In this document: in pieces, positions 1-64,000 of the stretch | Position numbering within the stretch: position 1 is the first letter of the stretch | Layout of the letters: the number at the start of each line of letters is the position of its first letter | Origin: Bacteroidota bacterium | Lineage (GTDB): Bacteria; Bacteroidota; Ignavibacteria; UBA10030; UBA8401 | Direction: 5' to 3' | Assembly: GCA_041665525.1 (NCBI GenBank) | Contig: JBAYIS010000004.1 | Span: 46,996-110,995, forward strand | Length of the DNA: 64,000 nt | Made by a program: the position numbers and the translations under genes | The notes under the pieces: generated by a model | Told to the model about the DNA's origin: nothing | What the model saw: only the letters and a program-made list of their open reading frames with translations | Database searches by the model: none

Positions 1-990
1 AACAAACCGTTGCTCGGTAAGCGTGATTATACATGGAGCATCGATACAATTGCTTATCCTGATAATAATCAAACATTAATGTATGATATTTGTGGAAATT
101 CATTTTCAGATGTTTATGTAGTAGGTCATTCGGATGGTTCAAGCGCAGCAACAATGTATCATTATGATGGTGCAAAATGGTTAACAACCAAATATCATGT
201 TAATGAAAATGGACCAATTAAAGGCCCGATAGATTTACAAGGAGTATATACATTTTCTTCTAGTGACATTTGGGCAGTAGGTGAAAGAAGCTATGAATAC
301 CCAGAAAATTCTGGACAATATGTAGATTCTGGATTAATAGTTCACTACAACGGAGTTAGTTGGCATGAACACAATATTAATGTATTTCAAACATTATTAG
401 CAATATGGGGAACGGATTCTAACAACGTTTGGATCGGCGGATTAAATGGAGAATTGTATAACACAAAAGGAAATAAATTTATAAAAGAATCATTCCCTTC
501 GAATATAGGAATTGCACAAATTGCAGGATTAAATAGTAATACCATTTACATTTTTGGTTTTTCCCAAAGTACACCCAGATATTATTCAATTTATAATTAT
601 GATGGAATAACTTGGTCTATCGTTGATTCAACAAACACATTTCCTTCAAATCCTCATTTTGGAAATTCATCACTATGGGTTGTCACAAACAATATTTTAT
701 ATTCAAGTGGATATGGAGGTGTCTTTCAAAAAAGTGATGATGGGTGGGTGAAGGTACTAAGCACTGGTACAGAAAATATAACGACAATCCGTGGAAATTC
801 AAGCAATAACCTTTTTGCTGTTGGAAGGGGACAAATATATCATTTTAATGGAGTAGATTGGTTTAAGTATGAACAATTTTCAGATCAGAACATATTATGG
901 TATCGAACATGGTCGGATGGCAATGTTGTTTTTATAATTGGTTTAACGTTGTCAGGTATTGGAAAAACGGTTGTGTTAAGAGGTTATTAA
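1..990 (+). CDS. Hypothetical propeller-like repeat lipoprotein, paralog A. Asp-box-like x-D-G-x-x-W repeats. The 5' end is truncated by the window edge.
   Basis: The reading frame is open from nt 1 (NKPLLGKRDYTWSIDTIAYP...). The protein carries repeated YHYDGAKW / VHYNGVSW / HFNGVDW motifs. The corresponding region (PVLGKRDYTWSIDTIAYP vs PVLGKRNFVWTIDTIAYP) aligns with ORF 1177..2229. Confidence 0.6.
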   Translation, partial: NKPLLGKRDYTWSIDTIAYPDNNQTLMYDICGNSFSDVYVVGHSDGSSAATMYHYDGAKWLTTKYHVNENGPIKGPIDLQGVYTFSSSDIWAVGERSYEYPENSGQYVDSGLIVHYNGVSWHEHNINVFQTLLAIWGTDSNNVWIGGLNGELYNTKGNKFIKESFPSNIGIAQIAGLNSNTIYIFGFSQSTPRYYSIYNYDGITWSIVDSTNTFPSNPHFGNSSLWVVTNNILYSSGYGGVFQKSDDGWVKVLSTGTENITTIRGNSSNNLFAVGRGQIYHFNGVDWFKYEQFSDQNILWYRTWSDGNVVFIIGLTLSGIGKTVVLRGY

Positions 991-1029
991 TCAGTTAGGA
1001 TAGTTATGAAAAAATCATTACATGTTTTA

Positions 1030-1170
1030 TTCTCCTTGTTCCCAAACTCAGTTTGGGAACAAGATCCTACCGAAGCTCCGCTTCGACCATTTGATTTTTG
1101 CTAAATATGAAACGGAGTTTCGTCAAAACTGCGCTCCCAAACAGAGTTTGGGAGCGAGAGCAAAAATAAT
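1030..1170. repeat. Structured repeat element of ~140 bp, copy 1. It contains two perfect palindromes, gttcccaaact-c-agtttgggaac and gctcccaaac-aga-gtttgggagc, plus the cgaagctccgcttcg hairpin.
   Basis: Read directly from the sequence. It is nearly identical (about 3 differences over ~135 bp) to the second copy at 2272-2410. Confidence 0.7.
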
Positions 1171-1176
1171 ACAACC

Positions 1177-2229
1177 ATGAAAAAAACACGCATATATCTT
1201 TTTATCATTTTTTCTTCAATTTCATTTTTCCAGATGGATTGCAAGGATGATTCGCCAATTCCTCCGGACAACAAACCGGTACTTGGTAAGCGCAATTTTG
1301 TTTGGACGATAGATACTATAGCCTATCCTGAAAGTTATCAGACAATGATGCGAGATATTTGGGTCGATAAAAGTAGCAATGTATTTATTGTTGGACAAAA
1401 TGAACGTGGTTATGGACAGATGTATCATTATGATGGAGTAAAATGGGACGATGTTAAGCTAAGCAATTTCCTTAATTTTGCATTTGATCTTAATTCGATT
1501 CAGGGTTTCGCCTCGAATAACATTTGGGCAGTTGGTGAAGAATTACAGACATCAATTTCAAATCCTATAAAGATTTTGGATTCCAGTTTAATAATACATT
1601 TTGATGGAGTAGTGTGGTCTAAGTATCAATTACCAAGTAGAGGGAGGTATTTAATTGATATTTCAGGTTCAAGTCCCTCAAATATTTGGGCAGGTGGCTA
1701 CCAAGGTAGTTTGTATCATTTTGATGGAAACTCATGGTCATCGGTAAGATTCCCTGATTCGTTAAATATCGGTTCAATCTTGGTGAATTCTCTGGACAGC
1801 GTTTTTATTTATGCCTATACATTAAACGGCTCATATTTTTTAAAGAAAGTTGATACTCTTTGGAGAATAATTGATTCAAACATTGGAGGTTCAACAATAA
1901 AGTTTGGAGGAAATTTAGGGCATTTAGGCGACGCAATTTATTCTATAGGTCCTAATTTATATCGATTTGAAGATGCTCAATGGACAATGATAAAGGCATT
2001 TCAAGGTCAATCTTTAACATCATTTAGCGGAAAAAATGAAACAGATTATTTTGTTGTTGGGGATAAGAATTTGGTATACCATTATAATGGAATTGATTGG
2101 TATCAATATCCTTCCTTCTTGAATGATAATGTAGTCTTTGTGTCAGTTTGGTCCGACGGGAAAGAAGTTTTTATTGTTGGATTGAATTATGGACAAATAA
2201 CTAAAACAATAATAATTCACGGGAAATAA
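1177..2229 (+). CDS. Hypothetical propeller-like repeat lipoprotein, paralog B (signal peptide with Cys; YHYDGVKW / IHFDGVVW / YHFDGNSW / YHYNGIDW repeats).
   Basis: The N-terminus MKKTRIYLFIIFSSISFFQMDC is hydrophobic and ends in Cys. The repeat motifs are shared with the upstream paralog. The ORF is 350 aa. Confidence 0.65.
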   Translation: MKKTRIYLFIIFSSISFFQMDCKDDSPIPPDNKPVLGKRNFVWTIDTIAYPESYQTMMRDIWVDKSSNVFIVGQNERGYGQMYHYDGVKWDDVKLSNFLNFAFDLNSIQGFASNNIWAVGEELQTSISNPIKILDSSLIIHFDGVVWSKYQLPSRGRYLIDISGSSPSNIWAGGYQGSLYHFDGNSWSSVRFPDSLNIGSILVNSLDSVFIYAYTLNGSYFLKKVDTLWRIIDSNIGGSTIKFGGNLGHLGDAIYSIGPNLYRFEDAQWTMIKAFQGQSLTSFSGKNETDYFVVGDKNLVYHYNGIDWYQYPSFLNDNVVFVSVWSDGKEVFIVGLNYGQITKTIIIHGK

Positions 2230-2271
2230 TTCGGAGGTTAATATGATTTGGTCTAAAAATAAAAAATACTA

Positions 2272-2410
2272 TTTCTCCTTGTTCCCAAACTCAGTTTGGG
2301 AACAAAATCCTACCGAAGCTCCGCTTCGACCATTCGATTTTTGCTAAATATGAAACGGAGTTTCGTCAAAACTGCGCTCCCAAACAGAGTTTGGGAGCGA
2401 GAGCAATAAT
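2272..2410. repeat. Structured repeat element of ~140 bp, copy 2. It carries the same two palindromic hairpins as copy 1.
   Basis: Direct comparison with 1030-1170 shows the same order and orientation, with about 98% identity. Confidence 0.7.
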
Positions 2411-2723
2411 ATCTGTCAAAGCGGAACAAAGTATTCGCAATCCTTTCGCTCATCAAAGCACGCGTCATTCCAGAAAGTGAAATAACTCATTTGAACGGAC
2501 TTGCCCGACAAAAAGCTTGTCGGGCATCCGTCCGTTCCGACAAGAAAATACCTCATCAGACTGATGCTCCCAAGCATAGCTTGAGTGAGAGAGAGATAAT
2601 AGGAGTTGACACTATATGGCATTCGGTCGGTGAGTCTGTTTCGTCAACCCGAACTTGTTTTAGGATGATTCAGAGAAAACCTCCTTCCCATTTGAACAAC
2701 TCCGCCATTTTTGCTATACTGTA

Positions 2724-2758
2724 TCCGTTCGGTCATTCCGGACGGATTTTGTATTTTT
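2724..2758 (+). terminator. Intrinsic-terminator-like hairpin, uccguucgg-ucauu-ccggacgga followed by a UUUUGUAUUUUU tract. It lies immediately 5' of the metF RBS and is a candidate attenuator of a metF leader.
   Basis: A 9-bp stem (including one G-U pair) plus a T-tract ends 11 nt before the aggag RBS and the ATG at 2770. The ~350-nt non-coding leader also contains the gcccgacaa-aaagc-ttgtcgggc hairpin at about 2503-2529. Confidence 0.45.
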
Positions 2759-2769
2759 AGGAGCAATGA

Positions 2770-3678
2770 ATGCACATAGCGGAAATTCTGAAACAGCCGG
2801 CGCCACACTTTAGTTTTGAATTTTTTCCACCGAAGACGGAAGAGGCTTCCAAAGTCCTGTTTGAGTCCATTAAGGAATTGACTCCGTTAAAACCATCCTA
2901 CGTCAGCGTTACCTACGGCGCCGGGGGTTCCACGCGGCAATTAACCCGCGATTTGAGTGTCCGCCTGCAGAAAGAGACACAACTGACCATTGTTTCGCAC
3001 CTGACCTGTGTCGGTGCGACCAAGGATGAAATTAAAGAAATCCTCTCCCGCTATAACGAGAACGGCATTCAGAATATCATGGCGCTGCGGGGCGATCCGC
3101 CAAAAGGTGAAACGCAGTTCGTGCAGACGGAAAACGGTTTTAGATATGCGGCGGAATTGGTAGCATTTATTAAAAAGAATTTTCCTGCAATGGGCGTGGG
3201 TGTTGCCGGATTTCCGGAAGGACATCCTGCTACACCAAACCGTTTGAAAGAAATTGACAACCTGAAAGCGAAAGTGGATGCCGGGGCGGATTACATTTGC
3301 ACGCAGTTATACTTCGAGAACCGTGATTTTTTTGATTTCTGCGAACGGTGTGAAATTGCCGGTATAAAAGTCCCCATCATTGCCGGCATTATGCCAGTCA
3401 CATCGCGAAAAGGATTTGCACGCATGGCGGAGCTGGCACTTGGCGTGCGGTTTCCTGCAAAACTGATGCGCGCTGTTTCTCGTGCTCAGGATGATGAATC
3501 AGTGGAGAAGGTTGGGGTTCACTGGGCAACAGAACAGGTGAGAGATCTGATCGACAGGAAAGTTGCCGGTATTCATTTCTACACTCTCAATCGCTCTAAA
3601 TCGACGCTGAAAATTTACGATAACCTCGGTATGAAGTCTTCGGATACATTGCGAAGTGCTCCGGTTCCATTAACTTAA
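2770..3678 (+). CDS. metF: 5,10-methylenetetrahydrofolate reductase
   Basis: The N-terminus contains FSFEFFPPKT..., the hallmark of MTHFR, and the ORF is 302 aa. Confidence 0.9.
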   Translation: MHIAEILKQPAPHFSFEFFPPKTEEASKVLFESIKELTPLKPSYVSVTYGAGGSTRQLTRDLSVRLQKETQLTIVSHLTCVGATKDEIKEILSRYNENGIQNIMALRGDPPKGETQFVQTENGFRYAAELVAFIKKNFPAMGVGVAGFPEGHPATPNRLKEIDNLKAKVDAGADYICTQLYFENRDFFDFCERCEIAGIKVPIIAGIMPVTSRKGFARMAELALGVRFPAKLMRAVSRAQDDESVEKVGVHWATEQVRDLIDRKVAGIHFYTLNRSKSTLKIYDNLGMKSSDTLRSAPVPLT

Positions 3679-3699
3679 TCTTTCCCATTTTTTTTCACT

Positions 3700-4332
3700 A
3701 TGTCCACTGCGAAAGAATTAGTATCCATCGCGCATCGGGTTGAGGCGAAAGGACTTGTGGTCGCGACGGACGGGAATATCAGTGTCCGTCTTCCGAATGG
3801 GAATATTTTAACGACACCGACGTCGATCAACAAAGGCCAGGTAACCGAAGCGGACTTGGTGGAATTGACGATCGACGGAACGCAGGTAAACGGAACACGG
3901 AAGCCGTCCACAGAAATACAAATGCATCTGTTCATCTATCATGAACGACAGGATGTGAATGCAGTGGTGCACTGTCATCCGGTCTATGCGACGGGATTTG
4001 CTGCAGCGGGGATTCCGTTAAAGGAAAATGTTTTTCCGGAAGTCGTCGTGAGTTTAGGAAATATACCACTCGCACCGTTTGCGATGCCGTCCACGGAAGA
4101 GGTTGCTGAATCGCTCAGGCCGTTCGTAAAACAATATGATGCAGTGCTCCTTTCCAATCATGGCGCTGTTACGTACGGTAAAGATTTGTGGGATGCATGT
4201 TTTAAGATGGAAAAGGTAGAACAAGTTGCACGGATGTTATTCATTGCTGAAACTCTTGGGGGAGCTCGCCAGCTAAATGCCGCGCAGGTTACTCGCCTTA
4301 AAGAATTAGCCGCAACAGTTTACAAAAAATAA
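3700..4332 (+). CDS. Class II aldolase/adducin-family protein (fuculose-1-P aldolase / MtnB-like)
   Basis: VHCHPVYATGFAAAG is the metal-binding His motif typical of class II aldolases. The ORF is 210 aa. Confidence 0.75.
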   Translation: MSTAKELVSIAHRVEAKGLVVATDGNISVRLPNGNILTTPTSINKGQVTEADLVELTIDGTQVNGTRKPSTEIQMHLFIYHERQDVNAVVHCHPVYATGFAAAGIPLKENVFPEVVVSLGNIPLAPFAMPSTEEVAESLRPFVKQYDAVLLSNHGAVTYGKDLWDACFKMEKVEQVARMLFIAETLGGARQLNAAQVTRLKELAATVYKK

Positions 4333-4429
4333 ATCATATTACATTTATCATCTACAGTAATTGGTAAACGGATTCCTTTGCTGAGCATCCGTTGCCGGTC
4401 AATAGAAGGGGAGTTACGTTATCGTTTCG

Positions 4430-5494
4430 TTGGTACGCAGGATCTTGATTCCCGCACTTTGTATAATCACGTTTGCATTCCCGCAGTCACAACATTATTT
4501 CTATTCCGGACCCCGTGCCGGATCGGAAATGATGTACAATCCTGTTACTCTGATTTTGAATGGCAGTTATGATGTGCTGCAATTCGAGGGGGAAACGAAA
4601 CATCTCGATATGGTTCGTTACCGGCAAGCCGGTGCTCAGGTGATCTATAATCTTACGAGTCCATTAGCCGTTATATCCCGGTATGGAGGTTCAAAATTCC
4701 TCCGGCAGGAGCTGCTTCCGCTCTCTTTCACTCCTACCAAAATGCAATGGTGGCCGAATTACAATCTGCATCTTTTGGGAGGCGGGATGACGTTTGTGAA
4801 GATGACGGAATGGTACGATTATTATGGATTTCCGAATCCCCAAGTGTCATCACTGGCGACTATGGCAGTCTACCACTATCTGAATGAAGTGGTCGAAATG
4901 CGGAATCACACAGGGGATAATGTCGATCCGATTTCGGATGTTTACATATTCGACATCGGCGGGATTCTGCTCTTCAGTTCGGACAATGTGAAACAGTTTT
5001 TTAGTCAAACAGTGGTGATGTCCGACTGGTCCGGACAGCCTCTCTTTTCACTTCGGGACGGGACACTTTCCAACAACGGACAATTCTTTTCCTTCAAATG
5101 GAAAATTCCGACACTCGATCACTGGCATCTCTTCTATCTCTCCGGTGTGGAAGGAATTGTCGGTCTGTCATATAGAAAAGATGATGGTGCATCGATTTCC
5201 GCCGCTGCCGGTATGATCGGATCGAGGAGGAATACGCTGAACCGTCACACGTTTGAACAATCTGTCAGTCTGCAATGGCGTGCCGGACTGTTTTATGACC
5301 AGGACAATTCACTCCTTGCTTCGCTCTATGTCAGCGGACTTCCTACCGAAATGATCAAGCTCAATATCTATCCTGGTTACATCGATTTTGCCGGGCTCTT
5401 CTTTGGAGGAGTTCTCAGTGTCTCGCAAAACGGACATGCAACCTTTGGTTTGACGATGAATTGGTTCCCCGGTGTATCAATGTCCACCAACTAA
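4430..5494 (+). CDS. Hypothetical secreted/outer-membrane protein (TTG start as listed; start uncertain)
   Basis: A 354-aa ORF with a hydrophobic N-terminus (ILIPALCIITFAFPQ). No recognisable catalytic motifs. Confidence 0.45.
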   Translation: MVRRILIPALCIITFAFPQSQHYFYSGPRAGSEMMYNPVTLILNGSYDVLQFEGETKHLDMVRYRQAGAQVIYNLTSPLAVISRYGGSKFLRQELLPLSFTPTKMQWWPNYNLHLLGGGMTFVKMTEWYDYYGFPNPQVSSLATMAVYHYLNEVVEMRNHTGDNVDPISDVYIFDIGGILLFSSDNVKQFFSQTVVMSDWSGQPLFSLRDGTLSNNGQFFSFKWKIPTLDHWHLFYLSGVEGIVGLSYRKDDGASISAAAGMIGSRRNTLNRHTFEQSVSLQWRAGLFYDQDNSLLASLYVSGLPTEMIKLNIYPGYIDFAGLFFGGVLSVSQNGHATFGLTMNWFPGVSMSTN

Positions 5495-5620
5495 AAATTA
5501 CTTTGAGAATGCTTGTGAATGTGTGTATTTTGTTTTCACTGTTTGTCACGGACAGAGTCTACGACACAATTATCTTTTAAGTCAATTGAATGGTAGTGAT
5601 TGTCTCGAAGAAATTCATAG

Positions 5621-5785
5621 ATTGAATCATTGAACCATTGAATCATTGTAACATTGCAACATTGAATCATTGAATCATTGAATCATTGAATCATTGCAAC
5701 ATTGAATCATTGAAACATTGAACCGATGAAACAATGAACCGATGAATCAATGAACCGATGAACCGATGAACAAATGAATCAATTT
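5621..5785. repeat. 8-bp tandem repeat array, about 20 units. Unit family: ATTG-N-A-N-C (aatcattg / caacattg / taacattg), grading into GATGAAAC / AATGAAYC variants.
   Basis: Read directly from the sequence: ...attgaatcattgaaccattgaatcattgtaacattgcaacattg...gaaccgatgaaacaatgaaccgatg... The array ends about 15 nt before the four-helix-bundle gene start. Confidence 0.85.
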
Positions 5786-5799
5786 CTCGAGAGGTGTTC

Positions 5800-6162
5800 A
5801 TGTATCAACAGGAAGAGCTGAAGCTTCGTTCGAAGAAATTCGCATTGCAGATCATTTCATTGTTTAAGGCATTACCGAAATCTGATGATGCGAGAGTGTT
5901 GGGAAAACAGTTGCTTCGTTCCGGGACATCAGTTGCGGCAAACTATCGGGCATCATGTAGAGCAAGATCAAAAGCGGAATTCATTGCGAAGATCGGAATT
6001 GTCGTTGAAGAGGCCGATGAGACTGTTTTGTGGATGGAAATGTTGACCGAATCCGGGATACTTCCGATACAAAAAACAGAACTGTTGTTGAAAGAAGGGA
6101 ATGAACTGCTAGCAATCTTTGCAGCATCGTACCACACGGCTAAATATGGAAAAAACTCTTGA
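5800..6162 (+). CDS. Four-helix-bundle protein (TIGR02436 family: 23S rRNA intervening-sequence protein, DGR Avd-like)
   Basis: LGKQLLRSGTSVAANYRASCRARSKAEFIAKIGIVVEEADETVLWMEML matches the family signature (R-S-x-x-S-V-x-A-N-Y-R-A-x-C-R-x-R-S...EF...EEADET). The RBS gagagg sits 7 nt upstream of the ATG at 5800 (the listed ORF begins at a GTG at 5794). Confidence 0.85.
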   Translation: MYQQEELKLRSKKFALQIISLFKALPKSDDARVLGKQLLRSGTSVAANYRASCRARSKAEFIAKIGIVVEEADETVLWMEMLTESGILPIQKTELLLKEGNELLAIFAASYHTAKYGKNS

Positions 6163-6165
6163 ATT

Positions 6166-6457
6166 GAAACATTGAAACATTGAACCATTGTAACATTGAA
6201 TCATTGAAACATTGAAACATTGAAACATTGTAACATTGCAACATTGAATCATTGCAACATTGAATCATTGCAACATTGAACCAATGAATCAATGAACCAA
6301 TGAATCAATGATCCGATGAACCAATGAACCAATGAACCAATGAACCAATGAACCAATGAACCAATGAACCAATGAACCAATGAATCAATGAACCAATGAA
6401 TCAATGATCCGATGAACCGATGAACCAATGAACCAATGAACCAATGAACCAATGAAC
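6166..6457. repeat. 8-bp tandem repeat array, about 36 units, from the same family as 5621-5785. First come the CATTG-type units (gaaacattg / taacattg / caacattg), then the CAATG/CGATG-type units (gaaccaatg / gaatcaatg / gatccgatg).
   Basis: Read directly from the sequence. It begins 3 nt after the four-helix-bundle stop and ends 11 nt before the ddl ATG. Confidence 0.85.
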
Positions 6458-6467
6458 TATTTTTTCT

Positions 6468-7589
6468 ATGAATAAATTAAAAATCGGAGTTCTTTTCGGC
6501 GGCCGCTCGGCAGAACATGAAGTCTCTCTCGTTTCTGCTGCTTCTGTTATCAATGCACTGGATAAATCGAAGTATGACGTAGTTCCGATCGGAATTACAA
6601 AAGACGGCAGATGGCTGCATGCAGTAAATGCAATCCAACTGCTGAAAGATCATTCACCGATCGAACAACTTCCCGAACATGTGTTGCTGCCAGATCCGCG
6701 CAAACAGTCACTCGTAAATATCAGCGGTGCGTTTCCGCAAAATGCACAGAAGATTGATGTCATCTTTCCGGTGATTCATGGGACCGGAGGAGAGGATGGA
6801 ACGATTCAGGGATTATTCGATCTGGCTGATATTCCGTATGTCGGCGCCGGCGTACTAGGGTCTGCCGTTGGCATGGATAAAGTAATTGCAAAACAGTTAT
6901 TGGAAAATGCCGGCCTTCCGGTAGCGCCGGGAATATCGTTTCTCTATTCTCAATTCCTAAAAAAACCAAAACAGTTTGTAGAGAATATTGAAAAGAAATT
7001 GAAGTATCCCTGTTTTGTAAAACCACCGAATCAGGGATCGAGCGTCGGTATCAGCAAAGCGCACAATAAAAAGGAACTGATTGCAGCAATCCATCTTGCC
7101 GGGGAATATGACCGGAAGATTCTGGTGGAGAAGGCTGTTCTGAAACCGAGAGAGATCGAACTCAGTGTGATGGGGAATGACGAACCGATGGTCTCTCTGC
7201 CTGGAGAAATCGTTCCGTCCAACGAGTTTTATGATTATGATGCAAAATATGTGGATGGAAAATCGGTCGCACATATTCCGGCAAAACTCCCTAAGACTGT
7301 TATTAAAAAATTGCAGGAGTGTGCATTAAAAGCGTATGCAATTCTGGACTGCTCCGGAATGGCGCGAGTTGATTTTCTTGTCCAGCGGAACGGGAAGATC
7401 TTTCTGAATGAGATCAATACTATCCCCGGTTTTACTTCCATCAGCATGTATCCGAAAATGTGGGAAGCGTCCGGCATCCCGTATCCCGAATTGCTGGACC
7501 GGCTGATCGGCTATGCTATTGAACGGCACACGACGAAAAAGAATTTAAAAACAATATATACACCAAAAACAGATTGGTATAAAGAATAA
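6468..7589 (+). CDS. ddl: D-alanine--D-alanine ligase
   Basis: The N-terminus [24 protein letters not shown] and the ATP-grasp core are consistent with Ddl. The ORF is 373 aa. Confidence 0.9.
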
Positions 7590-7811
7590 GCTTCGTAGAT
7601 TATCGCAATACCGGTGCCGAATCTATTCTCTCAGAATGGAATCGGCATTGTTGATTTAAACTGCTTTGCGGCGTCCTTTACAACTATCTTTTCGGTACTG
7701 TGTGATAGGAAACATCGACAGATGTGGAATCGGACAAACGAATCTTTGACCCGTCATATCTTTTTATTATACTGTACGCGCTGGGGAATATGAACCATCA
7801 ATGAGAATGCT

Positions 7812-8681
7812 ATGATCAGCAAAGAATTCCTCTCGAAAATACCGATCTTTAAATTCCTTCCGGAAGAGGATCACATCTCACTTGTGAGCTTGTGGAGAAT
7901 GAAATCCTTGAATGCCGGCGAAGTTCTTTTTCGAAAGGGAGAACCGGGTTCTTCCATGTATGTCATTGAAGAAGGCGAAATCGAAATCGTACTGCCGGTC
8001 GATCCGCCGGTAAATGAAGTTCAGCTGTCAATCATGCGGGAAGGTGAATTTTTTGGAGAGCTGTCGCTCTTTGCCGATACGCCGCGCACCGCGACGGCGC
8101 GGGCTTCGGTTGATACGAAACTCGTGGAAATGCAGCGGGGAGATTTTATTACGTTCGTGATGGAACGTCCTTCCATCGGCATTTCCATGCTGAGCGAAAT
8201 GGCGAAACGCTTGCAACTGACGAATGAGTTGATCACTTCGCTTGCATCGAAGAATCTCAACGAAGAGATCGAAGAAAAACTGACATTCGGCGACCGGGTT
8301 GCCGATAAGATCGCCGAGTTCGGCGGAAGCTGGAGATTTATCATTTCATTCGGTGCGTTTATGGCAATGTGGATCGGGATTAATGCATTGCAAATTATCG
8401 CACAGCCGTTCGATAAGTATCCATTCATTCTTTTAAACTTAATGCTCTCCACCGTAGCTGCACTGCAGGCACCGGTGATAATGATGAGCCAGAACCGCGC
8501 GCAGAAGAAAGACCGTCTGAAAGCAGATCTGGATTATCAAGTGAATGTGAAATCCGAATTGATGCTGCAACAGATGCACCAAAAAATGGACCGGCTGCTG
8601 GAAGAAGAGTTGGGGCATATCCGCAGGGAAATTACGATCATGCGGCCGATCGTGCAAAAAAAGAAACGAAAGAAAAAATGA
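7812..8681 (+). CDS. Cyclic-nucleotide-binding domain fused to a DUF1003 membrane domain. The C-terminus ends in a KKKRKKK tail.
   Basis: The N-terminus carries the cNMP-binding beta-roll motifs (GEFFGELSLF...PRTATARA). The C-terminus contains FGDRVADKIAEFGGSWRFIISFGAFMAMWIGINALQ and PFDKYPFILLNLMLS, a DUF1003-like two-TM region. Confidence 0.7.
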   Translation: MISKEFLSKIPIFKFLPEEDHISLVSLWRMKSLNAGEVLFRKGEPGSSMYVIEEGEIEIVLPVDPPVNEVQLSIMREGEFFGELSLFADTPRTATARASVDTKLVEMQRGDFITFVMERPSIGISMLSEMAKRLQLTNELITSLASKNLNEEIEEKLTFGDRVADKIAEFGGSWRFIISFGAFMAMWIGINALQIIAQPFDKYPFILLNLMLSTVAALQAPVIMMSQNRAQKKDRLKADLDYQVNVKSELMLQQMHQKMDRLLEEELGHIRREITIMRPIVQKKKRKKK

Positions 8682-9745
8682 GTTCGCGCAAACCGTTCAT
8701 CATTGCCGGCATCTGGTTCTTTTTAGGATTGATCTATTCCAGTCAATCCTTTTTTTATTCTCTCAGTGTCGGACGCGAATATGTTTGGCAGCGGTCGTTG
8801 TTTCACTCCTTCGTTTTTTGCCTGGAATGGGGGGTGTTGACGCCGTTCGTATTGAAGCTTGTCGAACGGTTCCGGCTGGATGACAAAAATCTTTACCGAA
8901 ATGTAACATTGCATTTCTTTATTGGAATCGGTGTTGCCGTTCTGCAGCAGACTGCCTACGTGCTGTTCACAGATTTTGTGGAAAATGGATTCGCGTTCTC
9001 AAGAACATTCTCCGGTTATCTTCCATCTATCGTTGGTTTCTTTGAATATGGCGTGTTAATGTATTGGTCTATCGTGTTTGTTCACCACGCTGTCGGATAT
9101 TATCGTCGCTACCAACAAGAAGAGCGCCGGAGCGCCCAGTTGCGGACTGAACTGATGGAATCGCAGCTTCAGGCGCTGAAGATGCAGCTGCAACCCCACT
9201 TTCTTTTTAACACGTTGAATGCAATTTCCGTATTGGTGAAGAAGGAGCCTGTTCTTGCCCAAAAAATGATCGTACGTTTGAGCGATCTGCTGCGCTTAAC
9301 GCTGGAACGGGGTTCGGAAAACGTGGTGACACTGGAACAAGAGCTGGAATTTGTGAATACGTACCTTGCCATCGAAAAAGTCCGGTTCGGCGACCGGCTC
9401 ACAATAAAAACAGAAATTGCGGAAATGACACTCCAGTCACTTGTCCCGACATTTATTCTGCAGCCGCTGGCAGAGAATTCCATCCGTCATGGCGTCGCGC
9501 ACCGGTCGGGAGAGGGGTGGATCAAAATTCAATCTACTCAAAAGGAGCAAACACTTTTCTTGAGTGTAAGTGACGGAGGAACACGGTCAACGCGATCAAA
9601 GAAACAGAACGACGGATTTGGCGTCGGACTGGAAAATACGCAACAACGGCTCCGTCAATTATATGGAAATGCATTTCAGTTTGATATTCAGGAAAACAAT
9701 CACAACGGACGTACCGTGACACTCGCGATTCCGTTAACAAAATAG
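8678..9745 (+). CDS. LytS/YehU-type sensor histidine kinase (multi-TM N-terminus, His_kinase PF06580 and HATPase domains)
   Basis: LQALKMQLQPHFLFNTLNAISVLV is the LytS-family H-box. A C-terminal ATPase region is present. Its start overlaps the upstream gene by 4 nt. Confidence 0.8.
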   Translation: MSSRKPFIIAGIWFFLGLIYSSQSFFYSLSVGREYVWQRSLFHSFVFCLEWGVLTPFVLKLVERFRLDDKNLYRNVTLHFFIGIGVAVLQQTAYVLFTDFVENGFAFSRTFSGYLPSIVGFFEYGVLMYWSIVFVHHAVGYYRRYQQEERRSAQLRTELMESQLQALKMQLQPHFLFNTLNAISVLVKKEPVLAQKMIVRLSDLLRLTLERGSENVVTLEQELEFVNTYLAIEKVRFGDRLTIKTEIAEMTLQSLVPTFILQPLAENSIRHGVAHRSGEGWIKIQSTQKEQTLFLSVSDGGTRSTRSKKQNDGFGVGLENTQQRLRQLYGNAFQFDIQENNHNGRTVTLAIPLTK

Positions 9746-9754
9746 TTCTTCTTT

Positions 9755-10537
9755 GTGGGACACTTGGTAAAATTCGTAAACAATATTACCGCAATCATTG
9801 TGGACGACGAGCCATTGGCCCGTCACGGTCTGCACGATATTTTGGTAGAAGAAAAGGATATTACCGTCGTTGCGGAATCTAAGGATGGCGAAGAAGCTGT
9901 TCGCCACATCCGGAAATATTCGCCGGATGTTGTGTTCCTGGATATTCAAATGCCGGAGAGCAATGGATTTGAAGTATTGGATGCCATTCCCAAAGAGACG
10001 ATGCCTTTGATTATTTTTGTGACCGCCTACGATGAATTTGCCGTGAAAGCATTCTCCGAAAATGCGTTGGACTATATATTGAAGCCATTCGACAGTGAGA
10101 GGGTCCATTCGGCATTGCACCGTGTTAGGACAATGCTTCAGATGAAGGAGCGGGCGGATTATTCGAAAAAGATTTTGGAGATTGTGAAACACTATCAATC
10201 ATCCCAAAAATATATTGACCGTATTCCTATCCGCAATGCAGGGAAGATCTCGTTTGTGAGTGTCGAGGATATTATTTGGATCGACGCTGCTGCGGATTAT
10301 ATAAACCTACATACAAGCTTCGGCACGTCAACCATTCGTGAATCGATTGGAGCGATGGAAGAACAGCTTGATCCCTCCAAATTTATCCGAATTCATCGTT
10401 CAACAATCGTTAATCTTCTTTTCATCCGCGAACTGAGACCGATGGATCATGGCGAGTACACTGCACTGCTGCGACAGGGGACCATACTCACCGTCAGCCG
10501 GACATACAAAAAACGCCTCGCATCAATGATTAAATAA
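9755..10537 (+). CDS. LytTR-family response regulator (REC + LytTR DNA-binding domain)
   Basis: The REC domain shows IIVDDEPLARHGL...VVFLDIQMP. The C-terminal LytTR domain shows ISFVSVEDIIWIDAAADYINLHT. Confidence 0.85.
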   Translation: MGHLVKFVNNITAIIVDDEPLARHGLHDILVEEKDITVVAESKDGEEAVRHIRKYSPDVVFLDIQMPESNGFEVLDAIPKETMPLIIFVTAYDEFAVKAFSENALDYILKPFDSERVHSALHRVRTMLQMKERADYSKKILEIVKHYQSSQKYIDRIPIRNAGKISFVSVEDIIWIDAAADYINLHTSFGTSTIRESIGAMEEQLDPSKFIRIHRSTIVNLLFIRELRPMDHGEYTALLRQGTILTVSRTYKKRLASMIK

Positions 10538-10641
10538 ACTGTAACCATCTATTTCATCCCTGCAATTCTCCACTTCATCGCAAAACAGTTCATTTCCCTG
10601 CGAGCAAGATGTATTTTTTCCTCACAACAATAGGAGGAAGA

Positions 10642-12939
10642 ATGAAACAATTGTTCAGTTTGCTCTTTGCCGCAACTCTTGTCGTCCAGGCGCAATATTT
10701 CACCAAAGTCACTGTCGGTCCTCAATCCAATGACGGAGGAGATTCGCGCAGTGTGAATTGGGTGGATTACAACAACGACGGGAATCTCGATCTCTTTATT
10801 ACCAACGGACCGTCGGCAAAGGCGAACAATTTTCTTTACAAAAATAACGGCGATGGAACGTTTACCAAAATCATCGATGCTTCGGTAGTGAACGATCCCG
10901 GAAGTTATGACGGCAGTACCTGGGCGGATTTTGATAATAATGGTTTCCTTGATGTGTTTACAGCATCATGGTATGGACAGAAAAACAGTTTTCACCGGCA
11001 ATTGAACGGACACTTTGAGAAAGTAACACGCAGCGATATTGCCAACGATCAGACTTATTCGGAAACCGGCAGCTGGGGAGATTATGACAATGACGGGTAT
11101 GTGGATCTGTATTTGGCGAACAGTGCCGTCAACAAAGCAAACCGCTTGTACAAAAACAATGGAGATGGAACCTTCACCACTATAACAACCGGCAGCATTG
11201 TCACCGATGCAAAGACTTCCCGGAGCGTGGATTGGTTTGATTATGACAATGACGGCGATCTTGATATCTTTGTCGCCAATGAAGGAGGGGAGAACAACTC
11301 GCTCTATCGAAATGACGGCGGCGGTATATTCACATCAATCACAACCGGTGCTGTGGTGAATGATGGAGGAAACTCCTTCGGCAGCAGTGTCGGTGATATT
11401 GATAACGACGGGGATCTGGATATTTTCGTTGCCAATCATGAAAATACGGCGGCATTTTTGTACAAAAACAACGGGGACGGAACATTCGCAAAAGTCAGTG
11501 CGGATCCTGTCGTGACACAAAACGGTTACTCCGTCGGCAGTGCATTCGGCGATCTTGATAACGACGGCGATCTTGATTTGATGGTGACGAATGCATTCAG
11601 CGGCAGCGTTGCAGCAAAAAATTTTCTGTATCTCAATAATGGAAATGGAACATTCGAGAATGTCGATACCGGCATAGTTGCGAACGATCCCGGCTGGTCA
11701 TACGGCGTAGCATTCGGGGACTATGACCGTGATGGTGATCTTGATATTGCTACGGGAAACTGTTTCGGAGCGAATCAAAACAATTCACTCTATAGGAATG
11801 AAGGGAATGGTAATGCCTGGATCACGGTGAAGTCGGTCGGGACTGTTTCGAACCGTTCCGCGATCGGAGCCAAAGTGCGGGTAAAAGCTACTATCAATGG
11901 AATTCCGGTCTGGCAGTACCGGCAGGTTGCAGGTCAATCCGGTTATTGCGGACAGAATCTGGAATCCCATTTTGGATTAGGAAATGCGACGGCGGTCGAT
12001 TCGCTGGTGGTTGAATTTCCTTCAGGTCAAAAAACAGTTATGACAACTGTTTCTGTGAAACAGGTTCTGACTGTAACGGAAACAGTTCCATCCGGATATT
12101 TGCGCGGAGCATTGATCGCCGATTCGCTGGACGGAAGGATTCCGTTCACTGTGCAGTTCAGCAGTCTGTCAATTGCAGATGCATCATCTCCGGTCAATTC
12201 GTGGAAATGGGATTTTCACAATGACGGTATTGTGGATGCAACAACGGAACATGCACAATGGACCTATACCGTGCCGGACACATATTCCGTCCGACTCATT
12301 GTCTCCAATGGAAGTGCCATTGATACTGTTTTTGCTGATGGTCTCATCCGGGTGCTGCGACCCGCATCGAAGCCGGTCATCACATCGTTTCTTCCAACTG
12401 TAGCGGATACCACTATACCGAAAAACGGGAAAGTGACCTTTGCAGTTTTCGTTCTGGATACATCCGATTCTCCGGTCCGATTCGTTTGGACGAAGAACAG
12501 AGCGGTGCAGGCTTCTGTTATCAACTCACTATCGTATGTATCTGCAATTTTCCAACCGGCACCGAGAACAGATACTATTTCTGTGGAAGTCTTTAACGAT
12601 TTTTATTCGATCAAAAATATATGGTTTGTTCATGTGGCGAATCCCGCCGGCATTGGCAGCGAAGATGCTTCAATTCTGCAATATCAACTTGCCCAAAACT
12701 TTCCCAATCCGTTTAATCCCGAAACAAAAATTCAATTTTCCATTCCTGTTTCGGGCAGAGTACAGTTGCGCATATGTGATGTTCTGGGACGGGAAGTCGC
12801 ACTGTTGTTGAATGAGGAACGAGATGCGGGAATACACTCTTTCATGTGGGATGGAAGTTTTTTGGCGAGCGGGATCTATTTCTGCACTCTGCACGCTGGG
12901 TCTTTTGTTGATACTAAGAAACTGGTATTGGCAAAGTAA
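10642..12939 (+). CDS. Secreted FG-GAP/VCBS-repeat protein (ASPIC/UnbV, CRTAC1-like) with a T9SS C-terminal sorting domain
   Basis: The signal peptide is MKQLFSLLFAATLVVQAQ, with an aggagg RBS upstream. There are many D-x-D-N-D-G-x-L-D repeats. The C-terminus ...AQNFPNPFNPETKIQFSIP...GIYFCTL... is a TIGR04183-type CTD. Confidence 0.8.
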   Translation: MKQLFSLLFAATLVVQAQYFTKVTVGPQSNDGGDSRSVNWVDYNNDGNLDLFITNGPSAKANNFLYKNNGDGTFTKIIDASVVNDPGSYDGSTWADFDNNGFLDVFTASWYGQKNSFHRQLNGHFEKVTRSDIANDQTYSETGSWGDYDNDGYVDLYLANSAVNKANRLYKNNGDGTFTTITTGSIVTDAKTSRSVDWFDYDNDGDLDIFVANEGGENNSLYRNDGGGIFTSITTGAVVNDGGNSFGSSVGDIDNDGDLDIFVANHENTAAFLYKNNGDGTFAKVSADPVVTQNGYSVGSAFGDLDNDGDLDLMVTNAFSGSVAAKNFLYLNNGNGTFENVDTGIVANDPGWSYGVAFGDYDRDGDLDIATGNCFGANQNNSLYRNEGNGNAWITVKSVGTVSNRSAIGAKVRVKATINGIPVWQYRQVAGQSGYCGQNLESHFGLGNATAVDSLVVEFPSGQKTVMTTVSVKQVLTVTETVPSGYLRGALIADSLDGRIPFTVQFSSLSIADASSPVNSWKWDFHNDGIVDATTEHAQWTYTVPDTYSVRLIVSNGSAIDTVFADGLIRVLRPASKPVITSFLPTVADTTIPKNGKVTFAVFVLDTSDSPVRFVWTKNRAVQASVINSLSYVSAIFQPAPRTDTISVEVFNDFYSIKNIWFVHVANPAGIGSEDASILQYQLAQNFPNPFNPETKIQFSIPVSGRVQLRICDVLGREVALLLNEERDAGIHSFMWDGSFLASGIYFCTLHAGSFVDTKKLVLAK

Positions 12940-13067
12940 TCCTTACACAATCTCTAATAATATACGAGTTTACAGATGTCAAGATTAATAAACGAAGATT
13001 GATACCTGCTTGGAATACTCTCTTTTTTCCTCTACATTCACGAGTCAATTATCTTTCAGGAGTGATA

Positions 13068-14687
13068 ATGGTTCGTCGATGTATAGTGGTATTGGTCTTA
13101 ATTTCCGTCTCACTGGCAGTGGGTCAAAAATCCGTCAAGCGTTCGCATGATGAAGCGAATCTCGAAGGAGTGACAAAGGAGCAGTTGTTCGATTATCTTT
13201 CCTTCATCGCGTCGGACGAACTGGAAGGACGCGATACGCCTTCCCGCGGCTTGAATATTGCTGCGAAGTTCATCGCCACACATCTCTCGCGGTGGGGATA
13301 TACACCGGCGGGAGACAGCGGTTCCTTTTTTCAAAAAATTCTCCTTCATAAAACCCGCGTTGTACCGGAACAATCGACCGTTACTGTTGGAGGGCGCACT
13401 TTTTCCTTTGGATCGGACTTTATCTCGCAGGCCATCACAGGGAATAGTACCGCACCCATGGTCTATGTGAAGAATGGCTACATTGTGAACTCGTTAAGTA
13501 TCAATCCGTATGCTGGCATTGACGTGAAAGGGAAGATCATGATCGTCACCGAAGGATACCCGAAAGGAGTTACGCGCGGAGATTTCGGACAAAAACTCGG
13601 GGAGGATTATGACACCCCTTCGAACTATGCCAAAAACAATGGTGCGGCAGGAATTATCTTAATCCCTTCTGCAAAGACATTGCAGCGATGGGAAACAGAA
13701 AAGAATTCGGTCACCATGAAAGGGACACTATCCGTTCCGGCATTAAAAAAACAGGATGTAAAAGGACCGGTACCGTACGTTACTGCATCGCATGCATTAG
13801 TGGAAGCGATCTTTGCCGGTGAAAATATCGGCGTGCAAACCATGACGGAAAAATCTGCAGCGGATTCTGCCCGCTCCTTTGATTTGTCCCCTACCAAGAA
13901 ATTATCAATGTCTATTGCTGTCCGCACCGATTCGTTATATTCACAAAATATTGTTGCAGTAAAACCCGGTTCGGACAAAAAACTCAAGGATGAGTATGTA
14001 GCGTTTGGCGCGCATTACGATCATATCGGTATCCGTCCGGAACCGGTGAATGGTGATTCGATCTACAATGGCGCGGACGATGACGGCAGCGGAACAGTGG
14101 GCTTGCTCTCCATTGCCGAAGCGATGGCGAAAGGACCTGCTGCGAAACGGTCCATTCTGTTTGTATGGCATATGGGTGAAGAAAAAGGATTGTGGGGATC
14201 AAAATATTTCGTGCAGAATCCGACGGTGCCGCTTTCGAATATCGTCACACAGCTGAACATCGACATGATCGGCCGCAGCAAACCGGATACGGGTGAGGCA
14301 TCGAAGAATGAGGAGTATTCACGTCCGAACGAACTGTTTTCGATCGGTTCGAATATGATGAGTACTGAACTCGGGAAAATGAACGACCAGGTGAATGCTT
14401 CGCTCTACAACATGAAACTCAATTATAAATACGACGATCCTTCCGATCCGAACAAACTCTTCTACCGAAGCGACCATTATAATTATGCCAGGATGGGAAT
14501 TCCGATCGTATTCTATTTTGACGGCATCCATGAAGATTACCACCGTGTGTCCGACGAGGTTTCCAAGATCGATTTCACAAAACTCATGAAGGTCACTCGC
14601 ACGATTTACGCACTGGGTTGGAAAATCGCAAATCTTCCGCACCGTCCGGTTGTCGATAAAAAGTTTTCCAGGGAAGAGATCGACTGA
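13068..14687 (+). CDS. M28-family aminopeptidase (with PA domain), secreted
   Basis: The signal peptide is MVRRCIVVLVLISVSLAVG. HYDHIGI and NGADDDGSGTVGLL are the metal-ligand motifs. Confidence 0.8.
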   Translation: MVRRCIVVLVLISVSLAVGQKSVKRSHDEANLEGVTKEQLFDYLSFIASDELEGRDTPSRGLNIAAKFIATHLSRWGYTPAGDSGSFFQKILLHKTRVVPEQSTVTVGGRTFSFGSDFISQAITGNSTAPMVYVKNGYIVNSLSINPYAGIDVKGKIMIVTEGYPKGVTRGDFGQKLGEDYDTPSNYAKNNGAAGIILIPSAKTLQRWETEKNSVTMKGTLSVPALKKQDVKGPVPYVTASHALVEAIFAGENIGVQTMTEKSAADSARSFDLSPTKKLSMSIAVRTDSLYSQNIVAVKPGSDKKLKDEYVAFGAHYDHIGIRPEPVNGDSIYNGADDDGSGTVGLLSIAEAMAKGPAAKRSILFVWHMGEEKGLWGSKYFVQNPTVPLSNIVTQLNIDMIGRSKPDTGEASKNEEYSRPNELFSIGSNMMSTELGKMNDQVNASLYNMKLNYKYDDPSDPNKLFYRSDHYNYARMGIPIVFYFDGIHEDYHRVSDEVSKIDFTKLMKVTRTIYALGWKIANLPHRPVVDKKFSREEID

Positions 14688-14702
14688 CCGGTAATCAAGA
14701 CG

Positions 14703-14726
14703 AGGCTGTCAACTTGTTGACAGCCT
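14703..14726 (+). terminator. Perfect hairpin aggctgtcaa-cttg-ttgacagcct downstream of the M28 peptidase gene. It could be a terminator, but there is no clear U-tract.
   Basis: A 10-bp perfect inverted repeat 16 nt after the stop codon. Confidence 0.3.
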
Positions 14727-14802
14727 TCAGATCGGCGTTTGTCCCTCCCCGGCAGCTGTTTATCCCTTTTGACGCACAGGCAATATACTCTCCCCCTTTT
14801 TT

Positions 14803-15885
14803 TTGCTACATTCAGTCATTGTGAAAATAAAATTTCTCTCTATTGTCATATTCTGGCTTCTCTTCGCCGTATTCATGACCGGCGTTATGTTGCTTGTCCA
14901 TCCTATCACCAATCGGCCTGAACCGGTGTGGCATGAGTTCATGTGGGAATTGGCTATTGCCATCGTATGGATCATTGGAACACCCATCGTGATGTGGCTT
15001 GCCAGAAGATTTTCCCTGCAGCAGAAGGACCGATTTCGAAACGGCTTTCTGTTGGTGATCATCGGCATCGTCATGTCCGCTGCGCAATGTGTTCTGCACG
15101 GGATCATTACCTATCTGACGCGATCCGATATAGCAACATTCAACAGTAACATCATCCTCACATCTCTCTTTTACAATATCGATAAGATGCTGATTATCTA
15201 TTGCGGACTGGTAATCTTGCAGCATGCGATGGATTTCTACCGGAGTTCTCAGGAGAAGGAATTGAAAGCATCGCGACTCGAAACGCAGCTGTCGCAAGCT
15301 CAAATGATGGCGCTGAAGATGCAGCTGCAGCCGCATTTCCTCTTCAATACACTCAATGCCATTGTGACACTGATCCATAAAGATCCGGACCAAGCGGAAG
15401 AGATGATCGTCCGGTTAAGCGATTTTCTGAGGATCACACTCGACGCTTCGGGTAGACAAATTGTTTCCTTAAAGGAAGAATTGGATTTCATCAAGGCCTA
15501 TTTGTCCATTGAAGAAGTGCGCTTCAAAGGGAGACTGAAATTTCACAACCGTGTTGAAGCAGATGTGTATGATGCACTGGTCCCTATGCTGATTATTCAG
15601 CCGCTGGTAGAAAATGCCATAAAACACGGATTTTCGCAGTTTGAAGGGGCTTCGGTATTGGAAATTTCAGCGCAAAAGAATAACGATATTCTGACGCTGA
15701 TCGTACAGGACGATGCTGCTCCGGACCTCGGCCAACAAACGATCAATGAAAAGATCGGTTTATCCAATATTCGCAGCCGGCTCTTGGCGTTGTATGGAGA
15801 AGCCGCTTCATTGACAATCATGCCGAACAGCAGCCGCGGCGTACGTGCAGTGATGAAAATCCCTTTTTCAGTGGAGCAGGCATGA
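14803..15885 (+). CDS. LytS/YehU-type sensor histidine kinase. It is a paralog of 8678..9745. The start is uncertain (TTG as listed; a GTG at 14821 is also possible).
   Basis: MALKMQLQPHFLFNTLNAIVTLI H-box; multi-TM N-terminus; HATPase C-terminus. Confidence 0.75.
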   Translation: MLHSVIVKIKFLSIVIFWLLFAVFMTGVMLLVHPITNRPEPVWHEFMWELAIAIVWIIGTPIVMWLARRFSLQQKDRFRNGFLLVIIGIVMSAAQCVLHGIITYLTRSDIATFNSNIILTSLFYNIDKMLIIYCGLVILQHAMDFYRSSQEKELKASRLETQLSQAQMMALKMQLQPHFLFNTLNAIVTLIHKDPDQAEEMIVRLSDFLRITLDASGRQIVSLKEELDFIKAYLSIEEVRFKGRLKFHNRVEADVYDALVPMLIIQPLVENAIKHGFSQFEGASVLEISAQKNNDILTLIVQDDAAPDLGQQTINEKIGLSNIRSRLLALYGEAASLTIMPNSSRGVRAVMKIPFSVEQA

Positions 15886-16640
15886 CGATCCAAACCCTTA
15901 TTGTCGATGATGAAGCGCTTGCGCGAGAGAGGATCAATTCACTGTTGAGCAATGAAAAAGAATTTCATGTTGTAGCGGAATGTGTCAACGGGAAAGAGGC
16001 GCTTCGGTTAATCGGCGAGAAGAAAATCGATCTTCTCTTTCTTGATATAGAAATGCCGGCGCTCGACGGCATCGGGTTACTGGAAAAACTTCCGGAAGAG
16101 AAATTACCGATGGTGATTTTTACAACGGCATACGATTCGTTCGCGGTGAAAGCATTCGAACTGAACGCGATCGACTATCTCTTAAAGCCATTCACAAAAA
16201 AACGCTTTCAGGATGCTCTTGAGCGGGTGAAACATAAATTCCGTTCTGAAGATAAAGATCTGTACTTGTCGCAAATGCTCGCCACAATCAAATCCGTTGC
16301 CGGGAAGAGCGTTTCGGACAAGCTGATTGTCAAGTCTGAAGGGAAGATCCGGTTCCTGTCTGCAACGGAAATTCTCTGGATTGAAAGCGATGCAAACTAT
16401 CTCCGGATACACACGGCCGGTGAAGCTGTCGTGATCCGGGATACGATGACCAATATTTCCGCACGGCTGGATTCTTCGGTATTTCTTCGATTGCACCGGA
16501 CTGTTATCGCCAATACAACGCACATCGTTGAACTGAAGCCGTGGTTCAACGATGAGTATATCGCCATTCTTCGCAACGGCACGCAGCTGCCCGTGGGACG
16601 GACATACCGCAAATCAGTAAACGCATTCTTCCAACTCTGA
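15882..16640 (+). CDS. LytTR-family response regulator (REC + LytTR). It overlaps the kinase gene by 4 nt.
   Basis: LIVDDEALARERI...LLFLDIEMP (REC). IRFLSATEILWIESDANYLRIHT (LytTR). Confidence 0.85.
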   Translation: MTIQTLIVDDEALARERINSLLSNEKEFHVVAECVNGKEALRLIGEKKIDLLFLDIEMPALDGIGLLEKLPEEKLPMVIFTTAYDSFAVKAFELNAIDYLLKPFTKKRFQDALERVKHKFRSEDKDLYLSQMLATIKSVAGKSVSDKLIVKSEGKIRFLSATEILWIESDANYLRIHTAGEAVVIRDTMTNISARLDSSVFLRLHRTVIANTTHIVELKPWFNDEYIAILRNGTQLPVGRTYRKSVNAFFQL

Positions 16641-16766
16641 CCGGCAAATCGGCGATTCATCCCTTTCCACCCCCCATTAATCCCGAAACCATATCCCTGT
16701 AATCGGTTTGTGCGTAGATTGCACCATCCAATACACACATTACTGCACACTCAAAAGGAACCTCCT

Positions 16767-18875
16767 ATGGTACGATCACTTCTACTTGTAATACTAACAG
16801 CGGTTACTGTAACGGCGAACATTCGCACTGTGCCGGCCGAATATGCAACGATCCAGTCAGCAATCAACGCCTCGGCGGACGGTGATACAGTCGTCGTTTA
16901 TCCCGGGACATATTTTGAGAATATCAATTTTAACGGGAAGAATATCGCCGTCACGTCGAGATTTTATGAAGCGAACGATATGCAGTTTGTTCTGCAGACT
17001 GTGATCAACGGGAGTCAACCGAAACATCCGGACACTGCAAGCTGTGTGTTGATCGTCTCCGGAGAAAATTCCTCTGCTGTGCTACAGGGATTCACATTAA
17101 CGGGAGGGAAGGGAACGCGATGGACAGATGAACACGGTGCGGGAATATATCGCGAAGGGGGAGGAATATTGGTCACGTTTTCTTCGCCGGTGATACGGTA
17201 CAATTATATCGTCAATAATGAGATCCTCAATACGGACAATGTCACGAGTACCGGCGGCGCCGGCATACGGATAGGAGACGGCGGCGGCATTATTGAAAAT
17301 AATGTGATCACTTTAAACAAAGCGATGTACGGTGGCGCCATCGTGCTGAACTATTGTTCCGGAACGATCATACGGAATAATATGATTGTGGAAAACAGTG
17401 TCCGTCAATATGATCAGTTCAAGCAGGGATTCGGCGGCGGCGGTATATGGATGGGTGCACCGAAACCGGGCGATGCATCTTCAAATATCGTTGAAAACAA
17501 TACCTTTTATGGGAATATCGCTTTGGACAATTGGATGTTGAGTGCGCTTGCTGGTCGTGGCGGTGCAATGATTATTCACGGCAGAGCGAAAGCGATTGTT
17601 CGCAATAACATACTGTGGGAAAATCATTCGTCCTATCCGATCCCGTCACTTGCGATTATGGCCGGCACTCACCCTGTGGAATATAATGATATCATGGGAG
17701 GATATTTGGGCGTTGGCAATATCGATGCAGACCCGCAATTCGCCGACTCCGGATTCATCCTGAAACCATCTTCTCCTTGCGTAGATGCAGGTGATACATC
17801 TTCACTTTCGTTCGATCCTATGGATGGATTAGTTGCCCGTTATCCGGCAAAAGGAACGGAACGGAATGATATGGGAGCATACGGCGGACCCGGCAGTCTT
17901 GCGTTTTTTGCTTTTTCCCGTCCGAGCGTCTACCTTCCGCTCGATCAGGTGAATTTCGGTTTACTGCTGCCGGGAGATTCGATATCACAAGGATTGACGG
18001 TGGTCAATTTTGGTTCGAAGGCGGCAGTGATTGACAGCATTCGGTTCACTTCGGCAGAGTTTTCCACAACAATCAGTATTCCGTTAACAATGGAAGTAAA
18101 CACATTGGAATCACTTCATCTTCAGTTGAAACCGTCGGAACAGAAGCGATACACTGACACAATGTTCATTTATCATAATTCCACCTTCATTCAGAATCCG
18201 CTGAAGGTTGTTCTGCGCGGGAGTTCAATTCCTACGCCCTTGATGAGCGTGAATCTGCTGGAACATAACTTCGGTGTTCTGGATATCAATACGCCATTGA
18301 AGGACACCACCATCTATATTCATAACCATGGGACGGGAAAAGATTCGATCCGTGTTTCGCTGAATTTCTCAACGGTAAAACCTGCGGATGCAATGACACT
18401 CTCGCAGACTGTGTTCACTCTTGCAGCGGGAGATTCACAGGCGGTGACATTTACATTTCATCCAAAGCAGATCACGAAGACGATCACCGGTCTCTATACT
18501 CCGCGAATCCTTTTTAAATCTTTCTTGGGAGAGGATACCACAACCGTCGAAAAAATTATGCGGTTCAAATTGTCGGGAATTCTCGGCCTTGGGGATAATT
18601 CCGTTGCCGTCGGGGAATACTCACTGAACCAAAACTACCCGAATCCTTTCAATCCGTCTACAAACATTAGGTTCACTGTTGCTGCGGATGGTCCTGTGCT
18701 ATTGAAAGTGTTTGACATCCTCGGAAATGAAGTTGCAACAATAATCAATAAGTACTTGAGTGCAGGCGAGCATCGCATTGAATTTAGTGCTGACCGGCTT
18801 GCCAGCGGGATCTATTTTTATCGGTTGATAGCAGGTAATTTCACCTCCATTAAAAAGATGACGGTCTTAAAATGA
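16767..18875 (+). CDS. Secreted right-handed parallel beta-helix (pectate-lyase-fold) protein with a T9SS C-terminal sorting domain
   Basis: Signal peptide MVRSLLLVILTAVTVTA. Repeated NNxI / GGAI beta-helix rungs. C-terminus ...NQNYPNPFNPSTNIRFTV...GIYFYRL.... Confidence 0.75.
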   Translation: MVRSLLLVILTAVTVTANIRTVPAEYATIQSAINASADGDTVVVYPGTYFENINFNGKNIAVTSRFYEANDMQFVLQTVINGSQPKHPDTASCVLIVSGENSSAVLQGFTLTGGKGTRWTDEHGAGIYREGGGILVTFSSPVIRYNYIVNNEILNTDNVTSTGGAGIRIGDGGGIIENNVITLNKAMYGGAIVLNYCSGTIIRNNMIVENSVRQYDQFKQGFGGGGIWMGAPKPGDASSNIVENNTFYGNIALDNWMLSALAGRGGAMIIHGRAKAIVRNNILWENHSSYPIPSLAIMAGTHPVEYNDIMGGYLGVGNIDADPQFADSGFILKPSSPCVDAGDTSSLSFDPMDGLVARYPAKGTERNDMGAYGGPGSLAFFAFSRPSVYLPLDQVNFGLLLPGDSISQGLTVVNFGSKAAVIDSIRFTSAEFSTTISIPLTMEVNTLESLHLQLKPSEQKRYTDTMFIYHNSTFIQNPLKVVLRGSSIPTPLMSVNLLEHNFGVLDINTPLKDTTIYIHNHGTGKDSIRVSLNFSTVKPADAMTLSQTVFTLAAGDSQAVTFTFHPKQITKTITGLYTPRILFKSFLGEDTTTVEKIMRFKLSGILGLGDNSVAVGEYSLNQNYPNPFNPSTNIRFTVAADGPVLLKVFDILGNEVATIINKYLSAGEHRIEFSADRLASGIYFYRLIAGNFTSIKKMTVLK

Positions 18876-19711
18876 AAACTCTGATGATAGGTGCAGTAAT
18901 CGGATTATGCGGACTCTTGTCCGCGCAATCCCGTCTCGATAGTGCCGCGTTGGAAGTAGCGCACAACGAACTGCTTTTCTCGCACTCTTCGGTCGTTAAA
19001 GGAAGGAATGCTGCGTTTTTGGAATTCTTTGACGACAGCTGCATGATATTCAATCCTTTGCCAGTCTTGGCAAAACCGTATTATAGGTCGCTGCCATCCA
19101 GAAAGACAATCTTGACTTGGAAGCCTTCTCGAATTGAGATTGCGTCCAGCGGTGACTTTGCATATTCCACCGGACCGTGGGAAATAAGGCCGGCAAAACT
19201 GACAGATACACCAGTCGCTACTGGTCATTATTTTTCTATCTGGAAAAAAACAAGTGCAGGCTGGAAAGTATTTTTTGACCACGGCATCGGATATCCGGCG
19301 GCCGCCGTAAAAGAGATACGTTTTTCTTATCTCGTACCGGTAGAGAGGCCGGGCAAGGATATTCAACGTCTCGAAAAAGGCCTGGTTGCTGCTGAAGAAA
19401 AACACTGCTTCGATCTGAAACAAGGTGCTATCGTATCGGCATACGAGCGGTATGCGGCAAATAATATCCTGTTACAGCGTGGAACTAAGTTTCCATTCGA
19501 TGGAAAAACAGTTGCAATTGCTGAAGTCAAGAATGACCGCCGCCCGGACCAGATTCGGCAATTTGGGTCTTCAATTTCTAACTTTGGTGATCTTGCGGTT
19601 ACCTATGGTATTTCCATCGCTGCAGAACAGGATACCAGCAACTATATCCGTGTGTGGAGATATGAAAAAGAGTGGAAGATTGCAGTGGATATATTGAATT
19701 CCATAAAATGA
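18872..19711 (+). CDS. Secreted protein with tandem NTF2-like/DUF4440-like domains
   Basis: Signal peptide present. GDFAYSTGPWEI...GHYFSIWKKTSAGWKVFFD and GDLAVTYGI...YIRVWRYEKEWKIAVD resemble the DUF4440 signature. Confidence 0.5.
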   Translation: MKTLMIGAVIGLCGLLSAQSRLDSAALEVAHNELLFSHSSVVKGRNAAFLEFFDDSCMIFNPLPVLAKPYYRSLPSRKTILTWKPSRIEIASSGDFAYSTGPWEIRPAKLTDTPVATGHYFSIWKKTSAGWKVFFDHGIGYPAAAVKEIRFSYLVPVERPGKDIQRLEKGLVAAEEKHCFDLKQGAIVSAYERYAANNILLQRGTKFPFDGKTVAIAEVKNDRRPDQIRQFGSSISNFGDLAVTYGISIAAEQDTSNYIRVWRYEKEWKIAVDILNSIK

Positions 19712-19726
19712 CCGAAAGCTAACGTT

Positions 19727-20206
19727 ATGAAAAGTATGCTATACATTTTCATAGGAATGCTCTCCATTGCACAAGTGAAGAGCCAAAGTGTTTCACCACA
19801 ATCGGGGAGAACTCCCATGGATATTGGATTGATTGAAAAAGAAGTACTGGAAGTTGTAAAAACCTGGAATGATTGTTTTGAAAAAAATAATGCATCAGCA
19901 TATTTCTCCTATATCCATAATGATCTGACATTATTCACTCCCTCAAATCCTTATCGCGTTGACGGTAAACAGGAGGATCAGAAAGAATTTGAATGGTCGC
20001 TGGGCAGATCGAGGACCACGGTACACTTTTTTCAGGAACTGCAGCCTTCCGTACAGGTCTATGGCAATACGGCGATCGTCACCTATTACAATCGAGGTGC
20101 GTATGGACCGGACGGTAATGAACAGATGTATTATTTCAAAGAAACCGATGTTTTGGTGAAAGAAGATGGCAAATGGTTGATTGTTCATATTCATGTATCA
20201 AAATAA
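19727..20206 (+). CDS. Secreted SnoaL-like/NTF2-fold domain protein
   Basis: Signal peptide. EVVKTWNDCFEKNNASAYFSYIHNDLTLFTP ... KWLIVHIHVS is a typical NTF2-like layout. The ORF is 159 aa. Confidence 0.55.
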   Translation: MKSMLYIFIGMLSIAQVKSQSVSPQSGRTPMDIGLIEKEVLEVVKTWNDCFEKNNASAYFSYIHNDLTLFTPSNPYRVDGKQEDQKEFEWSLGRSRTTVHFFQELQPSVQVYGNTAIVTYYNRGAYGPDGNEQMYYFKETDVLVKEDGKWLIVHIHVSK

Positions 20207-20229
20207 CTAACTTTGTAAAAGAGTAATCT

Positions 20230-20886
20230 ATGACAAAAGTGATGGTAGGATTCGTTTCGGTATTATTGACAATTCAAATGCAAAGCCAGGAAATTCCTGA
20301 GCGTGAGAAATATTACACCATTATTAATGCTGCCATTGAAGAAACAATATATATGCAGCAAAAAGCAATCCGGCTAAACGAAATTCATTCAGGGAAAGAG
20401 AGTTTTGCAATGGTGAAAGGAATGAATTTCACTGATGGAATAATAGAAGTGGAAGTAGCCGGAAAACCTCTTCCAACAGCAAACGCTGCTGCTCGCGGTT
20501 TTATCGGTATTGCTTTCAGATTAACGACCGTTGATACAATCCGGTACGATTGTTTTTACCTCCGTCCGTCGAACGGCAGAGCAGACGATCAATTGCGTCG
20601 GAATCATTCAACCCAGTATATTGCACATCCTTCCTTTCCCTGGTATAGACTGCGAAAAGAATTTCCCGGTGTGTACGAATCCTATGTAGATCTTGTTGAA
20701 GGTGAATGGACAAAAGTCAGAATAGAAGTAAAGGGAAAACAGGCAAAACTGTTTGTTCATGGATCGGAACAGCCTGCTCTTATTGTTACCGAACTGCTCG
20801 GTTCAGAAATATCCGGCGGGGTTGCATTGTGGGTTGGCCAGGGTACAGACGGATATTTTCGGAACCTGAAGATCACAGGGCGGTGA
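20230..20886 (+). CDS. Hypothetical secreted protein (possible LamG/jelly-roll fold)
   Basis: A 218-aa ORF with a signal peptide. No diagnostic motifs. Confidence 0.4.
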   Translation: MTKVMVGFVSVLLTIQMQSQEIPEREKYYTIINAAIEETIYMQQKAIRLNEIHSGKESFAMVKGMNFTDGIIEVEVAGKPLPTANAAARGFIGIAFRLTTVDTIRYDCFYLRPSNGRADDQLRRNHSTQYIAHPSFPWYRLRKEFPGVYESYVDLVEGEWTKVRIEVKGKQAKLFVHGSEQPALIVTELLGSEISGGVALWVGQGTDGYFRNLKITGR

Positions 20887-21031
20887 CCCCACGCCCGGAT
20901 CTTCTCATCCAAATGAAGAAAAACACTGCATTCGATACTGTTCATCACACTCTGACTCCCTCCTGTCGCATAGTTCTCTCAAGGCAAAAATTCTGGAAAT
21001 ATATTGTCACAGAGAATTAAATCGGGCCTAT

Positions 21032-21787
21032 ATGGAAAAAATACTGTTCTTCTGTGTTTCTTTGATATCGATATCTTTGGGATGTTCGGATTCTGCCGGT
21101 CATCAGCCGACCGAAGATAGTCCTCCATCGGATTCCACTATCAACATCCTGTATGTCGGAAATAGTCTGACATATACAAATGATATCCCCGTATTGGTGC
21201 AGGAACTCGGCAAGAAAGACTTGATCAATGTTTCCCATTCTACTCTGTTGTTTCCGAATTCTTCGATTGAAGATCATTTATTGCAGGGGAAAGTGCAGAG
21301 TGAGATCAGCTCTGGAAAGTATGATGTTGTCGTGGCCCAGCAAGGTCCATCCGCATTGCCGGAGTCACAAGTGATCTTATTGAGAGACACAAAAGCACTT
21401 GCAGAATTATGCAGTGCCACTGCTCATACAACTCTGGCTCTCTATATGGTGTGGCCGGCAGCAGAACGATCCTTCGATTTAGATAATGTGATCTACTCAT
21501 ATCAACATGCGGCAGATGTTGCGGGGGTGCTGCTCTGTCCGGCTGGACTGGCCTGGAAAATCGGTTGGCAGTTCGATGCAACACTTCCATTATATTCGAA
21601 AGATAATTTTCATCCCAGTATAACGGGAAGTGTTTTGGCTGCGTTGACAATCTATGGAACTCTTGCGAAGAAAGAGGATTTCAATTCTATTCATCTGGAT
21701 GAAATGTCATGGCGTTATACAATGACGGAGGAACGGTTCATGATTCTTAAGCAATCTGCATTGATAGCGCTGAACAATGTCCGTTAA
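21032..21787 (+). CDS. Lipoprotein, SGNH/GDSL-hydrolase-like
   Basis: Lipobox LGCS. ILYVGNSLTYTND resembles the GDS(L) block I. The ORF is 251 aa. Confidence 0.5.
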   Translation: MEKILFFCVSLISISLGCSDSAGHQPTEDSPPSDSTINILYVGNSLTYTNDIPVLVQELGKKDLINVSHSTLLFPNSSIEDHLLQGKVQSEISSGKYDVVVAQQGPSALPESQVILLRDTKALAELCSATAHTTLALYMVWPAAERSFDLDNVIYSYQHAADVAGVLLCPAGLAWKIGWQFDATLPLYSKDNFHPSITGSVLAALTIYGTLAKKEDFNSIHLDEMSWRYTMTEERFMILKQSALIALNNVR

Positions 21788-21832
21788 TCGTTCCTCTCAA
21801 ATACCGGAAAACGAAGCATTCAATGTATGGAA

Positions 21833-22396
21833 TCAATGCGACCGGATATAGATTGAAGGATTCGGAAAGGCATCATCATTCCCGCCGATTGCTGTGATAA
21901 GCTGCTGTAATTCTTCTGTCGTCGCTGTAAGAATCACCTCGCTGTCCCGAACGATATGAGGAATAGAAATGAGTTTTGTCTCTATCTGTTTTTTCAGCCA
22001 ATCCGCTTCGAAAGATGCCAGCCGCAGCGTATCTCCCCGTAGTTCCAGCCTCGTTATGACATGGACAGAAAGGTAATGATGATCGTTCGAACTTTTTATC
22101 GGAGAGGAATCAAGAAACCAAAACGCACCCAGTTTCCCCGAACTTACTGAATACACTATAGAGTCATTCTCATCCCGGGATCGAAGAAGCAAACGATATC
22201 TGTTTCCTGCCGCTTGGTCGAAAGTATAACTGTCATCGTCAGAATTCCAAGTGCCAGTTAAGCCTGGCACCGACACGGACTCATTCTCTGTAAAGAGAGG
22301 GTGAATGGACCGGGCAGGACATCCGAGAAAGAGTAATGCGGCGAAAAACGGGATGGCTGTAAGTAGGGATTTCATACTGACCTCCTGTGCTATCAA
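21833..22396 (-). CDS. Hypothetical lipoprotein
   Basis: MKSLLTAIPFFAALLFLGC lipobox. The ORF is 187 aa. Confidence 0.45.
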   Translation of the reverse strand: MIAQEVSMKSLLTAIPFFAALLFLGCPARSIHPLFTENESVSVPGLTGTWNSDDDSYTFDQAAGNRYRLLLRSRDENDSIVYSVSSGKLGAFWFLDSSPIKSSNDHHYLSVHVITRLELRGDTLRLASFEADWLKKQIETKLISIPHIVRDSEVILTATTEELQQLITAIGGNDDAFPNPSIYIRSH

Positions 22397-22454
22397 ACGG
22401 TATGCGGCGGGACTGTTGCAAATATGGAGAGAAAGCCTGAAAGAGTAAAGTACT

Positions 22455-22492
22455 GTATGACTGTAGAGTGTAATAGAATTCTACAGTCATAC
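22455..22492 (-). terminator. Hairpin gtatgactgtag-(14 nt)-ctacagtcatac, immediately 3' of the PQQ-repeat gene on the minus strand. It is a candidate terminator.
   Basis: A 12-bp perfect inverted repeat about 10 nt after the stop codon. The downstream sequence is T-containing on the minus strand (tttactctt). Confidence 0.45.
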
Positions 22493-22500
22493 AAAGAGTT

Positions 22501-24339
22501 TTAGTGCAAGCCAAATTCCGCCGCTTTTTGTACTTCTGGTAGTTGATGCAGCCGATCCGGTGTGAGATATAATTGAACATAACCGGAGTATTTTTTCTCG
22601 GAAAACCGTATTACCCAGGCCGAAGCCTTTCCGTTCTCATCCAAAGCAAGCACTGTTGTTACATCATTCACTGGCATACCGCAAATCGCAACAAATGGAC
22701 TTTTCAAACCCCAGCGTTCTCCTTCGGGTGTAATGGACGACGCGTAAAACCCTCCATGAGTCCGCAAATCCTTAAAGCGATAAGGAATGCCGGTAATGTT
22801 TTTTGCTTGTTCAAAGTTGAGTGCAACGACAAATTTCTTTGTGCTGTCCAGTTCGTACGAGGCAGGATTCATTCCGAGTGAGACAATCCTTCCGCCTGAC
22901 TGCAAATACGCTTGAAGAATATTCGAACCAAGTGTATCGCTTGTTATTGACGGTATAAAATAGTTTGTCGCAAATACCAGCACAGATGCAGTATCGCTGT
23001 TGATCCTTTGCAGCAGAAACGATTTCACATCGGTCTCATCATAAAACTCATATCCCTCACGAATAAAGTAATCCCGCACAGCTACGTCCATTCCGCTTCT
23101 GAACGATTGGAAGACAGGCTCCTTCATCCAAAATACCGCACGCTTGAATGATGTCAGAGGTGTTTTTTGGGATTCTTTTGTCCTGAGCGCATACAGGCAA
23201 CCGTCGTCACTCCCAAAAAACAGTTCGCTTCCCGAGGGGAATGCGGAGGAAAACATTTGCGGCCCGGTCTTATACCGCCAGAATTCTTTTCCTGTCTTCA
23301 AATCGAGGGAATACACATACCCGTCGTTACTTGGAATAACGACGACATCATTTCCCGTTATAGCAGGTGAAGCCCACACCGTTGCCTGCGTCATGAATCG
23401 CCAGAGTTCCTTCCCTGTATTCACATCCAGCGCATGAACGAACCGTCCATCCGAAGTGCCGGTAACGAGAATATCGTTTTTTACCGCGACAGTGGAGATC
23501 TCCCAGGAAACTGCGTAATCAAAATTCCATATTTGTCTCCCGGACTTTTTCTCCAGCGCATAGAGATACCCGTCTCTGCCGCCAACAAACAGTTTTTCTT
23601 TATACAGTGTCGGTGATGCGATCACCGCATTTCTGTCAAATCCGAATTGCTCGTTCTTCAGCGTATCGCCGATTGTCGAGAATTGCCAAACCGGTGTGCC
23701 GGTCATTTTATTCACCGCAAATACTTTCCCCGCATTGTTTCCAAAATAAACATTCTCTTCATCCACGGCTGGTGTGGAACGGATCATCGAAAGTGTATTG
23801 TATTTCCAGACCGTTGCGCCTTCTTTCATTGTCAGTGCATACAAATGTCCGTCCGCACTGCCGACATACAGATACGCACCCTCTGCGGATGGCGAACCGA
23901 CATAATAATCAAATCCCCAATCGTAGTTCAACGGTTTCCCCAAATTCTTTTTCCAGATCTGTTTTCCGTCGTTAAGACGGAGAGCGTAGATCATAGAATT
24001 TCTGTTGGTGAAATAGACCGCTCCGCCAGCGATTACCGGAGTGGAACTGATGGAACCGTCCGATACGAACCGCCAAAGCTCTTTCCCATCGGAAGAGAGG
24101 CAATACAGGCGACCGTTCGTCGAACCGATCACGATTTTTTTTCCGCTCAGGACAGGAGTGGATCTGATGGCACTGTTCGTCGCGAATTTCCATTTCAATT
24201 CAGTTTCATTCTGAACCGTCGCGTTGGTGTAGACTCCAACGTGAGTATTACCTCCTTGAAATTGCGCACGGATTTTTCCGGAAGGGATGAATACAATGGT
24301 AAGAATGATGATGATTGTAGATCGCAGTGCTGTGTGCAT
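22501..24339 (-). CDS. PQQ-repeat beta-propeller protein (BamB-like repeats) with a C-terminal domain of about 220 aa and unknown function. The start is taken at MHTALRST.
   Basis: Many GxxYALxxxxGxxxW(K/R) PQQ-type repeats, with a hydrophobic signal after MHTALRSTIIIILTIVFIP. The listed ORF extends further to 24531, but the internal Met gives a signal peptide. Confidence 0.7.
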   Translation of the reverse strand: MHTALRSTIIIILTIVFIPSGKIRAQFQGGNTHVGVYTNATVQNETELKWKFATNSAIRSTPVLSGKKIVIGSTNGRLYCLSSDGKELWRFVSDGSISSTPVIAGGAVYFTNRNSMIYALRLNDGKQIWKKNLGKPLNYDWGFDYYVGSPSAEGAYLYVGSADGHLYALTMKEGATVWKYNTLSMIRSTPAVDEENVYFGNNAGKVFAVNKMTGTPVWQFSTIGDTLKNEQFGFDRNAVIASPTLYKEKLFVGGRDGYLYALEKKSGRQIWNFDYAVSWEISTVAVKNDILVTGTSDGRFVHALDVNTGKELWRFMTQATVWASPAITGNDVVVIPSNDGYVYSLDLKTGKEFWRYKTGPQMFSSAFPSGSELFFGSDDGCLYALRTKESQKTPLTSFKRAVFWMKEPVFQSFRSGMDVAVRDYFIREGYEFYDETDVKSFLLQRINSDTASVLVFATNYFIPSITSDTLGSNILQAYLQSGGRIVSLGMNPASYELDSTKKFVVALNFEQAKNITGIPYRFKDLRTHGGFYASSITPEGERWGLKSPFVAICGMPVNDVTTVLALDENGKASAWVIRFSEKKYSGYVQLYLTPDRLHQLPEVQKAAEFGLH

Positions 24340-24457
24340 AAGAGAACCTATGAATGATATGGGAAATTGTCGGCATACGCGGCGGGGGAGATGCATGCTG
24401 TGCGGCATCAATGTATCGTACGGTAAAGTTGCGTGCAATACACAATTGTAGAAAATG

Positions 24458-25087
24458 TCAATCCGACAACCGTTTGAAGATCGCATAGTGGTCGCCGAAC
24501 TTCGTCGGCCGGGTGTATTGCCCCTTCTCAAGTTTGGACAGTATCGCTTTCACTCCCTGGGGATAGACCTGTATGTTCACTGTGCCGATTTCACCGTTGC
24601 GATCCCGCGATTCTGCAATGGAATATCTCATCGCGATCGTTGAAAAATCCATTCCTCGTCCGAGCAGTAAGAATGCGGAATCAGCTTCCTCATATGTTGT
24701 GCAGATAATCTCTGCGAGTGTACGGTACTCCGGCTCTGCGAATCGTATAATCGCAACCTGATGAAGCCAGATATTAAACGGCTTTCCATCGCTCCGGGCC
24801 GGTATATATTTCCAACGCCGGATCGCAGAGATTGCGGCGGAATCCCAAGCAAGAATGCCGCTGCCGTTGGTCATTTGAACGTCGCCGACGGTACCATCTT
24901 TCGTTACATAGATCTCCAACATGATCCGCATCGGCGCAATGCCGGTCATGCGGGGGAATATGGGTAGAGGATGTTGATATACCAGTTCCGGCGGATTGAA
25001 GTCGTATATCGTTTGGGAAGTGGAACAACCGGAACTTGCACCAGTAAGAAGAAGGAGAAGCAGGATAATCAAGAATAGAGGTTTCAT
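24458..25087 (-). CDS. Lipoprotein with a TonB C-terminal-like domain fused to a PpiC/parvulin-type PPIase-like domain
   Basis: GGAGG RBS 7 nt upstream of the ATG at 25087. MKPLFLIILLLLLLTGASSGC lipobox. PMRIMLEIYVTKDGTVGDVQMTNGSGILAWDSAAISAIRRWKYIP is TonB_C-like. GEIGTVNIQVYPQGVKAI...GDHYAIFKRL is parvulin-like. Confidence 0.55.
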   Translation of the reverse strand: MKPLFLIILLLLLLTGASSGCSTSQTIYDFNPPELVYQHPLPIFPRMTGIAPMRIMLEIYVTKDGTVGDVQMTNGSGILAWDSAAISAIRRWKYIPARSDGKPFNIWLHQVAIIRFAEPEYRTLAEIICTTYEEADSAFLLLGRGMDFSTIAMRYSIAESRDRNGEIGTVNIQVYPQGVKAILSKLEKGQYTRPTKFGDHYAIFKRLSD

Positions 25088-25182
25088 GATGACCTCCTTG
25101 CATTTGCTGTACAAATGTACCACTTCGCAGCAGTAATATCCAGTGCGTGAGAATTAGGATAGTGTCTTAATTTGAAACTTCA

Positions 25183-25280
25183 GAATAACGTCATGTCACG
25201 AAGTGATGACTTCGTCACTGACGGATGTCAGCATCTTTACTATTATAATATGCCGAAACGAGTTCGGCATGACGTTATTT
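25183..25280. repeat. Intergenic element bounded by a 12-bp perfect inverted repeat, aataacgtcatg ... catgacgttatt. It has internal hairpins (gccgaa-acgag-ttcggc, ctgac-ggat-gtcag), and the flanks extend imperfectly (agtgtcttaa / aagacact).
   Basis: Read directly from the sequence. It lies between the methyltransferase gene stop (25324) and the TonB_C/parvulin gene start (25087), both on the minus strand. Confidence 0.4.
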
Positions 25281-25323
25281 GTTAAATGAAGACACTACCA
25301 GAATTAGTAGTTCAATCGTATTT

Positions 25324-26601
25324 TTATTTTTGTTGTTCCAGAAGGACCATCATTTCCACCTCATCCGTTCCAGGGAACATGTCGAACGGCCGCGCCTTCA
25401 CCGGAACGTATCCGCACTGCTTCCATCGGCGCAATTCCTTTTCAATAATCGTGGAGTTACAAAAGATGTGCAGCACTTTGTGCGGCTGTTGTTCGGCAAG
25501 AAATTCGATCACATTTTCCGATGTCCCGTTCCGCGGAGGATCAAGCAGAAGCTTCAATTGACGTTCGCTGCCGGCAGTTGGAGCCGATGATCGGTAATTG
25601 AAGAAGCGGGGAAGATGGTCTGCCGATATATCTGCTGTATGGAACCGAACATTGTTCAACTTGTTCCGTTTTGCATTATCGATGGCATCGTTAATGGAAC
25701 TGCGGGAGAGTTCAATGCCGGTGACGCTTTGTACACCGGCAGCCAGGGAAAGGGAAAATAATCCGTACCCGCAATACAGATCATACAGAACATCATCCTT
25801 CGAAAGCGACAACAACTCTTTTGCAGAAGTGATAAACTTTTCAAGGATCGAATGATTGGTCTGCGTGAATGAAAGCGGTGAATAGAGAAATTTCACTCCG
25901 CATGCAGTGTGGAACAGTTTTTCATTTCCATAAATCTTCGTCAGCGGTTTGGGATTGGATTGTACGCCTTTCCGCGGTGTGCCGGAGAGATAATACTTCG
26001 ACCGCTCTTCGTCCGTAAATACGTAGACGCCCTGCACATTCTTCGCTTTAAACGTCAAGGACTTTGAGAGCGTATTCACTTCCCGCCGATTGGAGGAGGA
26101 GAAGTGATTCATGTTGAAAATAACAATCGCTTCACGGTCATCGCCTTTGACTATAACGTAGTTGAATTCCTTTACCAGCGTGGATTGTTCTTTCCGCTGC
26201 AGTATCTCCTGAATGACGGTATATATGCGGGCATGAGATTCCGGTTCGATTGCACACGCGCCGATATCCATAGGGAAACTCTTTGCCGAATCTTCATCCA
26301 CTCCGATCAGTCCCAAAAAGAACCGGTGTCCCACGATAAATGCTTTCCGTTTACTCACCGTTCTGTAATGGCGGCCCAATGGGGATTGGACGAGCGGCTC
26401 GCAAGGAACGGTAGGTTCAAGTTGGTGCCAGAAGTCCGAAATTGACTGCTGTTTGCTCTTTAATTCGGCAGTGTAATCAATTTTGGATGAAAAACAGAGC
26501 GAACAGCGCTGCTGGCGGGAGGTAAGACATTCCCCGCTCCCGAGATTCCGGGAAGGGATTTTCGCTGCGGCTGCAGAGAGTATATCGGAAAGTGATTTCA
26601 A
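25324..26601 (-). CDS. rlmD: 23S rRNA (uracil-C5)-methyltransferase, RlmD/RumA (TrmA) family
   Basis: N-terminal Cys cluster (CLTSRQQRCSLC). Class I SAM-methyltransferase motifs DLYCGYGLFSL and LLDPPRNG. C-terminal nucleophile region. Confidence 0.75.
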   Translation of the reverse strand: MKSLSDILSAAAAKIPSRNLGSGECLTSRQQRCSLCFSSKIDYTAELKSKQQSISDFWHQLEPTVPCEPLVQSPLGRHYRTVSKRKAFIVGHRFFLGLIGVDEDSAKSFPMDIGACAIEPESHARIYTVIQEILQRKEQSTLVKEFNYVIVKGDDREAIVIFNMNHFSSSNRREVNTLSKSLTFKAKNVQGVYVFTDEERSKYYLSGTPRKGVQSNPKPLTKIYGNEKLFHTACGVKFLYSPLSFTQTNHSILEKFITSAKELLSLSKDDVLYDLYCGYGLFSLSLAAGVQSVTGIELSRSSINDAIDNAKRNKLNNVRFHTADISADHLPRFFNYRSSAPTAGSERQLKLLLDPPRNGTSENVIEFLAEQQPHKVLHIFCNSTIIEKELRRWKQCGYVPVKARPFDMFPGTDEVEMMVLLEQQK

Positions 26602-26661
26602 TGAGCGTTCTTATGAGAAAGTATGGAAGATATTTGAAACTCTGTTTTTAACTTACGTCAA

Positions 26662-27024
26662 TTGTTCTTACATTTCAATGAGAATATGAAATTTTATCGA
26701 AAAATTAAGAAACAGATTAGACCTGAAAATCTTGCGGAAACGGTGAAGGAGAACAAGCGGGCGACCGTCATTGTTGCTGCTGCATTCCTGCTCTTCCTGT
26801 ATGTAATGTTCAACAATAACGGCATCGTTGCCCGCATTCGCTTGGAGATGCAGAAGACCGAAACGCTGGAAAAAATCCGCACCGCGGAAGAAGAACAGAA
26901 AAAGCTAAAGGATCAATCCAAAGCGCTGGATGGTGATTCGAAAGCGGTGGAAAAAGTCGCACGCGAAAAATACGGCATGGTGCGCCAGAACGAAAAAGTG
27001 TACAAAGTTGCGCCGAAAAAATGA
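26662..27024 (+). CDS. ftsB: Septum formation initiator (FtsB/DivIC family). The start may be the internal Met at 26686.
   Basis: Single TM (TVIVAAAFLLFLYVMF) followed by a coiled coil (LEMQKTETLEKIRTAEEEQKKLKDQSKAL) and EKVAREKYGMV, typical of FtsB/DivIC. Confidence 0.6.
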   Translation: MFLHFNENMKFYRKIKKQIRPENLAETVKENKRATVIVAAAFLLFLYVMFNNNGIVARIRLEMQKTETLEKIRTAEEEQKKLKDQSKALDGDSKAVEKVAREKYGMVRQNEKVYKVAPKK

Positions 27025-27127
27025 ATTTCAAGATTTTCAAGCCTCTTAAAATTAATCGGGAAGAAAGAATCTTGCAATCTCGAAAATCTTGTACTGTGGG
27101 TCATGATGTATTATATCAATTAATCAT

Positions 27128-28417
27128 TTGTCCTTGAACGAAAAAAATATTCCCCTTGCAGAACGTGTCCGCCCGAAGACGCTGGATCAGTTCGTCGGTC
27201 AATCGCATCTGCTCGGGCAGGGGAAACCGCTCCGGTTGATGGTGGAAAAAGATGAGCTGCGTTCTTTCATCCTGTGGGGCCCTCCGGGTGTCGGAAAAAC
27301 GACTCTGGCAAGGATAATTGCGCAACAGACGAAGTCTGAATTCTTTGCATTGAATGCCGTTTCGTCCGGCGTGAAGGATGTTCGCGAGGTGATCGCCCGT
27401 GCGGAGGAATTCCAACGGGCATTCAAACGGACCATTCTGTTTATCGATGAGATTCACCGATTCAACAAGGCACAGCAGGATGCTTTGTTGCATTGCGTGG
27501 AATCGGGAACCATCACTCTGATCGGTGCAACAACGGAGAATCCGTCGTTTGAAGTGATCTCACCGTTGTTGTCGCGCATGCGTGTCTTCGTCCTGGAACC
27601 GTTAGGGAAGGCGGAATTAGAAACAATCCTGAACCAGTCACTGGAACAGGACGAGTTGATCTCAATGAAGAATATTGCGATCGATGATACAGAATATTTC
27701 TTCCTCCTCTCCGGCGGCGATGCACGGAAACTGCTTAATGGATTGGAGATCGCTTTTCAGATCGCCCCTCAAGAGGCAGACGGCGTCCATCGGTTGACTA
27801 AAGAAATCCTGGAAGAAGCATTCCAGAGAAAATATTCCCTCTATGATAAAAAGGGAGAACAACATTACGACATCATTTCCGCATTCATTAAAAGCATGCG
27901 GGGAAGCGATCCCGATGCCGCCGTCTACTGGCTGGCGCGGATGCTGGAGGGGGGCGAGGACCCGAAATTCATCGCCAGGAGGATGATTATTCTCTCATCG
28001 GAGGACATCGGGAATGCGGATCCGGTGGCGCTGATGCTGGCAGTGGATGCATTCACTGCTGTGGATTATGTCGGCATGCCGGAGGCGCGGATTATCCTGT
28101 CGAATGTTGCTACATACCTTGCCGGTGCACCGAAAAGCAATGCTTCCTATGTTGCCATCGATGAAGCGATGAGTGATGTCCGGCGATTGCCGAATCTTCC
28201 GGTGCCTCTTCACTTGAGGAACGCGCCGACAAAACTCATGAAGGAACTGAACTACGGCAAAGAATATAAATATGCACATGACTATAACGGGAATTTTGTC
28301 GATCAACAGAATTTACCCGATCAACTAAAACATAAACGCTACTACACTCCGACAGAGAACGGCAGGGAAAAGCAGATCAAAGAACGGCTGGACGCTCTGT
28401 GGAAAAGAAAGAAGTGA
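27128..28417 (+). CDS. rarA: Replication-associated recombination protein A (AAA+ ATPase)
   Basis: RPKTLDQFVGQSHLLG...GPPGVGKTTLARII Walker A. MgsA/RarA-type C-terminus. TTG start as listed. Confidence 0.9.
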   Translation: MSLNEKNIPLAERVRPKTLDQFVGQSHLLGQGKPLRLMVEKDELRSFILWGPPGVGKTTLARIIAQQTKSEFFALNAVSSGVKDVREVIARAEEFQRAFKRTILFIDEIHRFNKAQQDALLHCVESGTITLIGATTENPSFEVISPLLSRMRVFVLEPLGKAELETILNQSLEQDELISMKNIAIDDTEYFFLLSGGDARKLLNGLEIAFQIAPQEADGVHRLTKEILEEAFQRKYSLYDKKGEQHYDIISAFIKSMRGSDPDAAVYWLARMLEGGEDPKFIARRMIILSSEDIGNADPVALMLAVDAFTAVDYVGMPEARIILSNVATYLAGAPKSNASYVAIDEAMSDVRRLPNLPVPLHLRNAPTKLMKELNYGKEYKYAHDYNGNFVDQQNLPDQLKHKRYYTPTENGREKQIKERLDALWKRKK

Positions 28418-28421
28418 TGGT

Positions 28422-29183
28422 ATGGATGCACAAGCGATGATAGAAAAACTGAAAGAGCACTGCACCATTGTAGTGTTCGGCGATTCCATTTCCCGCGGCG
28501 TTGTCTACGACGAGGAAAAACACCGGCACTCGCTGATTTTGGAAAGTTTCACGAACCTGGTAAAGGAACATTTGCGCGGTGCCGTTTTCAATGCGGCAAA
28601 ATTCGGCAACACCATCGTAGAAGGACTGCAACGGCTGCAGAACGACGTTTTGCAAAAGAAACCGGATATTGTCCTGATTGAATTCGGAGGGAATGATTGT
28701 GATTTCCAATGGGATGCCATAGCGGAGAATCCTGCGGGGGAATTTCATCCGAAGACCGAGTGCAAGACCTTTTATCAACACTTACGCGAATTGGTGGGAC
28801 AGTTGAATTCCATGGATATCATTCCGGTGCTTGTCTCGCTCCCGCCGCTGGATGCGGAAAAATATTTCCAGTGGATCAGCAAGAACAGCGATCAGGCACA
28901 GAAGAATATCCTGAAATACATCGGAAACATCTCCCGGATCTATTCCTGGCATGAACAATACAACGCCGCCATTCTTCGCGTTGCTGAAGAGACCAAGACC
29001 CGGTTGATTGATATCCGTTCTTCGTTTCTTCAGACGGAAGACTATACGAAATTGATCTGCCTCGACGGGATCCATCCCAATAAAGAGGGACACAAAGTGA
29101 TCGCGGATAAGATTCTCAATTATATTCAGACGAACTACATGTTCTTACTCAATACACAAACGCAGAACTCTGCATTACGTTAG
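28422..29183 (+). CDS. SGNH/GDSL-family hydrolase
   Basis: IVVFGDSISRG block I. GGND block III. DGIHPN block V. Confidence 0.7.
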   Translation: MDAQAMIEKLKEHCTIVVFGDSISRGVVYDEEKHRHSLILESFTNLVKEHLRGAVFNAAKFGNTIVEGLQRLQNDVLQKKPDIVLIEFGGNDCDFQWDAIAENPAGEFHPKTECKTFYQHLRELVGQLNSMDIIPVLVSLPPLDAEKYFQWISKNSDQAQKNILKYIGNISRIYSWHEQYNAAILRVAEETKTRLIDIRSSFLQTEDYTKLICLDGIHPNKEGHKVIADKILNYIQTNYMFLLNTQTQNSALR

Positions 29184-29195
29184 GATAGATGAACT

Positions 29196-30146
29196 ATGGC
29201 ACAACAACTCGCAATCGGTGTCGACCTTGGCGGCACAACAGTAAAAACCGGACTGATTAACAGTGACGGAACAATTCTCGCTCAATCGAAACTCCCCGCG
29301 CTTGCCGAAGTAAATCCGCAAGCGGTTATCGGACAAATAGTAAAATCCATTCAAGAGGTTCTTCCGCACGCAAAAGGCGCTCCGGTTGCTGGTATCGGCA
29401 TCGGTGCTCCCGGACTTATCCAAAATCCGGGCGGCATCGTAAAAAGTCCCCCGAATTTGAATCAATGGGATGTTGTCCCGCTGGCGGACGAAATTTCGAA
29501 GGTATTCAAAATGCGCGTTGAAGTGGATAATGATGCCAATGTTGCAGCAGTTGCGGAATCGAAATTCGGAGCAGGGAAAGATCATCCAAATTTTCTCTTC
29601 ATTATTTGGGGCACGGGAGTCGGCGGCGGTATAATCATGAATAATCATATTTATCGCGGCGTCTCCGGCGGTGCGGGAGAAGTGGGACATATCTCCATCA
29701 ATTATGACGGACTGCAGTGCAACTGCGGTACGAAAGGGTGTGTTGAAGCATATGTCGGACAGAAGTACCTTTCCAAACGGACGATTGAAAAACTGAAATC
29801 CAATCCTTCTTCAAAGATCCTGGAACTCGTCGGCGGTGATGTGGAAAAGATTTCCCCAATGTACATCTCCAAAGCGGCGGAAGCCGGAGATGCATTGGCC
29901 AACGAGATCCTCGTTGAAGCAGGCACTCTACTCGGCGTGATGATTGGCGGCGTGATGAACACACTCGATTTCCGAGTGACAGTAATCGGCGGCGGTGTTT
30001 CCGCTGTTGGTGATTTTGTCTATCAGGCCATCCATCAATCGGTGTTACGGAATGTACAAAAACCGCTGCGGGACGGGATCAAGATTGTCCGCGCACAGCT
30101 CGGCAACGATGCCGGCATCTTCGGTGCCGCTGGGATGGTCCTTTAA
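29196..30146 (+). CDS. ROK-family sugar kinase (glucokinase-like)
   Basis: IGVDLGGTTVKTGL N-terminus. Cys-rich CNCGTKGC zinc motif typical of ROK kinases. Confidence 0.8.
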   Translation: MAQQLAIGVDLGGTTVKTGLINSDGTILAQSKLPALAEVNPQAVIGQIVKSIQEVLPHAKGAPVAGIGIGAPGLIQNPGGIVKSPPNLNQWDVVPLADEISKVFKMRVEVDNDANVAAVAESKFGAGKDHPNFLFIIWGTGVGGGIIMNNHIYRGVSGGAGEVGHISINYDGLQCNCGTKGCVEAYVGQKYLSKRTIEKLKSNPSSKILELVGGDVEKISPMYISKAAEAGDALANEILVEAGTLLGVMIGGVMNTLDFRVTVIGGGVSAVGDFVYQAIHQSVLRNVQKPLRDGIKIVRAQLGNDAGIFGAAGMVL

Positions 30147-30221
30147 CATACGGTGACACACGACGGATATACGCGCTTGCTGGATTTTTTAATGAGAACA
30201 TGGATCGATACTGAATATCGG

Positions 30222-32789
30222 ATGTACTCCGTCCGTACTGTTGCCTTTCTAATCGTGCTGCAGATCGCACTCTGCTCTGCAGCATTTTCTCAAACAAGTG
30301 ATTCCCTCTCCGTCCTTTCCGACTCGACAAAAACTTCGTCAGACTCACTTCAACAACCTTCCGGCGGCATCGATTCGGTTGTTGTCTACTCCGCGAATGA
30401 TTCCATCGTCTTTACCTTTGCTGATAAACATATGATGATTTTTGGAAAGGGGGACGTCCGCTTTAAGGACGTCAGCCTGAAATCCGAACGCATCGAGGTG
30501 AATTGGAATACCAACGAACTGGAATCGTACGGTGTGCTGGATACGGTGAAAGCACAACAAACCGATTCGCTGAAGGAACGCTATTCCGGAACCCCTGTAA
30601 TGATCGAAGGGGCGGATAAGTACGAAGGATGGAAGATATCGTATAATTTCAAATCACAGCGCGGAAGGGTAACGCTGGGAGAAACTGCGGAAGATCAGGG
30701 ATATTACCAGGGTCAGCATATTAAGAAAGTCGGCAAGGATATGCTCTTTATCTCGGATGGATATTATTCTACGTGCGAATACGGCCATCCCCACTTTTAT
30801 TTTTTCAGTCCTGAAATGCGCGTTACGGTGCGTGATAAAATCGTTGCACGTCCTATCTATCTCTATATCGCTGATGTTCCGGTCTTTGCACTGCCGTTCG
30901 GTGTCTTCCCCAGCCAGGGGGGCCGCCGCTCCGGCATTATTGCCCCTGCATTCGTGGATAAAGGTTCGCGCGGGACCGGATTGGAACACTTCGGATATTA
31001 TTTTGCACTAAGCGACTATATGGATGCTGCCGTGGTCGGCGACTGGTTGACCAGTGGAACGTGGCGCGTCAGTCCGAACTTCCGGTACACAAAACGGTAC
31101 GATTTTACCGGATCGCTCTCCGGTTATTATCAGCGTGCAATCGAGAATGAATCGAGGGATCCCGATTATCTGGACCGCGCAGATTATTACGCAAATCTTG
31201 TTCACAATCAATCGTTCAATCCTACCACACACATGAGCGTGAATTTTTCCTTTGCCAGTTCCGAGAGTTTTAAACGGGCATTGACACGGCAGGAATACCT
31301 CAATCAAGAAATCATTTCCAACGCAACCCTCAGCAAGAATTGGGAGGGGACAAACAACAGCATGAGCATGAATATCAACCGCCGTCAGAACCTTGTCAAC
31401 GGCTCCATAACAAATACACTTCCATCTGTTTCATTCAGCCATTCGCAAAGTTATCCGTTCAGATTCGGCAGTTCGAAAAATGCAGCCCGGTCGGACTATG
31501 CGTGGTACGAAATGATCGGTATGAGCTATGGAGGAAATTATCAGCGTGTGGATAATAAAACGCGCTCGGTCGATACGCTGCCATTTAATACCTATAATCG
31601 GCAGGGAATCAATCATTCACTCTCCTTTAATGCTGCGCCGAAAGCGGGATATTTCACGATTTCACCATACTTTAATTATAATGAAAAATGGTATGATAAA
31701 AGTCTTGCCATCGTAGGGAAGGATGCTTCCGGGAATCCTGTGACTGCAGATAAAAATGGTTTTGAAGCTGTGCGCACCTTTAGCATGGGTGTCGGCGCCT
31801 CAACAAAGTTGTACGGAATTTTGCAGCCGCCAATTCCCGGTGTTGCAGGATTCCGTCATACAGTGCTGCCTTCGGTGAGCTATAATTATCAGCCGGATTT
31901 CTCAGAAAAAACATACGGCTATTATACACGGTATCTCGATGCTGCAGGAAGAGAACAAAAGTTCAACAGGTTTCAGAAGGAAATTTATGGCGGTGCTTCG
32001 GCACAGGAGCAGCAGGCGATCAGTCTTTCTGTTGGGAATATCTTTGAAATGAAGACCTCAGCCAAGGACACATCGGAAAAAGAAAAAAAGTTTCAATTGA
32101 TGAACGTCAGCTTGGGGACAAGCTACAATTTTGCTGCGGACAGCTTCAATCTGGCGGATCTTTCCGTCAGCTATCGGACCGATATCGGACAATACTTGGG
32201 GATTAGCGGCAGCAGCACCTATCGCTTTTATGATTACAATCGGTCTGCCAACAGGCGTGTGAATAAATATTTAATCGAAGAGGGGAAAGGGATCGTTGAA
32301 TTGACGAATTTTTCGGTCAGTCTTTCTACATCGGTGCGCGGTGAAAAGAAGCAGGCGCAAACACAGCAGCAGGTCAACGACAGCACCCGTGTGGCGGATA
32401 ACGAGCGGAACTTGAATGCAAGCGGTTACAAGGGTATCTATGATAATGCAGAGCCGGACTTCAGCATCCCATGGAGTCTCTCTCTTAATTTTAATTTCTC
32501 CCAAAATCAGGAAAATCCGAACCATAAATTCCGGTCAGCGAACATCAGTGGTAACCTGGATTTTAATTTGACGGAGAACTGGAAATTCACAGCCACATCC
32601 AGCTACGATCTTGTCACAAAACAATTCGCCGCTCCTCAGATTAACATCTCCCGCGATTTGCACTGCTGGCTGATGAACTTCTCCTGGAGCCCACTCGGTC
32701 CTTATTCCGGCTACCGCTTCGAGATCCGCGTAAAAGCTCCGCAGTTGCAGGATATCAAAGTGACGAAACAGAATAATGATCGGTTGTAA
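30222..32789 (+). CDS. Large outer-membrane beta-barrel protein, LptD-like (putative LPS-assembly protein)
   Basis: Signal peptide MYSVRTVAFLIVLQIALCSAAFSQ. An ~855-aa aromatic-rich beta-strand protein. The size and composition match Bacteroidota-type LptD. Identity not certain. Confidence 0.5.
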   Translation: MYSVRTVAFLIVLQIALCSAAFSQTSDSLSVLSDSTKTSSDSLQQPSGGIDSVVVYSANDSIVFTFADKHMMIFGKGDVRFKDVSLKSERIEVNWNTNELESYGVLDTVKAQQTDSLKERYSGTPVMIEGADKYEGWKISYNFKSQRGRVTLGETAEDQGYYQGQHIKKVGKDMLFISDGYYSTCEYGHPHFYFFSPEMRVTVRDKIVARPIYLYIADVPVFALPFGVFPSQGGRRSGIIAPAFVDKGSRGTGLEHFGYYFALSDYMDAAVVGDWLTSGTWRVSPNFRYTKRYDFTGSLSGYYQRAIENESRDPDYLDRADYYANLVHNQSFNPTTHMSVNFSFASSESFKRALTRQEYLNQEIISNATLSKNWEGTNNSMSMNINRRQNLVNGSITNTLPSVSFSHSQSYPFRFGSSKNAARSDYAWYEMIGMSYGGNYQRVDNKTRSVDTLPFNTYNRQGINHSLSFNAAPKAGYFTISPYFNYNEKWYDKSLAIVGKDASGNPVTADKNGFEAVRTFSMGVGASTKLYGILQPPIPGVAGFRHTVLPSVSYNYQPDFSEKTYGYYTRYLDAAGREQKFNRFQKEIYGGASAQEQQAISLSVGNIFEMKTSAKDTSEKEKKFQLMNVSLGTSYNFAADSFNLADLSVSYRTDIGQYLGISGSSTYRFYDYNRSANRRVNKYLIEEGKGIVELTNFSVSLSTSVRGEKKQAQTQQQVNDSTRVADNERNLNASGYKGIYDNAEPDFSIPWSLSLNFNFSQNQENPNHKFRSANISGNLDFNLTENWKFTATSSYDLVTKQFAAPQINISRDLHCWLMNFSWSPLGPYSGYRFEIRVKAPQLQDIKVTKQNNDRL

Positions 32790-32798
32790 TTTGATGAA

Positions 32799-34913
32799 GT
32801 GGAATTTGGAATAATAATGAACCGCCTCTCCCTCGAAAAATCTCCCTATTTGCTTCAGCATGCTTCCAATCCTGTCGACTGGTACCCGTGGGGAGAGGAA
32901 GCTTTCCTGAAAGCGAAGCAAGAGAATAAACCGATCTTCCTTTCGATTGGATACTCCACCTGCCATTGGTGCCACGTGATGGAACGGGAATCGTTCGAGA
33001 ATGAAGCGATCGCTTCTGTGATGAACAAGTACTTCATCAACATCAAAGTGGATCGGGAAGAACGTCCGGATGTCGATAAAGTATACATGTCCGCAGTGCA
33101 GACAATGATGGGACAGGGCGGCTGGCCACTCACTGTTTTTCTGACACCGGACCTAAAGCCGTTCTACGGCGGTACATATTTTCCGCCAAAAGATGCACAC
33201 GGACGACCGGGTCTGCCAACATTGTTGGAAAGGATACACGACGTGTGGCAGAACGAACGGGAGGATGTCATACATTCCGGCGAAGAGCTCACAAAACAGT
33301 TGCAGCATCGGCATTATATAGAGAGCAAGAATACTGAGATTGATGAGACCATTCTGAAACGGACCTATCATCAATTGGCTGCAGGATATGACCCAAAATA
33401 TTCCGGATTCGGAAGCGGGACGAAATTTCCCAGGCCGGTCGTATTGAATTTCCTGTTCCGATACTATTATAGGACGAAGGATGCAGAAGCGCTGAAAATG
33501 TCGCTGACAACGTTGATGGCGATGGCGAGCGGAGGCATGGTCGATCATTTGGCCGGTGGTTTTCATCGATACTCCGTTGATCCGCAGTGGAGAATACCTC
33601 ATTTTGAAAAAATGTTGTATGACCAGGCGCAGCTTGTCCAATCATATCTTGATGCCTATCAAATAACTCACGACGGATTCTATGCAGCGATAGCGCGTGA
33701 AACACTGGACTATGTTCTGCGAGATTTAACCGCTCCCGAAGGTGGATTCTATTCAGCAGAAGATGCTGACAGTATCGATCCAATGAATGTCGAGAACCGA
33801 GTGGAAGGAGCATTCTATGTCTGGAAGAAATCCGAGGTTGATGGAGTTCTTTCCGTCGAAGAGTCCGCCGTTTTCTGTCACCATTTTTCAGTCGAGGTTC
33901 AAGGAAATGCCCTCAGCGATCCGCATCAGGAATTCGTACAAAAAAACATTCTGTTCAATCCATTCACCATCGAACAAACAGCAGTACATCTTTCGATGAA
34001 TCCTTCACATGCAGAACAATTGTTGGCATCCGCAAAAAAGAAACTGCTCGACGTTAGGAACACTCGTCCCCGGCCGTTGAGGGATGACAAAGTGCTCACC
34101 TCCTGGAACGGATTGATGATCGGAGCTTGTGCCAGAGCATCGGCGATCTTACAGGATGAGCATTATCTTCAGACCGCCATTAAGGCTGCCGAATTCCTCT
34201 ATACGACGATGTATAGTGCGGAGAAGAAAACATTGTTTCGCCGGTACAGGGAACAAGAAGTGAAATTTGAAGCTCATCTGGACGATTATTCTTTTGTTGC
34301 ATCCGGATTGTTGGAACTATTCAAAGCAACCGGCGATATGCGGTGGCTGCTTTGGGCTGACGAACTGGTCGGCACAATGATAACACTGTTTTGGGATTCG
34401 GCGGAAGGAGGATTCTACGATACCTCCGGTAAGGATCCATCTATCCTTGTTCGAATGAAGGAAGCATATGACGGTGCGGAGCCGACCGGGAACTCAATCG
34501 CGGTTATGGTTCTGCTTCAACTATATCATTATACAAATAATGAATCCCTGAAGGGTTATGCGATAAAGACGCTGAAATATTTTTGTACGTTGCTAGGGCA
34601 ATCTCCGCAGATTATGCCCCAACTGATGGCGGCGGTCGAATACTTCATATCCCCTCCGGAACATCTTGTGATTGCCGTCGAGAATATCAGTGATGCAAAA
34701 CAAATGATCCGTGCCGCGTCGGATGTCTTTACCCCGAACTTGAATATTGTAGTATTGAACGATCAGGCAAAGAAGTATTTTTCTTCCCGTTTACCGTTCA
34801 TGACTGATATGAAACCGGTGAACGCTCGTGCGACTTCGTACCTGTGCAGGCACTATGCATGTCAGTTGCCCGTCGTTGAAGCGGAAGAATTACATCGGCA
34901 ATTAATTCACTAA
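32799..34913 (+). CDS. Thioredoxin-domain protein of the DUF255/YyaL family (thioredoxin fold + (alpha/alpha)6 domain). The start may be the Met at 32817.
   Basis: [22 protein letters not shown]...[13 protein letters not shown] is the canonical N-terminus of this family. Confidence 0.8.
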
Positions 34914-35103
34914 TGGACACACTGCTGTCCTGTGTTTGGTCTGTGTGAGAATTTGTCCTACAGGGTCGTAGGAATGAAGAAATGCATTGAAAAACACAAA
35001 ATTTCTTATTGCAAGTTGAGTTCTCTCTCTTTATCTTGATAATATATCATAGTTGACTGCGGTCATAGCGCCGTAATTTCACATACTGATAAGGGCTAGT
35101 ACG

Positions 35104-35451
35104 ATGAAAATAAAATCTTCAACGCTGGATGACGGCAATGTCGTTGTTCTTGAACCGAAAGGTTCGTTGGTCGGCGGGGATGAGACAGACGAATTGAAAA
35201 AAACTGTCGCAGCGTTATTGGAACGGGGGAATCGGAAATTGATCGTTGATCTTGGCGATGTGGAATACCTCAATTCATCCGCAATCGGGGCACTTGTTTC
35301 TGCACATACCTCCTATCTAAATCGGCAGGGGAAACTGATTCTCTGCAATGTCAACAAAAGTATCACCAATGTTTTCGTCGTTACAAAACTGGCGACGATT
35401 TTCACTACCGCGGAAAAGCGCGAAGATGCGATTTACGCGATTGCTAAGTAA
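35104..35451 (+). CDS. STAS-domain protein (anti-sigma-factor antagonist, SpoIIAA-like)
   Basis: A 115-aa protein. LIVDLGDVEYLNSSAIGALV is the STAS motif. Confidence 0.7.
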   Translation: MKIKSSTLDDGNVVVLEPKGSLVGGDETDELKKTVAALLERGNRKLIVDLGDVEYLNSSAIGALVSAHTSYLNRQGKLILCNVNKSITNVFVVTKLATIFTTAEKREDAIYAIAK

Positions 35452-35494
35452 ATAACGTTTAACTACTATTTTTTACATTACAAGGAGTCGATTT

Positions 35495-36217
35495 ATGAAA
35501 CAAGGTTCACTCAACTTCGTCATTATTTTCGGTGCGTTCGTGCTGGGATTTTTGATCTATGAATACATGTTGCCGCAGTTCGTTAAAGACGGCGGTTATC
35601 TTGTTATCGGTCTAGTCGCATTGTCTATTATGGTCATCACGTATGTTATTGAGCGGCTTCTTTCGCTGAAAAAAGCAGGCGGCCGCGGTCCGTTGCCGAA
35701 ATACCTGAAAACCCTCGTCACCAACCTTAATACCAATGATATCGCAGCAGCGATCTCGGCATGTGATGCACAGCGAGGCTCCCTTGCCAATATCGTGAAA
35801 ACCGGTTTAGAACGTCATCAGGAACTGATGCCCAAAAAGGATATGAATAAAAAAGAGAAGATGGAGGAAGTGAAGCGCGTAATTGAAGAAGCAACAATGC
35901 TGGAAATGCCGATTTTGGAACGGAACCTGATTTCTCTTTCAACAATTGCTTCTATTTCAACCATGTGGGGTTTGCTCGGAACGGTGCTTGGTATGATCCG
36001 TTCTTTCGCTGCGTTGGCAAAAGCCGGAGCGACAGACGCCGCCGCGCTGTCTCTTGGTATTTCTGAGGCACTGATTAATACAGCCGGTGGTATTGCTATT
36101 GCCATCATGGCAATCGTTGCATACAACTACTTCACCACCAAGATCGACGGTATGACGTATATGATTGATGAAGCGAGCAAAGACATCCTGATGAACCTGC
36201 AGTCCAAACACGAATAA
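35495..36217 (+). CDS. exbB: MotA/TolQ/ExbB proton-channel protein
   Basis: A 240-aa protein with three TM segments. The C-terminal TM helices have a conserved ExbB-like pattern ([13 protein letters not shown]). Confidence 0.8.
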
Positions 36218-36234
36218 TTTAAAGCGGAGCCGCT

Positions 36235-36690
36235 ATGTCAAAATCGAAACGAGTCGGGTTCAAATTAGATATGACCCCGATGGTGGATGTCGGCTTTCTA
36301 TTGTTGACGTTCTTTATGTTATCGACAACATTCAAACCGCAGGATGTTGCCGAAGTATCGATCCCCGTATCTCATTCCGCCTTCAAACTGCCGGACATCG
36401 ATGTGATGACGGTAACGGTGGACAAGGAAGGGAATGTGTTTCTCGGCGTCGATAACCAAAATCTTCGCGGAGCATTGTTTGGTCCTCAATATGTATTGAA
36501 AGCGGGAGTTGAAGTCACATTGCAGGAACTTCCTGAACTGCTTCGCAATGCGCGTATCCGGAACCCGAAACTTCGAACCGTGATTAAAGCGGATCGGGAG
36601 TCAGAGTATAAAGTGATCCAAAGTGTTATGGAAACTCTCCAGAAAGAAAATATCACACGGTTCAATCTGGTAACGGATCTGGAAAAATAA
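36235..36690 (+). CDS. exbD: ExbD/TolR biopolymer transport protein
   Basis: DMTPMVDVGFLLLTFFML N-terminal TM motif. Confidence 0.85.
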   Translation: MSKSKRVGFKLDMTPMVDVGFLLLTFFMLSTTFKPQDVAEVSIPVSHSAFKLPDIDVMTVTVDKEGNVFLGVDNQNLRGALFGPQYVLKAGVEVTLQELPELLRNARIRNPKLRTVIKADRESEYKVIQSVMETLQKENITRFNLVTDLEK

Positions 36691-36709
36691 TTTTTAGGAG
36701 TAACGACCT

Positions 36710-37219
36710 ATGGCAGATGTAGATTTATCGCAATCGAAAGGAAAACAAAAACACGGCGGGAAGAAGAAGCGTAAACGCATCAATGTACGCATCGATATGA
36801 CGCCGATGGTGGACGTGGCGTTTCTGCTGTTGACCTTTTTCATGCTGACGACATCAATGAGCAAGCCTCAGACGATGGAGATCAACTTACCCCCGTCGGA
36901 TACCAAAGCGGACGTCGCCGAATCCAATCTTTTAACGCTCCGCATTACAGAAGATTTTCGAGTTTTCTGGAATGTCGGTACGGAAAAGCCGGTAACAGTG
37001 GATGGGGCAAATAAAAAAGAACGACTGATCAACCTGGGTAAATTACTGAAAGAACGGAGTCGAGCGAATCCTAAATTGATCACCTTGATCAAAGTGGATG
37101 GCAAGGCGAAGTATATTGATATGGTGGATGTGATGGACGAACTGAACATCAACGATATATCCCGCTTCAGTCTTGCGCCGATGGAAGATAAAGACAAAAA
37201 AGAAATAGGTACATTGTAA
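36710..37219 (+). CDS. exbD: ExbD/TolR biopolymer transport protein (second copy)
   Basis: DMTPMVDVAFLLLTFFMLT. Confidence 0.85.
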   Translation: MADVDLSQSKGKQKHGGKKKRKRINVRIDMTPMVDVAFLLLTFFMLTTSMSKPQTMEINLPPSDTKADVAESNLLTLRITEDFRVFWNVGTEKPVTVDGANKKERLINLGKLLKERSRANPKLITLIKVDGKAKYIDMVDVMDELNINDISRFSLAPMEDKDKKEIGTL

Positions 37220-37256
37220 TTGTCGAAGAACAATGTAATTCAATGGAGATAGTATT

Positions 37257-37991
37257 ATGGCAATAACAACAACCGAGAAACTAGGCTACGGGTATCAAGA
37301 GCTGCGGTTGCTATCCAGAAAGTATTCCGTTACCGCCTTGATCATCGCAGGGAGTTTCCATTTTTTTGGGATGGGAGCCTATTACGGTGTGCAGGCATTG
37401 CTCGAAGAAGACGAACCCGTGTATTCCGTCCGGATTATGAAATACAGCGACCTCGGCCCGCCTCCGTCCATCACCAACTCCCAGGCAGCGCCGGCCGTTT
37501 CCGTGGAAGCGCCAGTGGCAAAACCCACCGTCGGTACACCAGTGCCTGTTCCGGATGCTGAAATCAACCCGGAACAGACGATTGCAACACAGGAGGAGAT
37601 GGCATCTACGGCGCCGATCGGTGATGGTGAAGGAGCCGGAGGACCGGTGGAAATTGAATCTGATATTAAGATTGAAGAAGACGGACCGCCACCGGATTTT
37701 GTGCCGGTGGAAAAACAACCGCAGCCTCTTCCGGGGAATAATCCCGCTCCGGTTTATCCAGAGATTGCCCGCAGGGCCGGTGTCGAGGGAACCGTATGGG
37801 TGAAGATTTGGGTCGATAAAGAAGGAAATCCGAAAAAGGCGCAAGTGTTGAAATCGGATGCAGAACTGTTCAATCAGCCGGCAATTGATGCCGCAATGAA
37901 GTGGAAATTCACCCCCGCCATTATGAACAACGGCCCCGTTGCAGTGTGGGTCTCAATTCCATTCAAATTTAAATTGAACGCTGGGCGGTAA
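37257..37991 (+). CDS. tonB: Energy transducer TonB
   Basis: TM anchor, Pro-rich linker (PPPDFVPVEKQPQPLP), and C-terminus PVYPEIARRAGVEGTVWVKIWVDKEGNPKKAQVLKS. Confidence 0.8.
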   Translation: MAITTTEKLGYGYQELRLLSRKYSVTALIIAGSFHFFGMGAYYGVQALLEEDEPVYSVRIMKYSDLGPPPSITNSQAAPAVSVEAPVAKPTVGTPVPVPDAEINPEQTIATQEEMASTAPIGDGEGAGGPVEIESDIKIEEDGPPPDFVPVEKQPQPLPGNNPAPVYPEIARRAGVEGTVWVKIWVDKEGNPKKAQVLKSDAELFNQPAIDAAMKWKFTPAIMNNGPVAVWVSIPFKFKLNAGR

Positions 37992-37999
37992 CGGTTACG

Positions 38000-38218
38000 A
38001 TGGATCCTTCGAAAATTTTTGTGTACTTCGGGTATGCAATGTCGGGTGTGTTCTTGGTGATGGGGGTGTATGTGCTTTTCTTCTTCCCGGAAGAGATCCA
38101 TCTTCCGGGAAAGTTCCGCGTGATGTTCGGTGTTGTGCTTCTTCTGTACAGTGTTTATCGTTTCATTTCACTCCGAATCAAACAACGGCAAGCAGATGAA
38201 GAACATCAGTTTGAATAG
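38000..38218 (+). CDS. Small two-TM membrane protein, hypothetical
   Basis: A 72-aa ORF 9 nt after tonB with two hydrophobic helices. It overlaps the next gene's start by about 20 nt. Coding is not verified. Confidence 0.35.
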   Translation: MDPSKIFVYFGYAMSGVFLVMGVYVLFFFPEEIHLPGKFRVMFGVVLLLYSVYRFISLRIKQRQADEEHQFE

Positions 38219-39134
38219 CATACGTCGTTTGTTCTTCGCTCTTACTTCCGCAGTACTCGTCATGTCGTGTTCCAGTGAAAAACGTGAAACGCTCACCAGC
38301 GGAACGTTTACGATGATTACATCGGAAGACCTCTTTCCGGTTATTGATATTCAAGCGACCGATTTCCAACGGATGTATGACCAGGTTACAATCAACAATA
38401 TTTCTGCTTCCACGCGGGAGGCGTTCGTTCAGCTCTTGAACGACAGCATCAAATTGGTCGTGTGTGCCCGTCCGTTGAATAACGAAGAACGTACCGTTGC
38501 GGTAAAGAATGAGTTTGAGATCGATTCTGTGAAGATCGCGTATGACGGTGTTGCCGTCATTGTGAATGAAAAAAATGCATTGACGAGACTGACGACGGTT
38601 GAATTAAAAGATATCCTTACCGGTGCGACGGGACGATGGTCCGCTGTAAAGGGATCGCGGCTTTCCAGTGCTGTTGTGATCGCCATGGGTGATCCGAACA
38701 GCGGAGTGCATGAGTTTATGAAAACACGTGTCGCCGGAGACGTACCGCTGTCGAACACTGTTGTTTCGTGTGCGAATACTCCCGAAGTACTGGCATTGGT
38801 GAACGACCGACCGAATGCGATCGGATGCATCGGCACGGCATGGTTATCGAAATTGCCCCAAGGCGTTCGCGTGCTGGAGATCGGCGATCCGCAATTCCGG
38901 CGCGATAGTACATCCACAACGATGGAATATTTTCAACCGCACCAGGCGTACATCTATCAACGGTATTACCCGCTGACACGGACCATTTATATTTATTCCC
39001 TGAATGTCGGCAAGGGACCGGGGTTAGGATTTACATCGTTCGCTGCAAGTTCCGACGGCCAGAAAATTATTGTTTCCAACGGTTTGGTCCCGGCCACGAT
39101 GCCGGTCCGGCTGGTTCAATTAAATACCCCATAA
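38196..39134 (+). CDS. PstS-like phosphate-binding (PBP-fold) lipoprotein that belongs to the TonB cluster
   Basis: Lipobox VMSCSS. Periplasmic-binding-protein-like sequence. Its position after exbB-exbD-exbD-tonB matches the conserved Bacteroidota/Chlorobi arrangement. Confidence 0.65.
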   Translation: MKNISLNSIRRLFFALTSAVLVMSCSSEKRETLTSGTFTMITSEDLFPVIDIQATDFQRMYDQVTINNISASTREAFVQLLNDSIKLVVCARPLNNEERTVAVKNEFEIDSVKIAYDGVAVIVNEKNALTRLTTVELKDILTGATGRWSAVKGSRLSSAVVIAMGDPNSGVHEFMKTRVAGDVPLSNTVVSCANTPEVLALVNDRPNAIGCIGTAWLSKLPQGVRVLEIGDPQFRRDSTSTTMEYFQPHQAYIYQRYYPLTRTIYIYSLNVGKGPGLGFTSFAASSDGQKIIVSNGLVPATMPVRLVQLNTP

Positions 39135-39147
39135 TCGCAAAGGAAGA

Positions 39148-40875
39148 ATGATGAAAGTTTTCGTTTCGGTACTACTTCTTGTTTCGTTCAGCATTGCACA
39201 ACAGGATGACTTGGCCCTGGGAAAGGGTGCTTTCAATAAAAGTTCATATGACGAAACAATTCAGTACATGCAGAAATACCTGGTGAATAATTCGCGCAGC
39301 GTCGAAGCGTATTACTATATTGGAGAATCCTACAGGATGAAAGGCGATCTGCAAAACGCTATCACCTCGCTGGAACGGGCGCTGGATTATGACGATGAAT
39401 ATGAGCCTGCTCTTGTTTCCATCATCCGTGTGTATGGCTCTCTGGCAATGTGGGACCAGGCAGCGAAACGGTTCAAGACAGCAGAGAAATACCACAAAAC
39501 AAGTACACTGGCGCCGATTGCCTATGGTCAGGCGTTATTAGAGAAGGATTCGCTGGACAAAGCGTCAATCTATTTTTCGAAAGCCAAAGAGATCGATCAG
39601 AACAATGTGGAAGCGTATGTCGGATTATCCGAAGTCTACGCTCGCCAAAACGTGATCGTGCTGGCGGAATCAAATCTTCGTACTGCAACGCAACTGCGTC
39701 CGACGGATCCGGCCCTCTGGTATCGACTTGCGACCACCATCCTGAAGAACCGCGGTTTGAATGCTTCACAGATACAAGAGATTATTGCTGCCCTGCAAAA
39801 ATCGATCGAGCTGGATCCGACGAATGATAAAGCCATCTACGATGCGGCGAATACCATGTACCGCACCAAAGCATATTGGCGTGAAGCGGCGGAATTCTTT
39901 AAGCGTTACGTTGAACTGAAGAAAGACAATGCCGAAGCATGGGAAAAGTATGCGATTTCCATGTACAATGCAAAAGCCTATAAAGAGGCCATTCCGGTGC
40001 TGGAGCAAGCGATAAAGATGAATCCCAACAGTGCGGAGATGAAACCGATGCTGGCTCATTCCTATTATCTTGCAAAAGAATATCAGAAATCTCTGACACT
40101 GTATAAATCGTTCCCGATTGATTCGCTGACCGTTGATGAAGTATACCGAATGGGATTTTCCTTCTATCAGATTAAGGACACGGTAAATGCGATCACCTAT
40201 CTGGAACGGACACTCAAACTGGAGAAGGACAATACGGATGCCATCGGAACCCTAGCCGCAATATTCCTGAATAAAAAGAATTACGAGAAGGCGGGAGGAT
40301 ATTACGAACAACTTCTGGCGAAGGATCCTCGAAACGTCACGGCGCTGTTCTATGCAGGATTCTCATATTACGTTCTGGGAAAGACCGACACTGCGAAAAA
40401 CTATTATAAACAATTGATTGCCCTTCGACCGAACAATATGCAGTCGCATCAATATCTGGTGCAAATTTACAGTCAGCAGGATTCTTTGGACCGTGGACGA
40501 TATCATGCGAATATTCTGATAGCCCTTGCGGACAGTGCAATTAAGGCAGATCCTTCAAAAGTAGTCCAGAATACACAGCTGGCAATGAGTGGATACCGCA
40601 TGCTGGCATTGTTCGAATACCGCGAAAAGGATATCAAAGGAGCGATTGAACAACTGGAAAAAGCTACTGCCTATGAGAAAGAGAAAAAGGACGAGGGTCT
40701 TCATCTGTTTTTAGCACAGATGTATGCAGTACAAAGCGGCGATAAGGAATTGCTGCTGGAAGAGGCGAAAAAGATCAAAGAACGCGCCTGTCAGGAATAT
40801 GCATTGGTACTGAAGATCAACCCAAAAAACGCAGCGGCAAAGAAAGAATCCGGTCAAATGAATTGCGGAAAATAA
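39148..40875 (+). CDS. Tetratricopeptide-repeat protein (TonB-cluster TPR protein)
   Basis: Many 34-aa TPR units (AYYYIGESYRMKGDLQNAITSLERALDYD...). Signal peptide. Confidence 0.8.
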   Translation: MMKVFVSVLLLVSFSIAQQDDLALGKGAFNKSSYDETIQYMQKYLVNNSRSVEAYYYIGESYRMKGDLQNAITSLERALDYDDEYEPALVSIIRVYGSLAMWDQAAKRFKTAEKYHKTSTLAPIAYGQALLEKDSLDKASIYFSKAKEIDQNNVEAYVGLSEVYARQNVIVLAESNLRTATQLRPTDPALWYRLATTILKNRGLNASQIQEIIAALQKSIELDPTNDKAIYDAANTMYRTKAYWREAAEFFKRYVELKKDNAEAWEKYAISMYNAKAYKEAIPVLEQAIKMNPNSAEMKPMLAHSYYLAKEYQKSLTLYKSFPIDSLTVDEVYRMGFSFYQIKDTVNAITYLERTLKLEKDNTDAIGTLAAIFLNKKNYEKAGGYYEQLLAKDPRNVTALFYAGFSYYVLGKTDTAKNYYKQLIALRPNNMQSHQYLVQIYSQQDSLDRGRYHANILIALADSAIKADPSKVVQNTQLAMSGYRMLALFEYREKDIKGAIEQLEKATAYEKEKKDEGLHLFLAQMYAVQSGDKELLLEEAKKIKERACQEYALVLKINPKNAAAKKESGQMNCGK

Positions 40876-40917
40876 ACCTCACACATTTTCACTCAACCTA
40901 TCTATAGAAGGTGAACT

Positions 40918-41991
40918 ATGAAAAAACTCTCTTCGTCTCTTCCGTTCCTCGTTATGCTCCTGTTGAGTATCGGCATCGCCGGGATCATCAGCTCCTGCCA
41001 GAAAAAAGCGGAATTGCCCACCGTTGAAGTGTGGGAAACATTCCAGGATCCGATCAACGGATTGGAAGTGCAGTATCCTAAAGGGTGGCTGATGAATACA
41101 GATCCGAAACGGACAAAAGTGTATTCATCACAAGTTGTCGCCGATAAGTTCTACGAGGTCTATTCTCAGGGAAGCACAACCGTTAACTCCGAACAAGGGG
41201 GCGTGGAGATCGAAATCAGCTCAGAAAAGTTCAAAGATGCCGGTGTCGGAACAATCGAAGAATATAAAGCGACAACCATGCAGAACTATTCAGCATTAAA
41301 CCTTGCTGGCGAACAACCAGCGATGATCGGCAAGGAAAACGGTTTCAAATTCTCTTTTAAAGTGAAGGTCGGAAAAGAAACAGTACTGCAGGGCGAAAAG
41401 ATGATCGTAGCCCACGACAGTACTTTCTATACCGTCAGCATCTCCGGCTTTAATGATTATTTCGATGTGTATAAACCGCTGCTGGAAAAGATCGTGGAAA
41501 CGGTTAAATTACCGAAACCGAAAGTCTCTTATAAAGATCCCAATGCGGCAGCATTGCCGTCGCCGGAACTGACAACCTTCAGCAATGACTTTGTGGAATT
41601 CAAGCATCCGGACAATTTTGAAGTAAGTATGCCGAAAGAAAAGAAGGGCGGATCGCTTGTGACGTTGCATTTGGAAGGACTTCGGAAGGATTGCACGATT
41701 GACATCGATGCTTTTGCAACGAAGACCGACAAGGGAGAAGTAAAGTTCGAGAAATTCGTGGAGGACAATAAAACGAAATTCAAACCAAAATCGACAGGCT
41801 CGGTAAAGATCGACGGTCAGGACGCAGTTGTTGTAACCGCAACTCCTCCGGCTAAGGATATCGAACGAACCGTGTATTTCGTCACCAAAGGTGAAAAGAT
41901 CTATCAGTTGGTCGTCACCTGGTATAAACCTCTGACGAACGATTTCAAGCCGGCGTTTGATAAAGTTGTAGAATCACTGAAACTGAAATAA
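40918..41991 (+). CDS. Hypothetical lipoprotein with two internally duplicated halves
   Basis: Lipobox IISSC. Two similar segments (QDPINGLEVQYPKGW / FVEFKHPDNFEV). Confidence 0.45.
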   Translation: MKKLSSSLPFLVMLLLSIGIAGIISSCQKKAELPTVEVWETFQDPINGLEVQYPKGWLMNTDPKRTKVYSSQVVADKFYEVYSQGSTTVNSEQGGVEIEISSEKFKDAGVGTIEEYKATTMQNYSALNLAGEQPAMIGKENGFKFSFKVKVGKETVLQGEKMIVAHDSTFYTVSISGFNDYFDVYKPLLEKIVETVKLPKPKVSYKDPNAAALPSPELTTFSNDFVEFKHPDNFEVSMPKEKKGGSLVTLHLEGLRKDCTIDIDAFATKTDKGEVKFEKFVEDNKTKFKPKSTGSVKIDGQDAVVVTATPPAKDIERTVYFVTKGEKIYQLVVTWYKPLTNDFKPAFDKVVESLKLK

Positions 41992-42063
41992 ACATCAACA
42001 CATATCAGAACGAATGCCGGAATGTGTTAAATTTCGGCATTCTTTTTTTAGGAAAGCAAATAC

Positions 42064-42591
42064 ATGGATTTTAAGGATCTTCCAGTCGGTAAGGATTTCC
42101 CCCGCGTTATCAATGCTGTTGTCGAAATACCCAAGGGGAGCAGGAACAAATACGAATACGATGTCGAACTCGGCGTTTTCAAACTGGACCGGGTACTCTA
42201 TTCCTCAATGCACTATCCTGAAGCATACGGATTTGTTCCGAGTACATTGTGGGACGATGGTGATCCGTTGGACATCCTGATCTTCATCGATCAGCCGTTG
42301 TTCACCGGCGTTGTGGTGGAAGTGAAGCCAATCGGTATCTTACGCATGCGAGATGAAAAGGGACCGGATGATAAATTACTTTCGGTTGCGGTTAATGACC
42401 CCATCTTCGGGAGTTATAATGATGTTCGGGAAGTTCCGAGGCATCTTCTGGTGGAAATCGAGCACTTTTTTACCAGCTATAAATTGCTGGAAGGAAAACA
42501 CGTAGAGAGTTTCGGTTGGGATAATGTTGTGGTCGCACTTGCCTCCGTGAAATTGGGTCACGAAAAGTATAAAAAGGCGAAGAACAAGTGA
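42064..42591 (+). CDS. ppa: Inorganic pyrophosphatase
   Basis: INAVVEIPKGSRNKYEYD and DGDPLDILI are family I PPase motifs. Confidence 0.9.
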   Translation: MDFKDLPVGKDFPRVINAVVEIPKGSRNKYEYDVELGVFKLDRVLYSSMHYPEAYGFVPSTLWDDGDPLDILIFIDQPLFTGVVVEVKPIGILRMRDEKGPDDKLLSVAVNDPIFGSYNDVREVPRHLLVEIEHFFTSYKLLEGKHVESFGWDNVVVALASVKLGHEKYKKAKNK

Positions 42592-42768
42592 TGCACCGGC
42601 ATCCCGTGTATGAAAATGTAGTTGAGTCGTTTCATTTTCCTTATCACCGCCTTCTGAAACACTAAAACGATGATTGAAGTCGTTTCATGAAGTAGCAAAC
42701 TGCTGATGCGCTTCGGGAATCTGAAAGTTGTGTAAAAATTTATAATTTATAATAGTGAAACGGTCGGT

Positions 42769-43599
42769 ATGAAAAGCATAACGATAATTGGTGCCGGAGC
42801 AGTAGGTCGATCTCTTGCTCTTGTGTTTTCCCGGAGCGGTGTGACCGTGTCCGGCATCTATTCGGAGCACGGCAGGTCTGCGGCTTCCGCGGCAAAAAAG
42901 GTTAAAGTGAAACACTTCGGAACACTCGAAGAGTTCAGAGCCGATTCTTCAGTTATTATTATTGCCGTTCCTGATGGTAGGATCACAGACGTATCACGCA
43001 CACTCGCTTCGCTTGGCTCCGGGTTGAGAGGAAAAATAGTGCTGCACACTTCCGGCGCTCTTTCCAGCGATGAATTATCGATGTTGCGAAAACATGGAGC
43101 TTCAGTCGGATCCTTTCATCCGTTGCAGACTTTTCCGAAATCTCTTCCGGTTACGTCGATGAAGAATATTTGGTTTGCATTGGAAGGGGATGACCGTGCG
43201 ATCTCTGTGTCGAGATCGCTTGCAAAAATAATCGGTGCACGAACTTTTCTGCTGACGAAGAAAAATAAAACACTCTATCACATCGCAGCTGTTTTTGCTT
43301 CAAATTATCAGGTAGCTCTCTTCTCGGTTGTTGAAGAGTTATCATCGGTTTTGGATATTCCCAAGCATCAACTGTGGAACATCTTCAAGCCGCTGATCAC
43401 TCAGACATTGAACAATGTGTTTGCGACATCACCGGTCGAAGCGTTGACGGGACCGATCGCGAGGGGCGACTATAAGACCATCTCAAAACATCTTGCGGTT
43501 CTCGAGGCTTCAAAAAAAATGAAACATCTCATTCCATTATATTCCACCCTTGGTGTTGAAACCGCCAAACTTGCGAAACGAAAAAATAATGCTCGTTGA
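42769..43599 (+). CDS. Rossmann-fold NAD(P)-binding protein with a DUF2520-like C-terminus (ProC-like)
   Basis: ITIIGAGAVGRSLA dinucleotide-binding motif at the N-terminus. Confidence 0.6.
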   Translation: MKSITIIGAGAVGRSLALVFSRSGVTVSGIYSEHGRSAASAAKKVKVKHFGTLEEFRADSSVIIIAVPDGRITDVSRTLASLGSGLRGKIVLHTSGALSSDELSMLRKHGASVGSFHPLQTFPKSLPVTSMKNIWFALEGDDRAISVSRSLAKIIGARTFLLTKKNKTLYHIAAVFASNYQVALFSVVEELSSVLDIPKHQLWNIFKPLITQTLNNVFATSPVEALTGPIARGDYKTISKHLAVLEASKKMKHLIPLYSTLGVETAKLAKRKNNAR

Positions 43600-44386
43600 T
43601 TATCATACCCATAACTACCTCTGCAAACATGCGGACGGCACGCTCGAAGACTATGTCCAGCACGCGATTAAGATCGGCTTGAAAGAGATCGGGCTATCTG
43701 ATCACACGCCGATGCCTGATGCGTGGGATATTGAAGTGCGGATGACCGAAGATCAGTTCTGGTCCGAATATTCGCCGACGGTCCGTTCGTTGCAGGAAAA
43801 GTACAAAGGACAAATCGCGATCAAGTTTGCGCTGGAAGGGGATTTCTTCCCGGGGACGGAACAATGGGTAAAGGCATTCAATGCTAAGAGCGATTTTGAT
43901 TATGTGATCGGTTCTGTACATTATCTTGGTGAATGGGGATTTGATAATCCTCAGTTTGTCACGACATACGATGTAAAAGATGTCAATGAAATCTATACAG
44001 AGTATTACGATCATATTTCACGGTCTGCCCGATGTGGATTGTTCGATATTATCGGGCATTGCGATTTAGTGAAAAAATTCGGTCATCGCCCGACTAAAAA
44101 CATGGAAGAGATTCTGCGCGAGACATTCAAAATAGTGAAACACGCCGGCATGGCGGTGGAGATCAATACTTCTGGACTTCGCAAACCCGTCCGTGAAATG
44201 TATCCGAGTGAATCAATCCTGAAAATAGTTTCCGAATTCGGAATTCCGCTTACACTGGGATCAGATGCTCATTCGCCGGCCGATGTCGGCAAGGATTTCG
44301 ATCTGGCGAAACAATTGGTGGAAAAATACGGCAATGGAAAGATATCCATTTATAACAAACGGCAACGGAGCGAAATTGCCATATAA
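43589..44386 (+). CDS. PHP-domain histidinol-phosphatase family protein (HisJ-like)
   Basis: MLVDYHTHN N-terminus (His-x-His). GSVHY and DIIGHCD motifs. The Met at 43589 is chosen because it gives the conserved start. Confidence 0.7.
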   Translation: MLVDYHTHNYLCKHADGTLEDYVQHAIKIGLKEIGLSDHTPMPDAWDIEVRMTEDQFWSEYSPTVRSLQEKYKGQIAIKFALEGDFFPGTEQWVKAFNAKSDFDYVIGSVHYLGEWGFDNPQFVTTYDVKDVNEIYTEYYDHISRSARCGLFDIIGHCDLVKKFGHRPTKNMEEILRETFKIVKHAGMAVEINTSGLRKPVREMYPSESILKIVSEFGIPLTLGSDAHSPADVGKDFDLAKQLVEKYGNGKISIYNKRQRSEIAI

Positions 44387-44387
44387 A

Positions 44388-44843
44388 ATGGATAAACGAA
44401 TCATCATTATTGCATTATTGACGGTGCTCGCCGTAGTGCTTACGGTAGTTCGGGAATCGAACGACGCCGGTGCGATGACTTTTTCTCTTCTGTCTACCAC
44501 AAAGCAGGAGATATCAGGTGACCGGGTTCATCGTATGGCTGATACTACACTGCGCGCACTGGGGATCAAAAAAGAGTTTATCCGTCCGGTAAAGAACCGG
44601 AAGGATGTACGCGTGCTGATGCCTTCGACTTTTGATCCAATTTCTTTCGTCAAAGCGATGAAGGATTCATTGGACGAGTTTAACGCACAGATCATATCTA
44701 TCGAGAATGCCAAAGAGAAGACCTCCATTGTCCAGATAAAGGATGAGGAAGAGATTCTCAGGAGTTATATTTTCAGCAAAGAACCTGTCACAGCTATAAA
44801 GAAAGGAGTTTCACCATCGGTACCAAAGAAACAACCTCGGTAA
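44388..44843 (+). CDS. Hypothetical membrane-anchored protein
   Basis: MDKRIIIIALLTVLAVVLTV anchor. The ORF is 151 aa. Confidence 0.4.
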   Translation: MDKRIIIIALLTVLAVVLTVVRESNDAGAMTFSLLSTTKQEISGDRVHRMADTTLRALGIKKEFIRPVKNRKDVRVLMPSTFDPISFVKAMKDSLDEFNAQIISIENAKEKTSIVQIKDEEEILRSYIFSKEPVTAIKKGVSPSVPKKQPR

Positions 44844-46279
44844 TGGAAAAGATCGTGTCGCTGGCAAAGCGGCGCGGGTTTGTATTCCAATCAAGTGAAA
44901 TATACGGTGGGCTCAACGGATGCTGGGACTACGGTCCGTTGGGAGTTGAATTGCTGAACAATCTTAAGCAGACGTGGTGGCGTTCCATGACCTACCGTGA
45001 TGATATCGAAGGTGTTGATGCCTCCATATTAATGCATCCGCGGGTTTGGGAAGCCTCCGGTCATGTGGCCAATTTCACCGATCCTATGGTGGATTGTAAA
45101 CAGTGCAAAGCACGATATCGCGTTGATGTATTGATGGATGAATTGAACACGAAGAAAAAAAAGGATGTCTTGCGGGAGATGTTCCCGGGAGAATTCGAAG
45201 GGCAACAGGCGGACGAGAAGATCAATACAGAGTTTACTGCACGAATATCAGACGATGCGTCCGTCGCAACGGCGATGAAGAGCATTGCCTGTCCGAACTG
45301 CGGTACGAAAGCATCGTTCACCGATGCGCGCCAATTCAATTTAATGTTCAAGACATTCGTCGGTCCCGTGGAGGACACGAACAATGCGGTCTATCTCCGT
45401 CCTGAAACCGCTCAGGGAATTTTCGTCAATTTCTTGAATGTCCAGAATGCTTCGCGGCAAAAACTTCCGTTCGGGATAGCGCAGATCGGCAAAGCGTTTC
45501 GCAATGAGATCAACACGAAGAATTTCCTTTTCCGGACACGCGAGTTCGAACAGATGGAGATGCAGTATTTCGTCAAACCGGGTGAAGAGGATAAGTTCTT
45601 CGAGTACTGGCGCGGCGAACGAATGCAATGGTTCCTGGACCTGGGTATGAAACAGGAGAATCTGCAGTGGCATAAGCATGAAAAACTTGCCCATTATGCG
45701 AAAGCGGCATTCGATATCGAATTCAAATTTCCGTTCGGATGGGGTGAGATCGAAGGGATCCACAGCCGGACGAATTTCGACCTGTCCCAACACGAACAAT
45801 TTTCAAGTAAGTCGTTGAAATATTTCGATGAACAGTCGAAAGAGAAATTCGTACCATTTGTGATTGAAACATCTGCGGGAGCGAGCCGTTCGTTCATGGC
45901 GTTTCTATGCGCTGCATATGACGAAGAAATGGTCGAAGGCCCCGAAGGGGGAGGAGAGATGCGCACAGTTCTGCACTTGCATCCCAAACTGGCGCCAATG
46001 AAGGCAGCGATTTTGCCGCTGGTGAACCGGGACGGGATGGACGACATCGCCCGGAAGATGACTAAAGACCTGCAAAAATATTTTCGCGTATTTTATGATG
46101 ACAGTGGTGCCATCGGCCGGCGGTACCGTCGGCAGGACGAAATAGGAACGCCGTTCTGTTTCACCGTGGATTCTCAAACCCTACAGGACCAAACGGTCAC
46201 TGTTCGCGAACGGGATACGATGAAACAGGATCGTGTATCGATGGACAGCGTACAGGAATATCTACTGACGCGGATGTAA
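44843..46279 (+). CDS. glyQS: Glycine--tRNA ligase (dimeric class II GlyQS form)
   Basis: N-terminus VFQSSEIYGGLNGCWDYGPLGVELLNNLK. Class II motifs. The ORF is 478 aa. Confidence 0.9.
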   Translation: MEKIVSLAKRRGFVFQSSEIYGGLNGCWDYGPLGVELLNNLKQTWWRSMTYRDDIEGVDASILMHPRVWEASGHVANFTDPMVDCKQCKARYRVDVLMDELNTKKKKDVLREMFPGEFEGQQADEKINTEFTARISDDASVATAMKSIACPNCGTKASFTDARQFNLMFKTFVGPVEDTNNAVYLRPETAQGIFVNFLNVQNASRQKLPFGIAQIGKAFRNEINTKNFLFRTREFEQMEMQYFVKPGEEDKFFEYWRGERMQWFLDLGMKQENLQWHKHEKLAHYAKAAFDIEFKFPFGWGEIEGIHSRTNFDLSQHEQFSSKSLKYFDEQSKEKFVPFVIETSAGASRSFMAFLCAAYDEEMVEGPEGGGEMRTVLHLHPKLAPMKAAILPLVNRDGMDDIARKMTKDLQKYFRVFYDDSGAIGRRYRRQDEIGTPFCFTVDSQTLQDQTVTVRERDTMKQDRVSMDSVQEYLLTRM

Positions 46280-46301
46280 TCGTACCAATGGCGGAACATC
46301 C

Positions 46302-47300
46302 TTGCAGCGGGGATGTTCTTTTCTTGTCGGAGATTACTGTATGAACTCTACACTTAAAAATATCTTTGTGAATCCGGAATTGGATTACCTGCGCTCCGGT
46401 TGGCGCATCGGCATCTTTTTCCTGATTACCGCAATGTGTACTACCGTCATTACCGAGCCGGTCGTGAAACTTTTAAAGATGATTCCCGGATTACCGATGG
46501 AAGTCGCCGGGACATTCATTTTTTATCTGACGACCACTCTTGCCGTTTGGCTGGTCCTTCGCTTTGTTGATAAGCGCCCGTTTAAATCTATTGGTGTAAC
46601 GTTCGCTTCCGGATGGGGAAAACAACTTTTCCAGGGATTCCTTTTCGGTTCAGGAATGTTGACCGTCATTTTTGTGATTGAATATTCGACAGGAATGGTA
46701 GTCATTGAATTCAGGGGAGTAAACATGGTGGAGGGTTCTATCATATTCCTGAATAGTATATTACTTTATACGTTTGTCGGGTATGGAGAAGAATTTCTCT
46801 TCAGAGGATATTTCTATCAGACCTTCATCGAAGGCTCGAGCTCTCTCATTGCCACATTGACCATTTCCCTGGTGTTTGCACTGGCGCACAGTCAAAATCC
46901 CAACGTCTCCCTTTTCGGATTGATCAACGTCGGATTGGCAGGTATTTGGTTCTCCATTGCATATCTCAAAACGAAAGCGCTCTGGCTACCCATTGGACTG
47001 CATATTTCCTGGAATTTCTTTCAGGGATTTGTCTATTCCTATCCTGTCAGCGGCACAACATCCGAAAGGGTGCAGATTGGCACGGCGATCGTTAATGGCC
47101 CCGAATGGCTGACCGGAGGGACATTTGGACCGGAAGGAGGAGCGCTGGCAACTTTAATGCTTATCATCGGGACGTTTCTGATATATCGATGGGATTGGGT
47201 GTCGGCGTCAGGAAACGCATGGAGCGTTGAACAATGGCGTGAAGAGCGAAAACAACAAATCGCACTCCGGATGCCGGAACCAGTGCAAACCAATCAGTGA
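46302..47300 (+). CDS. CPBP-family (CAAX) intramembrane metalloprotease
   Basis: EEFLFRGYF motif 1 and FALAHSQN motif 2. Multi-TM protein. Confidence 0.75.
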   Translation: MQRGCSFLVGDYCMNSTLKNIFVNPELDYLRSGWRIGIFFLITAMCTTVITEPVVKLLKMIPGLPMEVAGTFIFYLTTTLAVWLVLRFVDKRPFKSIGVTFASGWGKQLFQGFLFGSGMLTVIFVIEYSTGMVVIEFRGVNMVEGSIIFLNSILLYTFVGYGEEFLFRGYFYQTFIEGSSSLIATLTISLVFALAHSQNPNVSLFGLINVGLAGIWFSIAYLKTKALWLPIGLHISWNFFQGFVYSYPVSGTTSERVQIGTAIVNGPEWLTGGTFGPEGGALATLMLIIGTFLIYRWDWVSASGNAWSVEQWREERKQQIALRMPEPVQTNQ

Positions 47301-47308
47301 GACAGTAG

Positions 47309-48448
47309 TTGCGCGCCATCATCCTTATCATTCTCTTCACCTCTGCCGCATCATCACAGTGGATCACATCGCCGGAATTTGATGCACAGGCAAAACGTGG
47401 TATCGCCGCTGTGTATAATCTGGAATTTGAAAAAGCTCAGGGTGAATTCTCCTCTCTTGCTAAAGACTATCCCTCCTACCCGGCAGGAATTTTTTTTCTG
47501 GCAATGATCGACTGGTGGAAAATCCTGATGACCATCGATGATGAATCATACGATGATGCTTTTATTGGTAAAATGGACGAAGTCATCGATCTGTGCGACA
47601 GTTTGTTGGATGTGAATGAGAATGATGTGGGAGCGCTCTTTTTTAAAGGCGGCGCACTGGGATTCCAAGGCCGCCTGCGAGCGAACCGCAGCAGTTGGAT
47701 TAAAGCGGCTAACGACGGACGGCTCGCATTGCCAATTGTTCAAAAGGCATATACACTCGCTCCTGATAATTACGATATCCTTCTCGGGATCGGCATCTAT
47801 AATTATTATGCATCGACCATTCCAGAGAAATATCCGATCGTGAAACCGGTGATGGTGTTCTTTCCAACCGGTAATAAACAAAAGGGGATTGAACAGCTCA
47901 CACTGGCGTCCGAGCATGCAAAGTTTGCTGCTCTGGAATCGAAATACTTCCTGCTGCAATTGAATTATAATTACGAAAGGCAGTATAGTAAAGCATACGA
48001 GCTTTCCACCTCGCTGTTCAAGCAGTTCCCGAACAATGTCGTTTTCCACCGGTACGTCGGCCGCAGTTCGTTCTCTTTGACGAAATACGGAGAATCGCAA
48101 TCAGCTTTTCAGGAGATCCTGAGACGATGTGAAAGTGCGCAGCGCGGATATTCCAATATTGCAAAACGGGAGGCGCTGTACTATCTCGGTTTAATCGCCA
48201 TGACGATGGAGCAATATGAACAGGCATTACAGTATTTCTATCAATGCGATGAACTCTGCCGGATCGTCGATAAAGACGATGATTCCGGATTTATGGTCAT
48301 GACGAATTTGAGGATCGGAATGGTCTTTGATGTGCAAAAGAAACGAAATTATGCTATACTGCAGTATCAAAAGGTCCAGCGCTTGAAAAAGTTCGAGAAT
48401 TCACATGAACTGGCATCACAATATCTGAAGGCTCCATTTATCCCATGA
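47309..48448 (+). CDS. Hypothetical secreted TPR-like protein (TTG start as listed)
   Basis: Signal peptide. Helical-repeat character. No catalytic motifs. Confidence 0.4.
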   Translation: MRAIILIILFTSAASSQWITSPEFDAQAKRGIAAVYNLEFEKAQGEFSSLAKDYPSYPAGIFFLAMIDWWKILMTIDDESYDDAFIGKMDEVIDLCDSLLDVNENDVGALFFKGGALGFQGRLRANRSSWIKAANDGRLALPIVQKAYTLAPDNYDILLGIGIYNYYASTIPEKYPIVKPVMVFFPTGNKQKGIEQLTLASEHAKFAALESKYFLLQLNYNYERQYSKAYELSTSLFKQFPNNVVFHRYVGRSSFSLTKYGESQSAFQEILRRCESAQRGYSNIAKREALYYLGLIAMTMEQYEQALQYFYQCDELCRIVDKDDDSGFMVMTNLRIGMVFDVQKKRNYAILQYQKVQRLKKFENSHELASQYLKAPFIP

Positions 48449-49203
48449 ACGATATATCTTTCTTTATCATTTTAGCAGGAATTGTAGCGGGAGGTGCCGA
48501 AATTCTCGGCGGTGCGTTTGTTGCATGGCAGCGGGAGCTGTCGAAACGAATTCAGGAAAATCTGATCGCTCTTGGTGCCGGATTCCTGTTGGCATTGGTC
48601 ATGATCGACCTTCTGCCGGAAAGTATCGAAAACATCGGCAATTCCGCACCGTTGTGGATGCTGTTCGGATTCAGTGTAATCCATTTCGTCGAACATACCG
48701 TTGTAAAGCATCTGCACTTTGGCGAAGAAACGCATTCCCATGTAATGGTCTCCAAGATTGCCAGCACGTCGGCCTTTTGGGGATTGTTCATCCATGCGTT
48801 TTTTGACGGGTTGGCGATTTCCTCAGGAATGTACTATGATCTGCCTCTCGGCATTCTGATTTTCATAGCCATTTTGCTGCACAAATTTCCTGAAGGATTG
48901 ACAATCGCTTCCATCATGCTCGCGTCCAACCAATCACGAAGAACAGCGGTGAAAGCCACGGCAGGCATTGCCGGCGGCACAATGATCGGAACCTTTATGA
49001 TTTTCTTCCTGCAGAATATGGATCAGCAGATCACAGGTTTTGCATTTGCATTCTCTGCAGGAGCGGCACTGTATGTTAGCGCAAGCGATTTGATTCCGGA
49101 GATCAACCGTTCGGACAATAGGATCCTTTCACTTGTCGTTTTTGTCGGAATGGTGATGTATTATGGCAGCGGCGTGCTCCTGAAAGGAATGATCGGACAC
49201 TGA
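48445..49203 (+). CDS. ZIP-family metal transporter (ZupT-like)
   Basis: HKFPEGL and HxxxDG motifs in TM helices. The ORF is 252 aa. Confidence 0.8.
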   Translation: MNDISFFIILAGIVAGGAEILGGAFVAWQRELSKRIQENLIALGAGFLLALVMIDLLPESIENIGNSAPLWMLFGFSVIHFVEHTVVKHLHFGEETHSHVMVSKIASTSAFWGLFIHAFFDGLAISSGMYYDLPLGILIFIAILLHKFPEGLTIASIMLASNQSRRTAVKATAGIAGGTMIGTFMIFFLQNMDQQITGFAFAFSAGAALYVSASDLIPEINRSDNRILSLVVFVGMVMYYGSGVLLKGMIGH

Positions 49204-49228
49204 ACGCTAAAACTAAGTTAGTAAAAAT

Positions 49229-49262
49229 AAAAATCCCTCGCTGCAATCGAGGGATTTTTATT
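49229..49262. terminator. Bidirectional rho-independent terminator: aaaaa-tccctcg-ctgcaa-tcgaggga-tttttatttttc
   Basis: A GC-rich 8-bp stem flanked by an A-tract and a T-tract, lying between the convergent ZIP gene (+) and the PorQ-like gene (-). Confidence 0.7.
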
Positions 49263-49284
49263 TTTCAAATGAAATAAGAAGGGA

Positions 49285-50232
49285 TTACACATCCAACGCA
49301 ATAGTGAATCTGCTGATATTGCCGATCTCACCATAGGAGTTGTAACTGTAATCAAGCCTGAGGGTCTTCAACACAAGTCCGCCGCCGAAGGAGAAACCCG
49401 TCATGCCGGCCGAGGTGCCGATCTTCAGTTCTTTTCGCCGTTCATTGTTATAACCGAACCTGAACCGGAGCGTTTTGCTGAGTGTGAATTCGCCGCCAAT
49501 AGTAAACGATGTGAATTTGTCCAGGAACGAATTCTGTTCTTCGTTCAATTTATGGAAGTTTACATTCAGATGAAGCGGAAGATGCTGCGGTTTGATCGTG
49601 CCGCCGATCGTTATATCCAGAGGAAGTGATTCTATCGTGGTTCCGTATGCATCGACCTGAGTTCCGAGATTAGAGATGACAACACCGAGAGTGATAGGAT
49701 CATCTCCGGAAATTAGATATAGTAATCCTAGATCCGCAGCAAACGCTGAAGAACTTGCTTCAGCGATGGACGAGTGAATATATTTTCCAGTGACGCCGTA
49801 ATACAGATTCTCTTCCAGCGGATTGGCCAGCGAAATGGATGCAGCCAGGTCACCGGCTGAAAATGTTCCCAATTTATTTGCAAGAACATCGGTCTGATCG
49901 AATATACCGTAGTCGACATAATTAACCCCGATGCCTACCACGCCAAGATCTTGAATCTCCTGAGTGTATGCTGCAAATCCGGCGTTGATATCCAACAGAT
50001 GGCTGGTATAGCCAAAAGCGGCGACCGGGGTGAGGGATGTGCCAATGCTGGCGGGATTATAAAAGATCCCCGCAGGATCCCCGCTCATCGAGACGAAACT
50101 GCCGGCCATTGCCGCAGCGCGGGCACTAACGTCATTCTGCAGGAATTGATACGTCGGCCTGTCTCCTGCATGAAGTGAAACGGTTATCAGAATCCATGAA
50201 AAGATGTTGCGAATGAAGTTCAAGCGCTTCAT
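49285..50232 (-). CDS. Outer-membrane beta-barrel protein, PorQ-like (candidate T9SS component)
   Basis: Signal peptide MKRLNFIRNIFSWILITVSLHA. YQFLQNDVSARAAAMAGSFVS resembles the PorQ N-terminal signature (Y-x-FL...SAR-x-AAxGG). Aromatic C-terminus. The size fits. Confidence 0.45.
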   Translation of the reverse strand: MKRLNFIRNIFSWILITVSLHAGDRPTYQFLQNDVSARAAAMAGSFVSMSGDPAGIFYNPASIGTSLTPVAAFGYTSHLLDINAGFAAYTQEIQDLGVVGIGVNYVDYGIFDQTDVLANKLGTFSAGDLAASISLANPLEENLYYGVTGKYIHSSIAEASSSAFAADLGLLYLISGDDPITLGVVISNLGTQVDAYGTTIESLPLDITIGGTIKPQHLPLHLNVNFHKLNEEQNSFLDKFTSFTIGGEFTLSKTLRFRFGYNNERRKELKIGTSAGMTGFSFGGGLVLKTLRLDYSYNSYGEIGNISRFTIALDV

Positions 50233-50397
50233 TATTCCTCCATAATGCAGTGATCGGAATGTTCTAATAGTGTACGGCAACGCAAAATGTTATTGTGTAC
50301 GGAATTAGTAGCAATCGATCATGAATCCAATGTAATTATCTGCCGATTGAAATTCAATATTTTTATCTCAAAGGAATTATTCCTATACTTGAACTGT

Positions 50398-52071
50398 ATG
50401 AAGAACGTTTTGTCCCGCTTTCTTTCCTTAATTGTGCTCGCCGGCTGTGCCGGTCAGCGGCCGCCCGAGGGCGGACCGGTCGATACCGTGCCGCCGGAGA
50501 TTATTTCCGTGTTTCCGCAGCCGAATACCGTCAATTTTTCCGAACAGAGCATCCTTCTGGAATTCAATGAATATGTCGATCGTCGATCTACGGAAGAAGC
50601 TATTTTTATATCTCCCGCGATTGAGGAGAAGGAATTCGAATGGAGCGGAACAGAACTGGAAATTACGCTCAATGAAGAACTTCGAAAGAACACCACCTAT
50701 GTTGTCACCGTTGGTACGGATGTCATTGATATTCGTGCCAGAAATAGAATGGCGAATTCATTTACATTATCCTTCTCCACCGGACCAAAGATTGATAACG
50801 GCGCCATCGTAGGGAAAGTCTTTGATGAAAAATCGGAAGGTGTGATGATTTTTTCCTACCGAATAGACAATATATTGGCAGATACACTGAATCCGGCCGT
50901 TACAAAACCGGATTATCTGACACAGACAGGCAAGGATGGTGAATTTTTATTAAAGAATCTCGCTTCGGGAAAGTACCGAGTCTTTGCGATTCGTGATGAG
51001 TACCGGAATCTGCTATATGATCCGGAAACGGATGATGCCGGGACGACTGACGATATCATACTAACAGAGAACGATACACTGAAATCCGGTATAGCATTCA
51101 CGGTTGCGAAAAAGGATACCACACCGCCGCGACTGTCTTCGGTCCAGGCGCCGGATGATCATCACGTGACGATTCTGTTTAGTGAACCGATGGACACGGC
51201 ATCTGTCCGATTGAACAACTTTATTGTCAGCGACACATTATTCCAGCGCTCGCTTCCTCTGCGTCAACTGTTTCCGAACAACGACCTGTTGAACAGTTTT
51301 TCACTTGTTACAGAGAAACAATCGCCGGATGAACGGTATGTTGTGATGGTCCGTTCTGTAACCGACCGTAACGGATTTGTGATTAATCCTCTCGCGAACA
51401 CCAAGCAATTTAACGGTTCCTCCGTCCGGGATACGATTCCGCCGGCGCTCACCGGCACAGTGTTGAAAGATCCTGCGGCAATAATTTTCCCCAATGATCC
51501 TTTCTGGTTTACGTTCAATGATGCACTTCAGCCGCTTCCGGATTCGGCACTGTTGCTGCGCCGGGCGAGGGATAGTTCGTTGATTTCTACCGACGCTTTG
51601 ATGGACAATCCGGCGAAGGTTACACTTGTCCCGACCGTTCCGGTATCCATCAATGAACAATTGCTGTTGACCATCCATTGGAAAAAAATTAAAGATCTTT
51701 TCGGGAATTCGTTGAAGGACAGCGTGACCGGGATGAAATTTATTACCACCGATCCTGAAAATTATGGAAGTATCCAGGGGGCGTTTGCGGGCCTCTCCGC
51801 AACGTCAACGATAATTCAGGCTGAAAATATCAACGACAGGAAACAAGCTGCGCGGAAGGTAAAACCCGGACAGTCAGGAGCGTTTAATTTTTCGCGACTG
51901 CCGGAAGGGCGGTACATACTGAAAGCCTTCGAAGATAACAACGGCAATATGGTGCAGGACGCCGGTACTGTTTTCCCATTCCTTCGAGCGGAACGATTCT
52001 CATTCTATAAAGATACGATCCGGGTCCGTGCCCGCTGGCCGGTCGACGGAGTTCTCTTTAAATCGAACTAG
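50398..52071 (+). CDS. Lipoprotein with Ig-like (SbsA/Big-type) domains, hypothetical
   Basis: Lipobox LAGCAG. Repeated beta-rich segments. No enzyme motifs. Confidence 0.45.
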   Translation: MKNVLSRFLSLIVLAGCAGQRPPEGGPVDTVPPEIISVFPQPNTVNFSEQSILLEFNEYVDRRSTEEAIFISPAIEEKEFEWSGTELEITLNEELRKNTTYVVTVGTDVIDIRARNRMANSFTLSFSTGPKIDNGAIVGKVFDEKSEGVMIFSYRIDNILADTLNPAVTKPDYLTQTGKDGEFLLKNLASGKYRVFAIRDEYRNLLYDPETDDAGTTDDIILTENDTLKSGIAFTVAKKDTTPPRLSSVQAPDDHHVTILFSEPMDTASVRLNNFIVSDTLFQRSLPLRQLFPNNDLLNSFSLVTEKQSPDERYVVMVRSVTDRNGFVINPLANTKQFNGSSVRDTIPPALTGTVLKDPAAIIFPNDPFWFTFNDALQPLPDSALLLRRARDSSLISTDALMDNPAKVTLVPTVPVSINEQLLLTIHWKKIKDLFGNSLKDSVTGMKFITTDPENYGSIQGAFAGLSATSTIIQAENINDRKQAARKVKPGQSGAFNFSRLPEGRYILKAFEDNNGNMVQDAGTVFPFLRAERFSFYKDTIRVRARWPVDGVLFKSN

Positions 52072-52201
52072 TGCCGATTCTACAAAGGAATCTTGCATTC
52101 ATCTCTCAAATGCTTCAACTCCCCATCTGATTGACATCATTCGAGACGTTGCTCCATGTGACTATGAATAAATACAATCCAAAGAATTGGACAACACTAG
52201 A

Positions 52202-52723
52202 TTAATCGATGACGGATGTGCTGTCAATCGGTGTCGGCAGCGGTGGTTTTGGTGGTTGGTTTTTGATGATCCGGTCCGGCACGATCCATGCCTTTCTAAA
52301 TCCCTGTTCCTGAAACATCTGAAGCAGCGGTTTTGCCTCTGCACGATTCACAAAATCTCCCACGCGTATCTTGTACGTCGGAGCTTCGAACACGAGATAA
52401 ATCCAAAGATCGTGATTTGCCAGCGTCAGCGCATTACGCGTTGTATTTGCCTCGTCAAAATTGTTTGTTGCCAGCAGTTGAATGCGGAATCCCTGCAATG
52501 TTTCCGGCGGCGCAGCTGTCAATTGATCGATAGAGCGGCCGTTCGTTTTGGTGCTGTCATTCCGTTTGAAGAGATACACTTCGGTGTCGTAAAAGGATGG
52601 TTTAAATGACCGTTCGAATGTTCCTAACAGTTCCTTTCGCTGCGTGTATGAAGAATGAGCACCGGAATCGGATTGTGGATAGACAATGCTAGAGAACAGT
52701 ATGATCGAAAAGAATAGTTTCAC
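52202..52723 (-). CDS. SPOR-domain protein
   Basis: C-terminus GFRIQLLATNNFDEANTTRNAL...YKIRVGDFVNRAEAKPLLQMFQEQGF is a SPOR fold signature. Confidence 0.6.
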   Translation of the reverse strand: MKLFFSIILFSSIVYPQSDSGAHSSYTQRKELLGTFERSFKPSFYDTEVYLFKRNDSTKTNGRSIDQLTAAPPETLQGFRIQLLATNNFDEANTTRNALTLANHDLWIYLVFEAPTYKIRVGDFVNRAEAKPLLQMFQEQGFRKAWIVPDRIIKNQPPKPPLPTPIDSTSVID

Positions 52724-52734
52724 GGGTTAAGTGT

Positions 52735-53346
52735 TTATTTGGTCCAATAGGAAACCCAGCAATCCGGGTAATCCTTCGGATATTGGGACTGCAGTTTTTT
52801 CATGAAATTCAGTGCGAGGGATTTTGTGGAGAACGTTCCGATGCAGACGCGTGTGAGGCTGATGGTACTGTCGTACAGCACACGAACAGGAAGAGTAAAT
52901 CGTTGTGCAAGTTGACGTTGATGACGTTTGATATTGCCTTGCTGCCGGAACGCACCGATCTCTACCGTATAGAATTTCTTTGGAGTTGATGCTTTGACAG
53001 AAATGGTGGAAGTCGGCGCCCCCTGTTTCTTTCGGCTCAAAACATCAACGGTGTCTGCCTGCATGGAGAATCGTTGTGCGGATGTATGGGAATTCTGTTT
53101 TGACTTCGGCCGTTGTGCCGGGACGCTTTGTTCAGGCTGTGTCGCCTGAGGCCTCGCCAAAGTATCGAATTCTCCCAGTTCGGTGAGTGAAGAGTCATCC
53201 GTTGCCTGGTCGGAGGAAGAGCATCCGGCCAGTACTCCCGCAAGAGCGGCGATAATAACAAATTGGACGAGGGGTTTAATATTTTGCTCCTGCTGTTCCG
53301 ATATTCTCGATCGGGTGCCACGTTGTTTTGATTTCCTGGAGATCAA
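52735..53346 (-). CDS. SPOR-domain membrane-anchored protein
   Basis: C-terminus YTVEIGAFRQQGNIKRHQRQL...IGTFSTKSLALNFMKKL. TM anchor near the N-terminus. Confidence 0.55.
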   Translation of the reverse strand: MISRKSKQRGTRSRISEQQEQNIKPLVQFVIIAALAGVLAGCSSSDQATDDSSLTELGEFDTLARPQATQPEQSVPAQRPKSKQNSHTSAQRFSMQADTVDVLSRKKQGAPTSTISVKASTPKKFYTVEIGAFRQQGNIKRHQRQLAQRFTLPVRVLYDSTISLTRVCIGTFSTKSLALNFMKKLQSQYPKDYPDCWVSYWTK

Positions 53347-54157
53347 GGATCATGTACGGATGTTCATTTTCTTGGCGCGACCAATCCTTTTCCCACACAT
53401 AGTTCCGTTTCACATTGAGCGCCGATTGCTGTGCGATCGTTTTCTTTTCCTCTTCATTGTTTCTGCAATAGATGACTGCGTTGACATCCATATGACTGGA
53501 AAAATGTTCGTGCAGCTCTTTGCTGGTCCCTGTTAGAATGTTAACCACTCCGCCGGGGAGGTCCGATGTAGCAAGTACCTCGGCAAACGTAACAGCGCAC
53601 AGCGGCTTCTGTTCCGATGCGAGGACGACACAGGTATTACCGCCGGCAATACACGGTGCAATCACCGAGATTAGTCCGAGAAGGGATTGTTCTTCCGGGG
53701 CGATGATGGCAACGACGCCGGTCGGCTCCGGCACCGAAAAGTTGAAATGGGACGATGCAACAGGATTCACCGTGCCGAACAGTTGTTGATACTTGTCGCA
53801 CCATCCGCTGTAATAGACAAGCCGGTCGATGGCGGCGGTAACCTCGCCGGCTGCGGATTTCCGTGAACTGCCCTGTAGGACTAGCTCGTCGATAAATTGG
53901 ACTTTCCGTCCTTCCATCATCTCTGCAATGCGATAGAGAATCTGCCCCCGATTAAATGCAGCACGGCTAGACCATCCGCCGAAGGCATTGCGGGCGGCAA
54001 CAACTGCGTTCCGGAAATCCTTGCGCGAGGAGAGACAAATGTTGGCGACCGGTTGTTTCTTTTTGTTGGTCAATGGATAGAATCTTCCGCTTTCCGTGCG
54101 GGGGAATTGGCCGCCGATATAGATCTTATATGTTTTCAATATTTCTACGCGGGACAT
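53276..54157 (-). CDS. Truncated, degenerate aldehyde-dehydrogenase-like protein (293 aa) with no catalytic C-terminal half
   Basis: It has the ALDH N-terminal pattern (KIYIGGQF...GWCDKY...GNTCVV...LPGGVVNILTG). The PWNFP box is replaced by IIAPEE. There is no ELGGK, catalytic Cys or EEIFGP region. Confidence 0.5.
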   Translation of the reverse strand: MSRVEILKTYKIYIGGQFPRTESGRFYPLTNKKKQPVANICLSSRKDFRNAVVAARNAFGGWSSRAAFNRGQILYRIAEMMEGRKVQFIDELVLQGSSRKSAAGEVTAAIDRLVYYSGWCDKYQQLFGTVNPVASSHFNFSVPEPTGVVAIIAPEEQSLLGLISVIAPCIAGGNTCVVLASEQKPLCAVTFAEVLATSDLPGGVVNILTGTSKELHEHFSSHMDVNAVIYCRNNEEEKKTIAQQSALNVKRNYVWEKDWSRQENEHPYMILDLQEIKTTWHPIENIGTAGAKY

Positions 54158-54174
54158 AATTGTCTTCCGAATAA

Positions 54175-55665
54175 TTATAATTGTAAGTAGGGGAGAAGGC
54201 CGTGCAGTCCCCCTTCACGTCCGTATCCGCTCTCCTTATAACCGCCGAACGGAGAGGTAGGATCAAATTTGTTGTAGGTGTTTGCCCAAACTACGCCGGC
54301 TCTCATCTTTGTCGTCAGATTGAAGATCTTTGAACCTTTATCTGTCCAGACGCCGGCGGAGAGTCCATAAGGAATGTTGTTGGCTTTTTCGATTGCTTCT
54401 TCCACGGTGCGGAATGTTTGTACCGCAAGTACGGGTCCGAAGATCTCTTCCTGAACAAGCCGATGCGATTGAGAGGTATTCAAAAACAGTGTCGGCTTAC
54501 AGAAGTATCCTTTGGACGGGAGTGTGCAGGAACTTTCGTAGAGTTCAGCTCCTTCATTGATACCGATAGTAATATACTCGCGAATCTTCTGCAACTGTTC
54601 TTTCGAGTTGATCGCACCGATATCGGTATTCTTGTCCATCGGATCACCGACGATGAGTGTTTCCATCCGGTCCTTCAGTTTTTTGATAACGATATCAGCG
54701 ACACCTTCCTGAACCAATAATCTGGATCCTGCACAGCACACGTGTCCCTGGTTGTAAAAGATACCATTGACAATTCCTTCAACTGCTTGATCAATCGGTG
54801 CATCATCGAACACAATATTTGCCGCCTTCCCGCCTAACTCAAGTGTCGCTTTCTTTCCGGTTCCCGCGATCGCTTTTTGGATAATTTTCCCCACGTCGGT
54901 ACTGCCGGTAAACGCCACTTTGTTTACTTTCGGGTGATTCACAATGGCGGCACCGGTTTTCCCAAATCCGGTAACAATATTGACGACTCCATCCGGCAGT
55001 CCGCTCTCGGCGATAAGTTCGGCGAGTTTTAATGCGGTTAATGATGTCGACTCGGCCGGTTTCAAAACAACGGTGTTGCCGGTGGCAAGGGCAGGGGCGA
55101 TCTTCCATGCTGCCATGAGCAATGGAAAATTCCACGGAATAATCTGTCCGGCAACGCCGACCGGTTGAGGTCTGCGATTGGGGAATGCATATTCGAGCTT
55201 GTCTGCCCAGCCGGCATAATAAAAGAAATGGTTTGCGGCGAGGGGGATGTCAATATCACGCGATTCCCGTATTGGTTTACCGCCATCCATTGTTTCGATG
55301 ACGGCAAATTCACGGGCACGCTCCTGGATCATTCTTGCAATACGATAGATGTATTTTGCCCGTTCCTTCCCGGGCATTTTTCCCCAGACAGCGGTTGATG
55401 CTTTTGCAGCGGAAGACACTGCATCGTCCACATCCTTTTCATCTGCTTCGGCAATTTCGGCGATTTTTTCCTCAGTGGCAGGATTGATCGTCGGAAAATA
55501 TTTTTTACTGTGCGGCTGGACGAATTCGCCGTTGATAAACAGTCCGTATTGTTTTTTTAAATGGATATGGTCTTTGCTTTCCGGTGCAGGAGCATAGGTC
55601 CAATCGTTGAAGAATTTCAACGATGTTCCTTCGGCGTCGATTGATTCTGTTTTATTCATAGTCAT
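54175..55665 (-). CDS. NAD(P)+-dependent aldehyde dehydrogenase
   Basis: All ALDH signature motifs are present: IIPWNFP, GNTVVLKPAE, LELGGK, catalytic VCCAGSR, EEIFGPVL. Confidence 0.9.
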   Translation of the reverse strand: MTMNKTESIDAEGTSLKFFNDWTYAPAPESKDHIHLKKQYGLFINGEFVQPHSKKYFPTINPATEEKIAEIAEADEKDVDDAVSSAAKASTAVWGKMPGKERAKYIYRIARMIQERAREFAVIETMDGGKPIRESRDIDIPLAANHFFYYAGWADKLEYAFPNRRPQPVGVAGQIIPWNFPLLMAAWKIAPALATGNTVVLKPAESTSLTALKLAELIAESGLPDGVVNIVTGFGKTGAAIVNHPKVNKVAFTGSTDVGKIIQKAIAGTGKKATLELGGKAANIVFDDAPIDQAVEGIVNGIFYNQGHVCCAGSRLLVQEGVADIVIKKLKDRMETLIVGDPMDKNTDIGAINSKEQLQKIREYITIGINEGAELYESSCTLPSKGYFCKPTLFLNTSQSHRLVQEEIFGPVLAVQTFRTVEEAIEKANNIPYGLSAGVWTDKGSKIFNLTTKMRAGVVWANTYNKFDPTSPFGGYKESGYGREGGLHGLLPYLQL

Positions 55666-55714
55666 TCATTTTGTTAACAAAAGCAGCTATCTACAGTAAC
55701 ATGAACGGAGCGCA

Positions 55715-56626
55715 TTAATCGATAGAAAAATAGTCTTTTCCTTGATACGAGCCTTTTTGCTCCTTTGCAATCTGCATCAGGATGTCGTTGGCAAGACTGC
55801 TGGCGCCAAAACGGAACCATGTATTACTCATCCAAGCATCGCCAAGAGTTTCGTGGAGCATTACCAGATAATGGACGGCGAGTTTTGCCGTGGAAATGCC
55901 TCCGGCAGGTTTCATCCCGACCATTTTTCCGGTTTTATAATAGTGATCCTTGATCGCTTGCAGCATTACCAGCGTGACCGGCATAGTTGCGGCGGGTTGG
56001 ATTTTCCCTGTGGATGTTTTTATGAAGTCGGCGCCGGCATATATGGCAATATCACTGGCGCGGCGGATATTGTCCAACGTTGACAGCTCACCTGTTTCCA
56101 GTATCACTTTCAACCGTGAAGTACCGCAAGCTTCTTTCACTGCAGAGATCTCATCATACACAAAGCTATAATTCCCTTCCAAAAACTCTCCCCGGGAAAT
56201 GACCATATCGATTTCATCGGCTCCTTCTTCCACGGCAAAACGAACATCGCTAAGTTTCACTTCCCTGGTTGTATTGCCGCTAGGAAATGCCGTTGCAACT
56301 GATGCGACATGTATCCCGGTGCCGGCTAAAGATTGCTTCGCTGTACGGACATGGTTAGGGTAGACACAAACTGCAGCTACATTGGGGAGATTGGGCAGTT
56401 GATCGCACAAGTGGGAAGCTTTGTAGCACATTTGTTTCACTTTCCCCGCGGTATCTTTCCCCTCCAGTGTGGTCAGATCGATCATGCTTAGAGCGAGTTT
56501 CAGCGCCTGCATTTTTGAAGACTTCTTAATGCTGCGGGTGGTAAACCGTGCCACTCGCTCTTCAATACCGACCTGATCAATGACAGGACTCATGCGAAAA
56601 TTCGGTAATTCAATTGTTTTCATCAT
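55715..56626 (-). CDS. deoC: Deoxyribose-phosphate aldolase (long DeoC/DERA form)
   Basis: IDLTTL near the N-terminus. FIKTSTGK Schiff-base lysine motif. AGGI C-terminal motif. Confidence 0.65.
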   Translation of the reverse strand: MMKTIELPNFRMSPVIDQVGIEERVARFTTRSIKKSSKMQALKLALSMIDLTTLEGKDTAGKVKQMCYKASHLCDQLPNLPNVAAVCVYPNHVRTAKQSLAGTGIHVASVATAFPSGNTTREVKLSDVRFAVEEGADEIDMVISRGEFLEGNYSFVYDEISAVKEACGTSRLKVILETGELSTLDNIRRASDIAIYAGADFIKTSTGKIQPAATMPVTLVMLQAIKDHYYKTGKMVGMKPAGGISTAKLAVHYLVMLHETLGDAWMSNTWFRFGASSLANDILMQIAKEQKGSYQGKDYFSID

Positions 56627-58980
56627 TTTATGACGGTCATTTTCTTAATATCGGAATGATTCCCAGATGTAAATCTATAAAAATAAACCCCCGATGACAA
56701 CTGTTTAGCATCGAATTTTATTGAATACCTGCCGGGTGCCATGTTTTGATCTAAAATTGTCGAAAGTTCCTGCCCAAGTAAATTATAAACGCGAAGTGCA
56801 GTTCGACCCTGGTGGGCAACGGAAAATTCTATCATTGTTTCAGGATTGAAAGGATTCGGGAAATTTTGCGCCAAAAAATAAGAATAGGGAACGGAAGTTT
56901 TCGGAACATCATTCGTAATGGACGAATATGCCATAACTCTGATATCATCCAGATACCAACCGTCCGATTCGCGCCAGCCGTCGGAAGACAAACGAAACCG
57001 GAGAATGATCTCATTTCCAACAAAAGGAGTGAGATCTGCGGACTGCTCCACCCAGCTCAATCCCGGTGTGTAGGCATCATATCCAAATACATTCACCGGT
57101 TGCTTGCTCGGACTGCCATCAGAAGTTCTTCCCGAACCATTGCGTGACAGTTTCGTTTTCAGTGAGGTCCAACTTGTTCCTCCGTTCGTTGATACTTCAA
57201 TGACTGCGAAATCCCAGGTGGACTCAATTTTCCATTGTGTTCGGAATTTCAATTCTGCAAACTGATACTCCAGAAGCGAAAGTGGAGAGAGTAACGTCAG
57301 CGAACGATCCGCAAAGGGTTCGTAATTGCCGGCGGGACTATCGGTGAAGCAGGAGTTTCCGGTGAGCAGATCGTTTGTTACGTTCCATCGTGAATCAGTC
57401 GACCATAACGAAGTAGATTGAGCGCTGTCGTACAGCAACACTTTAGGTTCACCAGATATGAATGTGATGCTGTCATTCATCATTCCACCTGATGCTATGG
57501 TGAATGTTATTTTCGAAGCAATGCTAGTCGGTCCATCAACACTCAAAGCGTTATACGAGAATTGCAGTTCCTTTTCTCCCATAGACGGTATAATTCCTGT
57601 TTGGATAAAGGGAGTCACAATTCCGGTATTTGCTGTCAACTGGATTTTCGTGTCCTGCAATTCCTCCAGACCGTTGTTCACAATCCGCACAGTAATGGTG
57701 TTAATGTTTACGGAAAATGACCTGATGGAAGGATAAGCGCCGGCATAATGAGCAAGTAAATTATTTTGGAGAACATTTTCCTGGGCTAAGGGGTAAATAA
57801 GTGATGTAGCCGGCCAGAAAAAACCGGTCGTTCCGACTTCTGGAGTGAGTGAATACGTTCGGGATTTTGCCGAATCGCTGTACATAAAATCGTCGGAATT
57901 TCCCCGGGTGGAATAACCGACAGTTTGCTGATCCGTACCGATTGAATACCTGTTTATCATCGACATGTGATACGTCCATGTCCGAAACAACAGCGAATCA
58001 CTGCTTTCAGAAGAACTGTATCCCCACGGATAGATCAAATAGTTACCGTACGAATGGTAATTGAAACACGCCTTAATGGTGTGTGTTGTGAGGAATTGTT
58101 GGAGAGTGTATATCTCCGGTTCAGAAAAAGGGTGAGTTCCGCGGTAATCCTGCGCTGAGGTAATCGTTGAGGACCCGTCGTTCGGTGCATCCCACATGAA
58201 GAACGGGCCGTAATTGCGGTTGAGATCGACGCCATATGTATCGTCGCTGTTCTTCCGCCGGTTCTTCCTCCACATTCCTCCGCCGTTGGGATTCGTCGAT
58301 TGGTTATGCACATATCCGTCCGGATTGACCACGGGAATGAACCATAACTGGCGGTGTTGTATAAGATAGGCTGCTTCCGGATCGGATTGATAATTCTCCA
58401 AAAGCCACCACATGTAATAGATGAGCGTCATCATTCCCTGCGGCTCGCGGGCGTGATGAAGCGCTGTATAGAGCACTTCAGGCTCGTTTGTTTCATTAAT
58501 GTCCGGATTGTCCGAAATTTTTACAGCATAAATTGTTCTTCCCTCGATAGAAGTGCCGACGAAATCCTTTACAGTGATCAAATCGGGATAGAGAAGCTGC
58601 ATGGAATCGAGTTGCTGAATAACCTCCTGATATGTTAAAAATCCTCCCATTGCACCGTACCGGAAGTTTTTCGGAACATTGTTAGCAAATACTTGCTGTT
58701 TCGAAATATCCTGTGACTGTTGTTTCTGATAATATAGATCCCAATCCGCAATTTGTACTCGATAAGGAATCCCTGAGGTTTGTAACAGATGTAATTCTGA
58801 TTCATTGAGGAAAACAGAAATTGAGCTTCCGATCTTGCCGGTAAAATGGTCCACGGCTATTCCCAGAGAAGAGAGTTGTCGGTATTCACCAATAGTCTGC
58901 ACCGGAATTTCTACTTGGCTGTAACGTTCCTGCGAAAAGAGCAGTGAGATGCAAAAGAGAAAAATGGAGAGGAATTTCAT
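56623..58980 (-). CDS. M14-family zinc carboxypeptidase with a T9SS C-terminal sorting domain
   Basis: YTALHHAREPQG zinc-ligand motif. C-terminus ...AQNFPNPFNPETMIEFSV...GVYFYRF.... Confidence 0.8.
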   Translation of the reverse strand: MKFLSIFLFCISLLFSQERYSQVEIPVQTIGEYRQLSSLGIAVDHFTGKIGSSISVFLNESELHLLQTSGIPYRVQIADWDLYYQKQQSQDISKQQVFANNVPKNFRYGAMGGFLTYQEVIQQLDSMQLLYPDLITVKDFVGTSIEGRTIYAVKISDNPDINETNEPEVLYTALHHAREPQGMMTLIYYMWWLLENYQSDPEAAYLIQHRQLWFIPVVNPDGYVHNQSTNPNGGGMWRKNRRKNSDDTYGVDLNRNYGPFFMWDAPNDGSSTITSAQDYRGTHPFSEPEIYTLQQFLTTHTIKACFNYHSYGNYLIYPWGYSSSESSDSLLFRTWTYHMSMINRYSIGTDQQTVGYSTRGNSDDFMYSDSAKSRTYSLTPEVGTTGFFWPATSLIYPLAQENVLQNNLLAHYAGAYPSIRSFSVNINTITVRIVNNGLEELQDTKIQLTANTGIVTPFIQTGIIPSMGEKELQFSYNALSVDGPTSIASKITFTIASGGMMNDSITFISGEPKVLLYDSAQSTSLWSTDSRWNVTNDLLTGNSCFTDSPAGNYEPFADRSLTLLSPLSLLEYQFAELKFRTQWKIESTWDFAVIEVSTNGGTSWTSLKTKLSRNGSGRTSDGSPSKQPVNVFGYDAYTPGLSWVEQSADLTPFVGNEIILRFRLSSDGWRESDGWYLDDIRVMAYSSITNDVPKTSVPYSYFLAQNFPNPFNPETMIEFSVAHQGRTALRVYNLLGQELSTILDQNMAPGRYSIKFDAKQLSSGVYFYRFTSGNHSDIKKMTVIK

Positions 58981-60665
58981 CGTGTCAGCACCATTCTTTT
59001 TGACGAAGTCGCATTGCCCGACTGCAGTGAATAAAAATAGAGGCCGGAAGGAATCATTGAGGCATCGAACTCGACAGTGTAAACACCAGCTTCCAGTTCC
59101 TGGTTGACCAGAACAGCGATTTTTTGGCCGAGAGAATTAAATACTTTCAGTGAAGTAAATTCGCGCGACTGTAGTTTAAATGATATCTTCGTGGATGGAT
59201 TAAAGGGATTAGGATAATTTTGGAATAATTCAAAACGATCCGGCGTTCTACTGTCGCGATCTCGCGCCATCGACGTAACACCCTGTGTGAGTTCTATATT
59301 GAACGATTCGAGCAATCCGGGAAGAGTGTTCACCGTTTCCAATCTGGTAATATATCCAGGTTTGGAAAAAGAAATAGTGTGCGTACCTTCAGCTGAACCG
59401 TACAAATACTTTCCGGCAGAGTCGGTCATGATCGATCTTCCCATTTCTGTTACAGTAACCTTTACATCCGCTAGGGGGGCGTTAGTTCCCGCATCGCGCA
59501 CCACTCCGTTCACCCGTCCTCCTTTTTTTTCATCGACGGTAAAGATGTATAATCCTGTATTCATATCCGAGACAGCAATTTTTCCTGATGCGAAATAAGG
59601 ATACACGCCCCAGCTGCCGGCGAATAATGGTGCGCTCGGATTGGAATATGTTTTATAAAACGCCACTTCGATGGGAGTATAAGGATCTGATATGTCCAGC
59701 ACACGGAATCCTTCCGTATAATAAGCGATATACAGGTAGTTTCCTTTCACGAACGAATTATGAATGCTGGTGTTTGGATTGGACATCCAGGAAGAAATCT
59801 CTATCGGATTTTTCTTGTCGGAAATATCGTAAATATGGAGTTTGCCGTTTGACGCCTCGCTGGAGACATACATGTACCTGCTGTCATCACTCAGCCATAC
59901 CTGGTGAGACCAAAATTCCGGGATCGTTGGTGTGACGCTGACCATGACACCGGCACTTTTTTCAGTAAAATGACCTTTCATCGTGAAATCAACAATGTCC
60001 ACACTCCCGTCGAAAATTGCAGCTGCATACAGCGTATCATTTCTAATGAACGCATCATGCACATAGGGAGTGCTTCCTTTTCCGTATGACCCCACCTGTT
60101 TCGGATTCAGCGGATCCTCAATATCCATAATGCGTGTTCCGCCGAAATCGCCCCCATTCACATAAAGATAGTTCTTTTCAATGCTCACCGTATGTGCCCG
60201 GTAATAGAGCTTCGTTGTCAATGGTGAAATATCGACGGTATCGATCCACACAAATGATTTTTTGAACGACGCAGAGTCTGGAAGTGTACTGAGATCAACG
60301 ATTTGGATACCGGCTCTCTTTGCAAGATCACTCCCTTCGGAACCAATGAATAGATAATTACCGTATGTACGAAATTCATGGTACTTATAGTATGAATATG
60401 GGCCGGGGAGAAATGCTGATTCTTTTAAGTCGGAAGCGGTGATGTCGACAATGGACGATCCTAATGTCGTGCCGATAATCGCGTATTCTTTTCCGGAAGG
60501 AGAAGTCCATCCCCAGATCTCCGAATAGTCATTCCTGCTGTTCGGATCGATTGCTTTGCCGGTATTCTCATATTTGTTCATCTGTCCGAAGAGCGAAACA
60601 TGATAACTCGTTTGTCCTTGAAGGGAGAGTGTGCACAAACTAACCAGCAAGAGTATTCTCTTCAT
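58977..60665 (-). CDS. LVIVD-repeat / choice-of-anchor-B-like beta-propeller protein with a T9SS C-terminal sorting domain
   Basis: Signal peptide. Repeated propeller-like blades. C-terminus ...FQNYPNPFNPSTKISFKL...GLYFYSL.... Confidence 0.6.
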   Translation of the reverse strand: MKRILLLVSLCTLSLQGQTSYHVSLFGQMNKYENTGKAIDPNSRNDYSEIWGWTSPSGKEYAIIGTTLGSSIVDITASDLKESAFLPGPYSYYKYHEFRTYGNYLFIGSEGSDLAKRAGIQIVDLSTLPDSASFKKSFVWIDTVDISPLTTKLYYRAHTVSIEKNYLYVNGGDFGGTRIMDIEDPLNPKQVGSYGKGSTPYVHDAFIRNDTLYAAAIFDGSVDIVDFTMKGHFTEKSAGVMVSVTPTIPEFWSHQVWLSDDSRYMYVSSEASNGKLHIYDISDKKNPIEISSWMSNPNTSIHNSFVKGNYLYIAYYTEGFRVLDISDPYTPIEVAFYKTYSNPSAPLFAGSWGVYPYFASGKIAVSDMNTGLYIFTVDEKKGGRVNGVVRDAGTNAPLADVKVTVTEMGRSIMTDSAGKYLYGSAEGTHTISFSKPGYITRLETVNTLPGLLESFNIELTQGVTSMARDRDSRTPDRFELFQNYPNPFNPSTKISFKLQSREFTSLKVFNSLGQKIAVLVNQELEAGVYTVEFDASMIPSGLYFYSLQSGNATSSKRMVLTR

Positions 60666-60752
60666 TTCATCCAGGGGAATGGGTAGAGAAAAAATATCCG
60701 AAGTGTTTTTTCACTTCGGACGAGGGATTGGTAAAAAGTAACAAAAAAAAGA

Positions 60753-62582
60753 CTATTCGGAAAGCGTTACTTTAAACCAACCACGGATTGAATTGCAGAG
60801 ATAGAGGGCATCGGAATTGCGTAAATCTTCTAATTTGATCACTTTTTCGGATGCATGGGGATTTGTTCGAAGTACTTCGTTTCGAAAAATTCCCGAAAGT
60901 ACGCCGCAGTGGATCGGCGGGGTAAAAAGGTGACCGTTTTTTTCCACGAAGAGATTTGTCACCGTTCCTTCCGTTACATCACCATTCTCATTTAAAAATA
61001 TGTAATCGGCAATCTTGTCATCGTCTGCTTTTTTCCAATATCTATTGTAAATTTCACGCCTTGTTGTCTTATGGAACAAGAAGATATCGGCAGAGTTAGT
61101 CCGTTCGGGTGCGACAGTAATAACTGTCCTGTGGATTTCCGTATATTCTCGTGCTTCGACTGTGGGTACTCCGGATTTTGATAGCAGCAGTCGCACTCTA
61201 TATCGCTTGTCCGAATGGAAAACGCGTGCAGAAAGCAACAGTGCATCGATGATCTTTTCTCTATTGAACGGGAATGAAAAATAGTCGGCGGAATCTTCCA
61301 ACCGGCGCACATGCTGGTCAAAAAAGGTAAATGTTTTTTCCCAAAGGAGAGTTTCGATCAATTGGAAGTCCGGCCGGTCTTGCAGCAGAAAAGAGGCTTT
61401 CAGTGCACACTCATTAAATTCACTTTCAGGCTTGGAGTCGTACACGATACCGCTTCCAACCCCCATGATCCCTGAACTGCCGTGCACTTCCACTGTGCGG
61501 ATGGCGACATTGAATACTGCTTCGTCGTTCGGAGAGATGAAACCGATCGCTCCGCAATAGATGCCGCGAGAATTTTTTTCCAATTCATTGATAATCTGCA
61601 TCGTGCGGATTTTCGGTGCACCGGTGACAGAACCGCAAGGATGGAGCGAGCGGAAAATATCATAATACCCGGATTCTTTTTTTAGCATCCCGTGAATGGT
61701 GGAGGTCATCTGCAGCACTGATTCATATCGTTCGATGGAATACATTTCACTGACGTTTACCGATCCGTTCTCACAGATCCTTCCGATGTCGTTTCTTAAA
61801 AGGTCGACGATCATCAGGTTCTCACTCCGGTTCTTCTCGTCATTCCGCAACCATTCGGAAAGCCGTGTATCTTCTTCTGTGGTGCGGCCCCGTTTGCACG
61901 TCCCTTTCATCGGTTTAGCTGTTATGGTATTTCCGATACGCCGGAAAAAGAGTTCGGGAGAAAAGGACAATATCTGTGCTGGACCAAGATTGAGATATGC
62001 GCCGAACGGAACATGTTGTTTCTGCCGCAATTCGAAAAAGAAATCACGGGTATCACCCGTAATGTCGAATTCAAAACTTCCAGTGAAATTAACCTGATAT
62101 GTATCCCCGTTCACAATGTATTTTTTCAGCTGCTTAATTTTCTGGATATAGTCGGGTTTATCGAGTGAGAATTCCGGATGGAGGATTGCTGACTTCATCG
62201 ACGGTTCTATTGAATTGAGCAACTCAGACTCTAGTTCAATCGGTGCTTCATACACTCCAAGCCAGATAAGTGGCAGTGCTGTTGTTTTATCGAACACATC
62301 AAGGATCCTGTCGAAATGATATCCGCATTCATAACTGAAGTATCCTGCGATCCATTTTTTCTGAATCAGCCGCTCTTCAACAGCGCGGAAAAGGGAGGGG
62401 ATTTCTTCAAATGTGTTCGCAGTGAGAATCTCATCGGGAGAATGGAAGAGAAAGTTCTTCTTATTTGTATTGTCGCGCAGCGAAGAATCCAGAAGAATGG
62501 TGTGTTCTTGCTGAAGAAGTGAAAATAAAAAAGCACGGTCGATAATCTGACCGTGCTTTGGCATGTTGAATTGGCTATCCAA
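60753..62582 (-). CDS. pabBC: Bifunctional aminodeoxychorismate synthase component I (PabB) fused to aminodeoxychorismate lyase (PabC, class IV aminotransferase fold)
   Basis: N-terminal 400 aa: chorismate-binding enzyme motifs (PFGAYLNLGP..., SFSPELFF, GAIGF). C-terminal 200 aa: class-IV aminotransferase-like (...ENGDVTEGTVTNLF...). Confidence 0.7.
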   Translation of the reverse strand: MDSQFNMPKHGQIIDRAFLFSLLQQEHTILLDSSLRDNTNKKNFLFHSPDEILTANTFEEIPSLFRAVEERLIQKKWIAGYFSYECGYHFDRILDVFDKTTALPLIWLGVYEAPIELESELLNSIEPSMKSAILHPEFSLDKPDYIQKIKQLKKYIVNGDTYQVNFTGSFEFDITGDTRDFFFELRQKQHVPFGAYLNLGPAQILSFSPELFFRRIGNTITAKPMKGTCKRGRTTEEDTRLSEWLRNDEKNRSENLMIVDLLRNDIGRICENGSVNVSEMYSIERYESVLQMTSTIHGMLKKESGYYDIFRSLHPCGSVTGAPKIRTMQIINELEKNSRGIYCGAIGFISPNDEAVFNVAIRTVEVHGSSGIMGVGSGIVYDSKPESEFNECALKASFLLQDRPDFQLIETLLWEKTFTFFDQHVRRLEDSADYFSFPFNREKIIDALLLSARVFHSDKRYRVRLLLSKSGVPTVEAREYTEIHRTVITVAPERTNSADIFLFHKTTRREIYNRYWKKADDDKIADYIFLNENGDVTEGTVTNLFVEKNGHLFTPPIHCGVLSGIFRNEVLRTNPHASEKVIKLEDLRNSDALYLCNSIRGWFKVTLSE

Positions 62583-64000
62583 CCAATTGCTCCAGGTTCG
62601 TCTTTAATTTCTGGATGGTCTGTTCGAAGTTCTGTTGTTTATTCTTCTCTTTTTCGATGATCTCGGCAGCGGCTTTGTTGACGAAGCTGTCGTTATTCAG
62701 TTTGGCCATCACTCCGCGCAATTGGCCTTCCAGCCGGTCAATCTCTTTTTGCAAACGGTCCCGCTCTATTCCGGTATCAATCAAACCTTTTAGCGGGATA
62801 AAAATTTCCTGTCCGTTCACAACGGAACTTGCCGCATATCCTGGTTTTGGAACGGCAATGCCGATCGTCATAATGTCCAAGCGAAGCAGTTTTTGCAGTG
62901 CCGACTTGTTGTTTTCCAGGATCGCTTGTTTTTCAAACTCGTTGCAGCTGGCGACGAAATCGATCGCTTTAGACATCGGAATGTTCATCTCACTTCGGAT
63001 CTGACGGACGGCGGTGATGACATTCTGCAGGAATTCCATCTGTTTTTCAATATCCGGATTAATCCGTGATTCCGTCTGTGCCGTCTGTGGCATTGTGCAT
63101 CGCATGATTGTTTCATTGTTCTTTCGATCGGAGAGATGTTGAAAAATCTCTTCGGTGACGAACGGCATGAACGGATGCAGAAGTTTTAAGGTTTCTTCGT
63201 AGATCGTCAATGCGCGGGTAATGATCGCCCGTTTTAGATGGACATCGCTGGTTTCCTGCATCCGGTTCTTCACGAACTCCACATACCAATCGCAGAAATC
63301 CTTCCAGAGAAACTCATACAACAATTTCACTGCATCATTCACGCGGAAGTTATCCATCGCTGCGGTGACTTCTTTTACAGTAGAACTGAATCTCGAAATA
63401 ATCCATTGATCCGTAAGATCTTCGGAATTATTTGGATTGATAATCGTCAATTGTTCATTGTCAACCGTCAAGAAATCTCTGTGCATCATCAAAAACCGTC
63501 CGGCATTCCAGATCTTGTTTGCAAAGTTCCGGCCAATCTCACACTTGTCGTTATCATAAAGCACATCCTGACCGACAGGTGCGATAAATAACACAGTGAA
63601 TCGTAATGCATCCGCGCCGTACGTGGCGATAACATCCAACGGATCGGGAGAGTTGCCGAGCGATTTGCTCATTTTCCGACCCGATGCATCGCGGATAAGG
63701 CTGGTGAAATAGACATGCCGGAACGGTACTTCTCCTTTGAATTCTAACCCGGCCATTATCATCCGTGCTACCCAAAAGAAGATGATATCCGGCGCGGTGA
63801 CCAGTACATCTGTCGGGTAGAAATATTTTAGGTCGTCGGTCTCTTTCGGCCAATCATGGACGGAAAACGGCCAAAGCCACGAAGAGAACCATGTATCAAG
63901 AACATCATCATCCTGTTTCAAATCTTCTTTTTTATATTGCGAACCCTTTGCTTTAAGTTTTTCCCCAGCTTCATGGATGTTTCGTGCCACGATGATGCTG
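62575..64000 (-). CDS. valS: Valine--tRNA ligase, C-terminal part. The N-terminus lies beyond the window end.
   Basis: KMSKSLGN class-I motif. Anticodon-binding region and C-terminal coiled coil. The frame stays open to the window edge. Confidence 0.85.
   Translation of the reverse strand, partial: SIIVARNIHEAGEKLKAKGSQYKKEDLKQDDDVLDTWFSSWLWPFSVHDWPKETDDLKYFYPTDVLVTAPDIIFFWVARMIMAGLEFKGEVPFRHVYFTSLIRDASGRKMSKSLGNSPDPLDVIATYGADALRFTVLFIAPVGQDVLYDNDKCEIGRNFANKIWNAGRFLMMHRDFLTVDNEQLTIINPNNSEDLTDQWIISRFSSTVKEVTAAMDNFRVNDAVKLLYEFLWKDFCDWYVEFVKNRMQETSDVHLKRAIITRALTIYEETLKLLHPFMPFVTEEIFQHLSDRKNNETIMRCTMPQTAQTESRINPDIEKQMEFLQNVITAVRQIRSEMNIPMSKAIDFVASCNEFEKQAILENNKSALQKLLRLDIMTIGIAVPKPGYAASSVVNGQEIFIPLKGLIDTGIERDRLQKEIDRLEGQLRGVMAKLNNDSFVNKAAAEIIEKEKNKQQNFEQTIQKLKTNLEQLVG

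Follow-up and report, generated by a model that had tools for sequence, protein, structure and literature searches.

Two near-identical inverted repeats behind tandem lipoprotein genes of a Bacteroidota bacterium are probably REPINs of a RAYT-associated family

Two tandem lipoprotein genes in the window (the whole stretch of DNA analysed here, 64,000 nucleotides) are each followed by a 139-bp segment that is very likely a REPIN, that is, a non-autonomous inverted pair of REP units from a family served by RAYT transposases. The finding in the window would thus be explained by a pair of selfish or commensal REPINs behind tandem lipoprotein genes, and it calls for no novel type of system. The element is of an ordinary known kind from a poorly described branch.

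Aligned in register, positions 1030-1168 and 2273-2411 form a direct repeat of 139 nt with 98% identity and three mismatches (copy 1/copy 2: 1063 G/A, 1092 T/C, and 1164 A/T), and both the register alignment and the sliding identity drop sharply just beyond the two ends. A preliminary description of this DNA had claimed ~140-bp segments differing at about three positions behind strongly diverged lipoprotein paralogs; both statements were borne out, with the paralogs sharing 39% protein identity and their DNA being only 35-55% identical over most of its length. Equal identity of genes and tails, the pattern named there as speaking against independent mobility, was not seen, as gene-body and tail identities are very unequal. 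Both copies are extragenic, located between a stop codon and the following gene; copy 1 starts 40 nt past the stop of paralog 1 and ends 8 nt ahead of the ATG of paralog 2, and no target-site duplication is evident at either copy.

Each element consists of two units, and we regard this anatomy as established. In copy 1, the left unit comprises a CTT tag, a long hairpin at 1035-1063 (CTTGTTCCCAAACT-C-AGTTTGGGAACAAG), a linker, and a short hairpin at 1071-1085 (CGAAGC-TCC-GCTTCG), and the right unit a short hairpin at 1109-1121 (GAAAC-GGA-GTTTC), a linker, a long hairpin at 1132-1156 (CGCTCCCAAAC-AGA-GTTTGGGAGCG), and a GAG tag. The two units differ by compensatory changes (GTT..AAC versus GCT..AGC, and GAAGC/GCTTC versus GAAAC/GTTTC). 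The two palindromes with a shared core that had been described earlier are real, since CCCAAAC-NNN-GTTTGGG occurs four times in the 64-kb window, always within the two elements (mean of 0.25 in the shuffled window; 0 of 100 shuffles reach four), but the stem lengths of 11 and 10 given for them were wrong: the left arms measure 14 nt in copy 1 (1035-1048 / 1050-1063) and 13 nt in copy 2, and the right stem 11 bp (1132-1142 / 1146-1156). Similarly, the hairpin at 1071-1085 had been recognized, but the fourth one, at 1109-1121, had been overlooked. The hairpins of copy 2 are at 2279-2305, 2314-2328, 2352-2364, and 2375-2399, and covariance model R1 places its units at 2275-2332 (+, 64.3 bits) and 2347-2404 (-, 68.3 bits). 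The R1 match of the left unit of copy 1 is partly by construction, because that sequence sat in the R1 seed alignment. Each element as a whole is an imperfect inverted repeat with 50-nt arms that are 72-74% complementary, and a 151-nt stretch folds at -39.1 kcal/mol as DNA (z -9.2 versus shuffles) and at -58.8 kcal/mol as RNA (z -8.2). The weak candidate unit beyond copy 2 resembles the right arm by eye (GCTCCCAAGCATAGCTTGAGTGAGAGAG compared to GCTCCCAAACAGAGTTTGGGAGCGAGAG).

Table 1 Coordinates of features around the two elements in the window.
Feature	Position	Strand	Basis and remarks
Lipoprotein paralog 1, 3' part	1..990	+	ORF list; called gene in L001; WCW35_04015 hypothetical protein
REPIN copy 1 (probable), inverted doublet of two REP units	1030..1168	.	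Direct repeat D2, sharp ends, fold z
Left REP unit, copy 1	1032..1089	+	Covariance model R1, 62.2 bits, E 7.9e-13
Right REP unit, copy 1	1104..1161	-	Covariance model R1, 68.3 bits, E 2.9e-14
Shared 5' block: 16 nt leader and first ~95 nt of CDS (signal peptide, lipobox)	1161..1271	+	Sliding identity
Lipoprotein paralog 2, 350 aa, beta-propeller-like	1177..2229	+	ORF list, called gene
REPIN copy 2 (probable)	2273..2411	.	98% identical to copy 1; 44 nt past paralog 2 stop
Possible decayed REP unit, weak (CTC-ACTCAAGC-TAT-GCTTGGGAG...)	2536..2594	-	R1 11 bits, E 0.89, not significant alone
Terminator-like hairpin and T-run	2723..2747	+	Consensus scan, pattern match; 23 nt before metF ATG (2770)

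The same unit recurs across genomes, and the membership of both elements in this family is established. The unit spans ~58 nt. A CTC or CTT tag comes first, followed by a long hairpin G(T/C)TCCCAAAC-NNN-GTTTGGGA(A/G)C of 11-14 bp, in which the TCCCA...TGGGA clamp is invariant and the loop is a TCY of 3 nt; a linker resembling GCAMTTG then leads to a short hairpin of 5-7 bp that shares the AAC-TCY-GTT apex of the long one. In its exact form, the long hairpin (G[CT]TCCCAAAC-NNN-GTTTGGGA[AG]C) was present in at least 120 genome stretches from many phyla, compared to a chance expectation that we estimate at ~2 in 596 Gb, and the matches also have the tag, linker, and second hairpin in common. Judging from record titles, the exact 23-nt hairpin occurs in Bacteroidota/Bacteroidetes, Ignavibacteria, Verrucomicrobiota, Planctomycetota, Chloroflexi-type lineages (Caldilineaceae, Anaerolineales), Desulfococcaceae, Gammaproteobacteria, Gemmatimonadota, Blastocatellia, Calditrichaceae, and Cloacimonadota. 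Further copies were found in seven contigs classed as viral, in which no RAYT was found. A full-text literature search with six sequence variants of the hairpin gave no match.

A covariance-model search for compensatory changes had been proposed in the preliminary description, and the stem pairs do covary across the family, which we likewise regard as established. C-G forms the closing pair in 37 units, U-A does so in 15, and one unit has another pair; compensatory changes were seen in five of the seven pairs of the short hairpin; and the covariation score of 0.190 compares to 0.069 when shuffled (reached by 0 of 500) and to at most 0.088 in slid controls. The units also follow an established doublet rule: 131 of 189 are in dimers, and 64 of the 68 adjacent unit pairs are arranged '+-' with the long hairpins outside, the same as in the window. 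Where the neighborhood could be classified, doublets were placed between co-directional genes in 25 of 28 cases, usually 9-80 nt after a stop codon. Doublets on different contigs of the same genome are 91-98% identical, and the median between genomes is 0.73. Examples are Loosdrechtia, with five doublets on four contigs at 92-95% identity, and VAR18 and OFTM22, where identity across contigs reaches 97-98%; Desulfococcaceae HSG8 carries the repeat at 13 or more loci. Two observations were counted against a REPIN assignment, namely that the 5' GTAG guide of well-studied REPs is absent and that, by a crude ORF proxy, 14 of the 55 doublets of other genomes fall within a long ORF.

A link to RAYT genes surfaced by asking for ORFs bracketed by units on both sides. 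At locus L063, a REP unit precedes a 177-aa ORF (4166-4699) by 18 nt, and inverted hairpins follow it at a distance of ~33 nt; against the NCBIfam model 'REP-associated tyrosine transposase' (NF047646, cutoff 80) the ORF scores 107.7 bits, against Pfam Y1_Tnp 32.8 bits, and against the IS200 model NF033573 22 bits, far under the cutoff of 55. At locus L038, a gene 50% identical to this RAYT is likewise flanked by hairpins. When 2334 ORFs taken from the first 127 loci were clustered all against all, no recurrent neighbor protein emerged, and only spurious ORFs read from the repeat itself recurred. As an independent test, we used 80 metagenomic loci chosen by the RAYT protein alone. A perfect TCCCA-x-loop-x'-TGGGA hairpin was located within 250 nt upstream of the RAYT gene at 54 of 72 loci and within the same distance downstream at 49 of 73; 44 loci had such hairpins on both sides. 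Hairpin density across the 80 loci was 3.73 per kb in the 250-nt flanks versus 0.225 per kb elsewhere (17-fold; 0 in shuffles). The nearest downstream loop was purine-rich in 46 loci and pyrimidine-rich in six, and the hairpins are therefore in inverted orientation around the RAYT gene. RAYT proteins were also more similar within a hairpin subtype than between subtypes (identity of 0.62 versus 0.56; reached in 0 of 1000 permutations).

These RAYTs fit subclass 2.6 of Quentin et al., which those authors equate with Bertels Group 5, an assignment based on comparison of motifs and the ~177-aa length rather than on the HMMs of that classification. The L063 protein has the motifs ENHLH, VWQEG, YIHNNPV, and CSSA, and the L038 protein NDHLH, LWQEG, YIHANPV (A replacing the Q/N of the published consensus), and YSSA. 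In Quentin et al. 2018 (PMC6006769), subclass 2.6 is described by a length of ~179 aa, NH[LIV]H, WQ, and YIH[QN]NP motifs, and an SS tail, and its genes are flanked by non-GTAG 'atypical secondary structures' that are repeated in the genome and were found by manual inspection, mostly in Bacteroidetes. The entry for Desulfatibacillum alkenivorans in Table S1 gives the REP GTATGCATTCCCACGCAAAGCATGGGAACGAG (TTCCCACGC-AAA-GCATGGGAA-CGAG), which belongs to the same family as the unit in the window (PMC6006769). The accessible text of the same paper makes no mention of a two-hairpin unit, a TCCCA/TGGGA clamp, a strict doublet, or cross-phylum breadth. Flanking 16-mers of Group 5 have been reported at ~31 occurrences per replicon (PMC5581495).

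For the source genome, we searched 85 kb, made up of the window and stretch L001. No RAYT was found there by tblastn, R1 with filters off recovered only the two doublets and one insignificant remnant, and a listing of 120 RAYT homologues, the majority of them lacking a locus tag, included no WCW35-tagged protein. Because this 85 kb gave neither, dispersal and RAYT association rest on other genomes, where both the association and the within-genome near-identity are established.

By analogy with characterised RAYT/REP systems, we infer that a RAYT, as an HUH/Y1 nuclease, would bind the folded hairpin in single-stranded DNA and would cleave and rejoin beside it, and that doublets would thereby be copied to new extragenic sites without target duplication. 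The two copies in the window would then be members of one within-genome REPIN lineage, active in the source genome, and their shared lineage would be the reason that 98% identity with sharp ends is seen beside genes only 39% identical. The elements are probably transcribed, since each follows a stop codon and precedes either another gene or a terminator, and may act secondarily as 3' stabilising hairpins on the mRNA. Among the options that had been raised in the preliminary description, a mobile MITE/REP-like element is thus the one supported, by the cross-phylum unit, the flanking of RAYT genes, and the 91-98% identical copies on different contigs elsewhere. Counted against a REPIN pair is that the two copies are adjacent, in the same orientation, and in the same relative position behind tandem paralogs, a placement that is unlikely by independent random insertion because the density of the repeat is so low; nor was any insertion polymorphism, with a filled and an empty site, observed.

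Local concerted evolution is a possible, though in our judgement doubtful, alternative. It posits an old tandem duplication of a leader-gene-tail unit, followed by repeated gene conversion or unequal exchange that keeps the unit ends alike; the tail would still be REP-family sequence, but its 98% identity would owe nothing to transposition. The preliminary description had overlooked a second near-identical block of ~110 nt at the 5' ends of the paralogs. Positions 1161-1271 are ~100% identical, synonymous sites included, to L001 8715-8825, which belongs to paralog 1 just upstream of the window (the full gene, at L001 8732-9814, encodes 360 aa and starts upstream of the window). The first 34 aa of the two proteins are identical, and the sliding identity of 0.97-1.00 shows a graded decay into the gene, to 0.7 and then to 0.35-0.55. 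As this block is not mobile and yet ~100% identical, homogenisation by recombination acts at the locus and could explain the identity of the tails. Local conversion also gains support from the overlap of the unit boundaries, 5' block and REPIN tail, at the microhomology AAATAATA, from tails that share one orientation and lie 40 and 44 nt from the stops, from the lack of any other copy within 85 kb, and from a second tandem pair of the paralog gene family on one JGI contig (P0008/P0015), which is mosaic too, with identical N-termini and an identical middle block. However, the tail identity begins and ends within ~10 nt of the family-consensus ends of the element, and the 40-44-nt spacer between stop and tail is unconserved; sharp ends together with an unconserved spacer are a prediction of discrete element insertion. 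No local mechanism is needed, moreover, because unlinked copies in other genomes are equally similar, at 91-98% identity. A third flanking REPIN, which REP-mediated duplication would lead one to expect, was not supported either: similarity upstream of paralog 1 appeared plausible by eye but did not exceed shuffles and was dropped. Regarding the paralogs themselves, paralog 2 has a borderline match to Rax2 (PF12768; 28.3 bits, cutoff 28.8), and identity to the nearest homologues of the adjacent genes is 43-54%.

We consider it unlikely that a host RNA function (be it in termination, in mRNA stabilisation at the 3' end, or as a small RNA) has conserved the segments with no part played by mobility, and the small-RNA, terminator, and regulatory-module options that had been proposed earlier are unsupported as a primary explanation. 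Such a function would be consistent with the very stable predicted structure, with the siting in a 3' UTR or intercistronic space, with the covariation that keeps the hairpins, and with an excess of G.T over A.C mismatches on the unit-forward strand of the long hairpin (30 versus 11), which is compatible with selection on a single-stranded form; this strand asymmetry is, however, absent in the short hairpin. Rfam 15 gave no match at gathering score in the whole window, and an E-value search of 950-2800 returned only chance, sub-threshold matches of plant miRNA precursors to the long hairpin. On the gene strand the hairpins lack a trailing T-run, and a scan for intrinsic terminators found none on the + strand within the elements, only sites at 2330-2312 (-) and, outside the element, at 2723-2747 (+); from its sequence, it is likely this separate site that terminates the paralog pair. 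Family members differ freely in their loops, linkers, and central spacer, yet the two copies are identical in these parts, so identity at 136 of 139 positions cannot be explained by selection on structure. Further points against a host RNA function are that units are found on both strands within each doublet and that the hairpins flank RAYT genes.

Mobilization as a MITE or PATE by some other transposase, either an IS200/IS605 TnpA or a DDE enzyme acting on terminal inverted repeats, appears very improbable. The overall inverted-repeat architecture would suit it, as would the doublets of Desulfococcaceae HSG8, which are embedded in a longer element that has terminal inverted repeats of its own (GGTGCAATTAAAAGTGTTAGG), and CGTC-type REPs have been reported without a dedicated transposase (PMC3733652). 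Yet the gene that the units flank is over the cutoff of the RAYT model and far under that of the IS200 model, the 2334-ORF clustering revealed no other recurrent neighbor family, and neither copy shows an evident target-site duplication.

We give hardly any credence to integron-like cassettes, in which each gene would carry its palindromic tail as an attC-type site in a CALIN array without an integrase. The layout does recall such cassettes, with a gene, then ~140 nt of imperfect inverted repeat able to fold in single-stranded DNA, and the next gene 8 nt on, as do tails more alike than the genes and the low GC of these genes (34% versus 46% elsewhere). Several of the phyla that carry the repeat are also known integron hosts. 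But the genes called within 10 kb to the left and right include no integrase, the two 'cassettes' are paralogs of one another, and the four local perfect hairpins differ from the one long bulged hairpin of attC with its R''/L''-L'/R' boxes, which are lacking here; in addition, members of the family border RAYT genes and are scattered across genomes, for the most part as isolated doublets. A CRISPR-like reading was rejected on anatomy and context.

As probable REPINs, the elements invite comparison to the REPINs/BIMEs of Pseudomonas fluorescens SBW25 and Escherichia coli, which are also inverted pairs of short extragenic palindromes (Bertels & Rainey 2011, PMC3116915; Nunvar 2010, PMC2817692). 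Features shared by the family in other genomes are a single Y1/HUH transposase gene flanked by its own units (a REPtron), a location after genes, and near-identical copies dispersed in the genome. In contrast to those systems, the unit described here is bipartite, with two hairpins over ~58 nt and a CTC or CTT tag in place of the 5' GT[AG]G guide of canonical E. coli/Pseudomonas REPs; the RAYT motifs are those of subclass 2.6 / Group 5 and not of Groups 3 and 2, to which the SBW25 and E. coli systems belong; and density is low, with two doublets in 85 kb of one source-genome stretch. The GT[AG]G guide separates subfamilies and is not needed for the REP/REPIN class, because REPs of subclass 2.6 are described as lacking it (PMC6006769). 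A further difference is breadth, with one hairpin sequence here crossing many phyla compared to the species-specific REP consensus in the table of Nunvar 2010 (PMC2817692).

The GTAG/CGTC REP superfamilies (Di Nocera et al. 2013, PMC3733652) are similar in pairing a stem-loop with a short, unpaired tag on one of its ends, in consisting mostly of inverted dimers, and in being intergenic and present in several phyla; CCTC at times replaces CGTC as their tag, compared to (C)CTC here. Stems of 8-9 bp that begin with A-T pairs, loops of 4-5 nt, and a CCA tail characterize the CGTC families, to which no transposase is linked (PMC3733652), whereas the stems here are 11-14 bp, the loops 3 nt, a second hairpin is present, and a RAYT is linked in other genomes.

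Together, these data provide a concrete REP description for subclass 2.6 (= Group 5), the least-studied RAYT branch: a bipartite two-hairpin unit, a strict doublet with the long hairpins outside, and an invariant clamp with an inner stem that covaries with the RAYT. The unit offers a testable substrate for biochemistry on subclass 2.6 RAYTs. Two wider readings are more speculative, and we think each improbable. In one, the REPIN tail and the signal-peptide block would serve as recombination anchors for exchange of lipoprotein bodies, so that gene bodies would be swapped or converted between tandem copies or strains; the result would be a cassette-exchange system for surface variation in which a selfish repeat has been co-opted. 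In the milder version, REP/RAYT lineages would spread horizontally, the invariant TCCCA...TGGGA lineage having crossed many phyla and reached contigs classed as viral, which would contradict the view of near-exclusively vertical REPIN-RAYT inheritance. Model R1 can also be used to mask repeats that gene callers turn into spurious small ORFs. One such case is in the window, where the 52-aa ORF at 1022-1180, which returned only itself in a protein search, is a spurious ORF that gene callers translated from the repeat.

Behind each of the tandem lipoprotein paralogs 1 and 2 (1-990, starting upstream of the window, and 1177-2229) lies one copy of a 139-nt direct repeat (1030-1168 and 2273-2411), the two being 98% identical with mismatches at 1063, 1092, and 1164. 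This identity stops sharply at both ends, the spacers from stop codon to element (40 and 44 nt) show no mutual similarity, and the two proteins share 39% identity, which bears out the preliminary description of near-identical segments behind diverged genes. The core CCCAAAC-NNN-GTTTGGG occurs four times in the 64 kb, always within the two elements (shuffle mean 0.25). The long palindromes of that description are present, but their arms measure 14/13 nt and 11 nt, not the lengths given, and a fourth hairpin (1109-1121) had been missed. Also absent from it was that the entire element is an imperfect inverted repeat in itself, one unit present twice with the two copies face to face. In both stems the left and right units differ by compensatory changes (GTT..AAC vs GCT..AGC; GAAGC/GCTTC vs GAAAC/GTTTC); thus perfection is kept in the local hairpins, whereas a single element-wide hairpin would bear mismatches. 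The folding z-score of the stretch was -9.2 for DNA and -8.2 for RNA. A public gene call at 1022-1180 (+), a 52-aa ORF, is the repeat translated in one frame and had no homologue but itself among 5.8 billion proteins; spurious ORFs run through the repeats of other genomes too (...FPNRVWERG..., ...RSQTLFGNA...).

Coordinates of the repeat units in copy 1 and of two further hairpins in the window
Feature	Position	Strand	Composition
Left unit, copy 1	1032-1089	+	tag CTT, long hairpin 1035-1063, linker, short hairpin 1071-1085
Right unit, copy 1	1104-1161	-	left unit's layout reversed
Hairpin	2498-2538		ACGGACTTGCCCGACAA-AAAGC-TTGTCGGGCATCCGT, without T-run
Terminator-like hairpin	2723-2747		ATCCGTTCGG-TCATT-CCGGACGGAT then TTTGTATTTT; 23 nt upstream of metF start

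When one genome per species was scanned for the exact pattern G[CT]TCCCAAAC-NNN-GTTTGGGA[AG]C, at least 120 genome stretches matched, against about two expected by chance according to our own arithmetic. Titles among the matches listed include Desulfococcaceae, Chthoniobacterales, Planctomycetota, Caldilineaceae, Anaerolineales, Cytophagia, Chitinophagaceae, Ignavibacteria, Calditrichaceae, Gemmatimonadota, Blastocatellia, Methylococcales, Thiomargarita, and anammox genera. Features common to aligned matches extend beyond the search pattern, namely a CTC/CTT tag, a GCAMTTG linker, and a second, shorter hairpin with an identical apex (AAC-TCY-GTT). In an alignment of 53 units, tested at the positions that the pattern leaves free, the closing pair of the long stem was C-G in 37, U-A in 15, and unpaired in one, and two-sided changes affected five of seven pairs of the short hairpin; the covariation score was 0.190 versus 0.069 in shuffles (0 of 500 reached the observed value) and at most 0.088 in slid controls. 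A profile search over all loci recovered 189 full units, of which 131 belonged to dimers; among 68 adjacent pairs, 64 were arranged as in the window, long hairpins outermost, so that the doublet is the family's standard form. In Desulfococcaceae bacterium HSG8 (loci L002, L023, L029, L032, L040, L041, L052, and L068), doublets lie within a longer element with terminal inverted repeats of its own (GGTGCAATTAAAAGTGTTAGG ... CCTGACACTTTTAATTACACC), which suggests that they are nested in, or captured by, a second mobile element. The exact hairpin also occurs in seven viral-classed IMG/VR contigs (L122-L128), five of which hold two matches, with a doublet-like spacing of 88-118 nt in four; some of these hairpins adjoin ORFs that recur among the seven contigs, and a search of the viral collection for the gene of a REP-associated tyrosine transposase (RAYT) found none.

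Clustering of all ORFs in the repeat loci yielded no recurrent neighbour protein. Three candidate ORFs had units on both sides, including one at 4166-4699 of locus L063 whose 177-aa product scored 107.7 bits against NCBIfam NF047646 'REP-associated tyrosine transposase' (cutoff 80) and passed Pfam Y1_Tnp; it failed the IS200 model. Upstream of this gene lies a forward unit whose end is 18 nt from the start codon, and reversed hairpins follow the stop. In L038, a locus of an Ignavibacteria MAG, a gene 50% identical to it is bracketed likewise, and RAYT fragments adjoin hairpins in three more loci. At L038 a second hairpin type, CTCGTTCCCAAC-GTCCC-GTTGGGAAC, stands beside the main type at the RAYT gene (5960-6640); elsewhere it recurs in tandem arrays, every 118 nt in L054 (2490-2800) and every ~263-272 nt in L119 (6985-7600). 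As an independent test, 80 metagenomic loci were retrieved by RAYT protein alone. Within 250 nt of the RAYT gene, perfect TCCCA-x-loop-x'-TGGGA hairpins were present on the upstream side in 54 of 72 loci and on the downstream side in 49 of 73; 44 loci had them on both. Hairpin density per kb was 3.73 for the flanks, 0.225 for the remainder of the loci, and zero for shuffles. The nearest downstream loop was purine-rich in 46 cases and pyrimidine-rich in six, indicating that the downstream unit is inverted. Since the gene thus sits between forward and inverted units, the doublet is a REPtron (a RAYT gene flanked by REP units) minus its transposase gene. The TCCCA/TGGGA outer clamp is invariant and the inner stem varies by locus (AAAC, AAGC, ACGC, AGGC, ACGG, others); RAYT identity was 0.62 for loci with the same inner stem and 0.56 otherwise (0 of 1000 permutations), in a comparison uncontrolled for relatedness.

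REPs, REPIN/BIME doublets, and RAYTs are established (PMC2817692, PMC3116915, PMC3733652). Quentin et al. (PMC6006769) equate RAYT subclass 2.6 with Bertels Group 5, list its motifs (NH[LIV]H, WQ, YIH[QN]NP, and a serine motif), and describe it as mostly from Bacteroidetes, with flanking 'atypical secondary structures' that have no GT[AG]G and occur repeatedly across the genome; the present RAYTs match this subclass in length and motifs as given there. The Desulfatibacillum alkenivorans REP in the supplementary table of that study, GTATGCATTCCCACGCAAAGCATGGGAACGAG, clearly belongs to the same family. The window element is therefore of an already known kind, in a poorly described subclass. The MITE/REP-like option of the preliminary description is supported by family membership, doublet form, and RAYT linkage elsewhere. 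Bertels et al. (PMC5581495) give about 31 genome-wide occurrences for 16-mers flanking Group 5 RAYTs, a low copy number that agrees with a count of just two doublets in the 85 kb of source genome. The bipartite unit, invariant clamp, strict doublet, and cross-phylum breadth do not appear in the published subclass 2.6 and REP accounts compared, and a full-text literature search with family sequences returned no match.

Elsewhere, doublets from separate contigs of one genome routinely show 91-98% identity from end to end (0.98 in VAR18, 0.97 in OFTM22, and 0.92-0.95 among five Loosdrechtia doublets on four contigs), versus a between-genome median of 0.73. Flanking sequence differs between the members of the VAR18 pair and of the OFTM22 pair, so neither pair stems from duplication of a larger segment. 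Near-identity inside a genome is the family's normal state, as expected of a replicating REPIN population, and the 98% identity of the window pair thus requires no special explanation. Placement of the two copies is likewise typical, as 25 of 28 classifiable doublets have co-directional genes on both sides, mostly 9-80 nt past the stop.

A live rival is that gene conversion brought two old REPIN copies to 98% identity, which would leave the element's nature unchanged. The window copies are 1.2 kb apart and share orientation and relative position, which does not look like the outcome of insertions made independently and at random. A covariance-model search of the window and 10 kb upstream, with filters off, found no further copy except a weak remnant (2536-2594), and no RAYT was found in 85 kb of the source genome (the window plus L001, a stretch of the same contig that reaches upstream of the window), whose proteins are filed at NCBI as 'Bacteroidota bacterium' with WCW35 tags. 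The paralogs share a second block of ~110 nt and about 100% identity (window 1161-1271, L001 8715-8825), comprising 16 nt before the ATG and the first ~95 coding nucleotides (leader, signal peptide, and lipobox). Their first 34 residues are identical and the remaining protein about 35% identical, nucleotide identity decaying past the block to 70% and then to 35-55%. Because this block is not a mobile element, recombination homogenises parts of the tandem pair; P0008/P0015, another tandem pair of the lipoprotein family, is similarly mosaic. Against gene conversion, unlinked doublets in other genomes are equally alike (91-98%), and the score of a putative REP remnant in front of paralog 1 stayed within the shuffle range. 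Concerted evolution, raised in the preliminary description, is a possible local contributor to the identity of the copies; the description's terminator and small-RNA options were rejected, as was an attC reading.

Support for the REPIN reading comes from compensatory change in the hairpins and doublet organisation and, in other genomes, from RAYT linkage and within-genome homogeneity. By analogy with characterised enzymes of E. coli and IS200/IS605, recognition by the RAYT would be of the unit folded in single-stranded DNA, with cutting and rejoining beside it. In the long hairpin, the strand bearing the TCY loop has 30 G.T mismatches versus 11 A.C, an excess hinting that it is this strand that folds as the substrate; the bias is absent from the short hairpin. 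Both elements are probably within mRNA, because the only terminator-like site is downstream of them. Enterobacterial REPs protect upstream message, and the present elements could do likewise.

The terminator-like hairpin and the one at 2498-2538 occupy the 360-nt spacer before metF. A 109-aa ORF just upstream of paralog 1 (L001 7985-8314, about 500 nt before the window start) has a cysteine-rich motif, CCQWPGCGS...LCPKH, and no Pfam match. The paralog pair (1-2400) is a low-GC island, with 34% in the first 2 kb versus 42-49% across the remaining window, compatible with a foreign origin or a distinct selective regime. Two 8-nt tandem repeat arrays (ATTGAAYC / AATGAACC; 5621-5783 and 6163-6461, ~20 and ~37 copies, 82-90% matches) bracket an ORF at 5794-6162 (122 aa, a four-helix bundle, Pfam 23S_rRNA_IVP in the contig gene table), and together they look like a discrete inserted unit.

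Follow-up and report, generated by a model that had tools for sequence, protein, structure and literature searches.

Introduction

Four-helix-bundle proteins of the S23p/TIGR02436 family are encoded in intervening sequences (IVSs) of 23S rRNA genes (Leptospira, Coxiella, Xanthomonas, Brucella). The IVS sits in an rRNA helix. Flanking inverted repeats form a stem, and the ORF occupies its loop, in the sense of the host transcript. In Coxiella, the stem carrying the S23p ORF is cut by RNase III, and polymorphic tandem heptamers are located upstream of the ORF (PMC4990558). The same fold occurs in Avd of diversity-generating retroelements (DGRs), a pentamer working in complex with structured RNA and encoded next to a reverse transcriptase and TR/VR. 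To our knowledge, the family has thousands of members, two crystal structures and a function known only in DGRs.

Tandem units of 7 nt are described from intergenic and intercistronic spacers as STRR sequences (cyanobacteria) and as GGGAATC and GGGGA(T/C)T heptamers (Xanthomonas, Nostoc). Hairpins or inverted pairs are frequent among them; the repeats commonly have about four units, vary in length between strains and are reported without an associated gene. Over-represented tandem repeats of 7–8 nt in cyanobacteria, Xanthomonas and other bacteria have been used for decades in strain fingerprinting. REP/REPIN repeats are dispersed, short, palindromic and intergenic, also within operons; the associated RAYT is a single protein gene flanked by inverted repeat copies. 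In the open-access literature, no paper linking the TIGR02436/PF05635 gene family with flanking repeats was found. The architecture described here links this family, obscure in function, to short tandem repeats, the purpose of which has been a puzzle since 1990.

Description of the locus

The window (the whole stretch of DNA analysed) is 64 kb in length. Period-8 arrays are present at 5621–5783 and 6163–6457 (TRF), with no other comparable array. Flanking of a four-helix-bundle ORF by 8-bp arrays, claimed in a sequence-only reading, is real by TRF, register parse and 21-mer patterns. One continuous 8-nt register parses both arrays, into 20 units on the 5′ side and 37 on the 3′ side; the earlier counts of about 20 and about 36 were right for the former and one unit short for the latter. 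The 5′ array consists of an A block (5621..5724, + strand; 13 ATTGnnnn units, CATTG core) and a B block (5725..5788, + strand; 7 (A/G)ATGnnnn units, CAATG/CGATG core, then terminal AATTTCTC). The end motif of this B block, TCAATTTC, is shared with arms of relatives, at their 3′ ends. The 3′ array consists of an A block (6163..6282, + strand; 15 ATTGnnnn units) and a B block (6283..6458, + strand; 22 (A/G)ATGnnnn units), which stops 9 nt short of the ddl start codon. The CATTG to CAATG/CGATG switch is present in both arrays in identical order, in agreement with the internal polarity noted earlier. It is one base change at unit position 2 in the window's lineage, so that the blocks are near-direct and near-inverted copies simultaneously. 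Patterns of 21 nt for the two block types gave 24 and 20 matches, all confined to the two arrays (dinucleotide shuffles, 0). Gene-less copies are absent from the rest of the 64-kb window.

The copy number in the window is derived from one metagenome-assembled contig and differs from that of its 95%-identical relative. The ENA, JGI and Logan assemblies of the closest relative have identical arrays, which speaks against an artefact of assembly in that case. A promoter and terminator scan gave nothing exceeding shuffle expectation. No Rfam family reached gathering score in the 64-kb window or in 13 related loci; sub-threshold matches were to miRNA-precursor-like hairpins.

The gene between the arrays (5800..6162, + strand) encodes 120 aa. 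The length of 121 aa given earlier is incorrect, while the assignment to TIGR02436 holds: scores are above the curated cut-offs for TIGR02436 (E 5e-23, 81.3 bits; cut-off 24) and PF05635 (E 8e-16, 58.6 bits; cut-off 33.8). The AF2 model is an up-down bundle of four helices (pLDDT 95.1). The best fold match by Foldseek is 2rld (E 4e-6, TM 0.81–0.90), and 2gsc is also matched; both solved relatives have five chains in the crystal. Avd shares the fold (TM-score 0.72–0.75 to 4dwl, query-normalised; match to the DGR ribonucleoprotein 8ub7) at only about 10% sequence identity. Profiles, model and Foldseek thus agree with the membership in the 23S-IVS/Avd family recognised from the letters. Xcc0516 is reported to be a pentamer of four-helix bundles. 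By analogy, the protein encoded here may form a homopentameric toroid.

A Shine-Dalgarno-like GAGAGGTG (5789..5796, + strand) ends 3 nt before the ATG, with its AGAGG core 5 nt before it, and is kept in orthologues (gagagg / ggagg). The TGA stop overlaps GAATTGA, the first bases of the 3′ array. dN/dS is 0.047 at dS 0.95, with synonymous sites saturated. The protein is under strong purifying selection.

The upstream co-directional gene (4430..5494, + strand; 354 aa) has no Pfam match and is given as context; relatives have a beta-lactamase-like gene in its place. The downstream gene is ddl, for D-Ala-D-Ala ligase (6468..7589, + strand), which follows the cassette as a conserved anchor in 6 of 6 orthologous loci. 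No transposase, integrase or reverse transcriptase was found nearby (Pfam scan, ten large ORFs within 1–12.9 kb).

Description of the architecture in relatives

Relatives were collected as 85 non-redundant loci from Acidobacteriota, Bacteroidota, Ignavibacteriota, Chlorobi and Binatia, which are not independent because many are orthologous. Repeat flanks, sought there as the sequence-only reading had proposed, are present. A significant inverted repeat surrounds the ORF in about 80% of the 85; it spans the ORF in 68 of 83 testable loci (median score 39; shuffles 14, direct similarity 15). Units are 8 nt long, N-ATTG-NNN in the 5′ arm and NNN-CAAT-N in the 3′ arm. An ATTG run is present upstream in 71/90 loci and a CAAT run downstream in 50/90, most seeming exceptions being degenerate or variant cores. 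Period 8 is best in 78/85 5′ flanks, 70/85 3′ flanks and 6/84 control windows. The modal arm has five units (31/53 5′ arms, 20/33 3′ arms), within a range of 3 to 37. The gene is co-directional with both neighbours in 58 of 78 loci. The median gap is 62 nt on the upstream side and 46 nt on the downstream side, space for an arm and a ribosome-binding site only. Cassettes occupy many unrelated operons, defence and cas operons among them, and also lie on plasmids. The repeated flagging of this gene family with CRISPR and defence systems may be due to insertion of the cassette into operons. Independent assemblies, complete plasmids and cultured strains all have the architecture.

Distant relatives have an identical layout with 7-nt units (Nostoc, Planktothrix, Treponema, gut Bacteroides). 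Unit sequence and period shift with the protein subfamily. Carriers in gut Bacteroides are 98% identical to the crystallised BT_0352, and two Bacteroides loci (L319, L320) differ in copy number with an identical protein. Units of Planktothrix are CCCCAAT / GATTGGG, sharing the GATT/AATC core with STRR and heptamer repeats. CCCCAAT is presumably the STRR1 heptamer. It is the probe unit in PMC4692102. In a search for recent transposition, two identical proteins (P0052, P0070) were each found in a single genomic context. ATTGA stops and CAATG starts were considered as an explanation of unit lengths indivisible by 3; this fits one locus (L313) but does not extend to unit types in general.

Hairpins of the same octamer units, but lacking the gene, occupy intercistronic gaps in operons; loci of Terriglobia and some IMG/VR contigs contain several each. 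Polarity is fixed (A-then-B 26, B-then-A 1), and 17 of 26 have 5-unit arms. Like the 3′ arms, they stop 2–19 nt upstream of the next start codon. A generic 5 x ATTG pattern proved unspecific in IMG/VR, returning 120 plain minisatellites with no four-helix-bundle gene and no second arm; a two-arm pattern recovered genuine gene-less hairpins.

Judged from these comparisons, the locus is an expanded, extreme example of an architecture found throughout the family. It is not unique; gene-less hairpins are akin to STRR and to Xanthomonas heptamer repeats.

Predicted pairing of the arms

With the pairing register chosen by maximising complementarity, 80.8% of cells are paired (shuffles 70.2 ± 0.7; slid controls 27–46%), and changes on both sides occur in 206 cells (shuffles 88 ± 8). 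Complementarity at variable columns is 0.667 with the element's own arm and 0.42 ± 0.02 with arms swapped between elements. The base preceding the core covaries (C-G, G-C or A-T). The arms are kept complementary through covariation. The ATTG/CAAT core is near-invariant and the spacers drift; constraint on the core seems to exceed the needs of pairing. Mismatches have no clear sense-strand bias (G:U versus A:C, 90 versus 62 in gene-bearing arms, 72 versus 76 in hairpins), so that selection could act on DNA palindromes.

Long-range pairing, looked for by RNA folding, was found. A closing stem is predicted in MFE and centroid structures of canonical elements, and in the window (z = −10), where the global fold beats the summed local folds by a predicted 29 kcal/mol. 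Both arm types there have A-rich spacers on the + strand, which leaves only 6 bp paired per 8-nt unit. Each array also folds on itself (−54.8 and −75.8 kcal/mol; shuffles −27 and −36), so that the IVS-like outer stem is one among several possible folds. Folding the whole region of the simplest orthologue gives no gain over shuffles (z = −0.7). The stem suggested earlier between the 5′ CATTG and 3′ CAATG blocks has in its favour one inverted repeat, covariation and predicted closing folds, but local self-folds compete with it.

Gain and expansion at the ddl site

The cassette is carried by ddl relatives at ≥85% identity. The search for empty sites proposed earlier yielded one of 13 nt in L219 (76% identical, same synteny), and 77 more distant ddl loci are without cassette; length differences of arrays, also proposed for search, exist between lineages and between Bacteroides strains. 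Empty and filled sites alike have CATTGA at the upstream gene's stop codon, and no clear target-site duplication is seen on comparing L219 with filled sites. The cassette was gained once upstream of ddl; at this site it is restricted to a small Bacteroidota clade and vertically inherited there. Stray arrays without a gene were looked for in the window and in 370 kb of related ddl-anchored genome sequence; arrays are located solely beside the gene. They are retained despite saturated synonymous sites. In simpler orthologues (L004, L009), as in most relatives, the upstream arm is all ATTG and the downstream arm all CAAT; L008 has tandem gene-less hairpins. The arms appear to have been inflated in the window's lineage.

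Comparison with described systems

As in 23S rRNA IVSs, an ORF of the same protein family is enclosed by an inverted-repeat stem, here on the evidence of predicted folds, arm covariation in relatives and the 68 of 83 loci. Unlike them, the locus has protein-coding neighbours and no rRNA in 64 kb (Rfam). In the Coxiella IVS, 7-mers lie between stem and ORF, whereas here the short-period arrays are themselves the arms; the Coxiella ORF is decaying, whereas the gene here is under strong purifying selection and has a ribosome-binding site. With STRR-type repeats the arrays share tandem units in intergenic position and, by predicted folds, the capacity for hairpins; the unit is 8 nt rather than about 7 nt. 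RAYT is an HUH transposase with a single-palindrome repeat; here a four-helix bundle, with no known mobilisation activity, accompanies periodic tandem arrays. A DGR was considered and rejected because no reverse transcriptase is nearby (Pfam scan, annotations of orthologous loci); as for TR/VR, TRF covered tandem arrays and gave no further one of comparable size in the window. TRAP and HutP resemble the system in mechanism only: a homo-oligomeric ring, a short-unit array upstream of start codons (its binding here being putative) and a modal unit number equal to the subunit number. Their fold is unrelated, and the repeats here also have a complementary second arm.

Interpretation

The preferred explanation, held at about even chances, is an operon-embedded, IVS-like cassette. 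The cassette would be transcribed together with the surrounding + strand genes. Its arms would pair in RNA into a long imperfect stem closing off the ORF, as in 23S rRNA IVSs. The stem would serve as a double-strand processing or insulation site, for RNase III by analogy, and probably also as a platform recognised by the pentameric protein. Excision of the cassette by RNase III is conceivable from the rRNA precedent; binding of the arms by the protein and mobility of the cassette are putative. In the window's lineage, replication slippage, possibly plus added gene-less hairpin copies, would have extended the arms to 160 and 300 bp. Each flank now holds arms of either type; with 6 A units in excess on the upstream side and 7 B units in excess on the downstream side, a canonical outer stem could still form.

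Overlapping with this explanation, and not exclusive of it, is a tentative reading in which the arrays are cognate sites. A homopentameric ring may bind five tandem 7–8-nt units of single-stranded RNA (or DNA) in a TRAP-like manner, in competition with the hairpin fold, and thereby regulate translation both of its own gene and of the next one downstream, with gene-less hairpins as trans-acting targets. Five is the modal arm in 5′ arms, 3′ arms and hairpins, as well as the chain number in 2rld and 2gsc and the state of Xcc0516, and Avd is part of a ribonucleoprotein with DGR RNA (8ub7/8ub8). The position of 3′ arms and hairpins just before start codons is also consistent with it, and papers on the Nostoc and Beggiatoa heptamers postulate a binding protein. 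But arms vary from 3 to 37 units; the near-invariant core among drifting spacers could as well be a nuclease or recombinase site; and plain co-inheritance would equally give unit sequence and period that follow the protein subfamily. Rather unlikely is a mobile element acting at the DNA level, with the arms as terminal inverted repeats, the protein as the element's factor or cargo, gene-less hairpins as derivatives of MITE or REPIN type, and tandem hairpins as the product of nested insertion into ATTGA-like targets. Presence and absence at the ddl site, CATTGA at the upstream stop codon in either state, the many unrelated operons, plasmids and defence and cas operons, dispersed gene-less copies at several per contig, the tandem hairpins of L008 and shared end motifs (AATTGA... 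at one end, ...TCAATT at the other) all suit such an element. Against it, neither mark of a MITE or transposon was found, the target-site duplication not being definable between L219 and filled sites and no transposase, integrase or reverse transcriptase lying nearby; identical proteins are confined to one context, inheritance is vertical across saturated synonymous divergence, and the fold has no known catalytic activity.

A contingency (phase-variation) locus, in which 8-bp slippage would switch the four-helix-bundle gene or ddl, is improbable. The arrays are long, near-perfect and surely slippage-prone; the window and its 95%-identical relative have different copy numbers, as do L319 and L320, and Coxiella heptamers vary among strains. 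However, the repeats are non-coding within a co-directional gene string, ddl is an essential housekeeping gene, and the closest relative's arrays agree in three assemblies. The contingency cassette offered by the sequence-only reading fares poorly for a further reason: it does not account for a design of two inverted arms, for their covariation or for the 5-unit mode across phyla. A neutral minisatellite or an assembly artefact unrelated to the gene is scarcely credible. Short units in long arrays make assembly difficult, and in a metagenome-assembled contig the exact copy number is uncertain; this affects copy number alone. An artefactual existence of the arrays is contradicted by their recurrence in independent assemblies, complete plasmids and cultured strains, by their position only beside the gene in 370 kb of ddl-anchored loci and by their retention while synonymous sites became saturated.

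Relation to other short tandem repeats

TIGR02436 pentamers could be the missing sequence-specific partners of 7–8-nt tandem repeats, a doubtful but wider proposal. It would cover the cyanobacterial STRR, Xanthomonas GGGAATC, Bacteroides AATTGAC and the octamers described here. Gene and repeats would form a self-propagating, intercistronic ribonucleoprotein module that insulates its neighbours or controls them post-transcriptionally, and 23S rRNA IVSs would be the special case that landed in rRNA. If true, three old puzzles merge: the function of S23p/TIGR02436, the origin of ORF-bearing 23S IVSs and the 7–8-nt repeats.

A unit sequence of the present locus is CAUUGAAU; as RNA, the Bacteroides and Xanthomonas units read AAUUGAC and GGGAAUC. 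BT_0352 is located in an arabinose operon, between araD and araA. Strains of Bacteroides thetaiotaomicron type and Nostoc punctiforme both carry the architecture, which is thereby directly open to experiment.

The window cassette

The 120-aa product of the ORF at 5800-6162 (+ strand) exceeds the curated cut-offs of both PF05635 and TIGR02436, in agreement with its assignment to the TIGR02436-type four-helix-bundle (4HB) family in the sequence-only reading. GAGAGG stands 5 nt ahead of the ATG. The AlphaFold model has four helices (pLDDT 95); its closest structural matches are BT_0352 (2rld) and Xcc0516 (2gsc), with Avd, the accessory protein of diversity-generating retroelements, more distant. 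Neighbours on the + strand are ordinary genes (MTHFR, class II aldolase, a 354-aa protein, Ddl, cNMP-binding protein, two-component system), with no reverse transcriptase, transposase, integrase, rRNA or tRNA among them. The upstream 354-aa ORF (4430-5494) is without a Pfam match and stands where other clade members have a beta-lactamase-like gene. The window comes from an uncultured Bacteroidota MAG (45.9% G + C).

The two 8-bp arrays previously noticed around this ORF were recovered by TRF and by reading of 5300-6800. Period-8 arrays occupy 5621-5783 and 6163-6457, one on each side; TRF finds no second array system of comparable kind elsewhere in the 64-kb window. Parsed in one unbroken 8-nt register, the 5' array consists of 13 ATTGnnnn units (A units), 7 (A/G)ATGnnnn units (B units) and a terminal AATTTCTC, the 3' array of 15 A units followed by 22 B units. 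21-mers of the two block types match 24 and 20 times, in the arrays only (shuffle expectation 0). The 126-nt spacer from the upstream gene to the 5' array (5495-5620) is conserved with the orthologous locus L001. Weak sigma-70-like matches occur in it at two + strand positions, 5503-5531 and 5543-5570, and the spacer is a possible promoter or leader of the cassette, i.e., the gene with its two repeat arms.

Architecture across the family

Eighty genome loci with encoded 4HB proteins 59-73% identical were taken, mostly from Terriglobia and other Acidobacteriota, also from Ignavibacteriota, Chlorobiaceae, Binatia, Bipolaricaulota and Chitinophagales. Repeat flanks were looked for beside the 4HB genes of these related genomes, and the same architecture is present in the sampled loci. 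An ATTG-core run with 8-bp spacing lies upstream in 71 of 90 loci, a CAAT run downstream in 50 and both in 46; seeming exceptions mostly have variant cores (ATCG/CGAT, AATTTGGT/ACCAAATT, CAGTGA/TCACTG). Independently of motif, a significant inverted repeat spans the ORF in 68 of 83 testable loci (110 nt each side). Self-similarity is highest at lag 8 in 78/85 5' flanks and 70/85 3' flanks, against 6/84 control windows. Arm order is fixed, ATTG 5' and CAAT 3' (hairpins 26 A-B, 1 B-A), and the modal arm length is 5 units. The gene-between-arms architecture is very probably real family-wide. Cassettes are packed in operons: in 58 of 78 cases both neighbouring genes share the orientation of the 4HB gene, and the median gaps are 62 and 46 nt. 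At L313 (1470-1885), in an arg operon with the order OTCase-4HB-argB, the upstream ORF takes its TGA stop from an ATTGA unit, and CAATG units supply the ATG start codons for 4HB and for the gene downstream of it. With units of 8 (or 7) nt, such start and stop codons pass through all three frames in three units.

Pairing of the arms

When the arms are aligned in register, about 72% of positions form Watson-Crick pairs. The core and the preceding base are paired in ~64-100% of cases, the three spacer positions in just 50-79%; the base ahead of the core covaries (C-G, G-C or A-T). Across 39 aligned arm pairs, 80.8% of cells are paired (70.2 ± 0.7 when shuffled; only 27-46% in slid controls) and both sides have changed in 206 cells (88 ± 8 when shuffled). 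Complementarity at variable columns is 0.667 for an element's own arms, 0.42 ± 0.02 for arms swapped between elements and 0.50 after a one-unit shift. Since the register was chosen for maximal complementarity and many loci are orthologous, these figures are somewhat inflated. G:U and A:C mismatches have no decisive strand bias, so palindrome selection at the RNA or the DNA level is compatible with the sequences.

The B unit of the window is an A unit with one base changed (ATTG to AATG) and both spacers are A-rich on the + strand; pairing there is accordingly 6 bp per unit, with 2 x 2 internal loops between. Self-folds of the 5' and 3' arrays reach −54.8 and −75.8 kcal/mol (−27 and −36 in shuffles). 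The global fold of the cassette is better than the local folds (−247.7 against −218.6, a gain of 29 kcal/mol) because 6 surplus A units of the 5' array and 7 surplus B units of the 3' array can pair. In the folding model these surplus units are able to enclose the gene in an outer stem of canonical size, and the locus is read here as a canonical cassette with inflated arms. Slippage is one likely cause of the inflation; accretion of hairpin copies, suggested by the tandem hairpins of the orthologous locus L008, would be another.

Hairpins of the A-loop-B type without a gene also occur at the family loci, typically of 5 + 5 units and ~90 nt. They span the whole gap from a stop codon to 2-19 nt before the next co-directional start, for instance between nuoE, nuoF and the following gene in Terriglobia. 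Examples with 5 + 5 octamers are L014 2878-2965, L016 2892-2969, L018 521-625 and 1140-1223, L025 2867-2945 and 4115-4219, and L082 538-619. A two-arm pattern search also found them in IMG/VR contigs, several per contig.

Orthologous loci upstream of ddl

Close homologues occupy the equivalent site, immediately 5' of ddl. L001 (4HB identity 95%) has shorter arrays in the same order (5' ~8 A + 6 B, 3' ~7 A + 9 B), without difference among three assemblies. L004 (83%) is a plain inverted repeat, with ~5 ATTG units only 5' and ~5 CAAT units only 3', and L009 (73%) is alike. L007 (84%) has additional A-loop-B hairpins, L008 (75%) three ~120-bp hairpins in tandem, upstream. In a metagenome scan anchored on ddl, hence sampled independently of the 4HB gene, the cassette is restricted to relatives with Ddl of at least 85% identity. 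L219 (Ddl 76%) keeps the synteny, with just 13 nt from the upstream stop codon to the ddl start, and 77 more distant ddl loci have neither the gene nor the arrays. This distribution points to a single cassette gain in a small ddl clade, loss elsewhere being the less parsimonious alternative. In this gene-independent sample of ~370 kb, arrays adjoin the 4HB gene only. The empty site (L219 2470-2510) reads tatcaTTGAatgtactatcgccATG. Around the upstream gene's stop codon, both this empty site and the filled site of L004 already have an A-unit-like sequence (CATTGA), which could reflect a target preference.

At dS 0.95, the 4HB gene has a dN/dS of 0.047 (ddl 0.014); by this measure the protein is functional. 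The non-coding arms are retained despite saturated synonymous sites.

Distant relatives

For more distant relatives in cultured organisms, plasmids were searched by tblastn and eleven loci were then inspected. The gene again lies between inverted arrays, with 7-nt units of very different sequence (5'/3'): Gloeocapsa AGATTTT/TCTAAAA, Chlorohelix GGATTTT/AAAATCC, Planktothrix GATTTAC and GATTGGG/CCCCAAT, Nostoc C057 GATTGCN/NGCAATC, N. punctiforme GTCGGAG/CTCCGAC, Treponema saccharophilum GGAGAGC-type/GCTCTCC, Euhalothece CCAGTGA/TCACTGG and Chondrinema CAGTNNN/NNNACTG. Several have both arm types on both flanks, like the window. Among the eleven, the Monoglobus locus has no arms and the Bernardetia arm pair is not clear. 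Close relatives of the crystallised BT_0352 sit in the order araD-4HB-araA; their 5' units are AATTGAC and their 3' units GTCAATT, in numbers that vary among strains with identical protein. Two gut Bacteroides strains (L319 and L320, ~1435-1500) encode an identical BT_0352-like protein, but one upstream array is three 7-nt units (21 nt) longer than the other, a genuine between-strain length polymorphism.

Role of the arms

The cassette is related to two known kinds of element, the 23S rRNA intervening sequences (IVSs) and the cyanobacterial short tandem repeats (STRRs). The Coxiella IVS has an S23p ORF within a stem that RNase III cleaves, and polymorphic tandem heptamers closely precede the ORF; IVSs have been suggested to derive from mobile elements (PMC4990558). 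STRRs are 7-bp units forming hairpins between genes. Xanthomonas GGGAATC and Nostoc GGGGA(T/C)T repeats are abundant, mostly of ~4 units and sometimes in inverted pairs (PMC4692102). Searches of the open-access literature yielded no tie between TIGR02436 genes and the STRR, Xanthomonas, Nostoc or Beggiatoa repeats.

The IVS-like interpretation of the sequence-only reading is partly supported, by the architecture, the covariation and the predicted stem; an RNA-stem or processing mechanism for the arms has an even chance. Binding of the repeats by the 4HB protein is a tentative proposal; for both the Beggiatoa TAACTGA repeats and the Nostoc heptamers, published work explicitly invokes a binding protein still to be identified. 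Mobility at the DNA level is unlikely to be the main role of the arms. Most likely the locus is an operon-embedded IVS-like cassette, its arms being the closing stem and probably the platform of the protein. Its presence in tractable model organisms makes it worth pursuing.

Host operons of distant relatives

Operons hosting distant 4HB genes include DISARM/BREX, cas1, type I R-M and RND efflux. Defence examples are drmD-4HB-pglX (L300, Planktothrix), DUF1156-4HB-Swt1 HEPN (L297, L299), hsdS-4HB-hsdR (L305) and a gene adjoining cas1 (L302). These settings agree with earlier accounts that place the family within cas loci, and such locations may explain its repeated CRISPR/defence scoring. In L302, a Pseudanabaena plasmid locus where a clear arm pair is absent, a ~35-nt higher-order repeat of five 7-nt units (365-594, ~6 copies) precedes the 4HB gene and cas1, and is mistakable for a CRISPR array.

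Follow-up and report, generated by a model that had tools for sequence, protein, structure and literature searches.

Results

Two LytTR modules and their secreted cargo

The window analysed here, the whole stretch of 64,000 nucleotides, carries two modules in which a histidine kinase (HK) and a LytTR-type response regulator (RR) directly precede the gene of a T9SS-secreted protein. A preliminary description had placed these genes, together with a 9-mer shared by both cargo upstream regions, and the coordinates of both could be exactly confirmed. The genes and the one structural feature between the modules are as follows.

7812–8681, + strand: cNMP-binding/DUF1003 membrane protein gene (Pfam)
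8678–9745, + strand: HK1, PF06580 His_kinase and HATPase_c core (Pfam)
9755–10537, + strand: RR1, REC and LytTR response regulator (Pfam)
10642–12939, + strand: cargo1, secreted protein with FG-GAP_3, UnbV_ASPIC, PKD and Por_Secre_tail (Pfam)
14702–14727, no strand: perfect palindrome with an 11-bp stem, 3' of the M28 peptidase stop
14803–15885 (maximal ORF; 14821–15885 from GTG), + strand: HK2, PF06580 core
15882–16640, + strand: RR2, REC and LytTR response regulator (Pfam)
16767–18875, + strand: cargo2, secreted beta-helix/HYDIN-VesB Ig-like protein with Por_Secre_tail, T9SS type A sorting domain
18872–19711, + strand: DUF4440 protein gene, signal peptide (Pfam)

The module-1 operon probably opens with the cNMP-binding/DUF1003 gene, which overlaps the start of HK1 by 4 nt and is found with the identical overlap in L084, L086, L087 and L220. 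Both kinases contain four TM-like segments, connected by short loops in HK1. The label "LytS" of the preliminary description holds for their PF06580 core, which is common to LytS, but not for the 5TMR-LYT sensor, which a domain search found in neither HK1 nor HK2. The phospho-acceptors Asp63 of RR1 and Asp55 of RR2 are each invariant across the respective ortholog alignment, and the LytTR domain of RR1 matches a solved structure (PDB 3d6w). Cargo1 ends in a T9SS type A sorting domain (TIGR04183, 32.2 bits vs. a cut-off of 23), while cargo2 is 46% identical to an ortholog bearing PF13229 Beta_helix. The true start of HK2 is probably the GTG at 14821; the maximal ORF from 14803 would overlap the promoter box described below. 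In L091, the annotated HK2 ortholog has 354 aa. Overlapping the cargo2 stop by 4 nt, the DUF4440 gene is probably co-transcribed with cargo2, and it is kept 3' of cargo2 in L090, L092, L094 and L096. The palindrome at 14702–14727 is a probable transcript boundary before the HK2 promoter. Identities between the paralogs are 36% (HK1/HK2) and 41% (RR1/RR2); the two LytTR-type two-component systems (TCSs) diverged anciently.

A 21-bp-spaced dyad contains the shared 9-mer

The 9-mer TTCATCCCT occurs at 10553–10561 and 16656–16664, 89 and 111 nt 5' of the cargo ATGs, where a distance of about 90–110 nt had been reported. A third, minus-strand copy at 24283 falls within a CDS and lacks a dyad partner. 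These 3 copies in the window compare with 0.75 expected, and 4/100 shuffles reach 3. When the two cargo-upstream regions were shuffled, 5.5% of the pairs had some 9-mer in common, as did 28/210 real intergenic pairs in the window. Sharing of the 9-mer alone is only marginal and not beyond chance. The above-chance signal is instead a dyad containing it, with the consensus TT[C/T/A][A/G]TC[C/G]C, repeat starts exactly 21 bp apart and the 9-mer in the distal half. The conserved core comprises 8 nt and a C-rich 5' flank; the ninth base, T, is variable. The dyads and associated promoter features are listed below, R1 and R2 denoting the two repeats and R2+n the position of a box relative to R2.

10553–10581, + strand: predicted operator 1; R1 TTCATCCC (10553–10560), 13-nt spacer, R2 TTCATCGC (10574–10581)
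10612–10619, + strand: TATTTTTT, Bacteroidetes-type -7 box (TAnnTTTG-like), R2+38 of operator 1
10632–10637: SD sequence AGGAGG before cargo1
14738–14766, + strand: predicted operator 3, 5' of HK2-RR2; R1 TTTGTCCC (14738–14745), R2 TTTATCCC (14759–14766)
14807–14812, + strand: TACATT box 5' of HK2, R2+48 of operator 3
16656–16684, + strand: predicted operator 2; R1 TTCATCCC (16656–16663), 13-nt spacer, R2 TTAATCCC (16677–16684)
16715–16722, + strand: TAGATTGC, -7 box of TAnnTTGY type, R2+38 of operator 2

A weight matrix trained on non-window orthologs only ranked the dyads at 10553 (25.5 bits), 16656 (24.2 bits) and 14738 (21.9 bits) as the top three of ~128,000 window positions, and among spacings of 12–30 in the matrix scan of the window, 21 alone gave such scores. 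These 3 dyads of ≥21.9 bits compare with 0.003 (iid) or 0.011 (Markov) expected per window, and 0/2500 Markov simulations yielded two or more at that score. It should be noted that the training half-sites were chosen by best match to the window consensus, a mild circularity that the constant distance to the -7 box and the HK2 sites outside the training set counterbalance. Operator 3 was absent from the preliminary description. Its dyad is kept in 6/6 loci, and all five orthologs outside the training set have an HK2-upstream equivalent; this conservation 5' of HK2-RR2 suggests a predicted autoregulatory site of module 2. The dyad motif does not mark T9SS cargo genes in general: the remaining two in the window lack it. 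Among metagenome-scale matches to the bare 16-base pattern, only 3/120 lay beside a LytTR TCS, and the pattern at that scale is mostly chance.

Conservation and promoter register

The exact 21-bp dyad was found in 13/13 orthologous RR-to-cargo intergenic regions (RR identity 53–83%; operator 1 in 7/7 group-1 loci, operator 2 in 6/6 group-2 loci), which share ancestry and include near relatives (L086/L087 close, L094/L096 fairly close), so that the effective sample is ~4–5 per group. Matches to two copies of TTCATCCC amounted to 12–16 of 16 positions in 12 loci and to 13 of 16 in L220, the most distant group-1 ortholog, whose dyad is weak (17.0 bits). The half-sites carry 1.6–1.84 bits per column vs. 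0.8–0.9 in the spacer; they were kept among the orthologs while spacer and flanks diverged. HK-RR-cargo synteny holds in 7/7 RR1-group loci (RR identity 53–100%) and 6/6 RR2-group loci (59–100%), and the gene order persists in L088 and L098 despite different outer neighbours. A functional tie of each TCS to its own downstream cargo is thus supported by comparative evidence. At least three assemblies carry both modules in tandem.

The register to the promoter is fixed as well. At R2+38, 13/13 cargo promoters carry TAnnTT, as does L138, while the TACATT box of the HK2 promoter lies at R2+48 in 5/6 loci and at +49 in L098; the -7 box assignment uses a consensus (PMC9723704) that stems from Flavobacterium and Chlorobi rather than the host lineage. 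In the window, this TACATT box is preceded by a T-run and is located 8 nt upstream of the probable HK2 start. In 6/7 group-1 loci, 68 nt separate R2 from the cargo ATG, whereas the distance from the RR stop to the dyad varies from 4 to 30 nt. The CCCTG elements which had been listed as related repeats are indeed present ('catttccctg' at 10591–10600, 'catatccctg' at 16690–16699), but were rejected as partners of the 9-mer, being poorly conserved and located in the -33 region. No terminator was detected between RR and cargo, an Rfam search of the intergenic regions yielded nothing with E ≤ 1, and their RNA folding energies were indistinguishable from those of shuffles (z = -0.5, 0.1, -1.0).

The two groups differ in R2. 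Its position 7 is G throughout group 1 (6/6 loci, or 7/7 when L220 is included), where an AAA(A/G) tail follows, but C at 12/12 sites of group 2; the comparison of 6 vs. 12 gives Fisher p = 5e-5. Module specificity would therefore probably reside in the proximal repeat. Since the half-sites are nearly identical in both modules, cross-talk is possible and the assignment of each operator to the adjacent RR stays putative.

Discussion

We propose that each LytTR-type TCS controls the promoter of the adjoining downstream gene for a T9SS-secreted protein, a reading to which we assign a probability of roughly 80% on the sequence evidence. What was observed is the gene content, the synteny and the dyads, including how they are conserved, spaced and placed in register. 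The membrane-bound PF06580 kinase, with four TM segments and without a large periplasmic domain, would phosphorylate the REC-LytTR regulator at Asp63 (RR1) or Asp55 (RR2), which would then bind as a head-to-tail dimer to the two direct repeats, whose starts lie two helical turns apart, with the extended half-site consensus [G/C]CCnTTCATC(C/G)C, and activate the neighbouring cargo promoter. Assuming that the TAnnTT(T)G -7 box covers -12 to -5, the repeats would lie at about -71 to -64 and -50 to -43. Activators classically bind at this position, next to a promoter whose -33 element is weak. Binding of the RRs to the dyads, activation rather than repression and the positions of the TSSs are what we infer here. 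LytTR sites in general consist of two repeats of 9–11 nt with spacers of 11–13 nt (PMC4847170), and AgrA binds just upstream of its target promoters (PMC4227749); with two direct repeats 21 bp apart, the dyad would be a typical LytTR site. In module 2, the second operator before HK2-RR2, one helical turn farther from its box, may confer positive autoregulation, giving a predicted regulon of HK2, RR2, cargo2 and the translationally coupled DUF4440 gene, while module 1 would have the cargo operator only and be co-operonic with the cNMP-binding DUF1003 membrane protein. The earlier suggestion that the 9-mer is part of an operator is supported, as it forms the distal half of a predicted operator dyad that recurs in 13/13 loci in fixed register to the -7 box. 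From the earlier claim of dedicated control, the TCS-cargo tie is retained, with synteny in 13/13 loci, but not exclusivity, in view of the near-identical half-sites and the second module-2 operator.

The shared 9-mer could in principle be a functionless coincidence of two C/T-rich intergenic regions, and its own counts as well as the partnerless copy within a CDS are in line with this. However, the dyad persists in 13/13 orthologous regions while spacer and flanks diverge, and the sites take the first three ranks with an independent matrix where 0.011 are expected per window. Coincidence therefore retains a negligible probability and is effectively refuted by the phylogenetic footprint, in which the spacer columns have randomised. 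It is also highly improbable that the conserved blocks constitute a structured RNA (3'UTR, 5' leader or attenuator) instead of a DNA operator. The gap does look transcribed, with co-oriented genes and no terminator, but neither the Rfam search nor the folding energies point to an RNA structure, the units are direct, not inverted, repeats phased by two turns of the DNA helix, and the dyad also occurs 5' of HK2, past the terminator-like palindrome, in a non-transcribed context.

Both modules might alternatively form one cross-regulated network, with all three sites bound by both RR1 and RR2 or by a third LytTR regulator from another locus. The TTCATCCC half-site consensus is common to both groups, with identical R1 repeats before the two cargo genes of the window, similar dyads adjoin a third paralog group (L138) and distant acidobacterial LytTR modules, and the tandem arrangement recurs. 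We nevertheless consider such a network unlikely, though well worth keeping in mind, since the groups are perfectly distinguished by position 7 of R2 and by the AAA(A/G) tail (7/7 vs. 12/12), the autoregulatory site carries the group-2 signature only, and the operator co-travels with its own RR where neighbourhoods differ (L088, L098). A distinctly improbable alternative is that the dyad represses the cargo promoter or roadblocks read-through from the RR gene. Read-through is conceivable without a terminator between RR and cargo, the dyad begins 4–30 nt past the RR stop, and AlgR and AgrA repress some promoters (PMC4064291, PMC4227749). However, it is the 38-nt distance from dyad to box (48 at the HK2 promoter) that is invariant and not that to the RR stop, the location upstream of a weak -33 region is typical of activators, and autoregulatory sites before LytTR operons are classically activating.

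The proposed activating circuit resembles several known systems. Like AlgZ(FimS)/AlgR of Pseudomonas aeruginosa, it pairs a PF06580-type membrane kinase with a REC-LytTR regulator, and the AlgR core site 5'-CCGTTCGTC-3' (PMC4064291) closely resembles the extended half-site CCnTTC(A/G)TC, with at most two mismatches in 17/36 half-sites and identity in 2. AlgR, however, is a global regulator whose sites are often single, scattered, promoter-distant and in either orientation, in contrast to the strict 21-bp tandem pairs in fixed promoter-proximal position and the predicted control of an adjacent gene described here. The RRs reach no AlgR, BtsR or LytR equivalog cut-off. The LytS/LytTR-type TCSs BtsS/BtsR (YehU/YehT) and YpdA/YpdB of Escherichia coli control very few genes, essentially one target, and bind a direct repeat pair of ~9–10 nt with an 11–13-nt spacer just 5' of the promoter (PMC4847170); the best NCBIfam match of RR1 is BtsR (190 bits, below the equivalog cut-off of 246). 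Unlike the kinases described here, those of E. coli have 5TMR-LYT and GAF sensor domains, their targets are transporters rather than T9SS cargo, and the YpdB half-site GGCATTTCAT differs from ours. Tandem repeats with two-helical-turn periodicity 5' of activator-dependent promoters are likewise found in peptide quorum-sensing LytTR systems (AgrC/AgrA, ComD/ComE, Pln-type), and their kinase-regulator operons are positively autoregulated (PMC4227749), as predicted for module 2. In contrast to these systems, the host is a Gram-negative FCB-group bacterium and the kinases are of PF06580 rather than HPK10 type; neither the ORFs nor the domain search revealed a pheromone-peptide gene, a processing protease or an ABC exporter at the locus. 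In PorX/PorY-SigP, a system of the same superphylum, two-component control is also connected with T9SS biology, but PorX is a REC-PglZ protein acting on secretion-machinery genes via an ECF sigma factor, and RR1 matches its model in the REC domain only (44 bits vs. a cut-off of 300); the regulators described here are classical DNA-binding LytTR proteins with individual cargo genes as predicted targets. Taken together, the two modules would represent a solid yet fairly ordinary regulatory circuit in a little-studied bacterial group.

Gene content and protein families of the locus

The window is part of a 360-kb metagenome contig (ENA ERZ27249449 k141_14953) from an Ignavibacteriales-like bacterium of the FCB group. 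Gene calls and Pfam searches confirmed all gene coordinates of the preliminary description, which had recognised two LytTR two-component modules, each of them directly followed by a gene for a cargo protein of the type IX secretion system (T9SS):

8678-9745: histidine kinase HK1 of module 1, PF06580 His_kinase and HATPase_c
9755-10537: response regulator RR1 of module 1, REC and LytTR
10642-12939: cargo1, FG-GAP_3, UnbV_ASPIC, PKD and Por_Secre_tail
14803-15885 (as maximal ORF): histidine kinase HK2 of module 2
15882-16640: response regulator RR2 of module 2
16767-18875: cargo2, HYDIN/VesB-type Ig domain and Por_Secre_tail

RR1 and RR2 are bona fide REC-LytTR proteins. Their receiver domains match PF00072 with E = 2e-25 and 6e-25, the phospho-acceptor Asp (D63 in RR1, D55 in RR2) is invariant in the orthologs, and the LytTR domain PF04397 scores 83 and 87 bits at a cut-off of 22.6. 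Since the best 60 matches of a PDB search with full-length RR1 were all receiver domains, the C-terminal domain was searched alone and matched the solved LytTR domain 3d6w (E = 9e-5). Both regulators stay below the NCBIfam equivalog cut-offs of BtsR (189.9 and 165.6 vs 246) and LytR (168 and 175 vs 375). The kinases had been described as LytS proteins, which holds for the PF06580/HATPase core, with 98.8 and 97.4 bits for PF06580 in HK1 and HK2 and 29.6 and 18.2 bits for HATPase_c, the latter value lying under the cut-off of 26.4. However, no 5TMR-LYT or GAF sensor domain was matched in Pfam at E <=0.01, so that HK1 and HK2 are LytS-like in their kinase core only; neither of them matched the LytS or BtsS models of NCBIfam. 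Within ~135 residues, the N-terminus comprises no more than four TM-like segments, and their loops are short, suggesting that the kinases sense within the membrane.

Both cargo proteins carry the T9SS sorting domain, with 32.2 (cargo1) and 39.7 bits (cargo2) for TIGR04183 (cut-off 23) and 30.2 and 36.0 bits for PF18962 (cut-off 27), and the sequences at their N-termini, MKQLFSLLFAATLVVQAQ and MVRSLLLVILTAVTVTAN, resemble signal peptides as judged by eye only. The label "beta-helix" for cargo2 could be retained by homology, its N-terminal half being 46% identical to an ortholog with PF13229 Beta_helix. As 4 of the ~54 window genes carry a T9SS C-terminal domain (CTD), it is already unlikely, at roughly 0.5%, that both LytTR modules precede such a gene by chance. 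T9SS machinery genes (porK/L/M/N, sov, porU/V) were not identified within the 64-kb window. Besides the T9SS cargo genes, the modules have as neighbours genes for a cNMP-binding/DUF1003 protein, an M28 peptidase and a DUF4440 protein. The gene for the cNMP-binding DUF1003 membrane protein (7812-8681, plus strand) overlaps the start of HK1 by 4 nt, and the same overlap is found in four of the compared loci, L084 (2566-3438), L086 (2566-3438), L087 (2569-3438) and L220 (2546-3415), hence in five RR1-group loci in all, while L088 lacks it. This recurrent overlap suggests that module 1 has three components, with translational coupling of HK1 to a sensor of cyclic nucleotides.

Age and synteny of the modules

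HK1 and HK2 share 36% identity and RR1 and RR2 41%, whereas RR1 reaches as much as 47% in its best-matching segment with acidobacterial regulators among the matches listed. Orthologs of RR1 form a series from 74% down to 53% identity, followed by a drop to 49%; for RR2, the series runs from 83% down to 55% and drops to 48%. Given the separate ortholog series of RR1 and RR2, and with RR1 being no closer to RR2 than to acidobacterial regulators, the sequence comparison marks modules 1 and 2 as ancient paralogs and not as products of a recent tandem duplication.

We compared the genomic contexts of six RR1 orthologs (group 1) and five RR2 orthologs (group 2). Each RR1 ortholog lies between a kinase gene upstream and a gene for an FG-GAP/ASPIC protein downstream, the latter with a T9SS tail wherever it is complete. 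The RR2 orthologs all precede a gene for a beta-helix/HYDIN-Ig protein, after which a DUF4440 gene usually comes next. The pairing is kept in L088 despite a PF00749 (glutaminyl/glutamyl-tRNA synthetase family) gene upstream and a TonB receptor downstream, as well as in L098, though its flanks are entirely different. Because the linkage survives changed outer neighbours, synteny provides the first independent support for a functional tie of each module to its own cargo.

The tandem order of module 1, cargo1, (beta-lactamase), M28 peptidase, module 2, cargo2 and DUF4440 is kept in L084/L095 (ERZ27249449 k141_856756) and L094. This other organism, from the same sample, has RR identities of 64-68%; the modules, though ancient paralogs, are therefore long-standing neighbours. 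In the most distant RR2-group genome (L098/L099, 8638-9762), a gene for an FG-GAP/ASPIC T9SS cargo lies directly after an AraC-family regulator, with no LytTR module; regulators of different types seem to serve this one cargo family in different lineages.

A conserved 21-bp dyad

The preliminary description had proposed that the 9-mer TTCATCCCT, shared by both cargo upstream regions, is part of the LytTR operator. We found two plus-strand copies, at 10553 and 16656, and a third copy at 24283 on the minus strand within a coding region. The shared 9-mer alone is not remarkable: three copies compare to 0.75 expected, 4/100 shuffles reach this number, some 9-mer is common to both regions in 5.5% of shuffled versions, and 28/210 real intergenic pairs of this window share one. 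Aligning the regions between RR stop and cargo start of all loci, however, revealed the 9-mer as the distal member (R1) of a direct-repeat pair whose starts lie exactly 21 bp apart, with an 8-nt core and a 13-nt spacer to the proximal repeat (R2); the ninth base is unconserved. Together with a dyad before HK2, this gives three predicted operators:

10553-10581: TTCATCCC-N13-TTCATCGC, predicted operator of cargo1
16656-16684: TTCATCCC-N13-TTAATCCC, predicted operator of cargo2
14738-14766: TTTGTCCC-N13-TTTATCCC, predicted operator of HK2-RR2, between a palindrome after the M28 gene and the HK2 start

The 21-bp dyad is present in 12/12 RR-to-cargo regions, matching the doubled TTCATCCC consensus at 12-16 of 16 positions, and in a thirteenth region, L220, which was looked at later as an out-of-sample case (13 of 16). 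Pooled over 36 half-sites, the counts are T36 T34 C23 A26 T35 C36 C28 C35, preceded by a C-rich 5' flank (C at -3 in 30/36), which extends the half-site to [G/C]CCnTTCATCCC. Half-site columns hold 1.6-1.84 bits, those of the spacer 0.8-0.9 and those of the upstream flank 0.65-1.2, a contrast as expected for a typical phylogenetic footprint. LytTR sites generally consist of two repeats of 9-11 nt with 11-13 nt between them (PMC4847170). On the level of sequence, this geometry was found in the three window dyads and in 18 dyads of orthologous loci, all with 21-bp periodicity. The CCCTG-containing elements catttccctg (10591) and atatccctg (16690), which had been considered as partner repeats, could not be upheld in this role, being poorly conserved in the orthologs and sitting at 15 to 25 nt from the R2 start, in the -33 region.

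For an unbiased view on the window, both strands were scanned with a weight matrix from 20 half-sites of ten non-window orthologs. The best three of ~128,000 positions were 10553 (25.5 bits), 16656 (24.2) and 14738 (21.9), with the next at 17.0, and among spacings of 12-30 only 21 gave scores >19. Dyads of at least 21.9 bits are expected 0.003 (iid) or 0.011 (first-order Markov) times per window, and at least two of them occurred in 0/2500 simulations; one earlier Markov simulation reached 25.5 bits, with at least 24 bits being rare (4/2500). The scan returned no dyad upstream of the M28 gene or before the other two T9SS cargo genes, 56623-58980 and 58977-60665 (both minus strand), which overlap by 4 nt as an operon. 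The dyad is therefore module-specific and no general T9SS cargo signal.

Promoter register

The distance from RR stop to dyad ranges from 4 to 30 nt across orthologs, which makes the identical 15-nt offset from both RR stops in the window a coincidence. From R2 to the cargo ATG, 68 nt are kept in 6/7 group-1 loci and 86-94 nt in 5/6 group-2 loci, and in 13/13 cargo promoters, as well as in L138, a locus of a third paralog group, the distance between the R2 start and a TAnnTT box is exactly 38 nt. As the distance to the RR stop varies while that to cargo ATG and box is kept, the dyad belongs to the downstream gene. In group 1 the box reads TAnnTTT, e.g. TATTTTTT at 10612-10619, and in group 2 TAGATTG[C/T], with the window copy at 16715-16722.

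Chlorobi are the sister group of Ignavibacteria. They use an RpoD motif (bioRxiv 10.1101/172254) related to the Flavobacterium sigma-A -7 box TAnnTTTG, which spans -12 to -5 and has a one-base-shorter variant TAnnTTGY at the same position (PMC9723704). The cargo-promoter boxes match these published elements and can be assigned as putative -7 boxes by analogy, the consensus stemming from Flavobacterium and Chlorobi. R2 would therefore be located at about -50 to -43 and R1 at about -71 to -64. The region from -71 to -43 is the usual position of a LytTR activator. AgrA, for example, has its place directly upstream of P2 and P3 (PMC4227749). The group-2 box fits the TAnnTTGY "SM5" variant rather than the canonical sigma-A TAnnTTTG; in the TSS map of Flavobacterium psychrophilum, the SM5 box is tied to gliding/T9SS and LPS genes (PMC9723704). 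The group-2 cargo promoters possibly represent a distinct sigma or promoter class.

The dyad upstream of HK2

An equivalent of the dyad at 14738-14766 is found upstream of HK2 in 5/5 RR2-group orthologs with 20.2-26.8 bits, none of which had been used for the matrix. We infer that it constitutes an autoregulatory operator of HK2-RR2. In the HK2 promoters, a T-run is conserved together with a TACATT box 48 nt from the R2 start (49 in L098), one helical turn further from R2 than the box in the cargo promoters. TACATT lies 8-14 nt before a conserved MKIKFL-type start. Since the ORF start at TTG 14803 overlaps TACATT and the MKIKFL-type start aligns among orthologs, the true HK2 start is probably the GTG at 14821, and the HK2 mRNA may be leaderless or have a very short leader. 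The cargo genes, unlike HK2, have strong AGGAGG/AAGGA Shine-Dalgarno sequences. Upstream of this operator, a palindrome with a perfect 11-bp stem (AGGCTGTCAAC-nnnn-GTTGACAGCCT, 14702-14727) is a probable terminator, without a plus-strand T-tract; 15 nt separate it from the stop codon of the M28 peptidase gene and 10 nt from the dyad. Upstream of module 1, no dyad was found in the window, L084, L086, L087, L088 or L220.

Distribution beyond the two ortholog groups

A genome collection was scanned with generic LytTR/REC patterns taken from the alignment of RR1 orthologs. The matches listed were RRs of 34-47% identity, mostly from Acidobacteriota, with no true orthologs among them. Reusing these 80 distant LytTR loci as a distant-relative control, we observed 7 dyads of at least 20 bits in 1.5 Mb of positions vs ~0.17 expected. 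Two of the 7 lie in L028, a locus from the same genome as L098. In L006, the dyad precedes by 103 nt a gene for a beta-propeller protein located downstream of the RR. L003 displays a dyad at 3555 (minus strand) between the kinase operon and a divergently oriented gene for arginine decarboxylase, and L004 an 18.1-bit dyad at the same position (3829, minus strand). Both are acidobacterial LytTR modules with RRs 44-45% identical to RR1, in which the dyad points at the speA-like gene; arginine decarboxylase may be a conserved target of this clade of regulators outside T9SS. LytTR-to-T9SS-cargo adjacency was seen in L028 only among the 80 distant loci listed, and the link of LytTR regulators to T9SS cargo cannot be extended to others than the two ortholog groups.

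A metagenome scan for exact TTCATCCC-N13-TTCATCCC proved unsuitable as a regulon finder, as 117/120 matches adjoin no LytTR two-component system and represent chance or 21-bp tandem repeats. L115, L136, L152, L168, L193, L202 and L213 contain runs of 3-4 TTCATCCC units with 21-bp periodicity, unrelated to LytTR modules, which are false positives in dyad pattern searches. From the same scan, L138 (5891-9219) contains the HK-RR pair of a third paralog group, whose RR shares 41% identity with RR1 and likewise with RR2. A perfect TTCATCCC-N13-TTCATCCC dyad lies 32 nt past the stop of this RR and has TAGATTG as its box. The next ORF there, only ~300 nt downstream, encodes a CytoC_RC-like multihaem cytochrome. 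In L182, the dyad is located just upstream of a PF06580 kinase, so that L138 and L182 reproduce the two architectures, after the RR and before the kinase. The dyad-type operator seems to be older and broader than the two modules, while its link to T9SS cargo is established, by conserved adjacency, only for two ortholog groups.

Discussion

In this study, we explored the regulatory anatomy of two paralogous LytTR modules and their T9SS cargo genes. Conservation of the dyad, its promoter register and synteny support the operator proposed in the preliminary description, and with it three predicted LytTR operators of canonical geometry, two at T9SS cargo promoters and one autoregulatory before HK2-RR2. 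Sequence anatomy and conservation are observed, whereas binding, activation, transcription starts and the signal are inferred.

An RNA element would offer another reading of conserved blocks between a regulator and its cargo gene. We rejected it, since no Rfam family was matched at E up to 1 and folding energies were the same as for shuffles. No terminator-like hairpin was found between RR and cargo. Quorum sensing of the agr/com/pln type shares with module 2, but not module 1, a (here predicted) autoregulatory operator before the kinase-regulator operon. Such systems feature adjacent genes for a pheromone precursor and its export and processing, whereas no ABC exporter, pheromone or small peptide gene was recognised at the locus, which is therefore not of the agr/com type. 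Between the two modules, cross-binding of regulators and sites is possible. Both groups have the half-site in common, but their R2 repeats deviate systematically: position 7 of R2 is G in 7/7 group-1 sites, followed by AAA(A/G), and C in 12/12 group-2 sites (Fisher's exact p = 5e-5 for a 6-versus-12 comparison), and could plausibly discriminate the two modules.

Pairs of a LytTR response regulator and a PF06580 kinase belong to the most frequent two-component systems of Bacteroidota, Ignavibacteriota and Acidobacteriota. In the literature on LytTR regulators and type IX secretion, we found passing co-mentions only and no operator or target gene described. The mechanism of tandem repeats, activator position and autoregulation is textbook LytTR behaviour; as far as we found, it is new for this lineage and target class, and the advance is incremental rather than conceptual. 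The extended half-site is similar to the AlgR core 5'-CCGTTCGTC-3' (PMC4064291), with at most 2 mismatches in 17/36 half-sites. A further-reaching reading, which we regard as tentative and rather doubtful, is that TTCATCCC-N13-TTCATCCC represents the ancestral, AlgR-site-related operator of a very large and uncharacterised PF06580-kinase/LytTR clade in Ignavibacteriota/Bacteroidota and Acidobacteriota, forming switches of one sensor and one neighbouring gene that were recruited in T9SS lineages to switch single surface proteins, with the module 1 kinase gated by the cyclic-nucleotide-binding DUF1003 protein. If this is true, cargo-specific control of T9SS would gain a first regulatory code, and so would the regulator class that is the most abundant but least understood in these phyla.

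The locus provides a testable operator, defined by sequence, spacing and promoter register, and predicted targets, an FG-GAP/ASPIC and a beta-helix protein, both T9SS cargo. It further contrasts an autoregulated with a non-autoregulated paralog and offers position 7 of R2 as a candidate specificity determinant. PorXY/SigP is the known control of T9SS on the level of the machinery. Our analysis indicates that, alongside it, T9SS cargo may be regulated gene by gene via local sensors.
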